Virus record (IMG/VR): IMGVR_UViG_3300046471_000128
Span: 43,510 to 107,509 of that record
Strand: one strand, 5' to 3'
Source of the DNA: a virus
Length of the DNA: 64,000 bases
The position numbers and the translations under genes were made by a program. Positions within the stretch are counted from its first letter, which is position 1. Every line of letters starts with the position of its first letter. Under the pieces are notes generated by a model. The model ran no database searches. It saw only the letters and a list, made by a program, of their open reading frames with translations, and was not told the origin of the DNA. Positions 1-64,000 of this stretch are shown here, piece after piece.

Positions 1-1241
1 CACTTGCTCACCTGCTGGCCCACGTAGCTGCCGTATTTCGCCATGACCGCGGCGCGCACGGTGTCGAGCACTATGCCGTTATCGGTCGAGATATTCAGGT
101 CCGTGATGACCTGCGTGGCGTCCCACTGGTAGTTCTCGCTGTCGTAGAGCGTGCCGGGCACGTTCCCCACGCCGATGCTCGTGATAGGCGTCACGCGCGC
201 GTTGACGTAGCGCGGCGCGGAGTTGGTGAACGGCGTCCAATCGCTGCTGCCCACCAGCCGGTAATCGGCTTCGAGCGCCACCGAGTTGTTCTCGAAGCTG
301 CCGCTTTTCGTGCTGACGGAATACAGGCCGCTCGGGAAGTTGAAGTCCACCCGCACGGCCTCGACGTTGCCCTGCGTGGCAAACGTAAGGTAGCTGCCGT
401 CCTTGGGCAGCTTCACTTGCTTCGAGTAGGGCGTGATGACGGAGCTGAACCAGTCGATCGGCGCCTGCATCGGGTCGCCAAGCCGGGTCTGCACCGAGAC
501 TTCCGAGAATTCGGAGAGGTCGCGGTCATTGATCTTGATGCCCGAGATGGACGCGATCGGCCCCTCCCCGGCATTGATCAACATGTAGAGGATCTGGTTG
601 TTGCCGTCGGCTTCGGTATGGACGCCGATTACGTTGCCGGCGGTGCGGAACGTGCCGTAGGCGACCGGCGTCGGGATCATTTCCGCCGCGGTGTTCTTCG
701 CGCCGTCGGCGCCGTAGGTGGAGCTGGCAGCCAGGCCGCTATTGGTGTTGACGGTGGCGACCGCCGGCGGCAGCACTGCGTTGAGCAGCATGGAGCCGGC
801 GATCGTGACGGCGGCGGCCACACCCGCCTGCACCATCGCGAAGGTGGTGCCCAGGCCCGCGGCGGCCGCTGCCGACGCACTGGCCGCACCCGTATAGGCG
901 GCCGCTGCCAGCCCGCCCGTGTAGACCGAGGCGACCGCAATCGCGATCATCCCGACGATCCGGAAGATGCCCTTGCCACCGCCGCCCTGCGGGACCGGGC
1001 AGATCACGATGAAATCGTTGGGCTGAAGACGCGTCTTGGCGAAGCGCTCGCGATCGATAGCGAGGCCGTTGAGCGACACAACCACATCGGTCGCTTCGCC
1101 CAGCGGCAGATAGCGATCAAGCGTGTAGGTCTTGCGCCACTTCCATTGCTCCTCGCGCACGTCGCGCATCGGCTCGAACGGGTTGGTGATCCGTCGAACC
1201 TTCACAAACTCCGCCGCCTTCTTACCCTTCGATGTATTCAT
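1..1241 (-). CDS. Tail tip / host-specificity protein (lambda I/J-like), 5' part only, runs off the window start
   Basis: Read by hand, not in the ORF track: ATG at 1241, MNTSKGKKAAEFVKVRRITNPF...; later TYGADGAKNTAAEMIPTPVAYG and LINAGEGPI motifs; follows the NlpC gene. Confidence 0.75.
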   Translation of the reverse strand, partial: MNTSKGKKAAEFVKVRRITNPFEPMRDVREEQWKWRKTYTLDRYLPLGEATDVVVSLNGLAIDRERFAKTRLQPNDFIVICPVPQGGGGKGIFRIVGMIAIAVASVYTGGLAAAAYTGAASASAAAAAGLGTTFAMVQAGVAAAVTIAGSMLLNAVLPPAVATVNTNSGLAASSTYGADGAKNTAAEMIPTPVAYGTFRTAGNVIGVHTEADGNNQILYMLINAGEGPIASISGIKINDRDLSEFSEVSVQTRLGDPMQAPIDWFSSVITPYSKQVKLPKDGSYLTFATQGNVEAVRVDFNFPSGLYSVSTKSGSFENNSVALEADYRLVGSSDWTPFTNSAPRYVNARVTPITSIGVGNVPGTLYDSENYQWDATQVITDLNISTDNGIVLDTVRAAVMAKYGSYVGQQVSK

Positions 1242-1614
1242 AGAACCCGTCGATCCGTTTTTCCCACTCCGAGAGCCGCTCGACCGTCACGCCGCCCGAT
1301 GGCTCCCACGCATGAATGAATAACCCGTTACTCACCGTATAGCCGACATGACACACCTCGCGGCCGATCTTGAAGAAGATCATCGAGCCGATCTTCGGGC
1401 CCGGCAGCCGGCGCCAGAACTCGCGCGAGGTAATCATCAGCGCGTGCGTCGCGCCGCTGTCGTTCGGCGTTTTATAGTCAGGCACAACCTGGCCCGTCGC
1501 GCGGTGGATCAGAAACTTGACGAGGCCGTAACAATCGAACTCGTCGGGGCCGCGGCCGCCGCGTTTGAACGGCGTGCCGATCAGGTCAACGTAGGTAACG
1601 GGTGACTTATCCAT
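1222..1614 (-). CDS. NlpC/P60 tail assembly protein (gpK-like)
   Basis: LIGTPFKRGGRGPDEFDCYGLV ... HVG ... FIHA motifs; position in tail tip module. Confidence 0.85.
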   Translation of the reverse strand: MDKSPVTYVDLIGTPFKRGGRGPDEFDCYGLVKFLIHRATGQVVPDYKTPNDSGATHALMITSREFWRRLPGPKIGSMIFFKIGREVCHVGYTVSNGLFIHAWEPSGGVTVERLSEWEKRIDGFYEYIEG

Positions 1615-1615
1615 T

Positions 1616-2251
1616 TTACGCTACGACGAGGTTGCTTGAAACCAGATTTGGCGAGCCGCCGAAGTTGATGACGTTGTTGTGGGCGCGGCACCCCATCGCG
1701 CCGCCGAGCGTGCGGTCGCAGCTCGCGAGGCTACCGTTGTAGCGGCAGGTGCGCGCGTCCTTGTAGACCCACTGGCAGAAGTCGCGCCGTTGCAGGCGGC
1801 GCGGGAACTGCTTGGTGAGCGCATTCTCGGCACCGAGCGTCCACGAGGCGACGTAGTTGTCCACCGCCCCCGTGACGATGACGAAGTGCTCCTCGACGTC
1901 GGGCGCCTCGTTGAGGCCGCCGGCCTGACACACGCGAATCGTCACCGGAAAGTCGGTGCCGCCGTCGTGGTCGTTCATCAGCTTGATGAGCGCGCCCGCG
2001 TAGTCGATGAGCGACACGGTGATCTGCGGCGCGCTGCCGGCCACCGTCTTGAGGTCCAGCGAGAACTGCATCGGCTCGTAGGTGATGCCCTGCCGCACGA
2101 CCGACTCGGTGTTGTTCACGAGGTAACGCGTTTCGGTCACGGCGCCCGTGGTCGGATCGATCACCCCCATGTCGAGGAAGGCGAGATAGGGAACGTCAGA
2201 ACCGATCCGGTTCTTCTCGATGATGCTGGCAACGGAGATTTGAGCGGGCAT
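1616..2251 (-). CDS. Minor tail protein (gpL-like, C-terminal Cys cluster)
   Basis: CQWVYK...C.Y...CDRTL...C..H.N..NFGG motif. Confidence 0.8.
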   Translation of the reverse strand: MPAQISVASIIEKNRIGSDVPYLAFLDMGVIDPTTGAVTETRYLVNNTESVVRQGITYEPMQFSLDLKTVAGSAPQITVSLIDYAGALIKLMNDHDGGTDFPVTIRVCQAGGLNEAPDVEEHFVIVTGAVDNYVASWTLGAENALTKQFPRRLQRRDFCQWVYKDARTCRYNGSLASCDRTLGGAMGCRAHNNVINFGGSPNLVSSNLVVA

Positions 2252-2620
2252 TTAAGCCTCCTGCAACTTGAAGGTGACGGACCAGAGCGCTACGCCGCCC
2301 GCGCCCGAGTAGGCCCACTGCAGCGTGGAGTCCTCGGTGAAGCGCACGAGCACGAGATCCTTCGAGACGGGGTGCGTGAAGTTGAAGATCGCACTGCCCC
2401 CGTGCATGGCGTCGAAGTGCGCATCGACGGCGGCGCGCTGGGCGTCGCTGAAGTCGGTGAACCCGCAGGTGAACGTGCGCCGCGGCTTGCGCGTGTGCTT
2501 CGGGCGCGAGACGACGTAGCCGCCGTCCATCTTGGCGACCATCGCGGGGTTTTCTTTCTCCTGCTGGAATTTGCTCGAGTCCAGCAGGTCGTTGAGTGGC
2601 AAATAGCTGTAGGTGGTCAT
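2252..2620 (-). CDS. Distal tail protein (gpM-like)
   Basis: 122 aa, immediately after tape measure; DGGYV.SRP...F.F.HP motif. Confidence 0.7.
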   Translation of the reverse strand: MTTYSYLPLNDLLDSSKFQQEKENPAMVAKMDGGYVVSRPKHTRKPRRTFTCGFTDFSDAQRAAVDAHFDAMHGGSAIFNFTHPVSKDLVLVRFTEDSTLQWAYSGAGGVALWSVTFKLQEA

Positions 2621-5600
2621 TTCAGTGCGCCTTTCATACCGTCGCGGAAGGAACCCGGCTGGCTTGCCGCGGTGAGCACAACGTCAAGGATCATCTTCTG
2701 GCCGTCAAAGCGCGGCGACCCCTGCTGCTGACCCTGCACGCTCTGGCCGGTCTGGTTGATAACGTTCACGACTACGCCGCCGGCGCCGCCCGACTGCTGC
2801 TGTTGCTGGCCGCCGGTGATCGTCACGGGAATGCTGCGGCCGTCGGGCAACGGCACGAACGCCTCGTTCATCGAGCCTTCGCCGTAGACCGCGACCTGCG
2901 GGCTGTCGGCGATGCCGCCGTTCGCATACTTGCGCAGCGACATCGGGCCGAACTCGGTCATGATCCCGCCGTCGGCGAACTTGTATTGGCTGCTCATCTG
3001 GCCGCCGGTGTAGTTCCAGTTGCCGAGCGTGTTGGTGCCGCCCTGCACGCCCATCAGCGTCGACGGCGCCTGCATCGAGGCGGTCTGCGAGAGCATGCCC
3101 TCGGTGGCCGAACCGGCGCCACCGAAGTAGGCCGACGCGAGCGCGCCCGCGATCGAGCCGAGCGCACCGCCGATGCCACCGCCACCGCCCGAGGTTGCCT
3201 GGATCTGCGAGAGCGCGGCCGCGGCGTATTGCGCAGCCTGCCCGAGCGTCATCAGGGAGTTTTGGGTGGTCGTCTCGGTGGTCTGCACGACCATCAGGTT
3301 TTTCACGTTGTCTTCGAGGGTCGTGCTGTAGTGCTCGCCCGCGCCGAAGAGCTTCGTGAACATGCCCCCGACTGCATCGAGCGGACCCTTGAGCATCGCG
3401 GGGAGCGCGCTGCCGGCGCCCTCGGCGGCCGCGGTTGTGCCGCGCCCCTCGTTCTTGCCGTTGCCGCCGATTACCCCGACGAAACCCTTTGTGAGTCCGT
3501 CGAACATCTGCTGCAGGCCCCCGCCCATGCTCTTCTGGAGCGAAATCTTCAGCATGTCGGTGGCGATGCCTTCGAGCAGCTTGCCGAACTGCATCTTGCC
3601 GGTGGTCACCATCGAGACGAAGGTGTCGATGGTCGAGTTGGCCCAGCCGGTCGAGGCGTTCTCCATCTGATTGGTGGTGTCGCCCCACTTCTGCGCCAAT
3701 TGCTCCATCGGCGTTTCCATCTTCTTGAGCCAGCTCGCGTGCTCAACCGCACGGCGCTGTTCAATGATAGCTTGCTCGACATCAACCTTGCCGCCGAGCT
3801 TGCGCACCGCGTCGAGCCTTGCAGCGTCTTCCTTCTCCCACGCCTCGCGGGCAATGCGGAACTCCTCCTCCAGCTGGTCCCGCTTGTTCTGGATCAGCTG
3901 CGCGTTGATGGCGGCGGTGTCCTTGCCAAGCCCGCGCGTGTAGTCGACCAGATCCTTCGTCGGCGCGACCAGCAAGAGCTTGCGTTCTTCCTCGGTGATG
4001 CTCGCGACCGCCTTCGCCGCGTTAAGCCCCGTGACGTGGATCTTGTCGAGGTAGTTGAGCATTCGCTCGTTATTGGCGCCGGGCTTGGTCGTGTAGTCGC
4101 CCGAGGCAAGCAGGTCCAGCGAGCGCTTGAGCTCGTCCTCGGCCGGTGCGAGCTTCTTCTTGATCTGCGCGAGCTGCTCCTTCGCCTTGGTGACGATTTC
4201 GAGCGCCGTCTTGTCGTCGATGAGCTCCTGGACCCTCGGGTCGCTCATGCTCGGGCTGGACTTGCCACCGCCCTTGCCGTGCGTGACGTAATCGAGCTGG
4301 CCGGCGTCGACCATCTCCTTCACCTGGAGCTCGACGCCCTTGCGAAGTTGCTCGTAGTCGGTCGCGCCCGTCTGGATCTGACGCAGCTGCTCGGTGGCGC
4401 CCGCCAACTGCACCTTGACGTGATCGAGGCTCTTTTCGAGGAAGTCGGTCGGCGCCGCGGTGTGGCCGCCGTTGTTCTTTGGCGCGACGAACTCGTTCGG
4501 CGCGGCGAGCGCGACGCCCTGCCCCTGTGCGTTGGCGATCTCGTCGGTCAGGCGCTTTTGCTCGCGCGCGGCGGCGATAGCCTGCGCCTGAGCTTCCTTG
4601 CCCGTGCCGAACCCTGCGGCAATCGCTGCGTTGATCCTGTCGCGGCTGGCCGTGAGCACCTTCACGCGCTCATCGGTCGCGGTGATCTGCGCGGCGTGGT
4701 TGTCGGCCGTCAGTTGCTTTTGCAGCGCGATGTATTCGGCCGAGTCCTTCTTCATGCCGGCGGTGCGCTTCTCGAACGCCTGCTGGCGCTCAGCGTTGAG
4801 CTTCGACGAGTTCGCCGTGATGTTCGAGAGCGCGGCTTCCGAGTCCTGCTCGTATTTGCTCGCGAACTTGTTGGCGTTGAGCGCCGCGTTCTGCTGGTCA
4901 ACCGCACCCTGCGCCTGGTCGCGCGCAGCCTTCATGTCGCTGGCGCCCTTCTGCAGCAGCGCGATCTTTGCGCGCATCGCCTTGATCTCGGGGTCGTCCT
5001 CGCCCCGCGCGCCAATAAACTCGCCCTGCTCGTTGGCGCCCGACTTGCGCTGATTGATCTGCGACTCGAGGAGCGAAATCTCAGCCTGCTTGTTCTTCAG
5101 TGTGTCGTTGAGGTTGTCAACGGTCTTCTGGCTCGCGTCGCCCTTGGCGATGATGTTCTTGATGTTCGCGGCGTCGGCGGCGGCCTGCGCGGCGGCGCGC
5201 GCGTGGTCGCGATACTTGTCCCACAGCGCGATGCCGCCGATGATCGCCAGCGAGACGAGCCCGATCCAGCCACCCAGCGCGTTGAACGCGAACTGCAGGC
5301 CCATGATGCCGGTCTTGAGCGCCGCCGCGCCGAAGGTCATCTCCGTCATGTTGGCGATCGCGCGGCGCTCGGCGGCGATCTTGGCAGCCAGTGCGGCGTT
5401 CGCTTCGACGAGCGCGGCGTTTCCTGCGCTGGTCGCGACGTTGAGCTCCTGCTGGGCAGCGGTAGCGGCCGTCTCTTCGGCAATCGCCTGGCGCAGCAGG
5501 TTGTTTCGCTCGGTGAGCGCGACGGCTTCCTTCTCGAGCAGCGCGATTTCAGCCCGGAACGACACCAGCCCGCGCTCCATCTCTTCGGTGAGGCGCGCCT

Positions 5601-7092
5601 GCGCGGCATACTCTGCGGCGGTGGCTGAGTTCGACGCCATGCCCATCTGGGCGCGCTTGTATTGCTCGGCGAGCAGCGCTGCGCTGTAGCCCGCTTCGGC
5701 GGCCGTGAGCTCCTCGAAGAGAGCGATCTTCGCGGCGAGCACTTTCGCGTTGCCCTCGATCTCCTTCTGGTATTCCGCCTGGCGCGCGGCGTCGATCGCG
5801 GCGTAGCGCTTGTCGTTGGCGACCATGAGTTGCTGGTTCGCCGCGATTTCGCGGGCGAGCGCTTCCTGTCGCAATTCGCTTTCCATCGCGATCGAGTCGC
5901 GGCGCGCCTGGTCGGCGGCGAGGATCTGCTCGGTCACCGAGAGCTTCTTGGCGGCCACCACGCCCTCTGAGGCAATCGCATTCGCCGCATACTCGCGGTA
6001 AGCGGTCACGATGCCCGCGAGCGCGTTACGCGTGCCATTCAGCCAGCTCGCGACCACCGTCACGCTGAAGGCGGCGAGCACGACCTTGCCGAGCTCAAGC
6101 AGCTGCGGCAGGTATTCCTGCAGCGTGGTGCGTCCCTCATGGAAGAGGCCAATCATCGAGACGAACTGGTCGCTTAGGCCCTTGGCCCACTCGTGCGCCT
6201 GGGGCGTGCCGAAAAGCCCCATGATGTCGTTGAGCTCGTCCTTGGTCGCCTTGAAGAAGCCGGAATCGGCCACGTCCATCTTGAACAAGTCCCAGCGCGT
6301 GTTCAGCTTTTCGAGCGTCCCGAGCCACGTCTGCATCTGCGCCGCGCCCGCGCCCGCCGAGTCGTTGGCGAACACCGCGAGCATCTTCTTGATCGCCATT
6401 TCGGACGACACGGTGCCTTTGGAGATCGCCTTGGTGAGCTCGCCCATCGTCATGCCCATGCCCGTCGCCATCGCTTGCGCGGCGCCCGGCACGGCCTGGG
6501 AAAGCTGCATGCGCAGTTCTTGCAGCGAGACGACGCCCTTGCCGGCCATCTGCTGAATGGCGAGCGACGCGCTCTTCAACTGTTCGGAGCCACCGCCGTA
6601 TTTCGCCACTTCATTGAGCAGCGCCGTCATCGAGCCCTTCATCGGGTCGATGCCGACCGTCTTGAACTTGACGAAGGTGTCGGTGAGCGCCTGGAGCTTG
6701 AACGGAACGTTCTGCTCAAGGTTCAGGATGAAATTCTTGCCGAGTGTCGCGTCGGCGGCGCGCCCCGCGTCGGTAGCCGCCGACGAGAGCCCCTTCAACA
6801 CGACCTGAAGCTTCTCGATCTCGCCCGAGGTTTCGAGGATGGCTTTCGGGAGCGACAGGAAGACGCTATCGAGGTCCATCAGGGCGAACTTCACTGCCCC
6901 GATGGTGGTCACCCACTGGTGGAAGGTGACACCGGCCGAGTTGATCTTCGTCTCGATCGCCTTGACCGCCTGGCCGGTGCTCTCGAATTGTGCTTCGAGG
7001 GCCTTGAGCTGCGCGGAGCTTGCCTGCGCGGTGACCCGGAAGCCCGAGTCGTCAAGGATCAGGTTATAGCCAATGTTCTCGAGGGTGCTCAT
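2617..7092 (-). CDS. Tape measure protein
   Basis: 1491 aa Ala-rich helical protein; QMAGKGVVSLQELRMQL N-terminal motif; C-terminal FADGG...YANGG...GEGSMNEA. Confidence 0.93.
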   Translation of the reverse strand: MSTLENIGYNLILDDSGFRVTAQASSAQLKALEAQFESTGQAVKAIETKINSAGVTFHQWVTTIGAVKFALMDLDSVFLSLPKAILETSGEIEKLQVVLKGLSSAATDAGRAADATLGKNFILNLEQNVPFKLQALTDTFVKFKTVGIDPMKGSMTALLNEVAKYGGGSEQLKSASLAIQQMAGKGVVSLQELRMQLSQAVPGAAQAMATGMGMTMGELTKAISKGTVSSEMAIKKMLAVFANDSAGAGAAQMQTWLGTLEKLNTRWDLFKMDVADSGFFKATKDELNDIMGLFGTPQAHEWAKGLSDQFVSMIGLFHEGRTTLQEYLPQLLELGKVVLAAFSVTVVASWLNGTRNALAGIVTAYREYAANAIASEGVVAAKKLSVTEQILAADQARRDSIAMESELRQEALAREIAANQQLMVANDKRYAAIDAARQAEYQKEIEGNAKVLAAKIALFEELTAAEAGYSAALLAEQYKRAQMGMASNSATAAEYAAQARLTEEMERGLVSFRAEIALLEKEAVALTERNNLLRQAIAEETAATAAQQELNVATSAGNAALVEANAALAAKIAAERRAIANMTEMTFGAAALKTGIMGLQFAFNALGGWIGLVSLAIIGGIALWDKYRDHARAAAQAAADAANIKNIIAKGDASQKTVDNLNDTLKNKQAEISLLESQINQRKSGANEQGEFIGARGEDDPEIKAMRAKIALLQKGASDMKAARDQAQGAVDQQNAALNANKFASKYEQDSEAALSNITANSSKLNAERQQAFEKRTAGMKKDSAEYIALQKQLTADNHAAQITATDERVKVLTASRDRINAAIAAGFGTGKEAQAQAIAAAREQKRLTDEIANAQGQGVALAAPNEFVAPKNNGGHTAAPTDFLEKSLDHVKVQLAGATEQLRQIQTGATDYEQLRKGVELQVKEMVDAGQLDYVTHGKGGGKSSPSMSDPRVQELIDDKTALEIVTKAKEQLAQIKKKLAPAEDELKRSLDLLASGDYTTKPGANNERMLNYLDKIHVTGLNAAKAVASITEEERKLLLVAPTKDLVDYTRGLGKDTAAINAQLIQNKRDQLEEEFRIAREAWEKEDAARLDAVRKLGGKVDVEQAIIEQRRAVEHASWLKKMETPMEQLAQKWGDTTNQMENASTGWANSTIDTFVSMVTTGKMQFGKLLEGIATDMLKISLQKSMGGGLQQMFDGLTKGFVGVIGGNGKNEGRGTTAAAEGAGSALPAMLKGPLDAVGGMFTKLFGAGEHYSTTLEDNVKNLMVVQTTETTTQNSLMTLGQAAQYAAAALSQIQATSGGGGGIGGALGSIAGALASAYFGGAGSATEGMLSQTASMQAPSTLMGVQGGTNTLGNWNYTGGQMSSQYKFADGGIMTEFGPMSLRKYANGGIADSPQVAVYGEGSMNEAFVPLPDGRSIPVTITGGQQQQQSGGAGGVVVNVINQTGQSVQGQQQGSPRFDGQKMILDVVLTAASQPGSFRDGMKGALK

Positions 7093-7102
7093 CTTCGTCC
7101 TG

Positions 7103-7453
7103 TTACTCGGTTGGACGGGCCACCATCGCCTTCAGCTCTGCGAAGCCCGCTTCGTCTCGCTCCGCCTTCAGCGGGTCGATCACTTCATCTTTGGCCGGGA
7201 AAACCTCGGCTCGGAGCTTGGCTTCGTATGCCTGGCAGGCTTCGCCGCTCTGCCGGTTTACGTGCAACATCAGGGCACGGAGATCAGTCTCCGCGAGCAG
7301 CCGGTTGATGTTGCGGTTGAGGGTCCAGAAAGCGCGAATGGGAAGCTGCATCACTTCCCAATAGGTCATGCCGTAGTGCAGCTGGACCCGGGTAAAGATC
7401 AGCCCGAAGTCGAGTTCTTCGGGCTTTGCCTCACCAGCTGCGGTTACTTTTTT
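7103..7453 (-). CDS. Tail assembly chaperone T segment, reached by -1 frameshift from the upstream gene
   Basis: The -1 frame is open from A AAA AAG (7453-7447) through ...LDFGLIFTRVQLHYGMTYWEVM... to the stop at 7103. Confidence 0.85.
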   Translation of the reverse strand, partial: KKVTAAGEAKPEELDFGLIFTRVQLHYGMTYWEVMQLPIRAFWTLNRNINRLLAETDLRALMLHVNRQSGEACQAYEAKLRAEVFPAKDEVIDPLKAERDEAGFAELKAMVARPTE

Positions 7454-7797
7454 TCGTCACCCTCGGCGCCGGCCGACGCGTCTTTCGCGTCGGGATCGAA
7501 CATGCCGCGAATGAACGCGGTCAGGATGCCGAGCTTCTCGAGCGGCAGCTTGTTGAGCACGTCTTCCGGCACCTCCGGCACCGCGCGCTTGATCGAGGCG
7601 ATCATTTCGGCGAGTTGGATCTTCGGATCGGTCACCCCTTCGAGGCGCTCGGCCGCGAGGTTCGTTTCGATGAAGTCCTCGACATTCATTTCGCGCACGT
7701 CATATGAGACACCGCCCAGCGTGATCTGGCGTTGCGGGGCCTTCGTCGGCAGCGTGTCGAGGTTCAGAATCTTGATGTTTCCGGCATTCTTGGTCAT
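7444..7797 (-). CDS. Tail assembly chaperone (gpG-like)
   Basis: Between tail tube and tape measure; ends GAA AAA AAG TAA. Confidence 0.85.
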   Translation of the reverse strand: MTKNAGNIKILNLDTLPTKAPQRQITLGGVSYDVREMNVEDFIETNLAAERLEGVTDPKIQLAEMIASIKRAVPEVPEDVLNKLPLEKLGILTAFIRGMFDPDAKDASAGAEGDEKK

Positions 7798-7872
7798 GGT
7801 GTTCTCGATGTAGGCAGGCCGGCATTACGCCGGCCTTGATATGTCACCCGTAACTCATCTACGGGGCAGAAC

Positions 7873-8388
7873 TTACGGCGTCGGGGCGCCGCCAATACCG
7901 AACAGCTCCTTCGTGGCCGGGTCCGGGTAACCGGTGAAGGTCACGTCGAAGATCCGTTCCTTTTCGACTTCGTAGGCGAAGTTCATGCCGCCCGACGTCG
8001 CCGCCAAGGGAATCACGAAGTCTTCGCTGTAGTCGGTCGCGTCCTTGCCGATCGGGTGCAGGCGCAGCTCGCCCGCGATCGACAGCAAGTCCACGCCGAT
8101 GCCCGAGGTCACGATCGCCTTCTTGTCGCTGCCCGTGCCCGTGATCGACGCGCCCGGCATCGTTGCCACCAGGTTGTCCAGCGTGGTTTCAGCCAACGGC
8201 ACCTTCACCGACACGTCGCGGGACATGATGATTTCGTTGACGGTCGACTTGCCGAACTGGTCGATGTTGACCTTGTGGGTCTGCGTCGCCACGGTCACCT
8301 GAACGCCACCTTGTGTGTAACCCAGGTCCACGCCCTTGTAGAAGACGGCGCACACGCCCAACTTCACGTTTTTTGTATCGCTTGCCAC
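7873..8388 (-). CDS. Major tail tube protein
   Basis: NVKLGVC...DLGYTQGGV...FTGYPD motif, size and synteny. Confidence 0.8.
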   Translation of the reverse strand: MASDTKNVKLGVCAVFYKGVDLGYTQGGVQVTVATQTHKVNIDQFGKSTVNEIIMSRDVSVKVPLAETTLDNLVATMPGASITGTGSDKKAIVTSGIGVDLLSIAGELRLHPIGKDATDYSEDFVIPLAATSGGMNFAYEVEKERIFDVTFTGYPDPATKELFGIGGAPTP

Positions 8389-8443
8389 TCAAAACTCCTT
8401 TGCAAAGAGGTCAGCGGCTACAGTAAGTAACCGGTGCCTTATC

Positions 8444-8824
8444 TTACGGGAGGACGAACGCGCAGTCAATGTTCGCCACGAACTCCACCATGCCAGCGGG
8501 CGGGATCGGGTAGCCCACCGGCAGCGTGCGCGGGCGCAGATACTTGATGAGCATCGGACCGACCTGCGACTCCAGCGTGATCGTGAGCACCTGCATGGCT
8601 GCGTCGATCTGCGCCTTGGTCGCGGTGTAGCCCTTGCCGCGCGCGACGAGCGCGAACTCGGCCTTGTAATAGCCCGGCAGCTCGTAGTTGATCCGGGTGC
8701 CCTTGTAGCTCGCCTTGAGCAAAAGCCCGGCGTCGCCCGCGCGCATTTCGTTGATGAAAATCGTCTTGCCCTTCACGCCACAGCCATTCTGCTCGAGGAG
8801 CGTGGCAATCGGTTCGAGATCCAT
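8444..8824 (-). CDS. Tail terminator / minor structural protein
   Basis: 126 aa, synteny upstream of tail tube. Confidence 0.6.
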   Translation of the reverse strand: MDLEPIATLLEQNGCGVKGKTIFINEMRAGDAGLLLKASYKGTRINYELPGYYKAEFALVARGKGYTATKAQIDAAMQVLTITLESQVGPMLIKYLRPRTLPVGYPIPPAGMVEFVANIDCAFVLP

Positions 8825-9283
8825 TTACGTCGACTCCTTCACAATCTGTTTCACACGCTTGCCCATTTCACCGATCCGGGTGTTCATTGCGCGCTCCATG
8901 AACTTGCCGCCCACCTTGCCCGAGCCGCCGTCTTTCGCGATCGACCCTTCGTCGAGGTTGAAGGCGCCCGTGCCGTAGGGTGCGAGCGCCTCGTGCATGA
9001 CCCGCGCGTATTCGACCACCGGCTTGCCTTCCTTGTCGATGGCGCTCGGGTCCACCTGCACGGTCACCTGCACGCGGTTGTTGATGCCGCCGCGGTCCTC
9101 GACCACCTGGATCGCCTCTTCGAGATCGCCGTCCTTGTAAGGCGCGTTCTCGCGCGCGAGCCCGGCGATCGTGTCGCCCTCCTCCCGCATCACGCCCAGA
9201 ATGCGGCGCGCGGCGACGTCGCCCATCCGGTTGACCTTCAGCGCGAGCAGCTCCGGGTTGAAGTTGTTCTTGACTAGACCCAC
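8825..9283 (-). CDS. HK97 gp10-like neck protein (GTG start at 9283)
   Basis: AP.KDGDLEEAI ... YARVMHE ... GGKFMERA motif. Confidence 0.75.
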   Translation of the reverse strand: MGLVKNNFNPELLALKVNRMGDVAARRILGVMREEGDTIAGLARENAPYKDGDLEEAIQVVEDRGGINNRVQVTVQVDPSAIDKEGKPVVEYARVMHEALAPYGTGAFNLDEGSIAKDGGSGKVGGKFMERAMNTRIGEMGKRVKQIVKEST

Positions 9284-9618
9284 GGCGAACCCCCGACGAG
9301 ATAGTGATCGAGGACGCCCGACGTGTTGAACTGTGGCGTGATCGCAACGATGCGCAGTTCGATCCCCGCCACCGTCAGCTTGTCGCCGAGCTTCGCCGCG
9401 CTTTTGGCGGTCAGCATCAGCTCCGCGGTGATCGCGAGATCCTCGGCGTGCGTCTGCGAGCCGGAGAGTTGCGCGCGCGAGTTGGTCGCCTGGGCGGCCG
9501 ACTTCAACTCGACGATGGAGCACCCCTCGCGAACTGGCATACCCGGCTGATCCTCGCCGTAAAGGTTGCGCCCGGTGTTGGGCGCGATCCAGCAGAACAT
9601 GTTGGGCTTGAACATCAC
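9274..9618 (-). CDS. Head-closure protein
   Basis: 114 aa beta-rich protein, N-terminal NLYGE, synteny. Confidence 0.6.
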   Translation of the reverse strand: MMFKPNMFCWIAPNTGRNLYGEDQPGMPVREGCSIVELKSAAQATNSRAQLSGSQTHAEDLAITAELMLTAKSAAKLGDKLTVAGIELRIVAITPQFNTSGVLDHYLVGGSPWV

Positions 9619-10353
9619 TTACTCCGGTCGCACGAGCGTCGCGCTCGAGTTCGGGTGGAACACCTCGTCGCGCAGCGACAGGTAAGACGGGTGCGCGTCG
9701 CCCGTGAGCGATACCCGCTGCCCGTGGCCCTCGTGCGCGGGGTCCGGGTAACGCACCTCAAGCGTGGTCACACCCTCTGCTGCGGCGGCGCGCACCACCG
9801 CGTCGGCGTAGAGGCCCTGCAGCGCGCCCTTGACGGTCGCCGCGGCGAACACCGACGCCTTCCACTTGCGGCCGGCCACGTCAAACTGATGGTAGCTGAT
9901 CGGCTCGCGCGTCTCGGCGATGCGGGCCGCCTCCACCGCGGCGCTGTAGCGGCGGCGCGAGGTCTGCATCAGCATGTCCACACGCAGCGAAAAGTCGCGC
10001 AGGCGCTTGACGGCCGTGATTACGTCCCGGTGCATGGCCGCGGCGAGCGTGCCGAGTGCGGCGGCCCGCTGGGCGTGCGCGTCGTTCATCAGGAGCTCGC
10101 CCAACGCGTCGCTGGCAGCGGGCGCGGCGTTCGCGAGCAGGTCGACGATGGCCGAGTCCATCAGGCCCGCGATCGTCGTGAGCACGTTGCCTTGCAGCTG
10201 CATCATCGCGGCGGTGGTCTGCGCGCGGGCGTGCGGGCCGGTCGGGCCGCGCCCGGACATGGCGTCGGCCGTCATCGCGGTGAGTGCGAGCAGGAAGGCG
10301 CGGTAGTGCGCCTCGACGGCCTGGCCGACCGTATCGATCAGGTGGTTTTTCAT
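9619..10353 (-). CDS. Head morphogenesis / minor head protein (putative)
   Basis: 244 aa, GRKW and C-terminal FHPN motifs as in minor capsid families; inside structural operon. Confidence 0.5.
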   Translation of the reverse strand: MKNHLIDTVGQAVEAHYRAFLLALTAMTADAMSGRGPTGPHARAQTTAAMMQLQGNVLTTIAGLMDSAIVDLLANAAPAASDALGELLMNDAHAQRAAALGTLAAAMHRDVITAVKRLRDFSLRVDMLMQTSRRRYSAAVEAARIAETREPISYHQFDVAGRKWKASVFAAATVKGALQGLYADAVVRAAAAEGVTTLEVRYPDPAHEGHGQRVSLTGDAHPSYLSLRDEVFHPNSSATLVRPE

Positions 10354-11138
10354 GTGCGGGAAAGCCGAATGCGTTTGACGACGTAGCGGCCGAGCTCGTG
10401 CATGGCGCGTGCGCAGATCAGCTGGCGTGCCGGGCGCACCTGGCCGAACATGGTGGTCGAGCCGCCGACGGTTTCGGAGACGATGCCCTGCGCGCGCTTG
10501 GCGAGCACCGGGTCACCGCCGAGCAGGTCGTCCGCCTCCATGATCTGGGCGCGCTCGACCGCCTGGCGAAAGTCGATCGGCAGCGTCAGGTATTGCGCCT
10601 GAGTCATCTGGATGATCGAGTAGAGGCCGAACTCGGGCTGGATGTAGTTCTGCCAGTCCTGCGACCAGCGGTAGCGGTAGGACATCTGGCCGATGTTCAG
10701 CCGCGCCTGGATGAGTGCGGCGACCCGCTCGTCACGCGAGGCGTTGCCCCACGACGGCAGATTCGGGATGTCGAGCGCGATGAGCTCGGCCTTGTTGATG
10801 GTCTGGAATGAGTTGGTGCCGGGCACGAGCGGCTCGCTCGCCTCGATCACGTAGTTCTGGATCAGCAGGCGCGAGCCCGCGTCCGTCTTTGCCAGCACTT
10901 CGACCGTGCGCAGCGCGCGCATCGAACCGGCAGGCAGCGCGTTTTCACCGGCCCCCACCAGGATCGACACGGGGGCGCCGCCCGGGTCCAGCCACGGCAC
11001 CGGAATCGTGTCGATCAGCACGGTGCCGTCTTCGTCGAGCACGCGGTAGCTCGCCGAGGATGGCGTGAACGCGTTGCCCGAACTGTCCACGAACGGGATC
11101 GTCACGGTGACGTCTGCCCCGGCGAGATACTTTTCCAT
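10350..11138 (-). CDS. Head-tail connector with N-terminal beta domain
   Basis: NSF...W...R.AALIQA...GIVSETVG motif typical of adaptors. Confidence 0.6.
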   Translation of the reverse strand: MEKYLAGADVTVTIPFVDSSGNAFTPSSASYRVLDEDGTVLIDTIPVPWLDPGGAPVSILVGAGENALPAGSMRALRTVEVLAKTDAGSRLLIQNYVIEASEPLVPGTNSFQTINKAELIALDIPNLPSWGNASRDERVAALIQARLNIGQMSYRYRWSQDWQNYIQPEFGLYSIIQMTQAQYLTLPIDFRQAVERAQIMEADDLLGGDPVLAKRAQGIVSETVGGSTTMFGQVRPARQLICARAMHELGRYVVKRIRLSRT

Positions 11139-11141
11139 GCT

Positions 11142-11588
11142 TTACTCCGCAGCTTGCGTGGTGACGGCAGCCTCGGCAGGCGCAGCGGGTGCGACCGGTG
11201 CGACTTCAACCGGCGCCTGGGCAGCGAGGATCAACGCGATCAGGTCAGCGATGCCGCTTGCCTTTACGCCCAGCGGGTCGCCCACCACGCGCAGCGCCTT
11301 GATGCCACCCGTGCCGGCGATCTCTTCGAGCTCATCCTGCGTATAGGCGGCGCGCGGGGCCGGCGCGGGTTCTTCACCTTGCACCTGCATTGGCGTGCAC
11401 TTGCTGTCGAGGTCCTGCTGTGAGGCGCTCGGGTTCGTGCCGTCGAGCTGCTCGATCTGCACGATGTTCGCAAGGCGCGACGCCTCGCGCGGCAGCACAT
11501 CGGCGATCGATGTGCCGTCAGCGAACTCGACGCCGCCGAAGTTGCCCGTGTAGGTTTCCCAGCCGGCCTGAATCATTCGAATCTTCAT
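11142..11588 (-). CDS. Hypothetical structural-region protein with HeH/SAP-like C-terminus
   Basis: YTQDELEEIAG.GGIKALR.VG..LGVKA..IADLI; follows the capsid gene. Confidence 0.55.
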   Translation of the reverse strand: MKIRMIQAGWETYTGNFGGVEFADGTSIADVLPREASRLANIVQIEQLDGTNPSASQQDLDSKCTPMQVQGEEPAPAPRAAYTQDELEEIAGTGGIKALRVVGDPLGVKASGIADLIALILAAQAPVEVAPVAPAAPAEAAVTTQAAE

Positions 11589-11605
11589 ATCGTTCTCTCA
11601 TGGAA

Positions 11606-11634
11606 AAAGGGCATGAACCGAAGTCCATGCCCTT
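11606..11634 (-). terminator. Intrinsic terminator after the capsid gene
   Basis: aagggcatg-aaccgaagtc-catgccctt stem with A-run on the left (U-tract on - strand). Confidence 0.65.
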
Positions 11635-11676
11635 CATTTTAAAGCAGAATAAGTCACGGATGACTTATTGTCCGCC

Positions 11677-12579
11677 TTAAACGTTGGTGATGCCGCGCAG
11701 ACGTGCCAGCGAGCGCGTGGACTTCAGCGCCGAGCCGCAATACCACTTCACGCGGATACGGTCGGCGTCCTTGTTCTGGACCGTGCCGATGTCTTCCACG
11801 CGGATGCCCGCGTCCTTGCCGCCCCACAGACCGTGGAAGCCGTCGAGCTCGTTCAGGCGAACCGCGTAGACCGAGCACGTATTCAGATTCGTGCCCATGT
11901 CTTCGTCACCTGCGAGCCAGTCGTTGCGCAGAATCGGAATCCCGTTGTGGCCGAGCACTGCCTGGCCGAAGTTGGGGATCTCGATCATCGCCGGCTGGAT
12001 GCCGCCGGTTGCATACAGCAACGAGCGATATGCGCGAATCGTGCCCGCGCGCATCACGAACGCGTCAGCGCCGTTGATCACCGCGTCGGCCAGTTGGTCG
12101 AGCATGTTCAGCGTGAGCGCTGAACCGTTCACACCCGCGTCGAGCGTCATCGGGGCCGACACCAGCTGCGGCAGGCCGTCGAATTCCTTCGTGTTCACGG
12201 AGCTGTTGCCCTGTGCGATGGTCTTCTTGAACTTGCGTGCGACTGCCTTGGCCTTCAGACCGATCTGCGTTGCGCGCTGATCGTTCGTGTCCGACTCGGT
12301 TTCTTGCAGGAACTTGTCGACGTCCACGTCACCCGCGAGGATGCGCAGCTTCGACACGACTTCCGTGAACGTGCCGGCCGATTCGTTCACCGTGTCGTTC
12401 GGCGACAGGAAGTCGGCGTCCGGCAGGGTGTTTTCACGGTCATACACATACGCTTTGCCGTTGATACCCACGAACGGCAGAAGGGCGAAGAGCTCATCCT
12501 TTTCGATGATTTCCTCGATGACGCCGGCGACCAGCTGGTTATTACTCAGCTTGTCCGCTTCGACTTGCAGCAATGGCAT
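11677..12579 (-). CDS. Major capsid protein
   Basis: 300 aa; GVIEEI...LPF..ING...GDVDVDKF...FDGL...RVKWYCG...ARLRGI. Confidence 0.9.
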   Translation of the reverse strand: MPLLQVEADKLSNNQLVAGVIEEIIEKDELFALLPFVGINGKAYVYDRENTLPDADFLSPNDTVNESAGTFTEVVSKLRILAGDVDVDKFLQETESDTNDQRATQIGLKAKAVARKFKKTIAQGNSSVNTKEFDGLPQLVSAPMTLDAGVNGSALTLNMLDQLADAVINGADAFVMRAGTIRAYRSLLYATGGIQPAMIEIPNFGQAVLGHNGIPILRNDWLAGDEDMGTNLNTCSVYAVRLNELDGFHGLWGGKDAGIRVEDIGTVQNKDADRIRVKWYCGSALKSTRSLARLRGITNV

Positions 12580-12664
12580 GGCTTTTTCCTTTCGAAAGAA
12601 TCGGGATATAGTAACCCGTCACTTACTTTATCAGGAAGGTGACGGGTTTACAAGCAAAACAGCC

Positions 12665-13549
12665 TTACTTCAGGCCCGCCTTAGCCAGCCCTGCGGCGAT
12701 CTTCGAGCGACCCGTGCCGACGGTTGCCGAGTTGGGCTTCGCGCCCGGCACCGAGGCCGCGTTCGTGATCGAACCGGCGCCCGCTTTGAGCTTCGACTTG
12801 CGCAGGGTGTCCTTGTCCGGGTCCAGCTCGACCAGCTTCTCGATCGCGGCTTCGAACGCGAGCGGCTCGCCCTTGCTATCGACCAGCACGTTGCGGTCTT
12901 TCGAACCCGCAGGCTTGTCGAACGCGACGACCCCACCGTCCTTGAACTCGAAGTGGCTACCGTAGACCCGGCGGGCCTTAGCAACAGAGAGAGTGAGCTC
13001 CTCGGCGATGAACTTGGAGGTGCCAAAGGCGTTGCCCACCGTCAGTTCTGCGATCTGCGAAGCCAGCTCGACTACACGCTGCTCGGCGGCGCTCTTGCCG
13101 TCGCGTTCAGCCTGCAGTTCCTTGCCGTGTTGCTCGACCATCTGGGCCTTCAACGAGTCCCATTGGCCCTTCGCTTCCAGCTGCGCGATTTCGGCGTCTT
13201 TCTTTGCCTGCACCAGCGCTCGCAGTTCCTTCGGGTCCAGACCATCGAATTCCTTCAGGCGAGCATTCGCTTGCTCGAGCTGAGTGGCGGTGGCCCTGAG
13301 CTTGTCCTTCTTATCCATCACTTCGCGCAGCAACGCGGCCTCTTCGTCGCTCGGCTTCTTGCCGCGAACACGCTCGGCCTCGGCGCGTTCAGCTTCAGCG
13401 CGCTCAGCCTCCTTGGCTGCCGCCGCAAGTTTCGCCGCTTCGTCGTCACCGCCCGACGCGCCGCCTACGCCACCGCCACCAGAGCCGCCTTCGCCCTCGG
13501 GTGCCATGTAGCCGCCGCGCATCATCAAATGCATCAGGAACTTGTTCAT
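12665..13549 (-). CDS. Capsid scaffolding protein
   Basis: Charged coiled-coil between portal and capsid genes. Confidence 0.75.
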   Translation of the reverse strand: MNKFLMHLMMRGGYMAPEGEGGSGGGGVGGASGGDDEAAKLAAAAKEAERAEAERAEAERVRGKKPSDEEAALLREVMDKKDKLRATATQLEQANARLKEFDGLDPKELRALVQAKKDAEIAQLEAKGQWDSLKAQMVEQHGKELQAERDGKSAAEQRVVELASQIAELTVGNAFGTSKFIAEELTLSVAKARRVYGSHFEFKDGGVVAFDKPAGSKDRNVLVDSKGEPLAFEAAIEKLVELDPDKDTLRKSKLKAGAGSITNAASVPGAKPNSATVGTGRSKIAAGLAKAGLK

Positions 13550-13625
13550 CTCTTTGCTGCCTTTACGTGTGAGCGTTCTCTCGCTCGGGTTGTGTCAGTG
13601 AGGCCGTTCACTTGGCCCGGTCGTG

Positions 13626-15191
13626 TTACGTGGACTTCAACATCTGATTCGCGACGGTTTTGCCACCCATCTTCTGAATCTCGGCGCTAGACATAGGCGA
13701 CTGTCCCGCGCCAGGTGCAGCCAGTGCGTCCACCGGCGGCCAGCTTTTCAACTCGCCTTTCATCTTCGTGATCAGGTCTTCCTTGAGCATCGGGAAGAGC
13801 TTGTCGATCACCGAGTCCATCTGCTGACGACGCACGCCCTCGGGCGCTTCAATCATCGCGAGGCGCGCGGCGATATCGAACTCGTCATACAGCCCGCGAA
13901 CATCGAAGTTCTTCGGGTAGGCGACCATCTGCTTCGTCACGTCGGTGGCGGTCGCATCGGGCGCCGTGTCAATCGGCTGGCCGTTGTAGAGCGCGACCAG
14001 TTGACAGAGCTTGCGTTCGACCTGTTCCAGCGCGTCGGCCTTGGCCGCCAGCAACGAATTCACTCGCTCGAAGTCGTATGCCTTTGCCACGCCGGAGCTG
14101 TTGTCGATGCCCTGCGAGTTGTCTTCCTTGGTGCGCTCGCCGGCGAGGCCGATCGAGTGGTAAATCTCGTTGATGATCTTGGAGATCACCTTGACGATCA
14201 GGTCCGCCTGCTTGACGTCCGGACTGATGAACCCGGGTTTGTCGCCGCCCGAGGCGTCGTAGGTGAAAATCCGCTTGGTGCCCATCTCCACCAGCTTGTC
14301 GTGCGCCTCGTCGCCGGCGGTGAGTGCCTGCGCGGGGATCACCAGCTGGCTGAAGGTCTGGTCCTGAATGATCGCGTCGAGGTTCGACAGGTAGTTCGCG
14401 ACCGCGCGGTCCAGATACGCGGCGTCGGCGATCAGCGCGGGCGACGTGTAGGGGTCGTCGGAGATCACGTTGTCGGCGGCGAACACCGGCACCACGCCCA
14501 GCCCGTGCACGATCGGATCGTTCACGACGATGGTCTTCTTGCCCTTCGAATCCACATCGACCTGGAACATCTGCGAGAAATCGCGCGTCCACAGGCGGTA
14601 GCGGTCGATCAGCTTGCCGCTTGACTCCATCGGGTCGGCGTCATCGCGTGCCGTCTCGTAGATCAGAATCCACTGCAGCTTCGCCAGGTCGTCATAGCTC
14701 ATGTCGAGCACATGCTGGGGCTTGACGATGTAGGCGTAGACGCGCGCGTCGGCGGCCTTCTCGTCGGCCTTGGTGGTGATGTCGGCGGTCTTCGTCGAAT
14801 CGACCACGATCCACGGCCGGCCGTAGGTTGACGCTCGGTTGCTCACGCGCTTCATGAAGTCGTCGATGGGCGACTCATTGAGTGTGGCGCGCTTCCAGAA
14901 GCTCTTGATGCACTCGGGCGCGTCGTCGTTGCGCTTGATGTCGATCTTGAACACGTATTTGTCCAACAGATCGACCACTTCGCGCGTGTGATTGAAGCGG
15001 TAGGCCCGCTGCAGCCGATGGCGATACTCCTGCTCGCCCTCTTTCACGTATTTGTGCAGGTTTTGCTTAAACCACGCCCGGCCACCCTCGTAAGTGGATT
15101 CCAGGAAGTCCCAATGCGCTTCCATCTCGGCAAACACCGGGTGGCGACGCTTGATGAACTGTTCGAGCTTCTTCTGCTGACTGAGTGCCAT
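13626..15191 (-). CDS. Portal protein (start likely MALSQ at 15191)
   Basis: About 520 aa after terminase; RHP...W......Y.GG, E...Y..RL..A...N, SGVAKAYDF motifs. Confidence 0.88.
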   Translation of the reverse strand: MALSQQKKLEQFIKRRHPVFAEMEAHWDFLESTYEGGRAWFKQNLHKYVKEGEQEYRHRLQRAYRFNHTREVVDLLDKYVFKIDIKRNDDAPECIKSFWKRATLNESPIDDFMKRVSNRASTYGRPWIVVDSTKTADITTKADEKAADARVYAYIVKPQHVLDMSYDDLAKLQWILIYETARDDADPMESSGKLIDRYRLWTRDFSQMFQVDVDSKGKKTIVVNDPIVHGLGVVPVFAADNVISDDPYTSPALIADAAYLDRAVANYLSNLDAIIQDQTFSQLVIPAQALTAGDEAHDKLVEMGTKRIFTYDASGGDKPGFISPDVKQADLIVKVISKIINEIYHSIGLAGERTKEDNSQGIDNSSGVAKAYDFERVNSLLAAKADALEQVERKLCQLVALYNGQPIDTAPDATATDVTKQMVAYPKNFDVRGLYDEFDIAARLAMIEAPEGVRRQQMDSVIDKLFPMLKEDLITKMKGELKSWPPVDALAAPGAGQSPMSSAEIQKMGGKTVANQMLKST

Positions 15192-15245
15192 ATATGCCTG
15201 TGCGTGAAAAACAGGTGACAAAGTCACCTGTTACTTATTTTAAGA

Positions 15246-16532
15246 TCAAATGGATACGCCTGCAATCGTTACTTCGCGCACCGGGAACATGTATTGGATC
15301 GGGTAGCCGAGCGCATCGCCCATGTGATCCACGCCCATGCTCTTGTCGACCTCGCGGCCGCCCTCCTCATAAATCGTCTGTTCGAGCGCGCGGATCACCT
15401 CCTTGCACGGCTTGTTGACCTTCAGCTTGATCTTGCCGTCGGCCGCGCGCAGCATGCGGTTCACCGCGTTCACCCGGTCAGCCACTGGCGGGTGCTTCTT
15501 GTGATAGACGATGTGCTTGAAGCCCTTTTCCTTGAAGATGTCCAGGTCCGACTCGCCGCGTGCGTGCTGGCGATAGCCGCCGGCCGGGTCAGGGAAGATC
15601 GTCGTGCGCTTCATGAGCTTCCAGTAGAGGCGCTCGAGCTCGTTGCTGACCTCCTCGGTGTTCGAGGACTTGAGCGACAGCTCGTGCACCACCCACACCT
15701 CGCCGTTTTCCTGCGGCTGCAAGATGCAGGAGCTCATCGGGTCGATGTTAAAGTCCTGCCCCACCCAGATCGGCAGGGCCGGATTGAACGGGAAGTCGCC
15801 AACGTGCGTCTTCCGGTCGAACGGGTAATAGACCCGGCCGCTCATCGTCTCGAACGAAGCCTCAAATTCCTGCTTGAACGACTTCTCGTCCATGTCGGCG
15901 CGCGCAGCCTCGATTTCAGAGGCCGGGATGAACGGCGACGTGATGGTCGGGAACTGCCAGCTCTTCCAGCGGCCGAGGATCTGGTTCTTCGGGTCCTGCC
16001 CGAGCGCATACAGGTCGTAGAGGAAGTTGTAGGACTTCGGCGTGCCGATGAAGAGAGCGTGGCCGCCGGTTGACGCGAGCGTCGGGCGCAGCACCTTCTT
16101 CCAGGCTTCCGGGTTGATGTCCTGCACCTCGTCCATGACGAGAAAGTGCACGCCCACGCCGCGCAGCGAGTCAGGGTTGTCCGCGCCCTTCAGTTCGATC
16201 CGGGTGCCGTTGACCAGGATGATCGTGAGGGTCGTCTCGTTGACCTTTCGAATCCAGCGCTTTGGGATCGACGCGAGCAGGTCCGGCCACATGATCTGCT
16301 TTGCCATCCGGTAAGACGGCGCCACATACCACACGAGGCGCTTGGGCACTTTCGCGTATTTGATGAGCGAGACTTTGGCGAGGACCGTTTTGCCCCAGCG
16401 TCGCCCCGCCACGACCACGCGAAAGCGGTGCGGCGAGCGAAACACCTCCATCTGCTTCGGATGGAGGAAAATCGTCTGCAACTCACTCGCGATCGCCGAG
16501 ATGGTCGGCAGTCCGGGCTCACGCAGGCGCAT
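15246..16532 (-). CDS. terL: Terminase large subunit
   Basis: Walker A AGRRWGKT, Walker B LVMDE, GTP coupling motif, nuclease GQDFN...DH.GDA. Confidence 0.95.
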   Translation of the reverse strand: MRLREPGLPTISAIASELQTIFLHPKQMEVFRSPHRFRVVVAGRRWGKTVLAKVSLIKYAKVPKRLVWYVAPSYRMAKQIMWPDLLASIPKRWIRKVNETTLTIILVNGTRIELKGADNPDSLRGVGVHFLVMDEVQDINPEAWKKVLRPTLASTGGHALFIGTPKSYNFLYDLYALGQDPKNQILGRWKSWQFPTITSPFIPASEIEAARADMDEKSFKQEFEASFETMSGRVYYPFDRKTHVGDFPFNPALPIWVGQDFNIDPMSSCILQPQENGEVWVVHELSLKSSNTEEVSNELERLYWKLMKRTTIFPDPAGGYRQHARGESDLDIFKEKGFKHIVYHKKHPPVADRVNAVNRMLRAADGKIKLKVNKPCKEVIRALEQTIYEEGGREVDKSMGVDHMGDALGYPIQYMFPVREVTIAGVSI

Positions 16533-17187
16533 CGTCGTCCTCGTCGTCGAGGCTGCCCTCACCCGGGCCCGGCAGCGCCGCCATCACCTCCGCGTCGCCC
16601 ATGTCGAGGCCGGAGTCTTCCTGACGCTGCTGCATCTCGAGGATCTGGTCCGCGGTCATCTCCTGGATGCCCAGCTCCGGAAGCTCGTCTTCGTCGTTCT
16701 TCTCGCCGTCGGCGATGCCCAGCAGGATGAAGCGCTCCTCGCGCAGCGTGGAGAGCGCCTCGGCCGCGAGCTTGAGCGTCTTGATCTCGTTCTGGACGGT
16801 GGCGAACGGGCGCTTGGTCTGCTGCGCCTCGAGCAACTGCTTCTGGATCAGCCCCGCGATCACCTTCGCCGCGTTGTAATGCGACTCCTTCGTCTCGCGA
16901 ATCCGCCCGGCAATCACGCCCGCGTCGCCCGTGAGTTGCTGGTGCACCTGCTGTTGAACCGCGGCATGCACTTGGGCGCGTTTAGAGCCCTTCTCAGCGC
17001 CCGCCTTCGCGAACATGAAGCTCAGCGCGCGCGGGGTGCGGTGGAAGCGCTTGGAGAGGTCGTCAAGCGTCACCTCGCCCGATTCCCAGAGCGCGATGAT
17101 CTCCGCCTTCTGCTTCTCGGTGAGCGACTTGCTGCCGACCGTGCGACCCCCGCCTTTCTTCGGGGGCGTCTTCGTCTGTTCCGTCAC
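16519..17187 (-). CDS. terS: Terminase small subunit (HTH)
   Basis: N-terminal HTH (LTEKQKAEIIALWESGEVTLDDLSKRF), overlaps terL start. Confidence 0.75.
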   Translation of the reverse strand: MTEQTKTPPKKGGGRTVGSKSLTEKQKAEIIALWESGEVTLDDLSKRFHRTPRALSFMFAKAGAEKGSKRAQVHAAVQQQVHQQLTGDAGVIAGRIRETKESHYNAAKVIAGLIQKQLLEAQQTKRPFATVQNEIKTLKLAAEALSTLREERFILLGIADGEKNDEDELPELGIQEMTADQILEMQQRQEDSGLDMGDAEVMAALPGPGEGSLDDEDDDAPA

Positions 17188-17393
17188 GATTCGATTCCCG
17201 CAAAAAAAATGGGGCAGCCGTGTCGGTCTGCCCCTTGGAGGTGTTGCTTGAGGAGCAAACTATAACCCGGCCGCAGCCTTGTGTAAATAACCCATAACTT
17301 ATTTTGTGGGCCAGTCTTTCCCACCCGCGTCCTGCTACTCATGCTTCATCGTCCTTTTCCCGAGCCGGGGTCTACCTGACAGAAACCTTACTT

Positions 17394-17495
17394 ACTTATC
17401 ACTTTTTGGGGGTTCCCATAGTTTTTAAAATGTAATTAGTAGTTGTTTTTAAAAAAGGGGATATATATAGAGGGAACCCCCAAAAAGTGATAAGT
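17394..17495. repeat. Perfect 24-bp inverted repeat flanking a 54-bp AT-rich spacer
   Basis: acttatcactttttgggggttccc (17394-17417) and gggaacccccaaaaagtgataagt (17472-17495). Confidence 0.95.
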
Positions 17496-17523
17496 GGTAA
17501 AAACTACAAAATTTGCTTACTTT

Positions 17524-17976
17524 TTAATCAAAAACGATCTCTTCGAGAGAAATCTCCGGCTCGGGAAAAGAAAGCTCCGGGAGAGAAACCAGCTGCGGCT
17601 CGGGTAAGTTATGGCTTAGTTCCTGAGCCTCGACTTCCACAGTGACCTGCGGCTCGGGAAGAATTTCGGCCGAACCCACCGCGGCTCCCGGACCCGGTGC
17701 CGGCCGACCGGTGCCGCCGACCACGGCCCGTCCGAGATCCGTCGGCCGAACCAGACGTCGCAGGCGGCCGCGCCGGTGCTCGGCGAAGCTGCGGTCGATC
17801 AGACCGTGCCGCTCGATCGCGCGCAGGCTGAACTGCAGGCTCTCCTTGGTCGTCTTGTAGGTGAGGCGCTCAAGAAGCTGGTCGAGGTCAACCGCGGCGC
17901 CCTCAGAGGCCCCGGCGACGACCACCTTCATGATCTCGATCTGCTTGATGGTCAGATTCATCGCGGCCGGCAGCAC
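17524..17976 (-). CDS. Winged-helix (MarR-like) DNA-binding protein with acidic tail
   Basis: LTIKQIEIM...DLDQLLERL...SLQFSLRAIERHGLI...RRGR...PTDLGR. Confidence 0.7.
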   Translation of the reverse strand: MLPAAMNLTIKQIEIMKVVVAGASEGAAVDLDQLLERLTYKTTKESLQFSLRAIERHGLIDRSFAEHRRGRLRRLVRPTDLGRAVVGGTGRPAPGPGAAVGSAEILPEPQVTVEVEAQELSHNLPEPQLVSLPELSFPEPEISLEEIVFD

Positions 17977-18179
17977 CAGAAGTGATCGCCCTGCTCCGAG
18001 TGCGCGAGCGCCCGGCTGACCGTCGCGTATTCGTCCGCGCTGGGCGTGCGCACCCAGATCACGAAGTCATAGGCGCGGCCGCGGGCCTGGTCGGCCTCGT
18101 CGATCGATTCCATCGTCCAGGGCGAGAGGGCGCCCTTCGTGCCCACGATAGCGAGCGTCTTGGCGGTCGTCTTGATCAT
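17958..18179 (-). CDS. Hypothetical protein
   Basis: 73 aa ORF translationally coupled within the operon. Confidence 0.45.
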   Translation of the reverse strand: MIKTTAKTLAIVGTKGALSPWTMESIDEADQARGRAYDFVIWVRTPSADEYATVSRALAHSEQGDHFWCCRPR

Positions 18180-19165
18180 GCTGTCTCCTGAGTGGCGAGT
18201 AAGTCGAGGCGCAACGGTTCGTCGACGCCTTGGTTTTCGAAAGCGGCGAGCGGGATGCGCGCCGGCAGCGGGCGCATCGCCTGTGTGTTCGGATCCCAGT
18301 CGGGGTTGGTCCAGGCGGCATACACGGTCGCGCCGAACACGAGCTGCTGGGTCTGTTTGAGGAGATACCCGAGCTCCATCGTCTCGACGCGGCTGGTGCC
18401 GTTTAGCCGGTTGTCGCCCGACTTCTCCATCGAGCTGTTGCGGTAATAGAAGGCTCGGAGCTCCTTCAACGTGTGCTCGCGCAGGTAATCGGGCATCGCC
18501 TCGATCTCCGCCTTGATCGCCACGTAGTCGTAGGCCGGGCTCTTGAAGTGGCGCGCGAAGAACGCCAGGCCCGACTCGAACGCCGGCGCCGACTTCGGCT
18601 TCACGAAGCGCATGCCGGCCTTGATCGAGAACGGGTTGTAGCGGCTCATCGAGCTGCGGCTCTCCACATACCGGAAGCCCATCAGCCGGTAGCCGATGTT
18701 CTTGAAGCGGTAGGCAATGCCGCCGCCCCGATACATCGTGTCGAGCACCGTGCGTGAGGACAGGATCAGGTTCTTGTTGATCCAGGCCATGCGCTGCACG
18801 TTGATGAGACGCGTGTCGCGGCCGTTCTGGTTCGGCCGCATGTGCGGGAACACCTGATTGCGCCCGGAATCGAGCGGCTTGGGCACCGTGAACACCATCA
18901 CGCCGATCGTGAGCGGCGGATTCTCGCCGTCGTCGATCACCAGGCGCACGTAGCGCGGGCCGATGCCGTTCTGGCTCGCCTTGTAGTGGAGCTCATGCAA
19001 GAGCTGCCAGTCCTCCAGCGTGCCGCGCTCGACATACATGTGCTTCACGAGCGACAGGGGGCGCGTGCCGGCCGCCGGGTCACGCCAGGCGATGATCGGG
19101 CTGTCCGGATCGTCCGAGGCCGTGATCGGCCCGGCAAGGTTCAGGGCGGAGGCCGGCGCGTTCAT
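18176..19165 (-). CDS. GNAT-fold (Mom-like) acyltransferase candidate (start MNAPASA at 19165)
   Basis: Acyl-CoA-binding motif A SRTVLDTMYRGGGIA; motif B-like NPFSIKAGM; N-terminal LHY. Confidence 0.65.
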   Translation of the reverse strand: MNAPASALNLAGPITASDDPDSPIIAWRDPAAGTRPLSLVKHMYVERGTLEDWQLLHELHYKASQNGIGPRYVRLVIDDGENPPLTIGVMVFTVPKPLDSGRNQVFPHMRPNQNGRDTRLINVQRMAWINKNLILSSRTVLDTMYRGGGIAYRFKNIGYRLMGFRYVESRSSMSRYNPFSIKAGMRFVKPKSAPAFESGLAFFARHFKSPAYDYVAIKAEIEAMPDYLREHTLKELRAFYYRNSSMEKSGDNRLNGTSRVETMELGYLLKQTQQLVFGATVYAAWTNPDWDPNTQAMRPLPARIPLAAFENQGVDEPLRLDLLATQETA

Positions 19166-19491
19166 TCGAAATCCAGCCCGTCGGTGATGACGTAGTTGGC
19201 CGCGAGCCACTCCTTGATCTGCGCCTTGGTGCGTGCCCCGACGAACTGGCTCCTGACGACGGTGTTCTGGAGCACCCGCACGTTCGGCACGTTGCGCACG
19301 CCAAGCGTCTGCAGCTCGGCTTCCGAGAAGTCGGTCACGCAAAGCTCGTGGTAGCCGAAGCCATAGTCGGCCTTGAGCGCCTGGAGCGCGGGCTTCACCA
19401 CCTTGCAGGGGCCGCACCACGGCGCCGTGAAGATCACGACCTGCGGGCGGTGGGAGGAATCAACGAGTGCTGCGTCGTATTGCGGTTTCAT
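19162..19491 (-). CDS. Thioredoxin
   Basis: WCGPC active site, cis-Pro motif GVRNVP. Confidence 0.9.
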   Translation of the reverse strand: MKPQYDAALVDSSHRPQVVIFTAPWCGPCKVVKPALQALKADYGFGYHELCVTDFSEAELQTLGVRNVPNVRVLQNTVVRSQFVGARTKAQIKEWLAANYVITDGLDFE

Positions 19492-20207
19492 CAGGCCATC
19501 CGTTTCAAAAGTTCAAATGCTTCGTCGCGAGTCATCGCGCGATGCCCCTCTGCCGCGTCAGCAAGCTCGCGGTGGGCTTCGATGCGTAACTTCTCCCGGT
19601 AACGCTTCTCGATGTAGAGAGACGGCTGGAGGTCTTCCACGAGGTCGAGGTGGGTCGTTGCGACGATCACCGTCGCATTGACCTTGCGGGCGGTCTTCTG
19701 CAGCGCGAACGCGATCACCTTGGCGGCGGTCCGGTCAAGCACCGCCATGAACTCGTCGGCGACCCAGACGTCGGCCTGGCTCTCGATGGCTTTGGCGAGC
19801 TTGAAGCGGTAGCGCTGGCCGTCAGAGAGCTCGCCGGGCTTACGAATGAAGAGGTAGGCGTCGTTGAGGCCGGCGATCGACAGGAGGCGAATCGCGTCGT
19901 TGGTCGAGGTGCCGATCTGGTCGATCAGCGGCAGGTCGGGGTCGAGCGCCACCTCGTCGAGGTTGGCGACCTTCTGCCCTTCGGCAGCCATCTGGTGCGC
20001 GAGCTCGCGCAGGAGCAGCGACTTGCCCGAGCCCGACTGGCCGGTGATGTAGACGACATCGCCCCGCACCACGTCGAGGTCGAGCTTGTCGAAGATCACG
20101 AATTCCTTGTCGTCCAGGCCCAGGCCGAACGCTTCAGCGACTTCGACGACGCGCTGGCTGCGGGCCACGCGCGTGTGGAATCGCTTGTCGATGGTGTAGA
20201 TGCTCAT
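19491..20207 (-). CDS. Stand-alone ABC-type ATPase with no permease
   Basis: GQSGSGKS, signature LSDGQ, Walker B VADE, H-loop ATTH. Confidence 0.9.
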   Translation of the reverse strand: MSIYTIDKRFHTRVARSQRVVEVAEAFGLGLDDKEFVIFDKLDLDVVRGDVVYITGQSGSGKSLLLRELAHQMAAEGQKVANLDEVALDPDLPLIDQIGTSTNDAIRLLSIAGLNDAYLFIRKPGELSDGQRYRFKLAKAIESQADVWVADEFMAVLDRTAAKVIAFALQKTARKVNATVIVATTHLDLVEDLQPSLYIEKRYREKLRIEAHRELADAAEGHRAMTRDEAFELLKRMA

Positions 20208-20572
20208 GCTGGGTATGTCGGGTAGTGGCTATTGAGGCGGGAGAACCAGTCCCAGTAGCCGAGGTTGTCTTGCCAGAAGGCGCACAGGCCGTTTGCCGTG
20301 AGCGTGGTGAAGTCCTCTTCCGTGCTGGAGTTCTCCAGCCCGTAGACCCAATGGATCGCGTGCAGGCACTCGTGCAGGAAGGTGTTCGCGAGCTTCTGGG
20401 GCGTCATGCCGGGCTGCAGTCGGATGCGCTGGCCGATCGTGTTGCAGTGGCCGAACTCACGGTTGCCCTCGGCGTCGTGCTGGCTCATCAGCTCCACGAC
20501 GAACCAGTAGTTGCCTACGCGCACCGCGCGGGGCATGTCCTTGTAAGGATCAAAAACGGCGATATCAGTCAC
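20204..20572 (-). CDS. HExxH zinc metallopeptidase-like protein
   Basis: TFLHECLHAI...EE motif. Confidence 0.65.
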   Translation of the reverse strand: MTDIAVFDPYKDMPRAVRVGNYWFVVELMSQHDAEGNREFGHCNTIGQRIRLQPGMTPQKLANTFLHECLHAIHWVYGLENSSTEEDFTTLTANGLCAFWQDNLGYWDWFSRLNSHYPTYPA

Positions 20573-20579
20573 GGGTAAC

Positions 20580-21221
20580 TTATTCCAAGGTTTGGAGGAA
20601 GGTGGACAGCGCGTCGGCGCCGGCAAGCCCGGTGACAGCCTGGGCGCGCGCCATGAAGCGCACGATGTGGATCTCGTCGGCGCCTGAGACGTCCTTGAAG
20701 CCGAACACCTTCGCGAGCGGCACGCGGCGCGCGCTCACCTCGTCGGCTTTGGCGTGCGCGGCCTCTTCCTGCATCTCGACGGCGACCGCGACGTCCGGCA
20801 CGAAGGCCGCGTCGTTCAGCTCGCCGAGGTCGGCCATCGAGAACTCGAGCTCCTTCACATCGAAAATGCCGCTCAGCAGGCCCTCAATGCCCTCGATCTC
20901 GTCGCGGAACATCATCGTGTCGATGCCGCCCTCGTTCGTGCGGTTGTCCGCCAGGCGCAGCGCCCGCTTCTGCTCATCGGTCAGGCCCGACAGCACGACC
21001 ACCGGCACTTCGGTGATTGAGAGCTTGATCGCCGCCAGGCGCCGGCCGTGGCCGGCGATGATCTCGTTGTTCTCATCGATCACGATCGGCTGGGTCCAGC
21101 CGAACTGCTGGATCGACTCGACGATCTTGGCGACCTGCGCGTCGTCGTGTTTCTTGACGTTCTTCGCGTAGGGCACGAGCGCGGCGACGGCGCGTCGCTC
21201 TTCGGTGCGGGCGGGATTCAT
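20580..21221 (-). CDS. ParB/Srx-domain protein 1
   Basis: LVPY.KN...H...SI..FGWTQPI...IIAGHGR..AA...LADN. Confidence 0.85.
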   Translation of the reverse strand: MNPARTEERRAVAALVPYAKNVKKHDDAQVAKIVESIQQFGWTQPIVIDENNEIIAGHGRRLAAIKLSITEVPVVVLSGLTDEQKRALRLADNRTNEGGIDTMMFRDEIEGIEGLLSGIFDVKELEFSMADLGELNDAAFVPDVAVAVEMQEEAAHAKADEVSARRVPLAKVFGFKDVSGADEIHIVRFMARAQAVTGLAGADALSTFLQTLE

Positions 21222-21436
21222 GCGGCCTCCGGGTGTTCGAAGCGCACGCACGCGGCGGTCTTGTGGACCTTGAACCCGCCGATCCCGCAGCGCAGGTTCG
21301 TCTGGTTGACGTAGACGCTGCCACCGAAGGCGGCCTTAACCGTCACTTCCTCGAACTCGAAATGGCGGCAGCTGCCGCAGTTGTTCGGCGCGCGGCTGTA
21401 GTGCTGCGCGGCCTTGGCTTCGCTTTGTTTGCTCAT
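21218..21436 (-). CDS. Small Cys-rich protein
   Basis: CGSCRHF...RC.IGGF.V...A.C. Confidence 0.55.
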   Translation of the reverse strand: MSKQSEAKAAQHYSRAPNNCGSCRHFEFEEVTVKAAFGGSVYVNQTNLRCGIGGFKVHKTAACVRFEHPEAA

Positions 21437-21708
21437 GCTGCTTGCAGCTCCTTCTCTTCAATGGCTGGCTCAAGTGCGTCAGGAATGCACTCGGCAGGCA
21501 GCGGGGTTTGGATCTTGCGGAAAAACCGCACGACGGCGGCCTTGCGCTGGGAAAGCTTGTCGTCGAGGTCGTCATCCGGCTCGTATTCGTCGCCGTTGTC
21601 GCAGTTCTCGCAGATGGCTGGCTCCCGGTTGTGGAAGTAGCAGCTCTGGCACTCTGGGAAAAGGAACTCGGAGCGCGGGATGCGCGCAAAACCCGTCGGG
21701 CGTGTCAT
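21433..21708 (-). CDS. Small Zn-finger-like protein
   Basis: CQSC...CENC, start MTRPTG at 21708. Confidence 0.55.
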   Translation of the reverse strand: MTRPTGFARIPRSEFLFPECQSCYFHNREPAICENCDNGDEYEPDDDLDDKLSQRKAAVVRFFRKIQTPLPAECIPDALEPAIEEKELQAA

Positions 21709-22067
21709 ACCGTGATCCAGTCGTCCGCGAGCATGTCGAGGTTGGTCGGAAACCAGCCCGACCAGCTGGCGCCGTCCGTCTCGCACTTGAACAACCCATC
21801 GACGATCGCCAGTGTGTAGGTGCGCGTGAAGCCCGTTTTCCAGCCCACGCGAGAGACGCGCAGGCCCGTCTTCAATGCCTCCAGCGCCATGCCGAAGCTC
21901 ATGCCGACGGCCGGCCGGTAGGCTTTCTCGAAGACCGCCTTGGGTGACCAGCTGATGTAGCCGTCCTCGTAGCGAACTGAGTAGCCCTCTTCGGCGTTGC
22001 CCGTGACCGGGTTGATCGCGGCGAGGGGCTCCGCGTGGATGATCTTGCTGCCGATGTATCGGTTCAT
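21705..22067 (-). CDS. DUF2829 / Tad2-like cyclic-nucleotide sponge with N-terminal extension
   Basis: MSFGMALEALKTGLRVSRVGW...W.P...DMLADDW is the DUF2829 signature. Confidence 0.75.
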   Translation of the reverse strand: MNRYIGSKIIHAEPLAAINPVTGNAEEGYSVRYEDGYISWSPKAVFEKAYRPAVGMSFGMALEALKTGLRVSRVGWKTGFTRTYTLAIVDGLFKCETDGASWSGWFPTNLDMLADDWITV

Positions 22068-22726
22068 TTGTATGCCTTCATGAGATCGACGAAGGCGTTG
22101 CCCGCGTTCGTCATGGAGTCTTCGGTGGTGAACCCTTGCTCGCGCTGGCGGCGCTCGATCGCGGAGGTGATCCAGGCGACGTCTTCGACCGGCACCTTGA
22201 AGCGCATCACCTGATGGGTGGCGCCCAGGCCCGCGCCGGACAGATCAGGCATTTCGGTCTGATCCAGCTGGTCAAGCTCGTCGATGTCTATACTTGACGC
22301 TGCCAGAATCGTTTCGAGTTCGGTGTCGGTGTAAGGCATGAACAGGGCGATGTCTTCGGTGCCGAGTTCCTTGAGCAAGCGCGAGAGCGCAAGCGTGTCG
22401 TCTTCGCCGTAGCGGCCGTTGTCGACCAGGCCGATCTCCTTCGCCGTGGTGTCCGAGATCGGTCCCACATCGACGATGGGCACTTCGGTGTAGCCAAGGC
22501 GCTGCGCGGCTTCCCAGCGGTGCTGACCGCCGAGGATCTGGTAACCGGTGCCGTCTGGGTGCGGGCGCACGACGATCGGCTTGTAAACGCCGAACCGCTT
22601 GATACTGATGTCCAACTTGTCCTCATTTTCGGGAGCGACATAGTTGGTGTTCCAAGGGTTCGGGCGCAGACTTGCAACTGACACCTTGCCCTGTGCGGGG
22701 TAGATCGAGGATGGCGAAGCAGCCAT
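22064..22726 (-). CDS. ParB/Srx-domain protein 2
   Basis: LRPNPWNTN...SIKRFG..KPIVVR...ILGGQHRWEAA...DN. Confidence 0.85.
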   Translation of the reverse strand: MAASPSSIYPAQGKVSVASLRPNPWNTNYVAPENEDKLDISIKRFGVYKPIVVRPHPDGTGYQILGGQHRWEAAQRLGYTEVPIVDVGPISDTTAKEIGLVDNGRYGEDDTLALSRLLKELGTEDIALFMPYTDTELETILAASSIDIDELDQLDQTEMPDLSGAGLGATHQVMRFKVPVEDVAWITSAIERRQREQGFTTEDSMTNAGNAFVDLMKAYK

Positions 22727-22788
22727 AATGCACTCACACGTAATAAGTTACCGCTTACTATAGCGATGGAACTCCTATAAGGCAAGAA

Positions 22789-24519
22789 ATGACGACTCCC
22801 ATTACCCTCGCCGCAGGTGCGGTGAACGCCAAACTGATCGGCGCGCCGCGCGAAGCGGCGCTGCTCGTGCGCGACAAGCTCTCCTACCTGGTGGACGGCG
22901 CGAGCTACTCGCAGGCGTTCAAGGGCACCTCGTGGGACGGCACGTCAAGCTTCTACGACTTCTCGACCGGCATGTTTCCGGCGGGTTTCGTCTACAAGGT
23001 CTATTCGACGCTGCTGAAAGCCGGCTACCGGGTCAACCTCGTGAGGAAGGAAGCACCGCCGCCGCTGGGCCCGGAGCGCCCCGTGGTCGACAGCTTCGGC
23101 TACGACCCGCGCTACGCCTATCAGCCCGAGGTGGCCGACAAGCTCGTCAAGCACCGGCAGGTGATCGCCCGCGTCGCGACGGGCGGGGGTAAATCCCGGA
23201 TTGCCCGCATCTGCTACAAGCGCATCGACCGGCCGACGCTCTTTCTGACCACCCGGGGCATCCTGATGTATCAGATGGGCGAAGCCGTCGAAGAGAACCT
23301 CGGCGAGCGCGTGGGCGTCGTGGGCGACAGCCAGCGGGACTTCTCCCGCAAGTTTACGCTCGGGATGGTGCAGACGATTAGCCAGGCGATCGACAAGTGG
23401 ACCGACGACGGGGAGCTCCTCGCCTACATCAAGAACCGGGATGCGGCCGAAGACCGCGAGGTCGTGAAGCTGCAGACGCGGCTCAAGAAGCAAAAGCTGC
23501 CGCTCGGCCAGGTCGCCGACGCCACCACCGCGCTCAGGAAGACGCTCGAAGCGCAGCGCCCCGCCGACGCGCAGGTCGTGGCCGACATCCAGGCGAAGGT
23601 GCGGGATCACAACCGCAAGCGCGAGGAAATGATCGCCTTCCTGGCGAAAATTGAATTCGTTATTCTCGAGGAAGCGCATGAGGCGTCCGGCGAGGGCTTC
23701 TACGAGATCATGCGGCACTGCGTGAACGCCCACTACCGGTTGGCACTCACCGCCACGCCGTTCATGAAAGACAGCCCCGAAGCGAACATGCGGCTCGAGG
23801 CGTGCTCCGGGCCCGTGGCGATCACGGTCACTGAGAAGCAGCTGATCGACCTCGGCGTGCTTGCGCGGCCGTTCTTCAAGTTCGTGCGGCTGCAGAACGC
23901 GGCGCCCTCGTATGTCGAGACGGTCGAGAGCAAGGGAATCACGCGCCAAGTCACGCACCGGCTGTTCCGCTCGACCCCGTGGCCGAAATGCCTCGAGATC
24001 GGCGTGGTCCACAACGAGGAGCGCAACCGCGCGATCGTCTATGAGGTGAGCCGCGCGAAGCAATACGGGCTGCCGTCGATGATTCTGGTCGGCCGCCAGG
24101 AGCACGGCAAGAAGCTCGTGGAGATGCTCACGCAGGCGGGCGTGCGCTGCGCATTCATCTTCGGTGAGCACAACCAGAAGGAGCGCAAGGCCGCGCTCAA
24201 CGCGCTCGCACAGGGCAAGATCGACGCGCTGATCGGCTCGACCATCCTCGACGTGGGCGTCGATGTGCCCGCCGTCGGCATGATCGTGCTCGCGGGCGCG
24301 GGCAAAGCCGAGGTCCAGGCCCGCCAGCGCATCGGCCGGGGTCTGCGCGCGAAGAAGAAGGGGCCGAACGTTGCGTTCGTGGTCGATTTCATCGAAGCAG
24401 CCAACAGCACGCTGCGGGACCACCAGAACGAGCGCCTGTCGATCATTCAGAGCACGCCGGGCTTTGCCGAGAACATCGTGAGCGACTTCGACTACTCGAT
24501 TTTCAGGGAGGCGGCGTGA
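22789..24519 (+). CDS. Superfamily 2 helicase
   Basis: ATGGGKS, EEAH, LTATP, DVGVDVP, QRIGRGLR. Confidence 0.92.
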   Translation: MTTPITLAAGAVNAKLIGAPREAALLVRDKLSYLVDGASYSQAFKGTSWDGTSSFYDFSTGMFPAGFVYKVYSTLLKAGYRVNLVRKEAPPPLGPERPVVDSFGYDPRYAYQPEVADKLVKHRQVIARVATGGGKSRIARICYKRIDRPTLFLTTRGILMYQMGEAVEENLGERVGVVGDSQRDFSRKFTLGMVQTISQAIDKWTDDGELLAYIKNRDAAEDREVVKLQTRLKKQKLPLGQVADATTALRKTLEAQRPADAQVVADIQAKVRDHNRKREEMIAFLAKIEFVILEEAHEASGEGFYEIMRHCVNAHYRLALTATPFMKDSPEANMRLEACSGPVAITVTEKQLIDLGVLARPFFKFVRLQNAAPSYVETVESKGITRQVTHRLFRSTPWPKCLEIGVVHNEERNRAIVYEVSRAKQYGLPSMILVGRQEHGKKLVEMLTQAGVRCAFIFGEHNQKERKAALNALAQGKIDALIGSTILDVGVDVPAVGMIVLAGAGKAEVQARQRIGRGLRAKKKGPNVAFVVDFIEAANSTLRDHQNERLSIIQSTPGFAENIVSDFDYSIFREAA

Positions 24520-24521
24520 TG

Positions 24522-25304
24522 TTAAGTCCAGTTTCGTTCCAGTGCCAACGCTTCTCCTTGCTTCGTCAAACCGAGTGTATCCACCGCATAACCCGGCAAT
24601 ACCGTAACGTAGCTAGCCAGCTTGTCGACAGAGTGAGCAAATCGCAGCTTCGACACCTTCAAGTCGCGCATAAGATCGACCGAAGCGATCGCTCCATAAT
24701 GGGCAAGCAGCCTGATCATTTTCTCCTCGACCGGTGAAAATGCATGCTCGGCAGGAGCTGCTGGCGTTGCGCGAGCGGCCGGCTCGGCGAAGTCAGTTTG
24801 CGCGGGAGCGGGCTGAACCTTATCGAACGCCTTCGCAACGCCGCCCTCCAGTCCCGTCCACCCTCGCTCGAAGCGTTCTCGCAACGCCGACTCCTTTTCT
24901 GGGGCTTCGTTGGCAGTGTTGATCGCTATGACCAGGGCGAGAAAGTCCTCTTTCTCGAACACCGTAGCTTGGAACTGTGCAAGCGGGGAGGGCAATCTGC
25001 TCTTGTCGACGCGAAGGCACAGTGGATGGATCGCCGCGTTAGCCATTGACTTTGAGAGCGCGCCCGCTTCGAAATGAAGCCACGGTTCCTGCATGTTGTC
25101 CTGCGTGACGCATATGATGCCGACGTTCGTGCTGTCGAGTTCCTGCGCGAGTTGCAGCCCCCACCGCCGCCCCTTCTGAAGATCGGCATCAGACACCCAA
25201 ACGTCGGCCGTGCGAAGCGTCATTTCGAGAAAGTGCTTCAGCTCCACAGCGATCGTTTTCGCCGGCTCTTTGGACCAGCTTACGAATATCTTCATGGACC
25301 CCAT
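24522..25304 (-). CDS. TIR-domain protein with C-terminal winged helix
   Basis: IFVSWS...VWVS..DL.KG..W...L..EL...WLHFEAGA (catalytic Glu present); lower GC than neighbours. Confidence 0.85.
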   Translation of the reverse strand: MGSMKIFVSWSKEPAKTIAVELKHFLEMTLRTADVWVSDADLQKGRRWGLQLAQELDSTNVGIICVTQDNMQEPWLHFEAGALSKSMANAAIHPLCLRVDKSRLPSPLAQFQATVFEKEDFLALVIAINTANEAPEKESALRERFERGWTGLEGGVAKAFDKVQPAPAQTDFAEPAARATPAAPAEHAFSPVEEKMIRLLAHYGAIASVDLMRDLKVSKLRFAHSVDKLASYVTVLPGYAVDTLGLTKQGEALALERNWT

Positions 25305-25420
25305 CCGAACGATTAATGCGGCAATATTCGGATTATACCGGCCACTGACCGCCGTTCTTATGTGGTGTCATTCGGCGGCTTCGGATAAAGTAAGCTATAG
25401 CTTACTTTAAAGGAGAAGCC

Positions 25421-25651
25421 ATGTTCCCCTCGCGCGTTCCGGTGCTGTATCTGTTTCACATCGCCTGCGTCATCGGCATCATCGCGCTCGTGGTCATCTG
25501 GACCAGCAACCCTCTGGCCCTGCTCGCGCTGAACTTCCTGCCCGACGTGCCGCTCATGCAAGACCCCGAGCAGGTCGCCCGTATTGGAGCCATCGAGCGT
25601 GAGCTCGAGGATGCCGACGGCGGCTCTGGGAATCCGATTGGGTTCATGTAG
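25421..25651 (+). CDS. Small membrane protein
   Basis: AAGGAG SD, hydrophobic N-terminal half, followed by a terminator. Confidence 0.65.
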   Translation: MFPSRVPVLYLFHIACVIGIIALVVIWTSNPLALLALNFLPDVPLMQDPEQVARIGAIERELEDADGGSGNPIGFM

Positions 25652-25671
25652 CCCAAGCCCCACCCTTCCCG

Positions 25672-25700
25672 AACGGCGCGCAATGCGCCGTTTTTCGTTT
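25672..25700 (+). terminator. Intrinsic terminator
   Basis: aacggcgc-gcaat-gcgccgtt stem followed by T-run. Confidence 0.7.
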
Positions 25701-25757
25701 GGATCTGCCGCGTTGCCTATAATTATAAATATGACATAACCATAGGGTCGCATAACA

Positions 25758-26042
25758 ATGACCGATCGCCTTCGCACCGCCATCGCCCTCACCGACACCT
25801 CGCGGGAGCGCCTCGCACGGATGGCCGAGGTCGCCGGGCTCTCCCAGAACGCCACTCTCGAGTCGATTATCCTCGGCATCACCGACGACGAACTGCGCAC
25901 GATTGCCGCCCGGGGCAACGTCGTGGTGAAGGCAGAGAAACGGGAGCGTCTCGCCCAGAAGCGGGCCATTCGCGAGAAGCTCGCCGCGCTCACGCCGGCC
26001 GAGCAGGAGCGTCTTTTCAAACTAGCCAAGGACGAAAAATGA
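25758..26042 (+). CDS. Putative ribbon-helix-helix DNA-binding protein
   Basis: RTAIALTDTSRERLARMAEVAGLSQNATLE; TATAAT at 25718 upstream. Confidence 0.5.
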   Translation: MTDRLRTAIALTDTSRERLARMAEVAGLSQNATLESIILGITDDELRTIAARGNVVVKAEKRERLAQKRAIREKLAALTPAEQERLFKLAKDEK

Positions 26043-26542
26043 GCCTTTATTCCGAGGTGATGGACTACGCGAAGGCCAACCTGCCCGAGATCGCGGGTGA
26101 CATCGACGTCACCAGTTACATCGTCGCGGTGGCCGAGCTGATGCGCCGGATCAACTACTGCCCGAACGCCGCGGACCTGGGCGACACGCACAAGTCTTGG
26201 GCCTGGCAGTTGAAGGAGCCGATCAAAGACCCGAAGGCGGCGCGGCGCACGTATCGGCGGTTCGCCGAGGCGATGAACGCGGACATGGTGAAAGCGCTCA
26301 AGCACACGCTGGAGCTGCGCGCGGCGAAGAACGCGGGCCTGCCGCCGCCGGCACCGCCTGTCCGGTTGGGTGAGGATGGCGACACCGCGCTGCCAGTGCT
26401 AAGCCCGGCAGGGGCGCTCGAACACACGGTGGATGACGGGCCGGTGATGGTGGTCGCGCCCGTCGATGAGGCGATTGAGGCGATCGTGGGCAGGTTGCTC
26501 GACGAGCAGCCGCTCGACAATGAGGCGTGGGCCGCGTGGTGA
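26039..26542 (+). CDS. Hypothetical protein (ends EAWAAW)
   Basis: ATGA overlap with the upstream gene. Confidence 0.6.
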   Translation: MSLYSEVMDYAKANLPEIAGDIDVTSYIVAVAELMRRINYCPNAADLGDTHKSWAWQLKEPIKDPKAARRTYRRFAEAMNADMVKALKHTLELRAAKNAGLPPPAPPVRLGEDGDTALPVLSPAGALEHTVDDGPVMVVAPVDEAIEAIVGRLLDEQPLDNEAWAAW

Positions 26543-26578
26543 GATAGAATCGCGCACCAATCATCGGGGGAATCAAAA

Positions 26579-26893
26579 ATGAAGAAATGGGGAATGATGC
26601 TGTTGCTGGCGGTCGCAGGTAGCGCGCATGCGTATTCAGAAGGGTCGGCGGAGGAGCTCACGAAGCGCGTTCGCGTGTGCAAGGTCTACGCCGACCTCGG
26701 CGATCTGTATTACCGGATGGCGCTGCAGGGGAAGAAGCCGACCGCGCAGAAGGACGACTGGGCCGAGCCGATGCGCCAGCACATCGAGGATGAGATTTTC
26801 GGGAACGTTGCCTCGTATGACCGGCAGTCGGCAGCAGAGATGGCAGGCACTTACTGCCTTGACAACATCGTGCGCCTGTCGCACGGCGCTTGA
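26579..26893 (+). CDS. Secreted protein
   Basis: Signal peptide MKKWGMMLLLAVAGSAHA, two Cys. Confidence 0.65.
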   Translation: MKKWGMMLLLAVAGSAHAYSEGSAEELTKRVRVCKVYADLGDLYYRMALQGKKPTAQKDDWAEPMRQHIEDEIFGNVASYDRQSAAEMAGTYCLDNIVRLSHGA

Positions 26894-27262
26894 TCGACGG
26901 GCACGGACGGTAGCTGCGGGGCGCGCCAGCGCCCCTAGCGCCGTCTGCCTGGGCCCGCAGGGCCGCGAGGGTGCGATTCCCCATGTGGACACACTCAAAG
27001 CCCCACAGCCCCTTCCCCACGTCCCACCTTCCACTTTCCCGCTGCCCCACTCCCCGCTTTGCCACGGCCCTATAAGGATCTCGGATTCGCCGAGGCCCGG
27101 CTGTATAAGGATCGGGTCTGGATCGGAAAAAAATTTCCAACGAGGCCCCACCACTATTGCGCGCCGTTCTAAGACCACCGACGTGCCGCATGGTCGGTGA
27201 TCAGTGGGCGGGGCGGGGTCGGTGCGTCCGCCCATCGTTAGATGGGCGAACTATGACGATAG

Positions 27263-27451
27263 TTAGGTTAGCGTATCAATCGACAGACTGAACCGGTCGA
27301 TTGCATGCGCGTGCATATCGCTCTGTTCGTAAGCGCGCGAATCGTAGCGCGTGGGTTGAAACACTGCATCGAATGCATCGAAGGTTTCACTGTGCGCACG
27401 TTCCCCGTGCTGGGCAATGCGGGCAAAATGAGCGCTCTGCAAGGTTTTCAT
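27263..27451 (-). CDS. Small hypothetical protein in the KCCD-free zone
   Basis: 62 aa ORF, co-oriented with neighbours. Confidence 0.35.
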   Translation of the reverse strand: MKTLQSAHFARIAQHGERAHSETFDAFDAVFQPTRYDSRAYEQSDMHAHAIDRFSLSIDTLT

Positions 27452-27515
27452 GGTCTGGTAGGTCGTCAGGTAGCAGGTAGAGAACGCGGGCGCTTTGTGC
27501 GCCCGCTATGCGCGT

Positions 27516-27698
27516 TTAGCGCGACGCGTTCAAGTGAGCACGGGCACGCGCGCGACGCATGCGGGCACGCGTTGCCCGTGTGCGGTGCGGTGCGTTATTG
27601 ATGGGTTCGGGCAATGCGTGAAAAGCGAGCACGACAGCAAGCGCGACCAGCAAGACAGACAGCAAGGGTAAAAGGTATTGATTCATCGTTAGCATCAA
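27516..27698 (-). CDS. Small membrane peptide in the KCCD-free zone
   Basis: Hydrophobic helix followed by Arg-rich tail. Confidence 0.4.
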   Translation of the reverse strand: MMLTMNQYLLPLLSVLLVALAVVLAFHALPEPINNAPHRTRATRARMRRARARAHLNASR

Positions 27699-27752
27699 TC
27701 GAAGGGTTAGAAACCCGGGCGCACCGTGCGCCCGGTAAAAGTCACAGGTTCC

Positions 27753-28424
27753 TTATTCTTTCTTCGCGCCCTTTACGAGTGAGAGGGTATCGCTAGAAGC
27801 TTGTTCTACCATCTTTGCAATTGCAGCGACAAAGGGAGATTTAGCATTCACTTCGAGCACTGCGCTTTTACCCTTAACCTTAACCATTTGACCCATATTG
27901 AGATACTTACAGAAACCATTCACACCGAACGAGCGTGAAACCTTGGTTTCTTCGCTAGTAACACCGACGCCCGGTATCACGCGACGCAGTTTCGAAACCA
28001 GCGACAGGTCTTTAACGATATCGCTAGTCGATTCGTCTCCCTTGCCCGTGTTAGCAAAGTAAAGCGCTTCGCGCGACACTGCGCCCGCATGCACTGCGCT
28101 AAGCAGGGAAAGCGCGGTAACACCGTCAAGCTTGCTGTAGTCTTTCGCATGCAGACAAGCGAAAAATTCTGATACGCGCTTGCAAGCTTTCACGCCCATG
28201 TTATCTGCAATGGTTGCAAGAAACGTTGTTTCGTCAATGCGCGCTTTTTTCAGCATGCCCGAAGCGAAAACACAAAGCGCGTCATCCCAATATGCGAGAG
28301 CGGTTTTGATATCGTCTTGCAAGTGAGCGCTGCCCGTCTTTGTGTTGTAACGATCGTTTGCGCGGTTGAATGCGATTGAAACATTTTCGAGCGTGAAAAT
28401 CGTTTCTTTAACTTGTGCGTTCAT
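27753..28424 (-). CDS. Candidate immediate-early protein, 223 aa (start MNAQVK)
   Basis: AAAGGT SD, canonical sigma70 promoter, downstream hairpin 27715-27736, unusual codon usage. Confidence 0.8.
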   Translation of the reverse strand: MNAQVKETIFTLENVSIAFNRANDRYNTKTGSAHLQDDIKTALAYWDDALCVFASGMLKKARIDETTFLATIADNMGVKACKRVSEFFACLHAKDYSKLDGVTALSLLSAVHAGAVSREALYFANTGKGDESTSDIVKDLSLVSKLRRVIPGVGVTSEETKVSRSFGVNGFCKYLNMGQMVKVKGKSAVLEVNAKSPFVAAIAKMVEQASSDTLSLVKGAKKE

Positions 28425-28484
28425 TTTGATTACCTTTGATTGAGTGTTGGTCTGTTTGCCCGGTCTCGCTGAACCGGTAGAGAA

Positions 28485-28513
28485 ATAGTAACCGCACACC
28501 TAGCCCGGTGCAA
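28485..28513 (-). promoter_or_regulatory. sigma70-type promoter TTGCAC-N17-TACTAT
   Basis: Read on - strand about 60 bp upstream of the ATG at 28424. Confidence 0.7.
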
Positions 28514-28750
28514 TAAGTATGCGAAAAAAAACGTATGGCTTTTCTATTCGCGTTGTTTTTCAGAGGAGTGCTTGAAAGGTGTTTTTGACTGTGCTATTTG
28601 CGCGGGCGCACCTGCATGCATGCTCAATAGGGAGCGCGCATATCGAATGCTTAGATAGGGATACGATGTATCGTGGATCTGATTAATCGATCATAGGGAG
28701 TTCGAACTATGTGATTGTTCGTGGACCCGATTAACCGGTCGTTAGCGGAG

Positions 28751-28817
28751 CGACGCTTCGTGGCCCGACGCTTCGTGGCCCGATGCTTCGTGGAGCGATG
28801 ATTCGTGGAACCGATGA
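28751..28817 (+). repeat. 15-bp tandem array CGAYGMTTCGTGGMS (about 4.5 units; degenerate copies near 28664 and 28712)
   Basis: cgacgcttcgtggcc twice, cgatgcttcgtggag, cgatgattcgtggaac, cgatga. Confidence 0.9.
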
Positions 28818-29119
28818 CCACGGCGCCCAGCGGGCGCCGGTGCCCGAACCGCGCCATCCCTGCCCTGCCCGCAGCCGGTGCCGGTTTCTGCCAATCCGCC
28901 CTTACCTGGCCCGGGTTTTTCCAAAAATTGCCACGGATTTGAACGGAACCCGGGCGCCCGCCCCACAGCAAGCCACGGCACGCCATCCGAGCGCTTACGG
29001 GCACCCAGCCACGGCAGTGTAGAACGAAAAAAGGGCTGGCACCCGAAGGTGGCAGCCCAAAAGTCTTACGTATCACAGTAGGACTCACTCAGGTAAATCG
29101 AGGCGAAGCATACAGCAGG

Positions 29120-29287
29120 TCAGTCCCAGCGTGCGCGCTCTTCAACAAACGGACGACGGCGGCGCGTGGTGAGCGTGCGGAGTTCCCGCTGCTCTTCGAA
29201 TTCTTGGAAAAGCTCCAGCTCCGTGAGCTCCGCATCGAGGTGGTCATCGGACAGCAACGATTCGACATGGATCTGACGGACTTGCAT
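29120..29287 (-). CDS. Small protein, 55 aa (MQVRQIH...)
   Basis: AGGAGAG SD; terminator at 29027-29060 downstream. Confidence 0.6.
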   Translation of the reverse strand: MQVRQIHVESLLSDDHLDAELTELELFQEFEEQRELRTLTTRRRRPFVEERARWD

Positions 29288-29447
29288 GGTTCTCTCCTGG
29301 GTAGGTCGGTGCAGCGCTCGTTGCGCTGCGACAGAAGAGAGTTTGACGGGCAAGTCTTGGATCACGCGTGCTGCGCTGCAGGCTCTTTATAGCCCCGCCA
29401 CGGCCCCTGCAAGCAGCAGGTGCGCGTGAGCACACCCGCTGGCCCTG

Positions 29448-29612
29448 CTAGGGCGACCGATGGCGTCGACGCGCTTCGACACTGCGGCGGTGCTTTGCAC
29501 GGCTCAGACGACAGACGAATGAATCAAGGAACAACACGAGCAGGAAGATCAAGATAAACAGCGCACCGTGGATCGGAATCAGCCACAGCCCGCCTTCATA
29601 GAGCAGCTTCAT
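29448..29612 (-). CDS. Small membrane protein, 54 aa (below ORF track cutoff)
   Basis: MKLLYEGGLWLIPIHGALFILIFLLVLFL...; AGGGA SD; promoter-like element at 29642. Confidence 0.5.
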   Translation of the reverse strand: MKLLYEGGLWLIPIHGALFILIFLLVLFLDSFVCRLSRAKHRRSVEARRRHRSP

Positions 29613-29682
29613 GGCTGGTCCCTGTGAGTGGTCAAGTGATTATCGTATTGACGCACTCACGGACCCGGGCGCTAGGAAGTCA

Positions 29683-30072
29683 TCAGGCCAGGTGGATCAG
29701 GTGTCCAAGGGCCGGCATCAGCTTGGCGACGTGGTGCGAGAGGCTCATCACGGAGAACCCGTCATCGAAGCCGATCACCGCAAGGGCCAGCGCACCGAAG
29801 GCGGCGCCCCGCTCGATCAGCTTGCCGCCGCGGCCCGCCATCCACTGCAGCGCCGCGTTCGAGACGGTCGGCTGCTTGCGCTCCGGCGCATACAGATTAA
29901 CGTCTACCACCACCTCTTCAATGCGCGTCGCCGAGATCACCTCGATGCCATCGCGTTTATATGCCTGCACCATTGCCGCTACTACCCCTTCGATGGCCGC
30001 ATTGTCGGAGCTCGTCGACACCGTAAATAGCTCGCCTTCCTGGTCTACACACTCGAATGTGATCCTGCTCAT
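29683..30072 (-). CDS. Hypothetical protein with C-terminal hydrophobic segment
   Basis: 129 aa ORF with SD. Confidence 0.6.
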   Translation of the reverse strand: MSRITFECVDQEGELFTVSTSSDNAAIEGVVAAMVQAYKRDGIEVISATRIEEVVVDVNLYAPERKQPTVSNAALQWMAGRGGKLIERGAAFGALALAVIGFDDGFSVMSLSHHVAKLMPALGHLIHLA

Positions 30073-30549
30073 TTCCCTACGACTCCAGATTCTTATTGAT
30101 GAAGTGCCGATTGGATGCGGAGACGTTGGTGTCCCCTGCGCATGGGTCGAGATTGTCCATCAAACGTTTGCTGTCCAACAGATCAGGATTCAGCGTCATC
30201 TGCTAAGCAATCTTTTCCGATTCCTTATCTGGCAAGGGTTTTCACTGACATAAGTGTCAGATACATCGCTCCGCCATCGGTAAAAAATGTTAAAAAGGTA
30301 ACATTTTGTAGCCGGAGGGCAACACTTAGTCGGTAAAAAGACCGGGATACCCAATTTGGCAGTAGATATCCCTTGCGTCCGCGTTAGAAGTGGTGTCGGC
30401 GTGCGCGTCGCTCTTCAGCCCGTTGCGTCTGACGCGCCATGCGATACGCTTCCCGCGGCTCAGCCCCTGCCGAGCGTGCACCCAGATAGACCGCCCGCTC
30501 GATGAACGTGCGCAGCGTCCCGGCAGCGTAGTGTGTGGTTGCTGGCATC

Positions 30550-30726
30550 TCAGTGACCCCGCATCAGGTTGGCGATACGCTTGGGCATCGCACAGCGCTT
30601 CAGACGGGCGGCGCGCTTCAGACCACCCGTGAAGAGGTCGATCAAGAACCAGAATGCGGCACCTATCACGACCGCGGCGAGAATCACGAGCAGCACGGCA
30701 AAGAACCACTGCAACTGTTCGAACAT
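30550..30726 (-). CDS. Small membrane protein, 58 aa (below ORF track cutoff)
   Basis: MFEQLQWFFAVLLVILAAVVIGAAFWFLI...; GAGGTG SD; full class-II element at 30755. Confidence 0.6.
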   Translation of the reverse strand: MFEQLQWFFAVLLVILAAVVIGAAFWFLIDLFTGGLKRAARLKRCAMPKRIANLMRGH

Positions 30727-30885
30727 GGGACACCTCGTTGATGGGAGAGACTTCAGTCTCCCGACGAGGCTTCGGATGACACCCGGATACGTTTGCCCTC
30801 ACGTGGCCGTGTGATATCACCTGGCCGTGGTAACCCAGGCTGCTTTCGGTCCTCCGATACACTATCCGCACCGGGAGGGCCATCT

Positions 30886-31197
30886 ATGACGTTGCTCGAC
30901 TATCTGTCGATCGCCGCCACGCTTATAGGCTTTGCCATCTTTGTCACCCAACTTGTGCTGCTCGAACGCGAGCGCCGGATAACGCTTGCTCGATTGACCA
31001 AGTGGGCTTTGCTCCACGCATCGATTGTCGGCACCGGTCTGAGCGTCCTGATGCTCTCTAAATCATCTCCTTGGCTCATCGAAGATCCTGACGCCTCTTC
31101 TCCCGTGCGTCTAAACATGCTCTCCACGAAGGATTTCATCGCCTTTGCGGTCATCTATATCTTCGTCGCGTGGCGCTCGTTGAAGTCATTGGAGTAG
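30886..31197 (+). CDS. Small 3-TM membrane protein (moron-like)
   Basis: GGGAGG SD, three hydrophobic segments, opposite strand, lower GC. Confidence 0.55.
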   Translation: MTLLDYLSIAATLIGFAIFVTQLVLLERERRITLARLTKWALLHASIVGTGLSVLMLSKSSPWLIEDPDASSPVRLNMLSTKDFIAFAVIYIFVAWRSLKSLE

Positions 31198-31262
31198 GCA
31201 ATCCACGGCGTGCCACGGCAACGAGCACACAAAGAACAACGGGCACACGGCCCGTCATCGGA

Positions 31263-31547
31263 TCAACCGAGGTCGCTGAAGTCGTGCCCGGAGCAATCGA
31301 TGATCTCGACACGGCGCACCTGCGCAACCCGGCACTCACCGACGGGGATCATCATGAGGTGCGCCATCAGACGCCCGAACTGCGCTTCGGACAGAAAGAC
31401 AGGCGTCATGTGATACATCGAGCGGAGGTGCGCGTCGACAAAATCCTTCGACTCTTTGAGGCCCATCCCGGTGGTCGCACGGATCAGCTTGATGAGCGGA
31501 ATGCGATCGGTCGTGTTCGATTCGAGATAGGCTTTGATCTTCTTCAT
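31263..31547 (-). CDS. Ribosomal protein bL12 (L7/L12) C-terminal-domain-like protein
   Basis: RIPLIKLIRATTGMGLKESKDFVD matches bL12 K..VIK.VR..TGLGLKEAKDLVE. Confidence 0.7.
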   Translation of the reverse strand: MKKIKAYLESNTTDRIPLIKLIRATTGMGLKESKDFVDAHLRSMYHMTPVFLSEAQFGRLMAHLMMIPVGECRVAQVRRVEIIDCSGHDFSDLG

Positions 31548-31611
31548 GCTGCGCTCCCTGCGCTGGTTGGTGAGCTTCTATTTTCTCGACCAACACATGG
31601 CCCAGACTTGG

Positions 31612-31746
31612 ATACTTATAGGGCGCCAAGGGACTACTTTCCATAGGGCCACCGTCCGCGGCGGGCCAATCTTATACGTGGCAGGTGCCTATACTTATAC
31701 GTAGCACGGGCCAATCTTATAGAGCGCCAGCCGATACTTATACGAG
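31612..31746 (+). repeat. CTTATA-core repeat array with about 22-bp period
   Basis: CTTATA at 31615, 31671, 31694, 31716, 31737; alternating GGGCCAATCTTATA and ATACTTATACG. Confidence 0.85.
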
Positions 31747-32429
31747 CCACGGCGCGCCTTACGGGCCTGCAGCCACGGCAATTTGGCCAAGGATTTGAAC
31801 GGATTCTGGGAGGGTGGCACGCCGCGGCCCTTGCTGGGCTTGGCTTTGAGCGAACATGGCTCGGGTTGGCTTGGCGAGTTCCCATAAGAAAATTCTGTGG
31901 CGTGTCGATTGAAAGACAATGAAGCGCCGCAACAGCATGGAGCTCTTATAGAGCCGAAGCGTATGTCTTGTGTCTCCATACCGGATCATCTATGTGCATG
32001 AGTGTCGTTTAGGGCTTCCCTAGCCGTGATCTCTCTTACGGGATTGTCGTCCTCGGCGTTTCCGCCACAAGCATCATTCTTTCCTTTCTCTCTACTGGTA
32101 AAAGGGTTTGCGCCCGATCTGGTGGTTCGGACTCTAGCGTTGCGCTTCTCAGATCGCTTGGCATCGGGCTTGTTTGCGTTGCGGGTTGTCTGCTTACCTG
32201 TCGGGAAATGGAACGCTCGGCGCGGGCTTAGCGTTCTCTCTGGGCGGGCGTAATGGCGCTGCAATTGGGTCGAAAGTGCGGGCCTTACGGAAATACGCTA
32301 ATACTGTTTACTATCAATGACTTACGGGCGTTTCGATCCGTGGCTGTCTCGGGGACGAAATAACACCCTGTATTTCCTAGTTTTCGTGCCGTTATCATGC
32401 GTGCGAATCGGATAACTAGAGGAACGAGA

Positions 32430-32813
32430 ATGCTGAGGAAATGGGTGGTTTGCGGCGCGCTCGCGTGTGCGGCTAGCAGCGCGTCCGCTGCGAATTGGGT
32501 CGTCTTGGATCGACAACCGGATATCACGAAAAGCGTGGATCTCTCTACCGTTGTCGTCAACGGCATCTATCGCAAGGTGTGGGTGCGATCCGACTACACG
32601 AACGGGTTGAAGATGCCAGGCGGGCAGAACATTGGGCAAATATTCTTGCGCTACACGCTGCGCTGCTCGGATCGTGAGTATGCGTCAGGTCAGCTCATTG
32701 CCTATGACCGTGGTGGGCAAATGGTGCATTCGGAAGACGGCGACCCGAACAAGTTCGAGGAAGCGGTGCCGGGCTCATTTGGGGAAGCCATGCTTATCTC
32801 TCAATGCAAATGA
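32430..32813 (+). CDS. Secreted surface-adhesin E-like protein
   Basis: Signal peptide ending ASA; W...VD..T...KVW...C...PGS..E...C pattern. Confidence 0.65.
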   Translation: MLRKWVVCGALACAASSASAANWVVLDRQPDITKSVDLSTVVVNGIYRKVWVRSDYTNGLKMPGGQNIGQIFLRYTLRCSDREYASGQLIAYDRGGQMVHSEDGDPNKFEEAVPGSFGEAMLISQCK

Positions 32814-32826
32814 GACGGCACCGTCG

Positions 32827-33474
32827 CTAGCGCGTGCGGCCCCATCCGAGCGCTGCTGGCCGGCTGTAGTCGGCGAACTTCACCTTGAGCCAATCCTTTG
32901 AGCGACCGCGCTGATACGGCGCGTCGAGTCGCTTGCCTACCATCCCTTCAAAGTCGTGCTGTTTCACCTGATCGAACACCCATGCCCCTGCCGAGACGAC
33001 TCCGGTCACGTAGACGAGCACGGCGGTGTTCTCGAATGAGTCGCGCAACAGCTCTTTTCGTTCGACGAGTGGCAGCTGCCTAATGTCGCGCTCACCATCG
33101 GCGAGCATGTCGAACACGTAGAGACGCGCCGGGTGCAGCTTCATGGCGGCGCGCACGCGTGTTGCGACCGATGTGCGGGCACGGATCTGCAGACGCTCGA
33201 ACGAGGACTGGCCGGTTGGCTCGTCGACCGTGAGCTCCGCATCCCACACGAAGTTGCCATACACGTTCTCGACCGCCGCGACCACATCAGGAAACGAGCG
33301 ATTCATGAGGTTGCCCTGCCGCGAGATCAGCTCGACCCGCGAGCCGACCTTGCGCACCAGACAGCGGAACCCGTCGTATTTAAGTTCGAACAGCCAATCC
33401 TCACGGGAAAACGGCGCGCGGTTGAGCGTGGCGAGCATCAGGTCGCCCGCGTCGATCAGCGGGATGGCACTCAC
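32827..33474 (-). CDS. ATP-dependent DNA ligase, adenylation domain only (LigD-like)
   Basis: ELKYDGFR, DAEL, YVFDML, EGMVGK, WLKVK. Confidence 0.85.
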   Translation of the reverse strand: MSAIPLIDAGDLMLATLNRAPFSREDWLFELKYDGFRCLVRKVGSRVELISRQGNLMNRSFPDVVAAVENVYGNFVWDAELTVDEPTGQSSFERLQIRARTSVATRVRAAMKLHPARLYVFDMLADGERDIRQLPLVERKELLRDSFENTAVLVYVTGVVSAGAWVFDQVKQHDFEGMVGKRLDAPYQRGRSKDWLKVKFADYSRPAALGWGRTR

Positions 33475-33671
33475 AACTTTGAGATCCGCGCGCTGACGAA
33501 GGCGAGCTTCGCCCAGGCATAGGCTTGGGCGCTAACTTCACTGCGATTGCAGCCCGAGTAGGCGCAGAAGTGGTCGAAGTCGTCGAGCACCGTGTGGCCG
33601 TGCTCGTCCGGTGTCAGCGGGCGCGCAGCAAGGATGTCGGCGAGCATTTCGTCTGGATTTCCATAGCACAT
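33471..33671 (-). CDS. Hypothetical protein
   Basis: GGAGG SD, GTGA overlap with the ligase start. Confidence 0.6.
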   Translation of the reverse strand: MCYGNPDEMLADILAARPLTPDEHGHTVLDDFDHFCAYSGCNRSEVSAQAYAWAKLAFVSARISKL

Positions 33672-33742
33672 GGGAGCCTCCGTGGAGTGTCAAACCCTTG
33701 AGCATAAAGGATTCCCGGTCGCTGGACCGGGAAGCTGGCGCG

Positions 33743-34042
33743 TTACCAGTCGTATTGCGGCAGGTCCGCGACCACGCTCTGATCACAGTCCATGCGCAAC
33801 CACTTGAGGTTGTGCCGGTTGCCCCACTCCATCACTTCGCGCAGGTCCGCCGGCAGGTTCAGTTCGTCGAGCAGGTCGCTCGGCTGCACCCAGAGGAACC
33901 AGCCGTGCTCATACGCGGCGACGATCGTCCACGGGCATTGAGCGTCGCCCTTGTCCAGTTGCTCCGCCGTCTCTCTCGTGACGTGGCACGTCGAGATCGC
34001 TGGGATGATGTCCACGTTGAAAATTTCTACGTTGCTGCTCAT
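33743..34042 (-). CDS. DUF5983-like protein
   Basis: STCH...YEHGWF...LP.DL...W...D.D...LP.YDW. Confidence 0.6.
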   Translation of the reverse strand: MSSNVEIFNVDIIPAISTCHVTRETAEQLDKGDAQCPWTIVAAYEHGWFLWVQPSDLLDELNLPADLREVMEWGNRHNLKWLRMDCDQSVVADLPQYDW

Positions 34043-34087
34043 GTGCTTCTCCAAGCTGCGCCCGGGCGCTCGGCCCGGGCTGTGGTG

Positions 34088-34603
34088 TTATTCGGGCAGG
34101 AGCTCGTCGCTCAGCATTTCGAGCAGCGTCTCGCTGTCATGGCACACCAGCGTGGTGATGTCGTCATCGACCGGCACGCCCGCGTCGCGCAGAATCTTGA
34201 GCACGGTTTGCGCGCGCGCAACGACGTCGGCATCGACCTCATCGTCATCGACGTGTCCGTCTTGCGTCTCGACCAGGCGACGCGCAAAGCACACGGCCCA
34301 CTCTTCGGGCGTGGCGCAGGTGTATTCCCACGGTGACGCACCTGCGGCGCCCATATCGCCCGACAGGTCGAAAACCCACTTGTGGTCAGGACCGCGCCCG
34401 ATGATGACCTTCGCGGCTGCGTAGACCATCGAGACGGACTCGACGCAGATCGCGTGTTTGTGGAACTGGTCGATCACGAACCCGTAGGCGTCGAGATACA
34501 GGTTGTCGAGCGTCTGGTTGGACTCTTGCACGAGCTGCTCGGCGGAGGGCTTGAACTCGGACGTGTCGACAGTCGCGAGGATTTCTTCGTAGGTGATGGA
34601 CAT
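34088..34603 (-). CDS. Acidic hypothetical early protein
   Basis: ORF directly downstream of class-II element 34638. Confidence 0.7.
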   Translation of the reverse strand: MSITYEEILATVDTSEFKPSAEQLVQESNQTLDNLYLDAYGFVIDQFHKHAICVESVSMVYAAAKVIIGRGPDHKWVFDLSGDMGAAGASPWEYTCATPEEWAVCFARRLVETQDGHVDDDEVDADVVARAQTVLKILRDAGVPVDDDITTLVCHDSETLLEMLSDELLPE

Positions 34604-34678
34604 GGTGTGTCTGGGTGGTTGTGGTTGCGATGAAGTCATTCTCCCGACCCGGGTGTGGCCCGGGCCCGGATCGGTTGA

Positions 34679-35071
34679 TCAGTGGGCGGACGTAAGCATT
34701 TCGGGAATGACCATCGGCAAGCTGGTCGAGCACGGCTCGTCGAGATTCAGAATGTCGAACGCTTCGGCGACAGGGCGGCCCGGGTGCGCGTAGGCGTTCA
34801 GCGTCGCGGTCACGCACGCTTCAAGGTGGTCGGCGTCACGGTAGTGCGGCGACACGCCCGCGTCGAAGGATTCGACGATCACCGTGTTCCCGTGCAGGAT
34901 CACCTTACCGACGCACGGGATCGGCCCGGTGTGGTCAGGATGCTCGAACTTCACGACCAGGACGACACCACCGTCGGCACGGGTGCGCAGACGGTAAAGG
35001 CGCGTGTGGTGCACGTTGCGGTAGGCGTGAGCATGGGCACGGCGCTGCTCGGGATTCAGGTTGAGGCTCAT
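34679..35071 (-). CDS. Hypothetical early protein (start MSLNLN)
   Basis: ORF downstream of class-II element 35103. Confidence 0.65.
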   Translation of the reverse strand: MSLNLNPEQRRAHAHAYRNVHHTRLYRLRTRADGGVVLVVKFEHPDHTGPIPCVGKVILHGNTVIVESFDAGVSPHYRDADHLEACVTATLNAYAHPGRPVAEAFDILNLDEPCSTSLPMVIPEMLTSAH

Positions 35072-35112
35072 GATGTTTCTCATGTGTCGTTTCGATAGAC
35101 ACAGTTTCCCGA

Positions 35113-35959
35113 TCACGCACTGGCGCGCTGTCGGATCGTTTGTGCGGTGTGCGGCACCGGGTAGCGGGCGACCAGCCACTCGGTGAACTGCTGTTGTTCG
35201 GCGAACCCCATCTCTGCTCGGACCGTTGCGTGCACATCGCACCAGAGCTTCGCCTGGTGGCCGATCCAGTAGACATAGGGCCGCGTGTGGTGCGTGCCGT
35301 AGCGCGCCATGTCCTTCGCAAGCTGCTCCGCCGGCGACCCTGCCCCGTGCGCGATACAGTAGGCGGCGTAGCGCGGCGTCGCGCCCTTGAACGGGCCGCG
35401 CGCGATCACCAGCAGACCTCGATCTGTTCCACCTGCTCGGGGTCGATGAGGACATGGCGCCCGGTGGGTGCGAGATCGGCATCAGGGCGGGGCTCCCACA
35501 GCTCCAGCTCCAGCAGCAGCCCGCCTTTGTGCACGCGCATTTCGCCGCCGTAGACCGAGCCGTGCACCTGCCGACCCGAGCGCAGCCACAGGTTCACGGT
35601 GTAGCCGTTCCCGTCGTTCTTCTCGTCGTTCGCGTCAGCGAGCGCGTAGGCAACGATCGTGCGCCCGCTCATCGTTGGCTATCCTTCACCGCTGCGTCGA
35701 GCTCGCGCACGGCGGCCGCCAGCCCGCTGCTGCCCTCTTCTATCGCGCCCACGACCTTAATCGCGGCGGCGCGCAGGTTGTCCAGTTTGTCGCCCTGCTT
35801 GTTCATCTTCAGGACCGCATCGAACGGTGCTTCGGAAAGCTGCGCTTGGATGCCCTGATTGTTGAACTCGTTCGAGAGGAACGAGAACATGTCGAATTCC
35901 CGGTCCTGCCCGTAGTTCGTGTCGGCGGGGCGAATGAGGATGGTGTGAATCTTGGGCAT
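35113..35959 (-). CDS. Three coupled small hypothetical genes (35669-35959, 35406-35672, 35113-35409)
   Basis: ATGA/GTGA overlaps; class-II element 35989 upstream. Confidence 0.65.
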
Positions 35960-36049
35960 GGTTGGTGTCCCGTGGTTGCGATGTGTTCAGTGTCCCGACC
36001 GATCGTTGGACCGGTCGCGGCTTTCGTTACGGGTGACTTATTCGCCCGC

Positions 36050-36562
36050 TTATTGCGCGCCCCCGAGCCCGATGGCGATCGAGATACGCTCGTCGGACAC
36101 CAGCGCGCGAATCCGCTTGGCGACCATATCGGGCGTGACGAGCGGAATGCCGTCGTCAAACATGACATCTGGCTCGTCATCGTATGATTCCGCGTTGAAC
36201 AGGTATTGAGCCCATGAGTCATTCAGACCGAAGAAGTTCTCGATGGCGGCCCAGCCCTCACGGCCCTCGTAAAATGGCTGCGCGTGCCGCGCGCCCCAGA
36301 CCGGAACGACCAGCTTGAGCCCTTGGGATTGGAACTCGGGCATCAAGGCGGCGTGCCCGCACGCGCACGCGGCGGCACCACACTGCACCTTGACGGGATC
36401 GACCACGATGGACTTGGCACCACCGAGCAGCTGGACAACTTCTCCCGTGGAGGGCAGATCCGCAGGCGCTTTCAACCAGTGGTCGAGGTGGAATGCGGCG
36501 GGCGCTGCGAATGTCTGCTGCTCAAGCACAGTGGCGAGCAGCTCAAGGCGTTCGATGTTCAT
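36050..36562 (-). CDS. Hypothetical protein of the CGxxAC family (paralog of 48061-48468)
   Basis: LDHW...CGAAACACG...P.FQ.QGL...FFG...LF...KRIR. Confidence 0.7.
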   Translation of the reverse strand: MNIERLELLATVLEQQTFAAPAAFHLDHWLKAPADLPSTGEVVQLLGGAKSIVVDPVKVQCGAAACACGHAALMPEFQSQGLKLVVPVWGARHAQPFYEGREGWAAIENFFGLNDSWAQYLFNAESYDDEPDVMFDDGIPLVTPDMVAKRIRALVSDERISIAIGLGGAQ

Positions 36563-36590
36563 GTTTGTGTGTGTGGTTGGTTGCGACAGG

Positions 36591-37832
36591 TCAATTGTCG
36601 TGATCGTCTGCTGGCGTGTGCACGTCGGTGCGTGGATGGTTTTCGAAAATCTGCTGCGGCGTGCCGCGGTAGTCGTCGAAGCGGCTAATCTCGCGACGGC
36701 AGTCCGAGCAGTAGAAGGCGCGCATCGGGCGGTTCCACCACTTCACGTCCTCACCGCGCGTCTCACATGCCGTGACGTTGCACTTGCCGCCGAACTGGCC
36801 CTTGCCGGTCTGATCGATGTGCCCATACGGATCGTCGGGCAGCTCGCGCGGCGCACGGAGAACGTCCGCGACCGCCTGGATCTGTTCCCGCGACGGCATG
36901 CGGCCGCGCGCACCGGGATAGACGCGATTCAAGGACACGCGCTGCGTCGTGTTCAGGGACGGTGCCGTCTTCATGAGACGGCGTTCTTTCTTGGTCAGGT
37001 GCATCGAGCGCTCCATCCCCGCCCGTCGAATCCGAGCGAGTCGTCAAAGTAGTTATCGTCCACGAAGCGCACAGCGGCGAACCACTGCGCGTCCGATTCG
37101 AGGTGGACCGTGTTGCCGAAGTCATCGACCGTCGTGCCGCTTAGCGCGATGGCGAACGGCATGGGTCGTGCGGAATTGAAGTGAATCAGGCGCATGGCGC
37201 GCTCCAGTTGATGTTGGAGTAGCCCTCGCCGAACATCGCGACCAGGCGGTCGTGTTGCTCTTCGTCGAGCGGCAGCTTCCAGCGCATCACCGCCGTCAGA
37301 TAAATCTCCTGCGCGTTCTCGGTCATTTCCTCGAAGCACGAACCCATGCTCGGGCGGAACTGGATTCGATGGAGCTGCACGCCGCACGACTCGCGGCGGC
37401 GCTGATTGCTCGGGCGCTCCCGCAACCAGCCGCCCATGTTGTAGTCCGACTCGAGGATCGAGTAGGCTTCGCAGATGTCAAAGCGATCCCAAGTCGCCAT
37501 CAGAGCGTCTCCCACTTCGTGTCGCCAACCTTCCGATACTGCATGGTCGTGCAGCCCGCGTGCCCTTCGGCCCAATCGAGCGGCTCGAACGCCGTTTCTT
37601 GAATAGCGTCGTGCAGGTCAACACAGCGGCCCGTGTAGTAGAGCTCGGCGTCGTCATCGAGCAACTGGAACTCGAAGTTGAAGCGCTCGCTGTGGAGCGT
37701 GATGAATTGGTCAACCGCGTCGCGGCGCCGCAGCGGATCGCGGATCGCAACCAGCGGCGAGTTGCGGTTGTCGTAGCGGCCCGTGCCCACCTGGCCGTCG
37801 GAGATGTGGTCCTTTGTGATGATCCACTGCAT
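36591..37832 (-). CDS. Four coupled small hypothetical genes (37500-37832, 37186-37500, 36995-37195, 36591-37016; the last has Cys pairs)
   Basis: Overlapping start and stop codons; class-II element 37866 upstream. Confidence 0.6.
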
Positions 37833-37898
37833 GTTGCGCTCCCTGTGCGCGTTGTCGATATGAAGATTGTCCCGACCGGGCATTGGCGCCCGGTTGGA

Positions 37899-39544
37899 TT
37901 AGTCACTGCCCCACTTGCGATCCTCTGCGATCTCCGCGAGGGCCATCTCCTGCACGCGATCAAGATCGGCTTGCAGGGCGCGACGCCGGCGACGGGCGCG
38001 CAGGATCATGCGCAAGATGTTCTTGGCGTGGGCCTCAGTCATATCGTCAACCGCGATGCGACGGCCGTCTTGACAGCGCCAGATTTCGTCGGGTGGCGTG
38101 CTCATGCCGGCACGCTGACGGGCCAATGCCATTCGCCCGAGGTCACCGCGGCGGGATTCGGGGCGTTCCGCTCATTCTTGAGAATGTCGCGCATCCTGTC
38201 GCCGAAGCTGAAAAGGCTATAGGCGCGGTTCGACAGGAAGTCGAAGTCGCTCTGGATCACGCGGGCGACGCCGATCTCCAACCCTGTCATGGCTTCGAAG
38301 TTTTCAGGACCGATCGCGTGCGCCAGCCCGTGAACGTCCAGTCTGTTGTAGCGGGCGTTCACGATTTGATCCAACTGCTCATCGGTGAAGAACGTGCCGA
38401 TCGCGCACACGCACGTCGAAATGGTTGGGGTGACCCGGGCGCTGCGATAGCGCCCGTGTGCCCGGGTGCCGATGCGGCCCGTCGAGAGGTCGTGCAGGAT
38501 CTTCTTGATGGCGTCGTGACGCGTGGCGGGCACGACGAAACCATTGACGCGGATCAGGTTGTAAGGACGGGTCATTGCTGTCTCATGTTCAGACTGTTCG
38601 ATGACGGGAGCACGTAGCCCCCGAGCTTTTCCATTGCCTTGTAGGCGTCGTCGGACGTGTGGAACCGCTCGACCGAGGTGAGGCGCCCGGGCGCGTCATC
38701 GACGCGCGTCCACAGCGTGTCGTGCCACAGGGGCATCGGGTTCTGCTGCTGGTGCCAGGTGCTCATGTGCCACCCGACTTGAACGACCAGCAGGACCAGC
38801 CCTTGCCGTCGGTCATCTGCACGATCACGCGGCCCGCATCGGCGCGCGTGAACGCGTAGCTCCGATGGTTGTGCCCGAGGTAGTGCAGCCGCGTCGCGCC
38901 CGCGTCGTCGGCTTCGACCTCGAACTCTTGGTGGAAGGTGGTCGAATAGCCACCCCATGCGTTGCGCGCGACGACGCGCGTCGGCTCGGTGAGCTTTCTC
39001 ATGCCGTCTCCTTCTGCTTGCCGCGCTTCTTGAGAGTGTCGGCGACCAGATCCCCGATCACGTCGAGGAAGCGCGCGCCCTGCTTCGGATCGAGTTGCGG
39101 CAGCCCGAAGATCCCGTCCGCGAGCAGGTCACCGTCGCGGTCGCGCGGCCCTTGGTTGAACGTGCGCTCAGCGAACACCGTGCGAATGCCCGATGCGACC
39201 AGCACCCGGCGCGCGAACTCGGCGAAGTTGTTGTCGGGCACATAGCCGAGCTCGAGCTCCATCTTCTTGAGCTTGCGGGCAATGCCGGTCATCACCTTCA
39301 TCGTGGCTTCGAGCTCGTCCATCTCGACGTAAGGACCGGGCTCGCGCATGGCGAACTTGGTGGCGTAGCTGTAGTCCCATTCACCGTTGACCGAGGTGCG
39401 GATCACAAGGTCGGTGGAGAAGAGATACCCTTGCGCGCTCTTGACCAGGCGGCGCAGCTGGATCTCGATGTGTGCGTAGCCCGGCGTGCTCTCACGAGCG
39501 CAGGCGTAGGCATACGGGGCATCGTTCTTAGCGGTCGGAAACAT
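37899..39544 (-). CDS. Five coupled hypothetical genes (38999-39544, 38763-39002, 38572-38766, 38102-38575, 37899-38105)
   Basis: ATGA overlaps throughout; class-II element 39576 upstream. Confidence 0.65.
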
Positions 39545-39910
39545 GGTCGTTTCTCTGTGTGGTTGCGATGAATTCATTTTCCCGAGCGCCCGTAGGCGCA
39601 TCGGTGGACTTATTTCGCATGGGTTTTACTGGCTGGTTGCGGTGAAGTAAATTGTGCTCGCGCCCCTTTGGCAAGCTAAGTTACCGCTTATTTATCCATT
39701 ATAGCCACGCGGAAAGATCGGGCGCGTGAAAACGTGCAAGATGTTGCGCGATTTGTGCAACTTTTTACCGGGGGTGCCGAACCCTTGCCTACCCGTAGAT
39801 AGACGGTCGGTGCTGTGGGAAGGGTAATTTTGGGCGCGGTGGCCCGCCCGAGGGCGCCGTGGCAGCGCGCGGGCACGAACAAAGCGGGCCGAAGCCCGCT
39901 TCGCTGACGG

Positions 39911-40996
39911 TCATTCAGCCGCCGTCGTTTCTTCCGCCGTCACTTCTTCGACGACCGGCTCTTCAACCGTCGGCTCTTCAACCGTCGGCTCTTCAACCGT
40001 CGGCTCGACGGTCGGTTCTTCCGCAACCGGTTCTTCGGGCAGCGGTTCGCTTGCCGGGTTCATCGCTTGCTGCGCCATCATGAGGAACAGCGAGTTCGGG
40101 TTGGGAACAAATTCGCCCTTGCCCGTCTGGACGATCATCTTCGTCTTCTCCATCACCGTCACCGTGTTGCGGCCCATCGCGCGCGCAGCGCTCGGGCTAT
40201 ACGGCTTGCTCAGCAGGTTCTTGTGGAGGTTCCCGTTGTCGCCCGTCTGGATCTTCCCGTCGGCGGCGAGCACGTCGAGGGCACGCTTGAAAATCTCGTT
40301 CGGCTTGTTCGTTTTGCCCGACAACCAGTCCATCAGGAGCGAGGCGCGATTCTTGACCTTGACGGACATCGCGTCGATCACCGCGAGCGTCTCGTCCTGC
40401 TTCGCTTTCAGCGCATCGCCCTCCAGCCCAGCGTCAGCGATCTCCAGCACGAGGTAGTCACCGAGCGACGCACCCAGGCGCGCTACGATGCGATCCGTCT
40501 TGTTCTGGTAGTGCGTGCGCGGGGCGCGGACCTTCTTCGCTGCTGCGGCGGTGGGCTCTGCTGCGCTCATTTCGGTCGCAAGCGCTTCTTCGGCGAGCAG
40601 ACGCTCTTTCTCGGCTTCTTCGTCCGTGACGCCCTCGTGGGCAGGCGCATCAGCGGGCACCAGCGCGTAGGCTTCTTGCACTTCGATGTTGGCGAGCGCA
40701 GCTTCGAGCGCTTCCCCGTGCGCTTCTTCGGACGGGAGTGCGGACTCGGCTGCGACTTCGAGCAACGGCGGCACGTCGAGAACTTCGACCGTCCCGGAGT
40801 CGAGCAGGACTTCTTCGCTCGATTCGACCAGTGCGGCGACCGACGCTTCGAACGTCTCGACCGGCGCTGCGCCCATGTTCGGCTCGCCCAGCACATCGAG
40901 GAGCGCTGCGAGTTCGGGGTCCATCGGGGCTGCTTCGCTCGCGCCCAGCATGTTGATGTTGAGGACGGCTGCGACTGCGTTTTTCTTGGCGTTCAT
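39911..40996 (-). CDS. 361-aa early protein with acidic N-terminal half, folded C-domain and EEPTV-repeat tail (start MNAKKN)
   Basis: CAGGAGAG SD, three upstream promoter-like elements, hairpin 39882-39901; 15-bp coding repeat near 39956-40005. Confidence 0.8.
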   Translation of the reverse strand: MNAKKNAVAAVLNINMLGASEAAPMDPELAALLDVLGEPNMGAAPVETFEASVAALVESSEEVLLDSGTVEVLDVPPLLEVAAESALPSEEAHGEALEAALANIEVQEAYALVPADAPAHEGVTDEEAEKERLLAEEALATEMSAAEPTAAAAKKVRAPRTHYQNKTDRIVARLGASLGDYLVLEIADAGLEGDALKAKQDETLAVIDAMSVKVKNRASLLMDWLSGKTNKPNEIFKRALDVLAADGKIQTGDNGNLHKNLLSKPYSPSAARAMGRNTVTVMEKTKMIVQTGKGEFVPNPNSLFLMMAQQAMNPASEPLPEEPVAEEPTVEPTVEEPTVEEPTVEEPVVEEVTAEETTAAE

Positions 40997-41294
40997 GATG
41001 CTCTCCTGAGTGAGATTGGGTAACGCGTTCATCGCGTCAGATTCAATTTTGTCGATCAGGTAGAGGCGCGTATCGCATGAGTCAGGATCGTTTCTCTGCC
41101 CGGTCTGGGTGTCGTGCACTGCATCGACTAGAGAAATTCTAGGGAGCGGGTTGTGGCGTAAATCCTGTGCGTTTGGATATGTGCTTGCTAGAAAGAAAGG
41201 TGCGCGCGCCCGCGCGAATAGCACCGGGCTTCTGGCTCGGGCCCGGAAAATAGAAAGGGCGCCCGAAGGCGCCCTGTCATGGGGTTGGAGGCTA

Positions 41295-42019
41295 TCACCA
41301 GCTACCCGCCAATTCGCTGCCAATCTCCGCGATCCGTGCCCGCGACTTGCGGTCGTCCACTTCCTCACTTGAGTTCTGGTAAAGGGCTTCGGCGACGTTC
41401 GAACGGATCACGGCCGTCACCCCGGGCATCTCCGCGCACACGAAGCGCTCGGCGGCGTAGTGACTCAGTTCTCGCTCCTCTGCGGCGAGCCATGCGAAGA
41501 AGGCGTCCCGCATCGTCGCTGCCAATTCATCGCACTCCGTCATCACCAGCTCCCCGCCAGGTCTGCAATGTCCTCGTCCATCCCGCGTGTGTCGGGCACA
41601 TCGGGCGGGGGTGGCACGAGAATGTTGCCCTTCTCGACGAACTGGCGCCCGCTCTCACCCCTGCTTGAGGGCAGCCATTCGCAGTCGGCGTAGCGCACGA
41701 GGATGTCCTCGTAGGCGTCGATCGCCTCCTGCTCGGTGCGAAACTCGCGCGTCGCCTGCGGATCGGGTGAGCGCCGCGGTGCGTCGAGCGGACGGCCCTC
41801 GCCATCGGTCGTGACGATGTTCTCGACGTCCAGACGGTAGAGCTTCCAGTGCTGCTTCGGAATCGTTTTGGCGTTCTTCTGGAAGCCAAGCCACTCGCAG
41901 GTGACGCGGATCTTTTCGTTCTCGAACTCCCGGAAGAACCGGTAGGCGTGATTTTTTTGCAGCGCTACCCACGCTGCCTGCGTGATCGAGCCGCCATCTC
42001 TGTTGACGAATGCGAGCAT
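41295..42019 (-). CDS. Two coupled hypothetical genes (41543-42019, 41295-41546), both ending LAGSW
   Basis: SD before 42019, 4-nt overlap, terminator 41255-41275. Confidence 0.65.
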
Positions 42020-42186
42020 GTCCTACTCCTGAAAGACGTTGAATCGCTGTCCACAGGCCGGCCGCAGACATTGCTCTTCGGTGTGATCCTCATGGGACGC
42101 GAGCCAGTCGGTGCGCGCGCCACAAAACGAGCAGGTTGTCGGCTGCTCGTCGGCGATAAGGTTGATCGGTGGTTCGTTTTCTCGGC

Positions 42187-42537
42187 TCATAGTCCTTTGG
42201 CGAACGTGACGGGCACGCCCGCTTCCTTTGCTTGTCCCACCATGTTGAGGGTGCCCCGTCCACCGGGCAGCGCGAACACATGGTCGGGTTTGCCCTCGCG
42301 GAGCATCTGCGCATTGCGTGTCGGCCCAGCGGCGTTACGCAAGCGCGACCAGTCGGCGGGGAACCGCACAAATTCGATTCCCCGCGCGACTGCCCATTCT
42401 TCCCCGATGGTGTCGGCACCGCGCGCTGCACCGTGGATCACGAGGGTCACGGTGTGCGCACGGGCGAACCGATCGAGCTTGGCGAACGCCCACTCCCGCT
42501 CGTCGAAGTCTCGGCCGCCGCAGATCAGTAGACGCAT
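42187..42537 (-). CDS. DUF2493 / YspA SLOG-family protein
   Basis: LICGGRDF...IHGAARGAD...ADW...AGP.RN..M...PGG.GT..M. Confidence 0.85.
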   Translation of the reverse strand: MRLLICGGRDFDEREWAFAKLDRFARAHTVTLVIHGAARGADTIGEEWAVARGIEFVRFPADWSRLRNAAGPTRNAQMLREGKPDHVFALPGGRGTLNMVGQAKEAGVPVTFAKGL

Positions 42538-42546
42538 GGTCGCTCC

Positions 42547-43098
42547 TTACTTCGCCGCGACGCGCAGGCTCGGCGGCTGCTCGCCCACCGTGCCCGACGG
42601 ATCGATCTGCGCCATCGCCTCGCCCTTCACGAGCCGGTGGCGCGTGAGGATGATGCGGACCTTCGGATCGACTTCGGCCAGGATCTCGAGCGCGGCGGCG
42701 CGCAGCTCGGCGGCGTTAGCCGGGTCCGATGCAGCGGCTTGCTGGACGCGCTCGAACGTGCGCAGGAATCGGCAGGTGTCGTCGAACTTCGGCGCACCGC
42801 CCGATACCGAGAAGCCCGGCCCGCCTACCGCGACCCCAGCCGTCCCGCCGCAATAGTCCGACGAGAACGAGCCCGCGAACCCGCTGACGACCGCCTGACC
42901 CGTCGTGCGCGCGGTGTAGGAGCCAGAGTAGTGCTGGTCGCCCGGATTGTTGAACACGATCTGCTGCGCATTCCCGGCGTTGTTCGCGCCCGCAGTGGAT
43001 GCGGTGCTCGCCAAGCTGGTCGAGTCCACTGCGGTCTGTGCGTGTGCCGAGACAGCGGCGACCAGGAGCAGCGATGCAAAGACTGCCTTTAGTTTCAT
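42547..43098 (-). CDS. Secreted protein with Cys pair
   Basis: Signal peptide ending AHA; SSDYCGG...DDTC. Confidence 0.75.
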   Translation of the reverse strand: MKLKAVFASLLLVAAVSAHAQTAVDSTSLASTASTAGANNAGNAQQIVFNNPGDQHYSGSYTARTTGQAVVSGFAGSFSSDYCGGTAGVAVGGPGFSVSGGAPKFDDTCRFLRTFERVQQAAASDPANAAELRAAALEILAEVDPKVRIILTRHRLVKGEAMAQIDPSGTVGEQPPSLRVAAK

Positions 43099-43175
43099 GG
43101 AATCAAGCTCCTCAAAAAGATTGCCCCGGCCGAAGCCGGGGCTCTTGTTATGTGACGGCCCCCTTCGCGCTGCTC

Positions 43176-43658
43176 TTAGAAGCGCGTGCTACCGATCGCT
43201 GCGACGCCGCCGATGCCCGCGACACCACCGACTGCCGTCGCACCGAAGGTGGCACCGACCGCGGCCGCGTTGTCGACCTTGCCGAAGCCGGTCGTGCCGT
43301 TCACGATCGAGTCGCCGTCCTTCCCCGGAGCGTTGCCGGTCGTGGTCCCGTAGCTGTGGATCTCCGACAGCTGCGAGGTTTGGCTGCCCACCGTCGCACC
43401 GTGCAGGTTGATGTTGCCGCCGACGCTCGCGCTGCCCTGCGAGAGTCCGTCGGTGTGCTGGAACGACGTGCCGTTGCCGATCACCTCGGTCGTGCTGATG
43501 GCGTTGCCCGTGCTGATGCTCGACGCGCTGCCGTTGATCGTGCCGCCGTAGGTGTTTGCGAAGCCGCCGACGACTGCGCCGCCGCCTACTGCTGCACCAC
43601 TTGCGAAAGCTGCCGATGCGCCCAATGCCAGGATTGCTGCGATGATGGTCTTTTTCAT
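43176..43658 (-). CDS. Secreted Gly/Ala/Ser/Thr-rich protein (fibre- or amyloid-like composition)
   Basis: Signal peptide MKKTIIAAILALGASAAFA; GAGGAG SD; terminator 43123-43143. Confidence 0.75.
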   Translation of the reverse strand: MKKTIIAAILALGASAAFASGAAVGGGAVVGGFANTYGGTINGSASSISTGNAISTTEVIGNGTSFQHTDGLSQGSASVGGNINLHGATVGSQTSQLSEIHSYGTTTGNAPGKDGDSIVNGTTGFGKVDNAAAVGATFGATAVGGVAGIGGVAAIGSTRF

Positions 43659-43812
43659 GTTTTAGAACTCCTCAATTTGTATGTCCGGAACCCGCCGGAC
43701 GCGGTTTGTTTAAACCTGCCCGGTATCGCTTCGTTTTCTGCGTTGCGTTACCGTATTAGTATTCTGACTTGCGATTCTTGGCGTCGTTTTGGATCATTGC
43801 GACGCGTTCAAA

Positions 43813-45053
43813 TCACGTCAGGATCGGGACCGGCGCGTTCATGATGCGCACGGCGGTCGGATCGTAGATTGCGCCACCCTTGATGTCATGGTCGATCGGG
43901 CCGAACTGGACCTGGAGCGCGACCGTGTTCTTCAGCAGCTTCTTCGCGTCCTCTTCGCACTGGAGATAGATGCGCTCCGCAAGCTTCTTGTTGCCGTCGG
44001 TGAGCGCCGCATGCAGCTGGCTCCCCGGCGCGGCCCATGTGTCCTTGTATCGGATGCATCTGCGGTTCATTCCTTCTCCTTTGTTACGGCGGGCACCCAC
44101 TCGTAGCGGGGTTTCCCGCCCGTGCAGTCCCACCCGATGATGTTCCCGTGAAAGTCTCGGACCCTCTTGAACTTTCGAACGTGCACCACGCCACCGATCA
44201 GCTTCCGATCGCCGACCTGTGGCTTCGGCCGGCGCGGCGCGGTCGTGATGGTGATCCTCACCGCGGCACCCCGCGCGCGGCACGCACTTTCGCGACGAGA
44301 CGCTCGGCCTCGTCCGAAAGACAGCCGAGCTCCTTCAGCCGCGTGGTGAAGAACTCATCCACCGCTTTAAGCGCCTCGCCCTGCACCTCCGCGTGCATCA
44401 GGAGCCGCCGCACGTCGCGCTGTGGATCGCCTTTCCCGCCCAGATAGGCGAGCTTGTTGAGGTGCTCGATCTCGGCGTCGGTCAGGACTTTAGGCACGCG
44501 TATCTCCCACGGTGGCTGCGAGGTGCGCTTCATATGCTTCTGCGCCATCGAACTCCGGCGAGCCGGGCTGTGTTGCCGGGTCATACGCCCCGTCTACGGT
44601 GGCCGTCATGAGCGCCCACGCTTCGGTGAACGCTCGGTATTCCGGAAATTGCGAGGTGTCCACGTCGAAGACGCGGCGCATGAAGATCGCTGCGCCCTCA
44701 TTGCCGAGCCGGTGCTTGTCAGCGGCGTTGGTGCCCGCATCGACCACCGCCATCGCGATGTTGCAGTGCCAGGACCACGCATACGCGTCGCCACCTTTGA
44801 GGGCGGCCTTCAACGCGTCGAGTGCCGCAGGCGCCTGCTGGGCTTCGTGGAGCTTCACCAGCAGGTGGCCCACGAGATCGATCAGATCGGACTTCGCGTG
44901 ACGCTCACCCACGAGAATCGCGGCCGCGTCGAACGCCGGGTAGTGCGGGAAAAGGTTCACGCCGCTCGGGTGCGACGCCAAAATCGTCTCTTGATCGACG
45001 TAAAATTGCTGAGCCCGCGGCGCGAGGTGATGCTTGTGATTCGGAATGGTCAT
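43813..45053 (-). CDS. Four small hypothetical genes (44490-45053, 44258 to about 44548, 44067-44261, 43813-44070)
   Basis: Coupled ORFs downstream of class-II element 45085. Confidence 0.55.
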
Positions 45054-45741
45054 GCTTGGTTCCCCGTGTTTTTGCATTGATTTGATTGTCCCGACGCACT
45101 CTCGGCGGTGCGCTGGATCTCTTCGACCGTGTAACCGCACTTGCATGCGATGCTCGCTTTGGCGCTGCTGTGCACGACGTATTGGCGCCCGTTCGGCTGC
45201 GTGATGAGCCATTCGCCTTCGAGCGTGGGCGGCACTTGCACCACCTGAGCGGCTTCGAGAAAGCGCCGCTGCATCTCTTCGCCCTGTTTCCAACGCGTGC
45301 CGAGCGCCCTCTCGATCGCTCTTAGCGCATTACTCGCAGCCGCAGCGCCGTGCGCGCGCAGGTCGAGCGCGAGGTGGTAGTCGCCAATCGCCTGACGAAT
45401 GGCAGCCAACTGCTCGTCTGGGCGGTGCGAATTCGCGATTTCGGTGATCGCGAATATCGGCACTTCGATAGCTTTTTGCTTTTCAGGCAGAGGATTTATC
45501 AGTCTCTCAATATTTTTCAATCCAACTTCTCCCTCAATTCAAAGATCCAGCCAGGCTTATCAAGCTTTAGCTGCTCACATTTGGCTTTTAACCGGCTAAC
45601 CTGCGATTCGGTCCTAGCCCAATAAACTGTGGCTTTACTTAACTGTGTTACCTGGACCATATGATCCATGTCCATCGCCTTGAAACGCTTCTCCCTCGGG
45701 GCTCTACCGTAAATCCGGTAGTCCTTCAGACGCGTGCTCAT
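45050..45741 (-). CDS. Two hypothetical genes (45517-45741, lower GC; 45050-45520)
   Basis: SD; TATAAT promoter with operator-like site at 45757-45782. Confidence 0.55.
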
Positions 45742-46022
45742 CGGCCTCTCCTTTGATTATAGGATGAGTTACCTCTTACTTATGTTGAAGGACTAAAAAA
45801 AAGCGCCCTTCTCCCGCCCTGCTGCTTTTCAGATTACCGATCACTTATTGGACCGACTTCAATCTCTTTGCGAGCTCCTCGATTGTCACGTTCTCCGAGG
45901 TCACACCGCCCAGCAAACCAAGAATCGGTAACTTAATCAGGAGACTGATAGTCGACCAGAGCCGATATAGAAGCGTCGATGGACGCGCGAGACTCGGAAT
46001 GATCAGATTAAACAGCAGAATC

Positions 46023-46736
46023 TCAGGCAAGGTCAGGAATGCCCATACCGACCCGAGCCACAAGCTGTTCAGCCGGTTCTTGTTCTTCCCAAGGCGGTAT
46101 TGATGAAAGCCGGGGGTCCATAACATAGTTGTTCCACTCCTCTTCATTGAAGCCAAACGCGAACGTGCGCCTGTTGTTCTGGTCGAGCATCCTATCCGCT
46201 TTCCGCGATTCTCGCTTTTTCGAGCATTCGTCTGCGCTAGGCTTAGGGCGCTTAGGGCGCGTGAAAAGCTCGGGCAGCGGCTCTACACGGGCCTGTGCGC
46301 GTGCCTCGCGCATTCCCATCTTAGCTAGGTGATCGCATTGATTATTGACCCACAGACGCGGCTGCTCCCCGTTTGTGTGCCCTTTGACGTGCTTCCAACG
46401 CACGGTTGCGTTTTTGATCTGAAGGAGTGCGACCAACCCGTCAACGATAATCCTCTCGTCTTCCTGCAGGATACGCTTTCGCTCGAAGGCTGCAATAGCC
46501 GCGGTGCAGTCGGTCTGAATGAGTATCGTGTCGCCCGGCCATGCAATCAAGTGCACGAATGTCATGTGCAGAGCGTTTAGACACGCCATCATTTCCGCGA
46601 TGCCGCTGTTACGGGCAAGGGACTTAAAAGGCCCGCCTCCCGAGTGTTGCCCGCGCAAGGACTTCGACCAGTAGCCAAAGCCGCCCGCGCGAGTTTCAGG
46701 ATCGAACGACGCGTCGGCGAATACGCTTACGAGCAT
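46023..46736 (-). CDS. RNase HI-family nuclease with C-terminal extension
   Basis: FADAS, AEMMA, QTDC, WKHVKGH, N..CD.LA catalytic set. Confidence 0.85.
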   Translation of the reverse strand: MLVSVFADASFDPETRAGGFGYWSKSLRGQHSGGGPFKSLARNSGIAEMMACLNALHMTFVHLIAWPGDTILIQTDCTAAIAAFERKRILQEDERIIVDGLVALLQIKNATVRWKHVKGHTNGEQPRLWVNNQCDHLAKMGMREARAQARVEPLPELFTRPKRPKPSADECSKKRESRKADRMLDQNNRRTFAFGFNEEEWNNYVMDPRLSSIPPWEEQEPAEQLVARVGMGIPDLA

Positions 46737-47397
46737 GCGCAGCCCTCCCTGATCCCGCCAACCGCCTTGATGTGATCCGCATACTGGATCGGCAGCCCAA
46801 GCTCCCTTGAGATCCGCGCGTGCAGGTGCGTGTCGTCGTCCCACGGTTTTTCCGTGATGTGTTCAAGCGCCTCGCGCAGCAGCCCCCGAAGGCGGTCTTC
46901 GGTCGCGGTGCTCATGCGGGCACCTTGCGCTTCGTCGGCGGGATATGCCCGTTCCCGTTGGGGGTGAAGCGCTCGTAGACTTCGAGGAATGCCTCTGCGG
47001 CCGCGAGCGGTGACTTTCGCGCGATGCGGGCGCGCTCCTCACCCTCGGGTTGCCGACCCCAGCACCAGAAGTAATAGAGGCCGTCCTTCTCGTGCATCGG
47101 TAGCCCCGTCATGCGCCGCCCGCGGTGCTCCTGCACCAACGTCCACTCCTCGTCGGTGATGGCGCGCTCGGTCGCTTTGTCGGGCTCTGCCACCTCGACG
47201 CGCGGCTCTTGCACGACCTTGATCTTCACGCGATGGCCCATGCCGCTATAGACCACGCCGTTGCCCGCGCGCAGCGCATCAAGGCTATCGACATTGATCT
47301 TCGCGCCCGCACGGTCGAGCGTGTGGAGGATCGCTTCTGCGACACGGTGATGCCCGGAACCGACCTGACCCTTCACGATGACTTTGATTTTGCTCAT
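46727..47397 (-). CDS. Two hypothetical genes (46912-47397, 46727-46915)
   Basis: ATGA-coupled ORFs. Confidence 0.6.
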
Positions 47398-47969
47398 GCT
47401 GCCTCCAGAACTGCGGGCACCGGCTGCACGATGTGCGGGCCGAAGAAGCCCATCGCGCGCGCAGCGAAGTAAGCCTGCATATTTACCGAAATATCGTATT
47501 CAGCGGCATGGGCCAGCGCCGGGTTGTAGTCCACGCCGCAGGCGAAGCACAACTCGCCCAAGTTCGGCAGCTTGCCGAGCGGGGTCGCCCAGCGCGCCTC
47601 TTCCATCGTGTCGATCAGTTCGAGCTTCGGCACGGCCATCCCGATGCGCTGGAACTCGCCCGACAGGAACGGCCAGTCGAACCCGCGCACGTTGTGCCCG
47701 CCCATGTATTGCGCCGCGGTGAGAATGCGATGCACGTTTGGAGCGACCTGCTCCCACGTCGGCTCATTCGCTAGCATGTCGAACGTGATCCCGTGCACCG
47801 CCTGGGCGGCTGCGTCAATCGGCCGTTGCGGATTCACGCGCTGCACGTATTTGCCCATGAAGCGCGCGGACTCGAGCTCATAGAGCAAGGCGGCAACTTC
47901 GATGATGCGGTGGCCGGCGGACTGGTCTAGCCCGGTCGTCTCTAAATCCAGACCTACAAGAAGGGTCAT
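47394..47969 (-). CDS. DEDDh 3'-5' exonuclease (DnaQ-like)
   Basis: DLETTG, HN.RGFD, IDTM, H.A.YD. Confidence 0.9.
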   Translation of the reverse strand: MTLLVGLDLETTGLDQSAGHRIIEVAALLYELESARFMGKYVQRVNPQRPIDAAAQAVHGITFDMLANEPTWEQVAPNVHRILTAAQYMGGHNVRGFDWPFLSGEFQRIGMAVPKLELIDTMEEARWATPLGKLPNLGELCFACGVDYNPALAHAAEYDISVNMQAYFAARAMGFFGPHIVQPVPAVLEAA

Positions 47970-48060
47970 AAGAACCTCACATTTAATAACTGTTCGCTTA
48001 CTTATTATAGCGCCCGCTCTTTGGCGGGCACGTTTTAGAACTAATGGGCGATCTTGCGTT

Positions 48061-48468
48061 TCATGCGGCGGCCCACGCGGCGAGTTGACTCTTCAACTGC
48101 CCGTGCCTCGCCAGGAAGTCGCGAATGCGCTTGAGAGCGATCTTCTTGTGGCTCCGCTTCGTCGTGTGCGCCGGTCTGAACAGTGCCCACGCGATCGTAG
48201 AGTTGATTCCGAAGAGCTTTTCGAGCGCCGCGTAACCCCGCTCGTCGCCAACTGCGATCATGTCGTAGCCAGGCTGCGCTCCGTCATATCGCAGACCGAG
48301 CGCCTGGAACTTCGGGTGCAACGTCAGCCACCCGATCGTGCAGGCGACCGTGCCGCAGTTCATACCGTTGTCGCGCGCCCGCCAGTTGTCCAGGTCGATG
48401 TTCTCTGCGGGGATTCCGTCGATGATTTCGTAGGCGTCTTTCAACAGTTCGAAGTTCGGGCGTTGCAT
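48061..48468 (-). CDS. Hypothetical protein of the CGxxAC family (paralog of 36050-36562)
   Basis: LDNW...CGTVACTIG...PKFQALGL...LFG...LF...KRIR; class-II element 48514. Confidence 0.7.
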   Translation of the reverse strand: MQRPNFELLKDAYEIIDGIPAENIDLDNWRARDNGMNCGTVACTIGWLTLHPKFQALGLRYDGAQPGYDMIAVGDERGYAALEKLFGINSTIAWALFRPAHTTKRSHKKIALKRIRDFLARHGQLKSQLAAWAAA

Positions 48469-48557
48469 GGGCTCTCCTGAATGGTCTCAATGCGACCGGG
48501 TTGCGATTGAGTCATTCTCCCGACCGCGCATTGGCGGTCGGGCGGATACAGCGGGTG

Positions 48558-50294
48558 TTACGTGAGTGCGAGTTGGTGCTCGGCGGCGATAGGCGAACCC
48601 ACCTGCTCACCTTGCACCGGCTCCCCTGCGAGAGCAGCATCCAGCGCAGCGTCTTCCTCGGGCGTCATCGGTGCGGCGGCCGACTTCGCACGCTTCGGGA
48701 GGATCTCGCGCAGCGCGTCGGCGTTGTCCACGATGAAGCAGGCGACTTGGTTCACCGTCACCGCGTCGAGATACTGCATGCTGTCCTCGCTGTTCGGCAG
48801 CTGTGCAGCAACGAGCTCCATGACCTTGCGCACGCGGTCCAGGTCAGCCTGGTGCTTCATCGCGTCAACCTTGCTCTCGAAGGTTTGGCCGTCGCTGGTT
48901 TCGTATTGGGCCTTGACGATGCGCTTGATGAGGTTTGCCATGATGTGTAGATCCTTATAGGGAGTGGAAAATCGGGTCCGCGCTGGCGCGGATTTCTCGG
49001 TTTGGGTTTTACAGCTTCACGCGGCCGGTTTCACGCAGGGTGTCGGCCAGTTGCAGCGTGGACATTTCGATCAGCAGCACGTCGCGGTTGCGGGCCGGGT
49101 CGAACTTGCGGAGCGAACTGGGCGCAGCGCCGTTCACGCGTTCGAGCGCTTCGACGAGCTCCTCGCGCAGGTGCAGCAGCGTGCGGGCTTCGGCGAGCAC
49201 CGGGTGCGGCGCGAACATGCAGGAGATGCTGTCCGTCTCCATCACGCCCGGAATGTATTCGACGATGTGGCCGGGGAAGTGCTTGCTCTCAAAGAGGATC
49301 ACCCCGCCGCCCCGGCGGGATTGCGCGAAGATCGCCTTCTTCTGTTCGTCGGTGCGGTTCTGAAGCTCCCCCAGGATGGTGTAGAGCTTGTCCTCGTCGC
49401 GAATGATCTGGATCTCGTTCGCACGGGCGACGAGATTGGCGACGTCAAGACGAATGGCTGAAATGGTGGTGCTCATGTTCCCTCAAAGGTTGTTAAGTTT
49501 CTCGTTACTAATCATTATAGTAACGAGAAAAGATCGGCGATCAGAACTGCTGCTTGATCGAATCCGCGAGCTTGTCGTAAGCGCGCAGGCGCGTGAGGAC
49601 GTGGTAGATCGAACGATCCGAAGTGCTGCTGTCCTTCATGCCGGCGATCAGCTCGTCGGCGTTCTCAGCCCACTGGAACTCCCCGCCGTGCGTGACGGTG
49701 AGAATCGACTGGTTGATTCCGCCGTAGAAGTGCACGCTCGGCTTCAGGAACTCGGGCGACAGCGTGAGAGTGCCGACGAACCCGTCATCGGGTGCTTGTG
49801 CGCCGCTCGGGGTGAGCGGCGGCACGTATTGACCGCTTTCCATCAGGTTCTCCTCAGAGGGCGATAGCGCCCGGTTGATCACGGAATTTCTTCGCGGTGG
49901 TCAGGAACAGGCGCAGCGCGGACGCGGAGGAGTCGTCCTCGACGCGGGTTTCCTTCGACACCAGCGCGACGCCCGGCTTCTTCAGGGTCGTCTCGACCGT
50001 CAGGCTGCCGACGAGCCACCGCACGACGACGACCACCTCGCCGATCACCGTGACCGAGCGCTGGACCTCGCTCACCCCGCCCAGATACTCCTTGCGGGCC
50101 GCGCTGATGATCTCCATCGACTCTTTGCTCACCAGGCCCGCCACACCGCCCCACAGCCCTTCGAGGGTCTGGTGGTAGGCGTAGCTGGTGATCTTGCCGG
50201 CGCGCACCGCCAAAAACGCGCGCTCGATCTCCTCGACGACCTTGCGTTCGAGCTCCTCGCGAATGGTCGGCGGCTCGCCGTTGAGCGTGCTCAT
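48558..50294 (-). CDS. Four hypothetical genes (48558-48941, 49009-49476, 49541-49882, 49854-50294)
   Basis: Co-oriented ORFs with typical codon usage. Confidence 0.6.
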
Positions 50295-50923
50295 GCTGCG
50301 ACGGGAACGATGGCGAGGGCGGGCGCCGGCTTCGCGGGCTTGATTACGCCCACCTTGATGCCGGCGTCGCGCAGCGCCGCGTTCAGGTCATCGACCGGCA
50401 GCGCGGGCAGCATGGGCTTCGGGGCAGTCAGATCGGACGGGAGGAAGCCTTCGACCTCGGGCCACATTTCGATCAGCTTGTTGAGCGAGGACGTCGCATA
50501 GACGGTGAGCCGGATGCTTTCCGCAAGCTCACCGCGCTTCTTGTCCAGGGCGGCGCGCTCATCGTCGAGCGTGCGATAGGCGAGATACACGTCGCGGTCA
50601 TAGACCGACAAATAGCCGAGACTTTCGCGTGAGAAGAATGGCAGCGGCTTGGCTACCTCGACGCTTCGCTCGGTCTTGAGATGACTTTTCGTGTCCACGT
50701 CATAGAAGCGCAGCGTCAGGCTGTTGGTCAGACTGAGAAACTCTTCGGGCGCCTGACGCGCTGCCTTCTCCTTCGCGGCGGGCACCACCGAGCGGTAGCA
50801 GTCCATCGCGATCTTGGCGAGGCGCTTCTTGATGTCCGCATACTCTTTTTCGAAAGCGCCGCGCAGTGCATTGGAAATGATCTGGTCGCGGGCGTGGTTG
50901 GTCAGCTTAACGTTCTTCGTCAT
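50291..50923 (-). CDS. Nmad5-family (nucleotide-modification-associated domain 5) protein
   Basis: KLTN..RDQII.NAL ... L..LIE.WPE...LP...LPA...DDLNA.L. Confidence 0.7.
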   Translation of the reverse strand: MTKNVKLTNHARDQIISNALRGAFEKEYADIKKRLAKIAMDCYRSVVPAAKEKAARQAPEEFLSLTNSLTLRFYDVDTKSHLKTERSVEVAKPLPFFSRESLGYLSVYDRDVYLAYRTLDDERAALDKKRGELAESIRLTVYATSSLNKLIEMWPEVEGFLPSDLTAPKPMLPALPVDDLNAALRDAGIKVGVIKPAKPAPALAIVPVAA

Positions 50924-51029
50924 GGAGAAATCCTCTAATTGTTTGATTTGAAAGGGACAACCGACACTTAGAAGTGTAGTCGTCCCTGTTTGGCAATTTG
51001 TAACCGGTGACTTATCGTAACCGGTTTTC

Positions 51030-51656
51030 CTAGTGCAGCACAAGGCCCGCTTCGTGCATCGACTGCATGGCGGCGTTGTGACGCACCGCGGACTTGCTCA
51101 CCCCGTGCGCCACCGCTGCGACGCGCTGCTTGAGATCCGTGCAGCTGCGCGGCATGCTGAAGTGGTCGCACTTGAGCGCCCCGCCCGCCATCAGGCCCAG
51201 CATCAGCGCGTTTAAATGCTCGACATACGCTGGGTTCGCCGGCGCCTTCCCTTCCGCGTCGACCAGCTGAATGCCCGGCTGCACGAGGATCAACGTGGTG
51301 AAGTGCCGGTTGGCGCATTCGTAGCAGTCGTGCATGTAGCGTTGCAAATCCGCGACAAGCGGCATGGGCACGTTTTCGCGCGTCACGTCGGCGAGCGTGT
51401 AGCCCAGCAGGTCGATCGGCGTGCGGTCGGTGATGAACTGCATGCCGCTCTTCTCGTAGAGCGTGTTCACGTCCTTGAGGATCTCCCGCTGGATCAGGAG
51501 GCGGGTTGCGAAGTCGTAGTCCTTCTTCGGGTCGAAGCCGAGGCGCTCGAAGGTCGCCGAAGCACCGGTCGCCACATACTTGACGCCCGAGTGCTCCGAA
51601 AACGCCCGTGCGAGGGTCGATTTGCCGGATCGATGCGAACCGCACAGGCCGAGCAT
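51030..51656 (-). CDS. P-loop nucleotide kinase-like protein
   Basis: GSHRSGKSTL, ITDRTPID. Confidence 0.75.
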   Translation of the reverse strand: MLGLCGSHRSGKSTLARAFSEHSGVKYVATGASATFERLGFDPKKDYDFATRLLIQREILKDVNTLYEKSGMQFITDRTPIDLLGYTLADVTRENVPMPLVADLQRYMHDCYECANRHFTTLILVQPGIQLVDAEGKAPANPAYVEHLNALMLGLMAGGALKCDHFSMPRSCTDLKQRVAAVAHGVSKSAVRHNAAMQSMHEAGLVLH

Positions 51657-52324
51657 TACGCTGCTACCTGTTCAGCGCCGGCTTCTAGGAGCGTGCGCTC
51701 GGCGGCGACGTCACGCTGCACCGCGGCGTTCGGATCGAACGCGCCCGCCTGGTAGCGGCCCGCCTTCTTGTCCTTCAGCTTCTTGATGTTGGTGAAATTG
51801 CACTGCTCGCGGGTGTAGCCGAGCGCGTCGAGCGCGATCTCGCCATACCAGGAAGCGTCGCCCTGTTCTTCCAAAGCGTTCACCTTGTCGACCGGCTGGC
51901 CGAAGAACGTCGGGATCAGCGCGGCGACAAACTCCGTCGACTCGGTGAACTGACCGAGCGCCGCGTGCAAGAGCCGCACGTCCACGCCCTGCAGCGACAA
52001 CGCTTCGCGCGCTTCCTTCTCGATGCCGGGGAAGAAGTCGGCGTCGCGCTGGTCACGGTAGCGGCCGGTCGCGAGCGGGAACGTCAGATCCTTCATGATC
52101 CCGGGGATCGCCTGCAGAGCTTGGCCCGTGATCTGCGGGTCGAGGTCCTTGCCGTAGAACACGGCGCGCTTGACCTGATCGAGCAGGTTGCCGGCCTGGA
52201 CCGCGAGGTTCAGTGCCATCACGAGCGTGGCCGGGCCGAAGTTGATCGCGTCGGGCTTCGATTCCGTCGAGAGGACTTCGGTGCGGTAGGTGGCGTTGTC
52301 CATCGTGTTTTGTGCTTGCGTCAT
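51656..52324 (-). CDS. MazG-like NTP pyrophosphohydrolase
   Basis: LLHAALG..TE..E...N..EE.GD..WY...NI.KL. Confidence 0.8.
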   Translation of the reverse strand: MTQAQNTMDNATYRTEVLSTESKPDAINFGPATLVMALNLAVQAGNLLDQVKRAVFYGKDLDPQITGQALQAIPGIMKDLTFPLATGRYRDQRDADFFPGIEKEAREALSLQGVDVRLLHAALGQFTESTEFVAALIPTFFGQPVDKVNALEEQGDASWYGEIALDALGYTREQCNFTNIKKLKDKKAGRYQAGAFDPNAAVQRDVAAERTLLEAGAEQVAA

Positions 52325-52375
52325 GGTTCGTTACTCCTTGGTTTGGGTGGTCGATAAGTGTTCAATTACTTATCA

Positions 52376-53386
52376 TTATAGTGAGGCAAAAGGTTCAGTC
52401 AGACGTGAACTGCGACGGAGCGGACCTTTCTTCGCAACCGCCTCTGCTTCAGCCTGCTTCTTCGCGCGCTCGATGCGCAGCTCCACGTCGCCGCGAAACT
52501 GGTGCCAGCCGACGAAGTTCTTGTGCGTGTCCGTGCCGTTCTTGAGCGGCGCGGCGATGTGCTCGGTCGGACTGGCGTGCAGCGGTTCGGCGCCCACCAG
52601 GCGTTCGTAGAGCCCCATGTCCTTCTCGGGGTTCGGCGTATCACCGTCATGCGTCAGATACGACACGCGGGCATTACGGGCCGTCGAGAGGGCTTGCAGC
52701 ACGTCCAGACGGTAGAGCTTGCGCTCGGTGTCGAGCACATACGGCAGGTGCCACGCATAAGCGTCGCTCCAGTCGCCACCGCGCAGCACGGGGTCGGACT
52801 GTTCCATCGCTGCCTTCATGGTCGCGGCCAGGTCTTGAATTTCCGGCTGGGCGTCAGGGTGATTGCGCAACTGGAAGAAGTTCTCCCACTCCGTCGCGGT
52901 CACGATCACGCTGATGTATTGGAACGGCTCGAGGATTCGGTTGACCAGTTGTTTGTGGTAGCCGGCCGCGTTCATTGCTTCGGCCACTTCGGCCGCGTTA
53001 TGTGCCGCCTCTACCCATGCTTCCTGGATCGTGAACTCCTGGCTGAAGCCATCGAATAAGTTGTCGGTCGGCGCGCCAACGTTCGCATACTGGAACAGCG
53101 TAACCGGTGCGTCGTGCTGCTCGTTCGCCTGCATGCCGGGCTGGTTCTTTCCCCAATGGATCGGACCCGCCGGGTCGTTGCGCACCTGCTCGATCATTTT
53201 GGCGACGGGGATCGCACGCGAGGAGCTCGCGTTTCGACTGAGCATGCGGTGCGTGAGGAACTCGGCGTGGATCGCACGCCAGTAGCGCAGCTCCAGCGTC
53301 GTGATGCGCTTCCGGTTGGTGATGCCGTTCGCAATGCTGTCGGCGATCACGCGCACCCGACAGCCTGGTCCTTGCAGTTCGATCAT
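52376..53386 (-). CDS. thyX: Flavin-dependent thymidylate synthase
   Basis: EFLTHRMLSRNASSSR motif, FF.LR....AQ.EI, HASP.EH. Confidence 0.85.
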   Translation of the reverse strand: MIELQGPGCRVRVIADSIANGITNRKRITTLELRYWRAIHAEFLTHRMLSRNASSSRAIPVAKMIEQVRNDPAGPIHWGKNQPGMQANEQHDAPVTLFQYANVGAPTDNLFDGFSQEFTIQEAWVEAAHNAAEVAEAMNAAGYHKQLVNRILEPFQYISVIVTATEWENFFQLRNHPDAQPEIQDLAATMKAAMEQSDPVLRGGDWSDAYAWHLPYVLDTERKLYRLDVLQALSTARNARVSYLTHDGDTPNPEKDMGLYERLVGAEPLHASPTEHIAAPLKNGTDTHKNFVGWHQFRGDVELRIERAKKQAEAEAVAKKGPLRRSSRLTEPFASL

Positions 53387-53513
53387 GTGTTTCTCCGTGG
53401 TGAAAGATGTCATTGAGCTCGCCACCCGTCAGGTGTGCGACTTCAATGGCTACCTCTCGATTGGGTCGGGCATCGCGCCCGACCTGTATTCTCGAATCAG
53501 ACTTCTGGCCCGA

Positions 53514-53900
53514 CTACCTGCGCTTGAACGAGCCGAAGTTCGCGGGGCGCGACGGCGCCCGGTAGACGTAAGCGTTGGCGCGCGGAGCGGCGATCACCGC
53601 TTTGTTGACCGTGACATTCCGGGTGACCGACTGATTCACGACGGTCGTGTGCTGCACCGGCGCGTGATACCCACCGCCGCCACTCATCATGTGACCCATC
53701 AGGAGGCCCGTGAGCAGCCCGTCGTGGCTCGGGGCTGCCTGCACAACTGTTACGGGCGCGGGCGCCACCGCGAGCCCGGGAGCGGCTACCACGGCCGGTT
53801 GCGCATAGGCGATCGGGTCGTTGCGGTAGCAGCCGGTCACGATCGAGGCGAATATGGTCAGCGCAATCACGCCGAGCACGCAGAGCAAAGTCTTTTTCAT
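53514..53900 (-). CDS. Putative lipoprotein or membrane protein
   Basis: MKKTLL...IVTGC; GLLTGLLMGHMMSGGG. Confidence 0.6.
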   Translation of the reverse strand: MKKTLLCVLGVIALTIFASIVTGCYRNDPIAYAQPAVVAAPGLAVAPAPVTVVQAAPSHDGLLTGLLMGHMMSGGGGYHAPVQHTTVVNQSVTRNVTVNKAVIAAPRANAYVYRAPSRPANFGSFKRR

Positions 53901-53986
53901 CCTTCTTCCTTCAGTGAATGCCCGGTTTCCCGGGCGGTTATCGACCATTATAGTAACGTGTGACTTATGGTGGCGAATAAATCGGA

Positions 53987-54979
53987 TCAGTCCCAATCGC
54001 CGAGGGTGCCCGTCGCGTAGTCGCCGATCTTTGCTTCGAAGAAATTTGCCTCCTCTCCTTCCGAGAACGGCTTGAACCACGGCACCGGCGATTTCACGCC
54101 CGGATAAAGCGGCGCGAGGCCAATCTCGACCGCGTGTTCATTCGCCGTCGCCTCGAGGAAGCCCCGCACGATCGGTGGCGTGACGCCCAGCATGCCCTTG
54201 CTGACGATGTAGGCGCCCCACTGCGCCTCCAGGTCCACCGCACCGCGCAGGATGGCCCCTGCGTCCTCCCAGAACTGCGCGTCGTAAAGCTCCGGGCGCT
54301 CCTGCATCATCGTCTTGTGCATCTGCTTGAAGAGGCCCAAGTGCGTGCGCTCGTCGCGGTGGATCAACTTCACGCTGTCCGCCGAGCCCGTCATCTTCCC
54401 GTTGCGCGCGAGCGCGTAGAACACGAGGAACGCGCTGTAGAAGTAGATGCCCTCAAGCGCGACGTTGGCGACCAGCGACCGGGCGAACTGCGCGGGCGTT
54501 CGCTCACCCGCAAGAATGCGCGTTTGTTTGAGGATGTGCTCGTTCTTCGCTGCGAGCATGCCGTCCTTCTCGAAGCGCATGTAGACGGCCATCGGGTCTG
54601 AGGAAACCGTCTCGACCATTTCGCTGTAGGCATCGACGTGCAGCGCCTCTTCATACATTTGACGCTTGATGCACATCTCCACCTCGGGCGATGTGATGCA
54701 CGCCTCGATGTTGGACAGGCTGTGCAGCTGGAACCCGTCGAGGTTCGAGGCGAAGGCCAAGGCGCTGTCGTAAGCGAAGCGCTCGCCTTCCGTGAGGCGG
54801 TTGCGGTAGCACGGGCCGTCCTCGGTCAAATCAGTCTCGTGGAGATCCCACGTATTTGCTTTCATCTGCTTCCAGATTTCGCGCGCCCACTTGTGCTTTG
54901 CGGGCGAAATCGCCATCAGGTCTGATCGCGGGCCGAAGGCGAGTCGGCGGTCGTTGATGATCTGTGCGTAGTTGCTCAT
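53987..54979 (-). CDS. nrdB: Class I ribonucleotide reductase beta subunit
   Basis: EEALH...Y, EGIYFYSAF, RDERTH, NFFE...DY. Confidence 0.93.
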   Translation of the reverse strand: MSNYAQIINDRRLAFGPRSDLMAISPAKHKWAREIWKQMKANTWDLHETDLTEDGPCYRNRLTEGERFAYDSALAFASNLDGFQLHSLSNIEACITSPEVEMCIKRQMYEEALHVDAYSEMVETVSSDPMAVYMRFEKDGMLAAKNEHILKQTRILAGERTPAQFARSLVANVALEGIYFYSAFLVFYALARNGKMTGSADSVKLIHRDERTHLGLFKQMHKTMMQERPELYDAQFWEDAGAILRGAVDLEAQWGAYIVSKGMLGVTPPIVRGFLEATANEHAVEIGLAPLYPGVKSPVPWFKPFSEGEEANFFEAKIGDYATGTLGDWD

Positions 54980-55227
54980 TGCTGTGTCTCGGTGGAAAGG
55001 GAAAGAGCGCCGTCCATCGCCTGCAGGGCGGCTCTGGCGCGCGCCCCGTGGTCGAACCCCTGATTCGCATAGAAGGCGAGCGTTTGACCGACGAGGGAGT
55101 GTGCGAATCCAAACTGCGCAAAGTTCTGCTCGATCGTCTGCTCCATTGCTGCGGGGAGCGCGGGCACCGGTGCCGGTTCGGGTTTCTTGGCCGCGCGGCG
55201 CGCAGCGAGGCTGATGACATTGCTCAT
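54976..55227 (-). CDS. Hypothetical protein
   Basis: 83 aa ORF coupled to nrdB. Confidence 0.55.
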   Translation of the reverse strand: MSNVISLAARRAAKKPEPAPVPALPAAMEQTIEQNFAQFGFAHSLVGQTLAFYANQGFDHGARARAALQAMDGALSLSTETQQ

Positions 55228-55265
55228 AGTCGATTAGGGCCGGTTGCCCGGCCCTTCCTTGTTGG

Positions 55266-57512
55266 TTACTGGCAGGACTCGCACTCCGGGTTGGTGATGG
55301 AGCACATCGGGATCGCCTCCTCCATCACGTCAGCGACCGGTGCGGCCGCCTCCGCTACGGGCTGCTCGGCGGCCTTCGCGCTCTCGGTGCGCAGGTAGTA
55401 GGTCGTTTTCAGACCGCGCTTCCACGCTTCGATGTAAATCGCCGAGAGCACCTTGCCCGTCGTGCCGGCCTTGATCCAGATATTCGTGCTCTGGGCCTGA
55501 TCCAACCATTTCTGACGCGCGGCCGCCGCCTTCACGATCCACATCGGGTCGATCTCGAACGCCGTCTTGATCGTGTCCGCGTAGCGCAGCGACGGTGCGA
55601 TCACCAGGAACTTGCCGCCCATGTTCTTCTTCGAGTAGTGGCGCTCGAAGTTCGGCTCGATGCACGGCGACACGCCGATGATGTTGCTGATCGTCGCGGT
55701 CGGCGCAATCGCCATCGTGTTGCTGTTGCGCATGCCGAAGGTCATCACGCGGTGGCGCGTCTCGCCCCAATTGAGCGTCGCGCGCTGGTCGCGGGCCGTG
55801 TCGATCGGGAGGATGCCCTGATGCCATTTGGATCCGATGAACGTCGAATACGCCCCGCGCTCGATCGCCAGGTCCACCGACGCGTTGATCGCGGCGAACG
55901 ACAGGTGCTCGAAAATCTCGTCGTTAAAGCGCACGCACTGCTCCGACTCCCAATCGATGCCCCACTGCGCAAGCAGGTCCGACAGCCCCATCAGGCCCAG
56001 GCCGACCGGGCGGTGCCGCAGGTTGGCGGTCTTTGCGCGGTCGCTCGGGTAGAAATTGATGTCGATCACGTTGTCGAGCATGCGCATCGCCGTCTTGATC
56101 ACCCGCTTGAAGCGCGCCGGCTCCTCGAAGGGGTTCACTTCTGCGACGTTCACCGAGCCGAGGTTGCAGACGAAGGTTTCGTCGGCGGAATTGTTCAGCG
56201 CAATCTCCGTGCAGAGGTTCGTGTTGTGGATCACCCCGACGTGGCTCTGCGGGTTGCGACGATTCATTTCGTCCTTGAAGCAGATCCACGGGTTGCCCGT
56301 CTCGAACAAGGCGGTCAGCATCTTGCGCCACAGCTCGATCGCCTGAATCTCGCCCACGAATGCGCCCTGCGCTTCCAGCTCCTCGTAGCGGGCCTTGAAC
56401 GCGTCGCCGTGGAGCTCGTGGAGGTCCGGGTGGGCGTTCGGGTCGAACAGGTGCCACACACCACGCGCTTCGACGCGCTCCATGAAGAGGTCGGGAATCC
56501 AGTTGTTCGGGAAAATGTCGTGCGTGCGCTCGTGGTCGTCGCCGGTGTTCTTCTTGAGATCCAGGAAGGCGAGGATGTCCGGGTGCCAGGTTTCGAGGTT
56601 CGGCGAGAAGCTGCCCTTGCGCTTGCCGCCCTGATTCACCGCCACCGCGGTGTCGTTGTAGACCTTCAGGTAAGGGACCACGCCCGAGGACTTCCCGTTC
56701 GTGCCCTTGATGTGCGAGTTTTTCCCGCGCACCTTCGTCCAGTCGGTGCCGATGCCGCCCGCATACTTCGACAGGAGCGCGCACTCGGTGATCGCGCCAT
56801 AGATCGAGTCGTAGGGGTGCTCACCCGGTTCCGACACGATCTGGTCGCCCACCTGATTGCCGTAGCAGGACGACATCTGCTGGTGCAGCGTGGCGGAATT
56901 GAAGAGCGTCGGGGTGGAGTTGATGAACTCGTGGCGCGACAGCACGCCGTAGAACTCGATCGCGCGCTCGGTCGGGTTGTCCTCTCGCAGCGCCAGGCCC
57001 ATCGCGACACGCATGAAGAAGTGCTGCGGCATCTCCAGAATGCGGCCGTCCGGCGTCTCACGGATGAAGTAGCGGTCGGCGAGCGTTTGCAGGCCCAGAT
57101 AGTCGAACTTGTCGTCGCGGTCTGCCACGATCTCCGAATTCAGCGCGTCGATGTCGAACCGGCCATCGAGGAGCTCGGGCGTCAGGCGCCCTGCGCCGAC
57201 GGCAGCTGCGAGGTAGTCCCACAGATACGGATAGTCGATCGAGTTGACCGACTCCTTGAAAATCTGCTGCTTGAGCAGGCGCGCGGCGACGTAGGTGTAG
57301 TCGGGCGCGGCCAAGCTGATGAGCCCGCCGGCGGCGAGGATGGTCGCGCGGTGGATTTCAGCGGTGGTGATGCCGTCGAAGAACATCTGGCCGACGCTCG
57401 TTTCGAGCTCGGACTGCGAGACATTCAGGCCCTTACAGGCCCATTCGACGCACTTTTGGATCTTTTCGATGTTCAGCGGCTCGCTTGAGCCATCTCGCTT
57501 TACTACGTTCAT
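55266..57512 (-). CDS. nrdA: Class I ribonucleotide reductase alpha subunit with ATP cone
   Basis: VVKRDG, TPTLFN, SSC, NLCTEI, APTAT, KTTYY, C-terminal CESC. Confidence 0.96.
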   Translation of the reverse strand: MNVVKRDGSSEPLNIEKIQKCVEWACKGLNVSQSELETSVGQMFFDGITTAEIHRATILAAGGLISLAAPDYTYVAARLLKQQIFKESVNSIDYPYLWDYLAAAVGAGRLTPELLDGRFDIDALNSEIVADRDDKFDYLGLQTLADRYFIRETPDGRILEMPQHFFMRVAMGLALREDNPTERAIEFYGVLSRHEFINSTPTLFNSATLHQQMSSCYGNQVGDQIVSEPGEHPYDSIYGAITECALLSKYAGGIGTDWTKVRGKNSHIKGTNGKSSGVVPYLKVYNDTAVAVNQGGKRKGSFSPNLETWHPDILAFLDLKKNTGDDHERTHDIFPNNWIPDLFMERVEARGVWHLFDPNAHPDLHELHGDAFKARYEELEAQGAFVGEIQAIELWRKMLTALFETGNPWICFKDEMNRRNPQSHVGVIHNTNLCTEIALNNSADETFVCNLGSVNVAEVNPFEEPARFKRVIKTAMRMLDNVIDINFYPSDRAKTANLRHRPVGLGLMGLSDLLAQWGIDWESEQCVRFNDEIFEHLSFAAINASVDLAIERGAYSTFIGSKWHQGILPIDTARDQRATLNWGETRHRVMTFGMRNSNTMAIAPTATISNIIGVSPCIEPNFERHYSKKNMGGKFLVIAPSLRYADTIKTAFEIDPMWIVKAAAARQKWLDQAQSTNIWIKAGTTGKVLSAIYIEAWKRGLKTTYYLRTESAKAAEQPVAEAAAPVADVMEEAIPMCSITNPECESCQ

Positions 57513-57673
57513 GGATGCTTTCTCGGGTTCGGTTTCACAGGGGGAAAAGAGTATAAGTCACAGATTACTATTTTGCAGGGGCAAAATAAAAGCCGCGACT
57601 CAGCGACCCTCTATCTATCAGTATAGTGCGGCTACCAGCTTCCGAACCGTTCGTCGTTCGTCTTTGCCACATG

Positions 57674-58276
57674 TCAGGCCGCCTTCGCGAAACTCAGCAT
57701 GGCGACCGCTTGCTTGAACTGGTCGGTCAGAATGCCGGCTTCGGCGACCGCGACGGCATCGGCCAAGTGCTCGTTATCGTTCACTAGGTCGCCCACCTTC
57801 CACTCCTTGAAGCCGGTCTTTGTCTTGACACGCCCGTTCTTCTCGTGCCGCAGCCAGTTTGCGTTCGGGTATTTCGCGGCTGCCCACTCGATCATTTCTT
57901 CCTTCGCAGCCTGCCGGTGCCCGACCGCCGCCATCTTCACTTCGAGCGGGCTGACCTGAATGAGCGGCACAGGCAGGTTCGCAAGAATGCCGATGACCAT
58001 GCCAAACGCGAGTGCTGCCCGGGCGCTCTGGGCACCCATCGGGACTTCTGAGACGGCGAACAGCGCGCCGTCGCACGCTGCATGAACGCCCGTCACGACC
58101 TCGCGGGCGCGACGCAGATCGTCCGAGTTCTGTCGGACGGTCTTGCCCTTTTGGTTGTCGGTCACGATCAGTCGGAGTTCGGGCGCGGCAAACCTGCCCG
58201 TATCGATGTCATATTCCATTATCGCGATGCCCGTGTGGGTGAGGGACGGGTCGAGTCCTACCAGTTTTACTTTCAT
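57674..58276 (-). CDS. RuvC-like Holliday junction resolvase
   Basis: GLDPS..HTG, E.P, P.EVK, EH.ADA. Confidence 0.8.
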   Translation of the reverse strand: MKVKLVGLDPSLTHTGIAIMEYDIDTGRFAAPELRLIVTDNQKGKTVRQNSDDLRRAREVVTGVHAACDGALFAVSEVPMGAQSARAALAFGMVIGILANLPVPLIQVSPLEVKMAAVGHRQAAKEEMIEWAAAKYPNANWLRHEKNGRVKTKTGFKEWKVGDLVNDNEHLADAVAVAEAGILTDQFKQAVAMLSFAKAA

Positions 58277-58290
58277 GTTCCTTCCTGTGG

Positions 58291-58722
58291 TTACCAGCTG
58301 GCGAATTCGGGGTCGGCAAGCATCGAATCGTGCTCGGCCGCCGCCGCTTGAGTCTTTTCCGTTTCGATCCCGGCCACAATCGTGTCGATGTCTGCGATAC
58401 CAAACGTCTGCATGTATTGTCTGAACCCGACCAGGCGATCCGGCGCTTCAGACAAGGGAATCTCGATGTAGGCGTAGTCGACCGGCAACCTGTTCTTGAA
58501 TACGAGGATCACACCGTCGCGCGAACCTGCATAGGCGCTTTGCAGCATCATCTCCTCGTCGCCCAGGAAGGCCTTCTTCTTGTATTGCGACTGGCGGGTC
58601 TTGATGGTCAGTTGCGCCGCGCCGCTCAGCTTGAACGCCTGAGCCGATCCGCTGCCGCCCTTCAGGAAATCGTTGATGTGCTGCGCCAGTTGCAGCGCTG
58701 CCTTGTGTTTTGCGTCATCCAT
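58291..58722 (-). CDS. Hypothetical protein (ends PEFASW)
   Basis: GAGGAG SD before MDDAK. Confidence 0.65.
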   Translation of the reverse strand: MDDAKHKAALQLAQHINDFLKGGSGSAQAFKLSGAAQLTIKTRQSQYKKKAFLGDEEMMLQSAYAGSRDGVILVFKNRLPVDYAYIEIPLSEAPDRLVGFRQYMQTFGIADIDTIVAGIETEKTQAAAAEHDSMLADPEFASW

Positions 58723-58790
58723 AGTGTTTCGCTCCTCTTCAAATCGTGTGAACTGTGTGGCTGCTGCACGCAGCCCGTCCAAAACTCCAC

Positions 58791-60752
58791 TCATGCGCTC
58801 AGCGCTCCCGTGACTGTGGACACCCCGCCCTCCTTCGTGACTGTGCAGATCTGGTCGACCCAATCTGCGAGACTTTCGTGGCTGATGATGAGCACCGTGC
58901 CCTTCTCACGCGCCTTCTGCTCCAGCACGGTCATGAGGCGCTCAAGGCCCGCACCGTCCAGCGCGTCGTCGATCTCGTCACCGACCCAGAGGGACATTGG
59001 CTTGGTCGCGCGGGACGCAACCAAGTCCTGCAGGGCGAGCATGGTCGCGAGCCGCACTTTGCGCTTCTCACCGCCCGACAGACCCCCGAAGGTTTTCGCC
59101 CCGGTGGCGTTCTCGACCTCGATGTTGAACTTCTCGCGGAGCTCTCCCTTCGTGGTGGTTGCAATGGTTGACCAGACGGCGCTGATGTTCCCGTCCGACA
59201 GGGCCGACAGATAGTCCGAGGTCCGGTCATTCAGGAACGGCGTCACGGTGTCGAGAATCTGCGCACGCACGCCACCGGGGCTGAACACCTTGACGACGCT
59301 CTCCGCGACCTCGACCGCCTTGATGAGCTCTTCGGCGCCCTTCTTGATCGAGGTGATCTGCTCCTCGATCTTGATGATCTGCTCGCGACCCATGTCGATC
59401 GCGGACTGGTGCGGGTTGAGCGCGGTGAGCGCCTTGTCCGCTTCAGCCTTCACGGCGTCGTGGTTCGCTTTCTGCGTCTGAATCAGCCCCTTGAGGCGCT
59501 GACACTCCTGCAATGAGCGCTGAACCTCGGCGAGCCGCGCGCTGGTGGCCGACACATCGGGAATCGTCGCGGTGAAGTCCTCGACAGCTTTGCCGGCGGC
59601 GGCCGCCTGGTTCTGCAGGTCGGTTACTTCAGCCTGAATCTGCCCCGCTTCAGCGGCCAGCTCCTTTGCGCGCTTGGTCTGGTGCGCTACGAAGTCGTTG
59701 AGCTCCTCCGGCGTGTGGGGCTTGCCGCACTCAGTGCAGGGCTTCGCCATCGCCTCGGGCGCGTTCTTGATCCCTTCGACTGCGGCGAGCATCTGCTTGC
59801 GCACCCGCTCGAAGTCATTCAGCCGGACCCGGTGTGCGGTGCCGGCCGCGCTCTCTGCCTTGATCAGCTCGTTGCGCTGCGCGTTGAACTTGCCGTGCTC
59901 CGCGAGGACGGCTACGAGCGAATCGCGCTCCTTCCCGAGCTCTGCCTCGTTGAGCGCCTTGTATGCTTCGAAGTTCGTCCGCAGCGCATCGGCGAAGCCG
60001 GTTGCCCGCGCCATCCATCCCGCCTGCTGGTTCGGGCGATCCGCCTCGAATGTGGCGTGGTTCGTCTCTGCCTGCGCCAGCGACACCTTCCAGTTGACGA
60101 TGTGCCCTTCCAGGTTCGCGATCTGCTTGGTGGACCCATCGACCGCTGCCACCGCGTCGTCGCGCTTGCGGCACGCGATGGTGTAGGCCGATTCGAGGCG
60201 CTCGATGCCTGATGCCTTCTCGATCAGCATCTTGAGCGGCTTGTCGGTCATCTTCGGCAGGTCGGGCATGTCCTCCTGACCCGCGTAGATGGCCGACTTG
60301 AACACGTCGTAGTTGCAGCCTACGATCTCGGTGATCTGGTTCTGGATCTCCTTCTCGGTGCCCTTCTCGATGCGATCGCCGACTGCTCCGTTGTGGAAAT
60401 TCTCGGCCGGGTTCCAGAGCGTGATCGTGGTCGCGTTCTTGAACTGCTTGTCCTTGCGGTGGCGGCGGATCTCATAGATCGACTCGCCGTCCTGCAGGAT
60501 CGCGGACACATAGGTGCCCTTCTTCGCCTTCTCGTTGACGATGGAGTCGCCCGACTCGCCCCGCGCGGTGGTGCCGAAGAGTGCCCAGCACAGCGCGTCG
60601 GCGATCGACGACTTGCCCGCGCCGTTCGACACGGTGGATGTGTCGTCCTTGTTGACCCCTTGAATCAGGATCAGCCCGCGGTCCTTGAGCGCCAGGTCGC
60701 CCGAGTCGCCGAGCGTCAGGAAGTTGACCGCCCTCAGTTTCAGAAAATCCAT
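58791..60752 (-). CDS. SbcC/Rad50-like recombination ATPase
   Basis: NGAGKS, zinc hook CTEC, LSGGE, GDE, ISH. Confidence 0.92.
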   Translation of the reverse strand: MDFLKLRAVNFLTLGDSGDLALKDRGLILIQGVNKDDTSTVSNGAGKSSIADALCWALFGTTARGESGDSIVNEKAKKGTYVSAILQDGESIYEIRRHRKDKQFKNATTITLWNPAENFHNGAVGDRIEKGTEKEIQNQITEIVGCNYDVFKSAIYAGQEDMPDLPKMTDKPLKMLIEKASGIERLESAYTIACRKRDDAVAAVDGSTKQIANLEGHIVNWKVSLAQAETNHATFEADRPNQQAGWMARATGFADALRTNFEAYKALNEAELGKERDSLVAVLAEHGKFNAQRNELIKAESAAGTAHRVRLNDFERVRKQMLAAVEGIKNAPEAMAKPCTECGKPHTPEELNDFVAHQTKRAKELAAEAGQIQAEVTDLQNQAAAAGKAVEDFTATIPDVSATSARLAEVQRSLQECQRLKGLIQTQKANHDAVKAEADKALTALNPHQSAIDMGREQIIKIEEQITSIKKGAEELIKAVEVAESVVKVFSPGGVRAQILDTVTPFLNDRTSDYLSALSDGNISAVWSTIATTTKGELREKFNIEVENATGAKTFGGLSGGEKRKVRLATMLALQDLVASRATKPMSLWVGDEIDDALDGAGLERLMTVLEQKAREKGTVLIISHESLADWVDQICTVTKEGGVSTVTGALSA

Positions 60753-60938
60753 TTATTCCTCGATCCAGTAAGCCGTCACGTCGGCCGGGTTGATGTGGGT
60801 GGCGCGATAGCCTTCCTGCTTGCCGATTTTGATGCGTCGAAGGTCGCCCTCGAAGTTGTGGATGACCTCGATCGTTTCCGCAACGACGCGGAGCGGCGTC
60901 GGGTCGTGTCGAATGTAGAACGTGCCCTTAACCATCAC
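60753..60938 (-). CDS. Small hypothetical protein
   Basis: Coupled between the SbcD-like and SbcC-like genes. Confidence 0.55.
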   Translation of the reverse strand: MMVKGTFYIRHDPTPLRVVAETIEVIHNFEGDLRRIKIGKQEGYRATHINPADVTAYWIEE

Positions 60939-62002
60939 GCCGCCTCCGCAAGCACCGCGATGGCGCCCTGCGCCACGAGCTCGGCATGCTCGAACCCGGC
61001 GCCCTTGATGTAGTCGGTCACTTGAACCTCAACCGATGCGCCCGCTTTTACTGTGCTCGTCGCTGCTCGGCCCGTCGATGCGGTTTTGACGACGTTCACG
61101 TTCACGCCGAGCGCGCCCTGCTTCATCAGGCCGTCGCGAATCGCGCTGACCTCAGACGGCTTGGCGTTGCTGACTTTGACGCGGACGTAATTGCCATCGC
61201 AGCGCAGCGTGACCTCGGTCGGGTCCATGCCGGCGTCGATGTCGACGAACTGCGGCGCGTGGGTGCTGTGCCACTTGACCTCGCTCTCGCTCACGACCAG
61301 GAAGCCCGCCTTGCTGCCGACGTCGCCCCATGTCTGGTGCGTCAAAGCGCCGATCGACCAGACCTTGCCGGGCGTGATTTCCTTATGGTTATGGTAGTGG
61401 CCGCTGAATACGCGCTTGAAGCCGAGCTCTGCGAGCCAGTCACCGGACAGCCCGTGGTCGGGCAAGCCCTCGATCACGCCGTCGATCGGCGCGTGGATGA
61501 TCAGATCGAACTCGCTCGGGTCGCCGTGCCCTGCGACCAGCAGGTTGTCGCGCTCCAGCGTGAGCGCCGCTTTCAAGTCCTCGACCCGCTCGATCCAGGG
61601 CACCTGCACCACCTTGTGCTCGTGGTGGATCTGCGTCTCGTGATCGACCTCAACCCACTCGCTCGCCATCGCCTCGACCGAATTGCCGACCTTGTGCGAG
61701 TGTTTGAATTCGAGATCGTGATTCCCCGGCAGCAGGCGGAACTTCACGCCGTGTGTCCGGTAGATGTGCTCGAACCGGGCGCGCGTCGGGTTCAGCACGC
61801 TCGGCTCGATCGAACCGCGAACGTGGAACAGGTCGCCCCCGTGATACACCGTGTCACCGCCCGCTTTCTTCGTCTCGACGGCGCACCGCTCGATCTCGTC
61901 GAGGATCATGGTGAGGCGCGTGTTGACCATATCCTCGCCCGTTGACGAGAAGGCTGACCACGAATGGCAATGTGTGTCTGACAAAAGCCCGTATGGCTTC
62001 AT
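60935..62002 (-). CDS. SbcD/Mre11-like metallophosphoesterase nuclease
   Basis: SDTH, GDLFH, GNHD, GHYH. Confidence 0.9.
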   Translation of the reverse strand: MKPYGLLSDTHCHSWSAFSSTGEDMVNTRLTMILDEIERCAVETKKAGGDTVYHGGDLFHVRGSIEPSVLNPTRARFEHIYRTHGVKFRLLPGNHDLEFKHSHKVGNSVEAMASEWVEVDHETQIHHEHKVVQVPWIERVEDLKAALTLERDNLLVAGHGDPSEFDLIIHAPIDGVIEGLPDHGLSGDWLAELGFKRVFSGHYHNHKEITPGKVWSIGALTHQTWGDVGSKAGFLVVSESEVKWHSTHAPQFVDIDAGMDPTEVTLRCDGNYVRVKVSNAKPSEVSAIRDGLMKQGALGVNVNVVKTASTGRAATSTVKAGASVEVQVTDYIKGAGFEHAELVAQGAIAVLAEAA

Positions 62003-62101
62003 GATTCCCCCGTTTGATTGCCCATATGAGCATTGTCACTGCTGATGTTTGGATACTGAACAGGGGCACTTGGCCCCTGTTTCTACTGCTGTGCGACGCG
62101 C

Positions 62102-62641
62102 TTATGCAGACGCGGCGATGTCCTTGCTCGTGAACGGGTAACCGAAGGCGGGGTCGCGCGCGGCGTTCGGGTTGACCTTCACTTCGAGCGTCGTGGCTTT
62201 GGGCGCCGGTTCGGCATGGCCGAGGTCTTCGTCGACCTGCTCCTGGTATTCGTCGAGCGACCGCGAAAGCGACCGCAGCATGGCCTCGATCTGACGCTCG
62301 GCCTGGCGAATCGAGGCGTAGGCCGAATAGACCATCGAGGCGGAGACAGCGAGCAGGAAGGCGGCAAAGAAGTGCGCATGCGAGGCGAGCGTCAAGACCA
62401 TCACCCAGCGCGAGACGTGAAATAGCAGGAACGCTGCGCGGCCCAGGCCCTTGCCGGGCACGTCGATCGACGACAACCCGCCATTGAGGAGGGTCGACAC
62501 GATGACGCTGAACGCCGAGAAGCCGATCACGAATACGAGCGCGTTCTCGATGCCGACCGCTTTCTGTTGGAAGGCGTAGAACAGCGCGAACCACAGCACA
62601 AAGTGCGTGAAGAACTTCGAGAGGAACGACAAGAATTTCAT
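62102..62641 (-). CDS. Multi-pass membrane protein
   Basis: About 4 hydrophobic segments. Confidence 0.65.
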   Translation of the reverse strand: MKFLSFLSKFFTHFVLWFALFYAFQQKAVGIENALVFVIGFSAFSVIVSTLLNGGLSSIDVPGKGLGRAAFLLFHVSRWVMVLTLASHAHFFAAFLLAVSASMVYSAYASIRQAERQIEAMLRSLSRSLDEYQEQVDEDLGHAEPAPKATTLEVKVNPNAARDPAFGYPFTSKDIAASA

Positions 62642-62715
62642 AGGGGTAACTCCGAGTGGGTTGAAGGGTGAAACGGGTTTTTATCGCTGCACGGTCAATT
62701 ATAGTAACGCGTCAC

Positions 62716-63123
62716 TTATATGTAGCGATAAAAAATGTGATTGCCGATGGAAATCGCTCGCTCGACGTGGTGCCGCCATGCGGGCTTGACGCGCGTCGCG
62801 TGGTAGAAGGTCGCGCCGTGCGTGAGGTCGATCTTCTTGCCCGTGAGGGTGTTGTAGGCGATCTTGCTCGCGACCATCCAGGCGAAGTCATCCTTCGGCA
62901 CGCCGGCCGCCTTGAGCCGCCAGCCCTGGCGGTCGCGGGCGAGCTTGCTGGTGGTCCAGCTGAACTGATGCGGCGCGGTGACCACTTCACAGACCTTGGC
63001 GGGGTCATCCCCTGCCCGGTTCATGGTGACGGCGGCGACCGCATATTGCCCGAGGATGGGCTCGCCGCGAGCCTCGTTATAGACGTTGAGGCTTAAGCAC
63101 AAGAGTGCGCTGGCTAGAATCAT
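62716..63123 (-). CDS. SleB/CwlJ-like cell wall hydrolase (Hydrolase_2)
   Basis: NVYNEARGE..GQ.AVA.V..NR...QFSW...GATFYH...P.W...IGNH.FY. Confidence 0.9.
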   Translation of the reverse strand: MILASALLCLSLNVYNEARGEPILGQYAVAAVTMNRAGDDPAKVCEVVTAPHQFSWTTSKLARDRQGWRLKAAGVPKDDFAWMVASKIAYNTLTGKKIDLTHGATFYHATRVKPAWRHHVERAISIGNHIFYRYI

Positions 63124-63177
63124 TGATTGGCCCCTTATTTCAGAACAGTCAATTGTAACCCATAGGTCACGGCTGAC

Positions 63178-63980
63178 TTATCGACGCCCTCGGATCTTCA
63201 TGAGCTCGATGGTCGTCTCAGGCGGCGCGAGTTGCTGCACGAACGCCGAGCGCGGGAGATACCACTGGCGCGCGCCGAGCTTGCCCCGGGCGCCGCGGTG
63301 CGCGCTGTAGTTGAGGACGACGGCGCCCTTGTCCTTGTCGGTCATCGTTTCGATGCGCGTCAGGTAGGTGTCGCCATTGGTCACGAGAATGCCGATGTGC
63401 GTGACGCGCCGACTCTTCATGACGGACACGGTTTCGGTATCGACCGCCCACGCGTCGAGCTCCACGAACACCTCGTCGGGCTTCCTGAAGGCCCAATAGA
63501 TCGTCGTGCCGTTCGGGTATTTGCGGATCTCGCCGTAAAGCGCGTGGCCCTTTTTGACCTTGGCGGCCTGGTATTTGCCGCAGGTCGAGGGCTTCCAGTC
63601 TTTGACCTTCAGTTCTGCCATTACTCGATCCTCTTCAGGTAAATGCAGGTTGTGAGTTTATTGTCTGTGATCAGGTGCGGCCCGTAGCGCTTTGTCATGT
63701 TGGCGATCAAACGATCCGCAGCGCCCGCCGTGTCAGGGTTCCCGGTCTGGTTGTGGTTGAACCGCGCGTGCGCTTCGGCGAGCTCCCTGAGCTTCCCCTT
63801 GTGCACGTCGCCGACCACCGCGCGCCCGAACACCTGCATCTTCTTCGACCACATGAGGAACACCTCGTCGCCCGTCTTGAGGCGCTCTGACCAGACGCGG
63901 CCCAGGCGGAAGGTGTTGAAAACAGAAACGCCGTCGAGCCCTTCGGCCGGCGGCGCAAATTCGATCACATGTTGTTCCAT
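63178..63980 (-). CDS. Two hypothetical genes (63621-63980, 63178-63621)
   Basis: TAATG-coupled ORFs. Confidence 0.65.
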
Positions 63981-64000
63981 CGTTGCCTCACTATTGGTTC

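What the first reader, a model, noticed from the sequence alone, without database searches (positions are those of the whole stretch)
40078..41307. Second, strand-specific purge: all 16 GCC on the template strand of gene 39911-40996 are GCCC
Seen: between the GCCA at 40074 and the GCCA at 41308 the + strand has 16 GCC trinucleotides and every one is followed by C. The reverse word (CGGC, TGGC, AGGC) and TCCR remain common. The zone spans most of the gene and its three tandem promoter-like elements (41046, 41136, 41215). Inference: the harmful mark lies on the GCCD-containing strand and matters when that strand is the transcription template. That fits a polymerase-blocking modification better than double-stranded restriction avoidance, and marks this gene as the next one expressed.
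Basis: partly seen in the sequence, partly recalled or inferred. Interest (0 to 1): 0.75.

Follow-up and report, generated by a model that had tools for sequence, protein, structure and literature searches.

The report
Strand-specific word-free phage early genes
An early regulatory gene of a Burkholderia-type phage-plasmid has been respelled so that one four-letter DNA word never occurs on the strand that RNA polymerase copies; the pattern is conserved in relatives, is unexplained, and implies an unidentified factor that reads this word in one orientation.

Summary
On the + strand, 40074-41308 has 16 GCC, all GCCC. This GCCD-free gap of 1234 bp compares with a mean gap of 46 bp.

In the whole 107.5-kb genome only three such zones exist: 27185-28836, which is also purged on the other strand, 33966-35175, and this one. 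All lie over minus-strand genes, so the mRNA-like strand lacks HGGC.

Against synonymous-codon shuffles the gene 39911-40996 has 5 HGGC where 27 are expected (z about -7), all five in its C-terminal repeat tail. HGGA is 10 against 24. The reverse words are at normal levels.

The five orthologues in four related virus records show the same one-sided depletion (z -5 to -8). They reach it by varied substitutions, which points to selection rather than chance, codon usage or one type of mutation.

The exact word is KCCD/HGGM. A conserved early-promoter family also carries it, always in the sense orientation.

The agent is unknown. My best reading (0.4) is a phage-specified mark or bound reader at KCCD that obstructs transcription when it lies on the template strand.

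This scan had already noted the both-strand island on other genomes. The one-strand zones were not among the notes returned to me.

The parts
40074..41308 (+). Zone Z3. The + strand (the transcription template) has no GCCD; its 16 GCC are all GCCC.
39911..40996 (-). Gene of 361 aa (phrog_3932, no Pfam match). It has acidic disordered N- and C-terminal parts and a winged-helix-like domain at about residues 160-318. Sense HGGC is 5 against 27 expected.
41046..41067 (-). Proximal promoter-like element, GCCT-N8-TCGACAAAAT.
   Evidence: 9 hits in the window, all on the - strand, 0.48 expected
41136..41157 (-). Middle promoter-like element, GCCA-N8-TCCCTAGAAT.
41215..41250 (-). Distal variant element, TTCC-N8-GCCA-N9-TGCTATTCG.
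   Evidence: read; does not match the strict pattern
41255..41285 (-). Terminator-like hairpin plus T run that closes the upstream gene 41295-41543. It is spelled with GGGC only.
   Evidence: sequence
39883..39905 (-). Terminator-like hairpin after the stop codon of the gene.
   Evidence: sequence
33966..35175 (+). Zone Z2. The + strand is GCCD-free for 1209 bp. It covers genes 34679-35071 and 34088-34603 and the first ~76 nt of the DUF5983 gene 33743-34042, and it starts at promoter element 35103-35136.
27143..28836 (.). Zone Z1. KCCD/HGGM is absent from both strands. It holds a sigma70-like promoter (TTGCAC-17-TACTAT, about 28505-28475), a 223-aa winged-helix-like protein gene (27753-28424), a terminator and two small ORFs. 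A 15-bp-period array of sense-oriented KCCA words lies upstream.
   Evidence: (family D13)
34638..34671 (-). A copy of the conserved promoter family [A/G]TCC-N8-KCCD-N8-TCGGGAnAAT-N6-ATCGMAAC. Further copies start at 35136, 36022, 37899, 39609, 45118 and 48547 on the - strand.

Best explanation
The zone is one of three transcription units of an SSU5-like phage-plasmid from which selection has removed the 4-nt word KCCD (here chiefly GCCD) on the strand that RNA polymerase copies. This is equivalent to removing HGGM from the mRNA-like strand.

Shown: each single copy of the word in that orientation is counter-selected in these units, and this holds across diverged relatives.

Inferred: the word is the target of a phage-specified, sequence-reading agent acting on DNA. 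The agent could be a covalent mark or nick written at KCCD, or a protein seated on it. In either case it obstructs an elongating polymerase only when it is on the template-strand side.

Also inferred: the units that must be read through while the agent is present have been cleared of it. Two of them encode winged-helix-like proteins behind strong or tandem early promoters.

Which of the two physical forms applies, covalent mark or bound polar roadblock, is not resolved.
For: (1) Strength and specificity. No GCCD occurs in 1234 bp against about 25 expected. Only six words (GCCA/G/T and TCCA/G/T) and their complements vanish, while all other NCCN and NGGN words are at normal levels.

(2) Selection at silent and replacement sites. 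The codon-shuffle z is about -7. GGC glycine codons are kept only after G-ending codons. Orthologues differ at all four positions of the word, by both synonymous and non-synonymous changes.

(3) Conservation. All five orthologues of this gene are depleted on the sense strand only (z -5.0 to -8.1). It has the lowest z of all genes listed for G002 (z -8.4) and G001 (z -6.7). The Z2 orthologue in G003 has a 1202-bp gap that ends at the same place in the DUF5983 gene.

(4) The level is DNA rather than RNA. In Z1 the word and its reverse complement are both absent, in five records and in phages nickie and RHEph10. A word together with its reverse complement is the symmetry of double-stranded DNA.

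(5) The agent is not host-specific. The same word is purged in phages of Burkholderia-type hosts, Pseudomonas and Rhizobium. SSU5 has a syntenic island purged of a different GG word, MGGB/VCCK. That is how a phage-borne specificity would drift.

(6) The purge is anchored at promoters. Over 34 promoter elements, sense HGGC falls to 0.32 and 0.88 per 100 nt in the first 200 nt, against 2.16 strand-wide, while sense GCCD stays at 2.0-2.8. The same word builds the two upstream boxes of that promoter family.

(7) Precedent. Phage-type base modifications act differently on transcription depending on whether they sit in the template or the non-template strand (PMC11550810). Strand-asymmetric modification at a short degenerate motif exists on a Burkholderia plasmid (PMC7736820).
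Against: - No writer, nickase or reader was identified. TGT and QueC are absent, and the terminase-side operon matched no known DNA-modifying family.
- No gene is shared only by the island-bearing phages.
- Most phage genes carry the word at normal density on their template strand, so they must be transcribed in spite of it.
- The purge ends abruptly inside genes. Five sites remain in the tail of this gene, and Z2 ends about 76 nt into a gene. A strict block would truncate those mRNAs.
- Z1 is purged on the non-template strand too, which a purely template-side obstacle does not require.
- nickie and RHEph10 lack the promoter family yet purge the same word. The link between promoter and word may therefore be clade-specific.
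- There are no expression data.
Confidence: 0.4

Rival explanations
1. RNA-level avoidance. HGGM in the transcript is the target of an endoribonuclease or an RNA-binding repressor, in the manner of T4 RegB at GGAG or of MazF-type mRNA interferases. The few mRNAs that must survive are spelled without it.
For: The purge always sits on the mRNA-like strand, in every record and orientation examined. It is frame-independent. There is a mild sense-strand HGGM deficit across many genes of the clade, with a median z of -1.1 to -1.4. The Shine-Dalgarno sequence of the Z1 gene is AAGGT, not AGGA.
Against: Z1 also lacks the reverse complement KCCD on the sense strand. An RNA reader gives no reason for that unless the island is also transcribed antisense. 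The sense-HGGC-free stretch of Z1 runs 368 bp upstream of its promoter. Five sites remain in the 3' end of the very mRNA that would need protection. No RNase gene was found among the proteins scanned.
Confidence: 0.2
2. Virion DNA carries a bulky covalent modification on the GCCD-containing strand that blocks host RNA polymerase. Genes read directly from injected DNA are therefore cleared on their template strand, and this gene is the next one expressed after the both-strand island.
For: All the evidence for the best explanation applies. In addition, an Nmad5 'nucleotide modification associated' domain protein sits beside a P-loop protein and a ThyX-like protein at 50291-53356. The both-strand island has a host-type promoter, whereas the one-strand zones use the phage promoter family.
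Against: Nmad5 is only predicted to modify DNA (PMC11846954), and the word has no invariant T. No deazaguanine genes are present. The sites retained in the tail of the gene argue against a hard block. The timing of expression is untested.
Confidence: 0.2
3. Orientation purity for a DNA-binding regulator. KCCD is the half-site of a phage regulator, possibly one of the winged-helix-like proteins encoded in Z1 and Z3, which assembles head-to-tail on promoter boxes and on the 15-bp array. Inverted copies near its nucleation sites would cause faulty complexes, loops or head-on contacts with polymerase.
For: Two conserved promoter boxes 11 bp apart are KCCD words, always in the sense orientation, in 34 elements of four records. 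An array of sense-oriented KCCA words with a 15-bp period lies directly upstream of Z1, and dense clusters of sense KCCD words lie at the same place in the relatives' Z1 loci; no inverted copy occurs for about 350 bp. The Z1 and Z3 proteins both give winged-helix matches with overlapping hit lists (Z 5-7).
Against: A regulator that needs paired sites should not make every single 4-mer deleterious over 1.2 kb. nickie and RHEph10 lack this promoter family. The fold matches are weak (Z below 8). The two proteins are not demonstrably related (hhalign probability under 1%).
Confidence: 0.15
4. No function. The pattern is chance, local composition, codon usage, or a context-specific mutational process such as a deaminase acting on transcribed DNA.
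For: None beyond the fact that long gaps for other words arise from local composition elsewhere in the genome.
Against: Codon-shuffle z is about -7. Neighbouring words such as CGGG, CGGT and GGGC are at normal levels. GC content in the zone is 62-65%, as in the rest of the genome. The pattern recurs in five orthologues at 56-64% protein identity. The substitutions that remove the word are of every kind, not one transition.
Confidence: 0.02

Closest known systems
Restriction-site and short-motif avoidance in phage genomes
   Same: A short word is removed by selection, largely through synonymous respelling.
   Different: Here the avoidance is on one strand only and is confined to 1.2-kb units rather than the whole genome. 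The word is not a palindrome. The same word is purged in phages of three bacterial classes, so a host restriction enzyme is unlikely.
Orientation-biased (polar) motifs: EcoP15I sites all in one orientation in T7, Chi, FtsK KOPS (from my own knowledge)
   Same: One orientation of an asymmetric word is tolerated or favoured and the other is excluded.
   Different: Those motifs are 6-8 nt long and act genome-wide or relative to replication. Here a degenerate 4-mer is excluded locally, starting at promoters.
Context-specific phage DNA modification (dPreQ0 at GA and GGC in phage CAjan, from my own knowledge) and strand-asymmetric SAY methylation by M.BceJIII/M.EcoGIX (PMC7736820)
   Same: Short degenerate target words at a density of one per few tens of bases. 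For M.BceJIII/M.EcoGIX the mark lies on one strand only.
   Different: No homologous enzyme was found here. The existence of any mark is inferred, not observed.
Nt.CviPII, the chlorovirus nicking enzyme that cuts at CCD (PMC3017599, listed; its specificity is from my own knowledge)
   Same: A strand-specific enzyme whose site is CC followed by a non-C base. This is nearly the same word.
   Different: No nickase gene was identified. The 5' K requirement is additional. A nick every 31 bp on both strands of most of the genome would not be viable without protection.
T4 RegB (GGAG) and MazF-type mRNA interferases with motif-free resistant mRNAs (from my own knowledge)
   Same: A short G-rich word is absent from selected transcripts.
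   Different: The reverse complement is also purged in Z1, and the purge reaches upstream of that promoter. Both argue for DNA.
The both-strand KCCD/HGGM-free island noted earlier in this scan (e1-6016134 on this window; e1-6006725 and e1-6006741 on another genome)
   Same: Same word, same phage family. I verified it here and in nickie and RHEph10.
   Different: The present zone is purged on one strand only, lies 11 kb away from the island, uses the phage promoter family and keeps the sense-oriented word at a normal or raised level.

Membership tests
Restriction-driven site avoidance | The word is avoided on both strands (a double-stranded target). | tested here: not met
   In the zone, + strand GCCD is 0 while + strand HGGC is at its normal level. 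In the gene, sense GCCD is 25 against 22 expected.
Restriction-driven site avoidance | Avoidance extends over the whole genome exposed to the enzyme. | tested here: not met
   There are 2320 GCCD and 2325 HGGC sites genome-wide and only three long gaps.
Restriction-driven site avoidance | The word tracks the host's restriction enzymes. | tested here: not met
   The same word is purged in phages of Pseudomonas, Rhizobium and Burkholderia-type hosts.
7-deazaguanine (DpdA-type) DNA modification | A TGT-like transglycosylase and preQ0 synthesis genes are present in the phage. | tested here: not met
   PF01702 and PF06508 give no match in the complete 107.5-kb record, while the control genomes do match.
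Phage base hypermodification cluster (Nmad-associated) | A modification gene cluster is present, and modified bases occur at the word. | tested here: inconclusive
   An Nmad5 domain protein (E 1e-21) lies next to an AAA_28 P-loop protein and a ThyX-like protein. The chemistry cannot be tested with these tools.
Polar motifs of the Chi/KOPS type | A long (5-8 nt) word skewed genome-wide with respect to replication or DNA ends. | tested here: not met
   The word is a degenerate 4-mer. There is no genome-wide skew (2320 against 2325 sites) and the effect is local.
T5-like first-step-transfer (pre-early) region | The region lies at the DNA end that enters first and is bounded by an injection stop signal. 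| not testable with these tools
   The record is reported only as having direct terminal repeats. The physical ends and the order of entry are unknown.
Clade-specific early promoter family (TCC-N8-KCCD-N8-TCGGGAnAAT) | The conserved architecture lies upstream of the gene on the sense strand. | tested here: met
   Elements 41046 and 41136 match KCCD-N8-TCNNNANAAT (9 hits, all on the - strand, 0.48 expected). The family is conserved in G001 to G003. Promoter activity itself has not been tested.
Winged-helix DNA-binding proteins (product of 39911-40996) | A winged helix-turn-helix fold. | tested here: inconclusive
   The AlphaFold model has pLDDT of about 85-94 over most of residues 160-310. The best VIA matches are ArsR/SmtB, MarR, PadR and TubR types at Z 6-7, below the level at which a match can be trusted. 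Foldseek E-values are 0.1 or worse.

The most novel reading that the evidence does not exclude
A widespread family of about 110-kb phages and phage-plasmids carries an undescribed, phage-encoded system that writes or reads a 4-nt word in a strand-resolved way. The word is KCCD here and a different GG word in SSU5. The absence of the word programmes transcription. A both-strand word-free cassette would be readable at once. One-strand, template-cleared operons such as this one would be readable next. Word-bearing promoters and genes would come later. Gene timing would then be encoded by where a ubiquitous word is missing.
Probability: 0.3. Interest if true: 0.9.

Novelty: new variant of a known kind. 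Interest (0 to 1): 0.72.

Why it matters
Motif avoidance in phages is normally read as escape from double-strand restriction. This case differs in four ways. It is confined to a few operons. It is limited to the template strand. It is enforced at every single 4-mer. It is conserved across relatives, with a related but different word in SSU5.

That combination implies a sequence-reading activity for which no gene has been assigned, in a phage-plasmid family that includes clinically common enterobacterial elements. The activity could be a mark, a nick or a polar DNA-bound protein.

If the agent is found, it would show how a phage separates expression classes by the absence of a word. It would also give a simple rule for spotting first-expressed or insulated genes in uncultured phages.

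Tried and rejected
**Chance, composition and codon usage.** Rejected by codon shuffles, by the normal frequency of neighbouring words and by the normal GC content.

**Single-type mutational burn-out (deaminase).** Rejected because orthologues remove the word by changes at all four positions.

**Constant zone length of about 1.13 kb from the promoter** (1125 and 1131 nt here, 1115 nt in G003). I set this aside as a physical ruler. The orthologous Z3 zones measure 1157 to 1551 bp.

**Z1 and Z3 proteins as paralogues.** BLASTP gave E 0.05 and hhalign a probability below 1%. Not shown, although both give similar weak winged-helix hits.

There is only a sub-threshold Sigma70_r2 match (16 bits) at genome 8489-8677, and Pfam finds nothing for that protein. 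PF00940 gave no match, but its control matched nowhere either, so that search is uninformative.

**A gene shared only by island-bearing phages.** None was found by tblastn.

**A gene present in G000, G001 and G003 but absent from G002.** G002 at first seemed to lack the purge. This lead became moot because the G002 orthologue is strongly depleted too (z -8.4).

**Searches with no match.**
- The zone DNA and both proteins in the phage and plasmid collections.
- The genome-contig scan.
- A PDB profile search.
- Foldseek for both models, with no match at E of 0.001 or better.
- The ESM Atlas, which gave only unnamed clusters.

Full report
**Observation.** Between GCCA at 40074 and GCCA at 41308 the + strand holds 16 GCC trinucleotides, and each is followed by C. 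In the window as a whole only 31% of + strand GCC are GCCC.

The window is the right-hand 64 kb of a complete 107,509-bp virus record with direct terminal repeats. In that genome GCCD occurs 2320 times on the + strand, with a mean gap of 46 bp. Only three gaps exceed 460 bp:
- 27185-28836 (zone Z1, 1651 bp)
- 40074-41308 (zone Z3, 1234 bp)
- 33966-35175 (zone Z2, 1209 bp)

On the other strand only Z1 is purged (27143-28536). GC content inside Z3 is 62-65%, as elsewhere. The other NGGN and NCCN words are at normal frequency.

**The exact word and its orientation.** All genes under the three zones are on the minus strand. A + strand GCCD therefore corresponds to HGGC on the mRNA-like strand.

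Word tables for the zones here and in relatives show that six words and their complements vanish. These are GCCA, GCCG, GCCT, TCCA, TCCG and TCCT, that is KCCD/HGGM. GCCC, TCCC, ACCN and CCCN, and GGGC, GGGA, NGGG and NGGT, stay at normal levels.
- In Z1 both orientations are absent.
- In Z2 and Z3 sense HGGC is zero and sense HGGA is reduced.
- Sense GCCD and TCCD are at normal levels in Z2 and Z3.

Against synonymous-codon shuffles the Z3 gene (39911-40996) gives these counts:

| Sense-strand word | Observed | Expected | z |
|---|---|---|---|
| HGGC | 5 | 27.4 | about -7 |
| HGGA | 10 | 24.4 | -5 |
| GCCD | 25 | 22 | about +1 |

The five HGGC all lie in the last 165 nt, in the repetitive acidic tail. 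The sequence shows how the purge is achieved. GGC glycine codons occur only after codons ending in G, and alanine codons are preceded by codons that do not end in HG.

**Anatomy.** The gene encodes a 361-aa protein with no Pfam family and one PHROG of unknown function. Its model has disordered acidic ends and a confident domain at about 160-318. That domain resembles winged-helix DNA binders, but only at Z 6-7.

Upstream lie the terminator of the preceding gene and promoter-like elements. A family with the architecture [A/G]TCC-N8-KCCD-N8-TCGGGAnAAT-N6-ATCGMAAC occurs six times in strong form, plus weaker copies. All are on the minus strand between 30 and 49 kb.

The core pattern KCCD-N8-TCNNNANAAT has 9 hits in the window, all on the minus strand, against 0.48 expected. 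Two lie at 41046 and 41136, in front of this gene.

Z2 starts at element 35103-35136. Z1 has a sigma70-like promoter, with a 15-bp-period array of sense-oriented KCCA words upstream.

Over 34 elements in four records, sense HGGC falls to 0.32 and then 0.88 per 100 nt in the first 200 transcribed nucleotides. The strand-wide value is 2.16. Sense GCCD does not fall.

**Relatives.** The portal protein places the phage among SSU5-like phage-plasmids. Homologues of the Z3 and Z1 proteins are found in Paraburkholderia and Burkholderia records and in metagenomes.

Three related virus records were fetched whole: G001, G002 and G003. G003 holds two distinct related genomes.
- All five orthologues of the Z3 gene are depleted of sense HGGC (z -5.0 to -8.1) and sense HGGA (z -3.8 to -5.3). 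Sense GCCD is normal to enriched.
- Among all genes called in G002 and G001, the Z3 orthologue has the lowest z listed (HGGM z -8.4 and -6.7).
- In G003 the Z2 orthologue has a 1202-bp gap that starts at the orthologous promoter and ends at the same point inside the DUF5983 gene.
- Where one orthologue has HGGC, the others differ at any of the four positions, by synonymous or replacement changes.

This is purifying selection against the word, not one mutational process.

**Wider family.** Following a lead from earlier notes of this scan, I checked cultured phages myself.
- Pseudomonas phage nickie has a both-strand KCCD/HGGM-free island at 103635-105102. It also has a sense-only HGGM-free stretch over the plus-strand genes gp023 and gp022.
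- Rhizobium phage RHEph10 has a both-strand island at 98795-100115.
- Neither phage has the Burkholderia-clade promoter family.
- SSU5 has a syntenic island at 95224-96764. It covers a 216-aa protein and a small membrane peptide, next to annotated repressors. It is purged on both strands of a different GG word, MGGB/VCCK.

No protein is shared only by the island-bearing phages at tblastn sensitivity.

**Mechanism.** Two things are shown. Every single copy of KCCD on the template strand is counter-selected in these units, and the effect is anchored at promoters.

I infer that the level is DNA rather than RNA. In Z1 the word and its reverse complement are both excluded, and the exclusion runs about 370 bp upstream of that promoter.

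My best reading (0.4) is an agent at KCCD that hinders the polymerase only when it sits on the template side. It could be a covalent mark or nick, or a bound protein acting as a polar roadblock. The units that must be read in its presence have been cleared.

Precedents exist for strand-dependent effects of phage-type base modifications on transcription (PMC11550810) and for one-strand modification at a short degenerate motif (PMC7736820).

Against this reading:
- No writer or nickase was found. An Nmad5-domain gene is the only hint.
- Most genes tolerate the word on their template strand.
- The zones end inside genes.
- Z1 is also purged on the non-template strand.

**Limits.** 'Early', 'next expressed' and 'promoter' are inferences from sequence.

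**Verdict.** It covers the exact word, a third zone, conservation in relatives and the promoter link. The pattern is a strand-resolved variant of motif avoidance, not among the notes returned to me, and it belongs to a larger word-free-island phenomenon that this scan has already noted on other genomes.

Noticed in passing
Salmonella phage SSU5 NC_018843.1, 95224-96764 (loci L056, L071): A syntenic cassette (SSU5_118-120: a 216-aa protein plus a small membrane peptide, beside annotated repressors) is free of a different GG word, MGGB/VCCK, on both strands for about 1.4-1.5 kb.
   Followed up: partly
Stenotrophomonas phage BUCTxx99 OR529408.1, 29987-31583; Xanthomonas phage JGB6 OQ436456.1, 84274-85972: BUCTxx99 has a 1.6-kb stretch beside its terminase with no HAA(D) on the + strand. 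JGB6 has a 1.7-kb HGGT-free stretch. These may be lineage-specific counterparts of the island or composition effects. The other strand and the genes were not examined.
   Followed up: no
window 50291-53356: A cluster of an Nmad5 'nucleotide modification associated' domain protein, an AAA_28 P-loop protein, an unknown 222-aa protein and a ThyX-like protein, next to the ribonucleotide reductase small chain. It is a possible base-modification module.
   Followed up: partly
window 17524-22615: The operon upstream of the terminase gave thioredoxin, soluble ABC ATPase, SprT-like metallopeptidase (weak), two ParB_N proteins and a Tad2-like (Thoeris anti-defence 2-like) domain. Pfam gave no match for the 329-aa protein at 18176-19165.
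   Followed up: partly
window 33743-34042 and 32827-33474: A DUF5983 protein, whose first ~76 nt lie in zone Z2, is followed downstream by a minimal ATP-dependent DNA ligase (215 aa).
   Followed up: no
window 28540-28840: A direct-repeat array with a 15-bp period (KCCACGAAGCRTCGS on the minus strand) lies just upstream of the Z1 promoter. Dense clusters of sense-oriented KCCD words lie at the same place in the Z1 loci of all the relatives.
   Followed up: partly
G003 (IMG/VR record of 215,656 bp; loci L024-L034): The record classed as one virus with terminal repeats holds two different related genomes in tandem. Each has its own copy of the Z1 gene, the Z3 gene and other genes, and the two copies differ in identity to this genome.
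   Followed up: partly
genome 13917-16060 (locus L005), outside the window: The plasmid maintenance module, a ParA/MipZ-like ATPase and a Rep3-type initiator, lies far from the word-free island. The island is therefore not the replicon.
   Followed up: partly
window 36050-36562: A 170-aa gene of unknown function behind promoter element 36594-36615 is also depleted of sense HGGC (2 against 9.2, z -4.3). It lies outside the three long zones.
   Followed up: no
window 39911-40075: The C-terminal tail of the Z3 protein is built of tandem 15-nt repeats encoding EEPTV-like units. It is the only part of the gene that carries the avoided word.
   Followed up: partly
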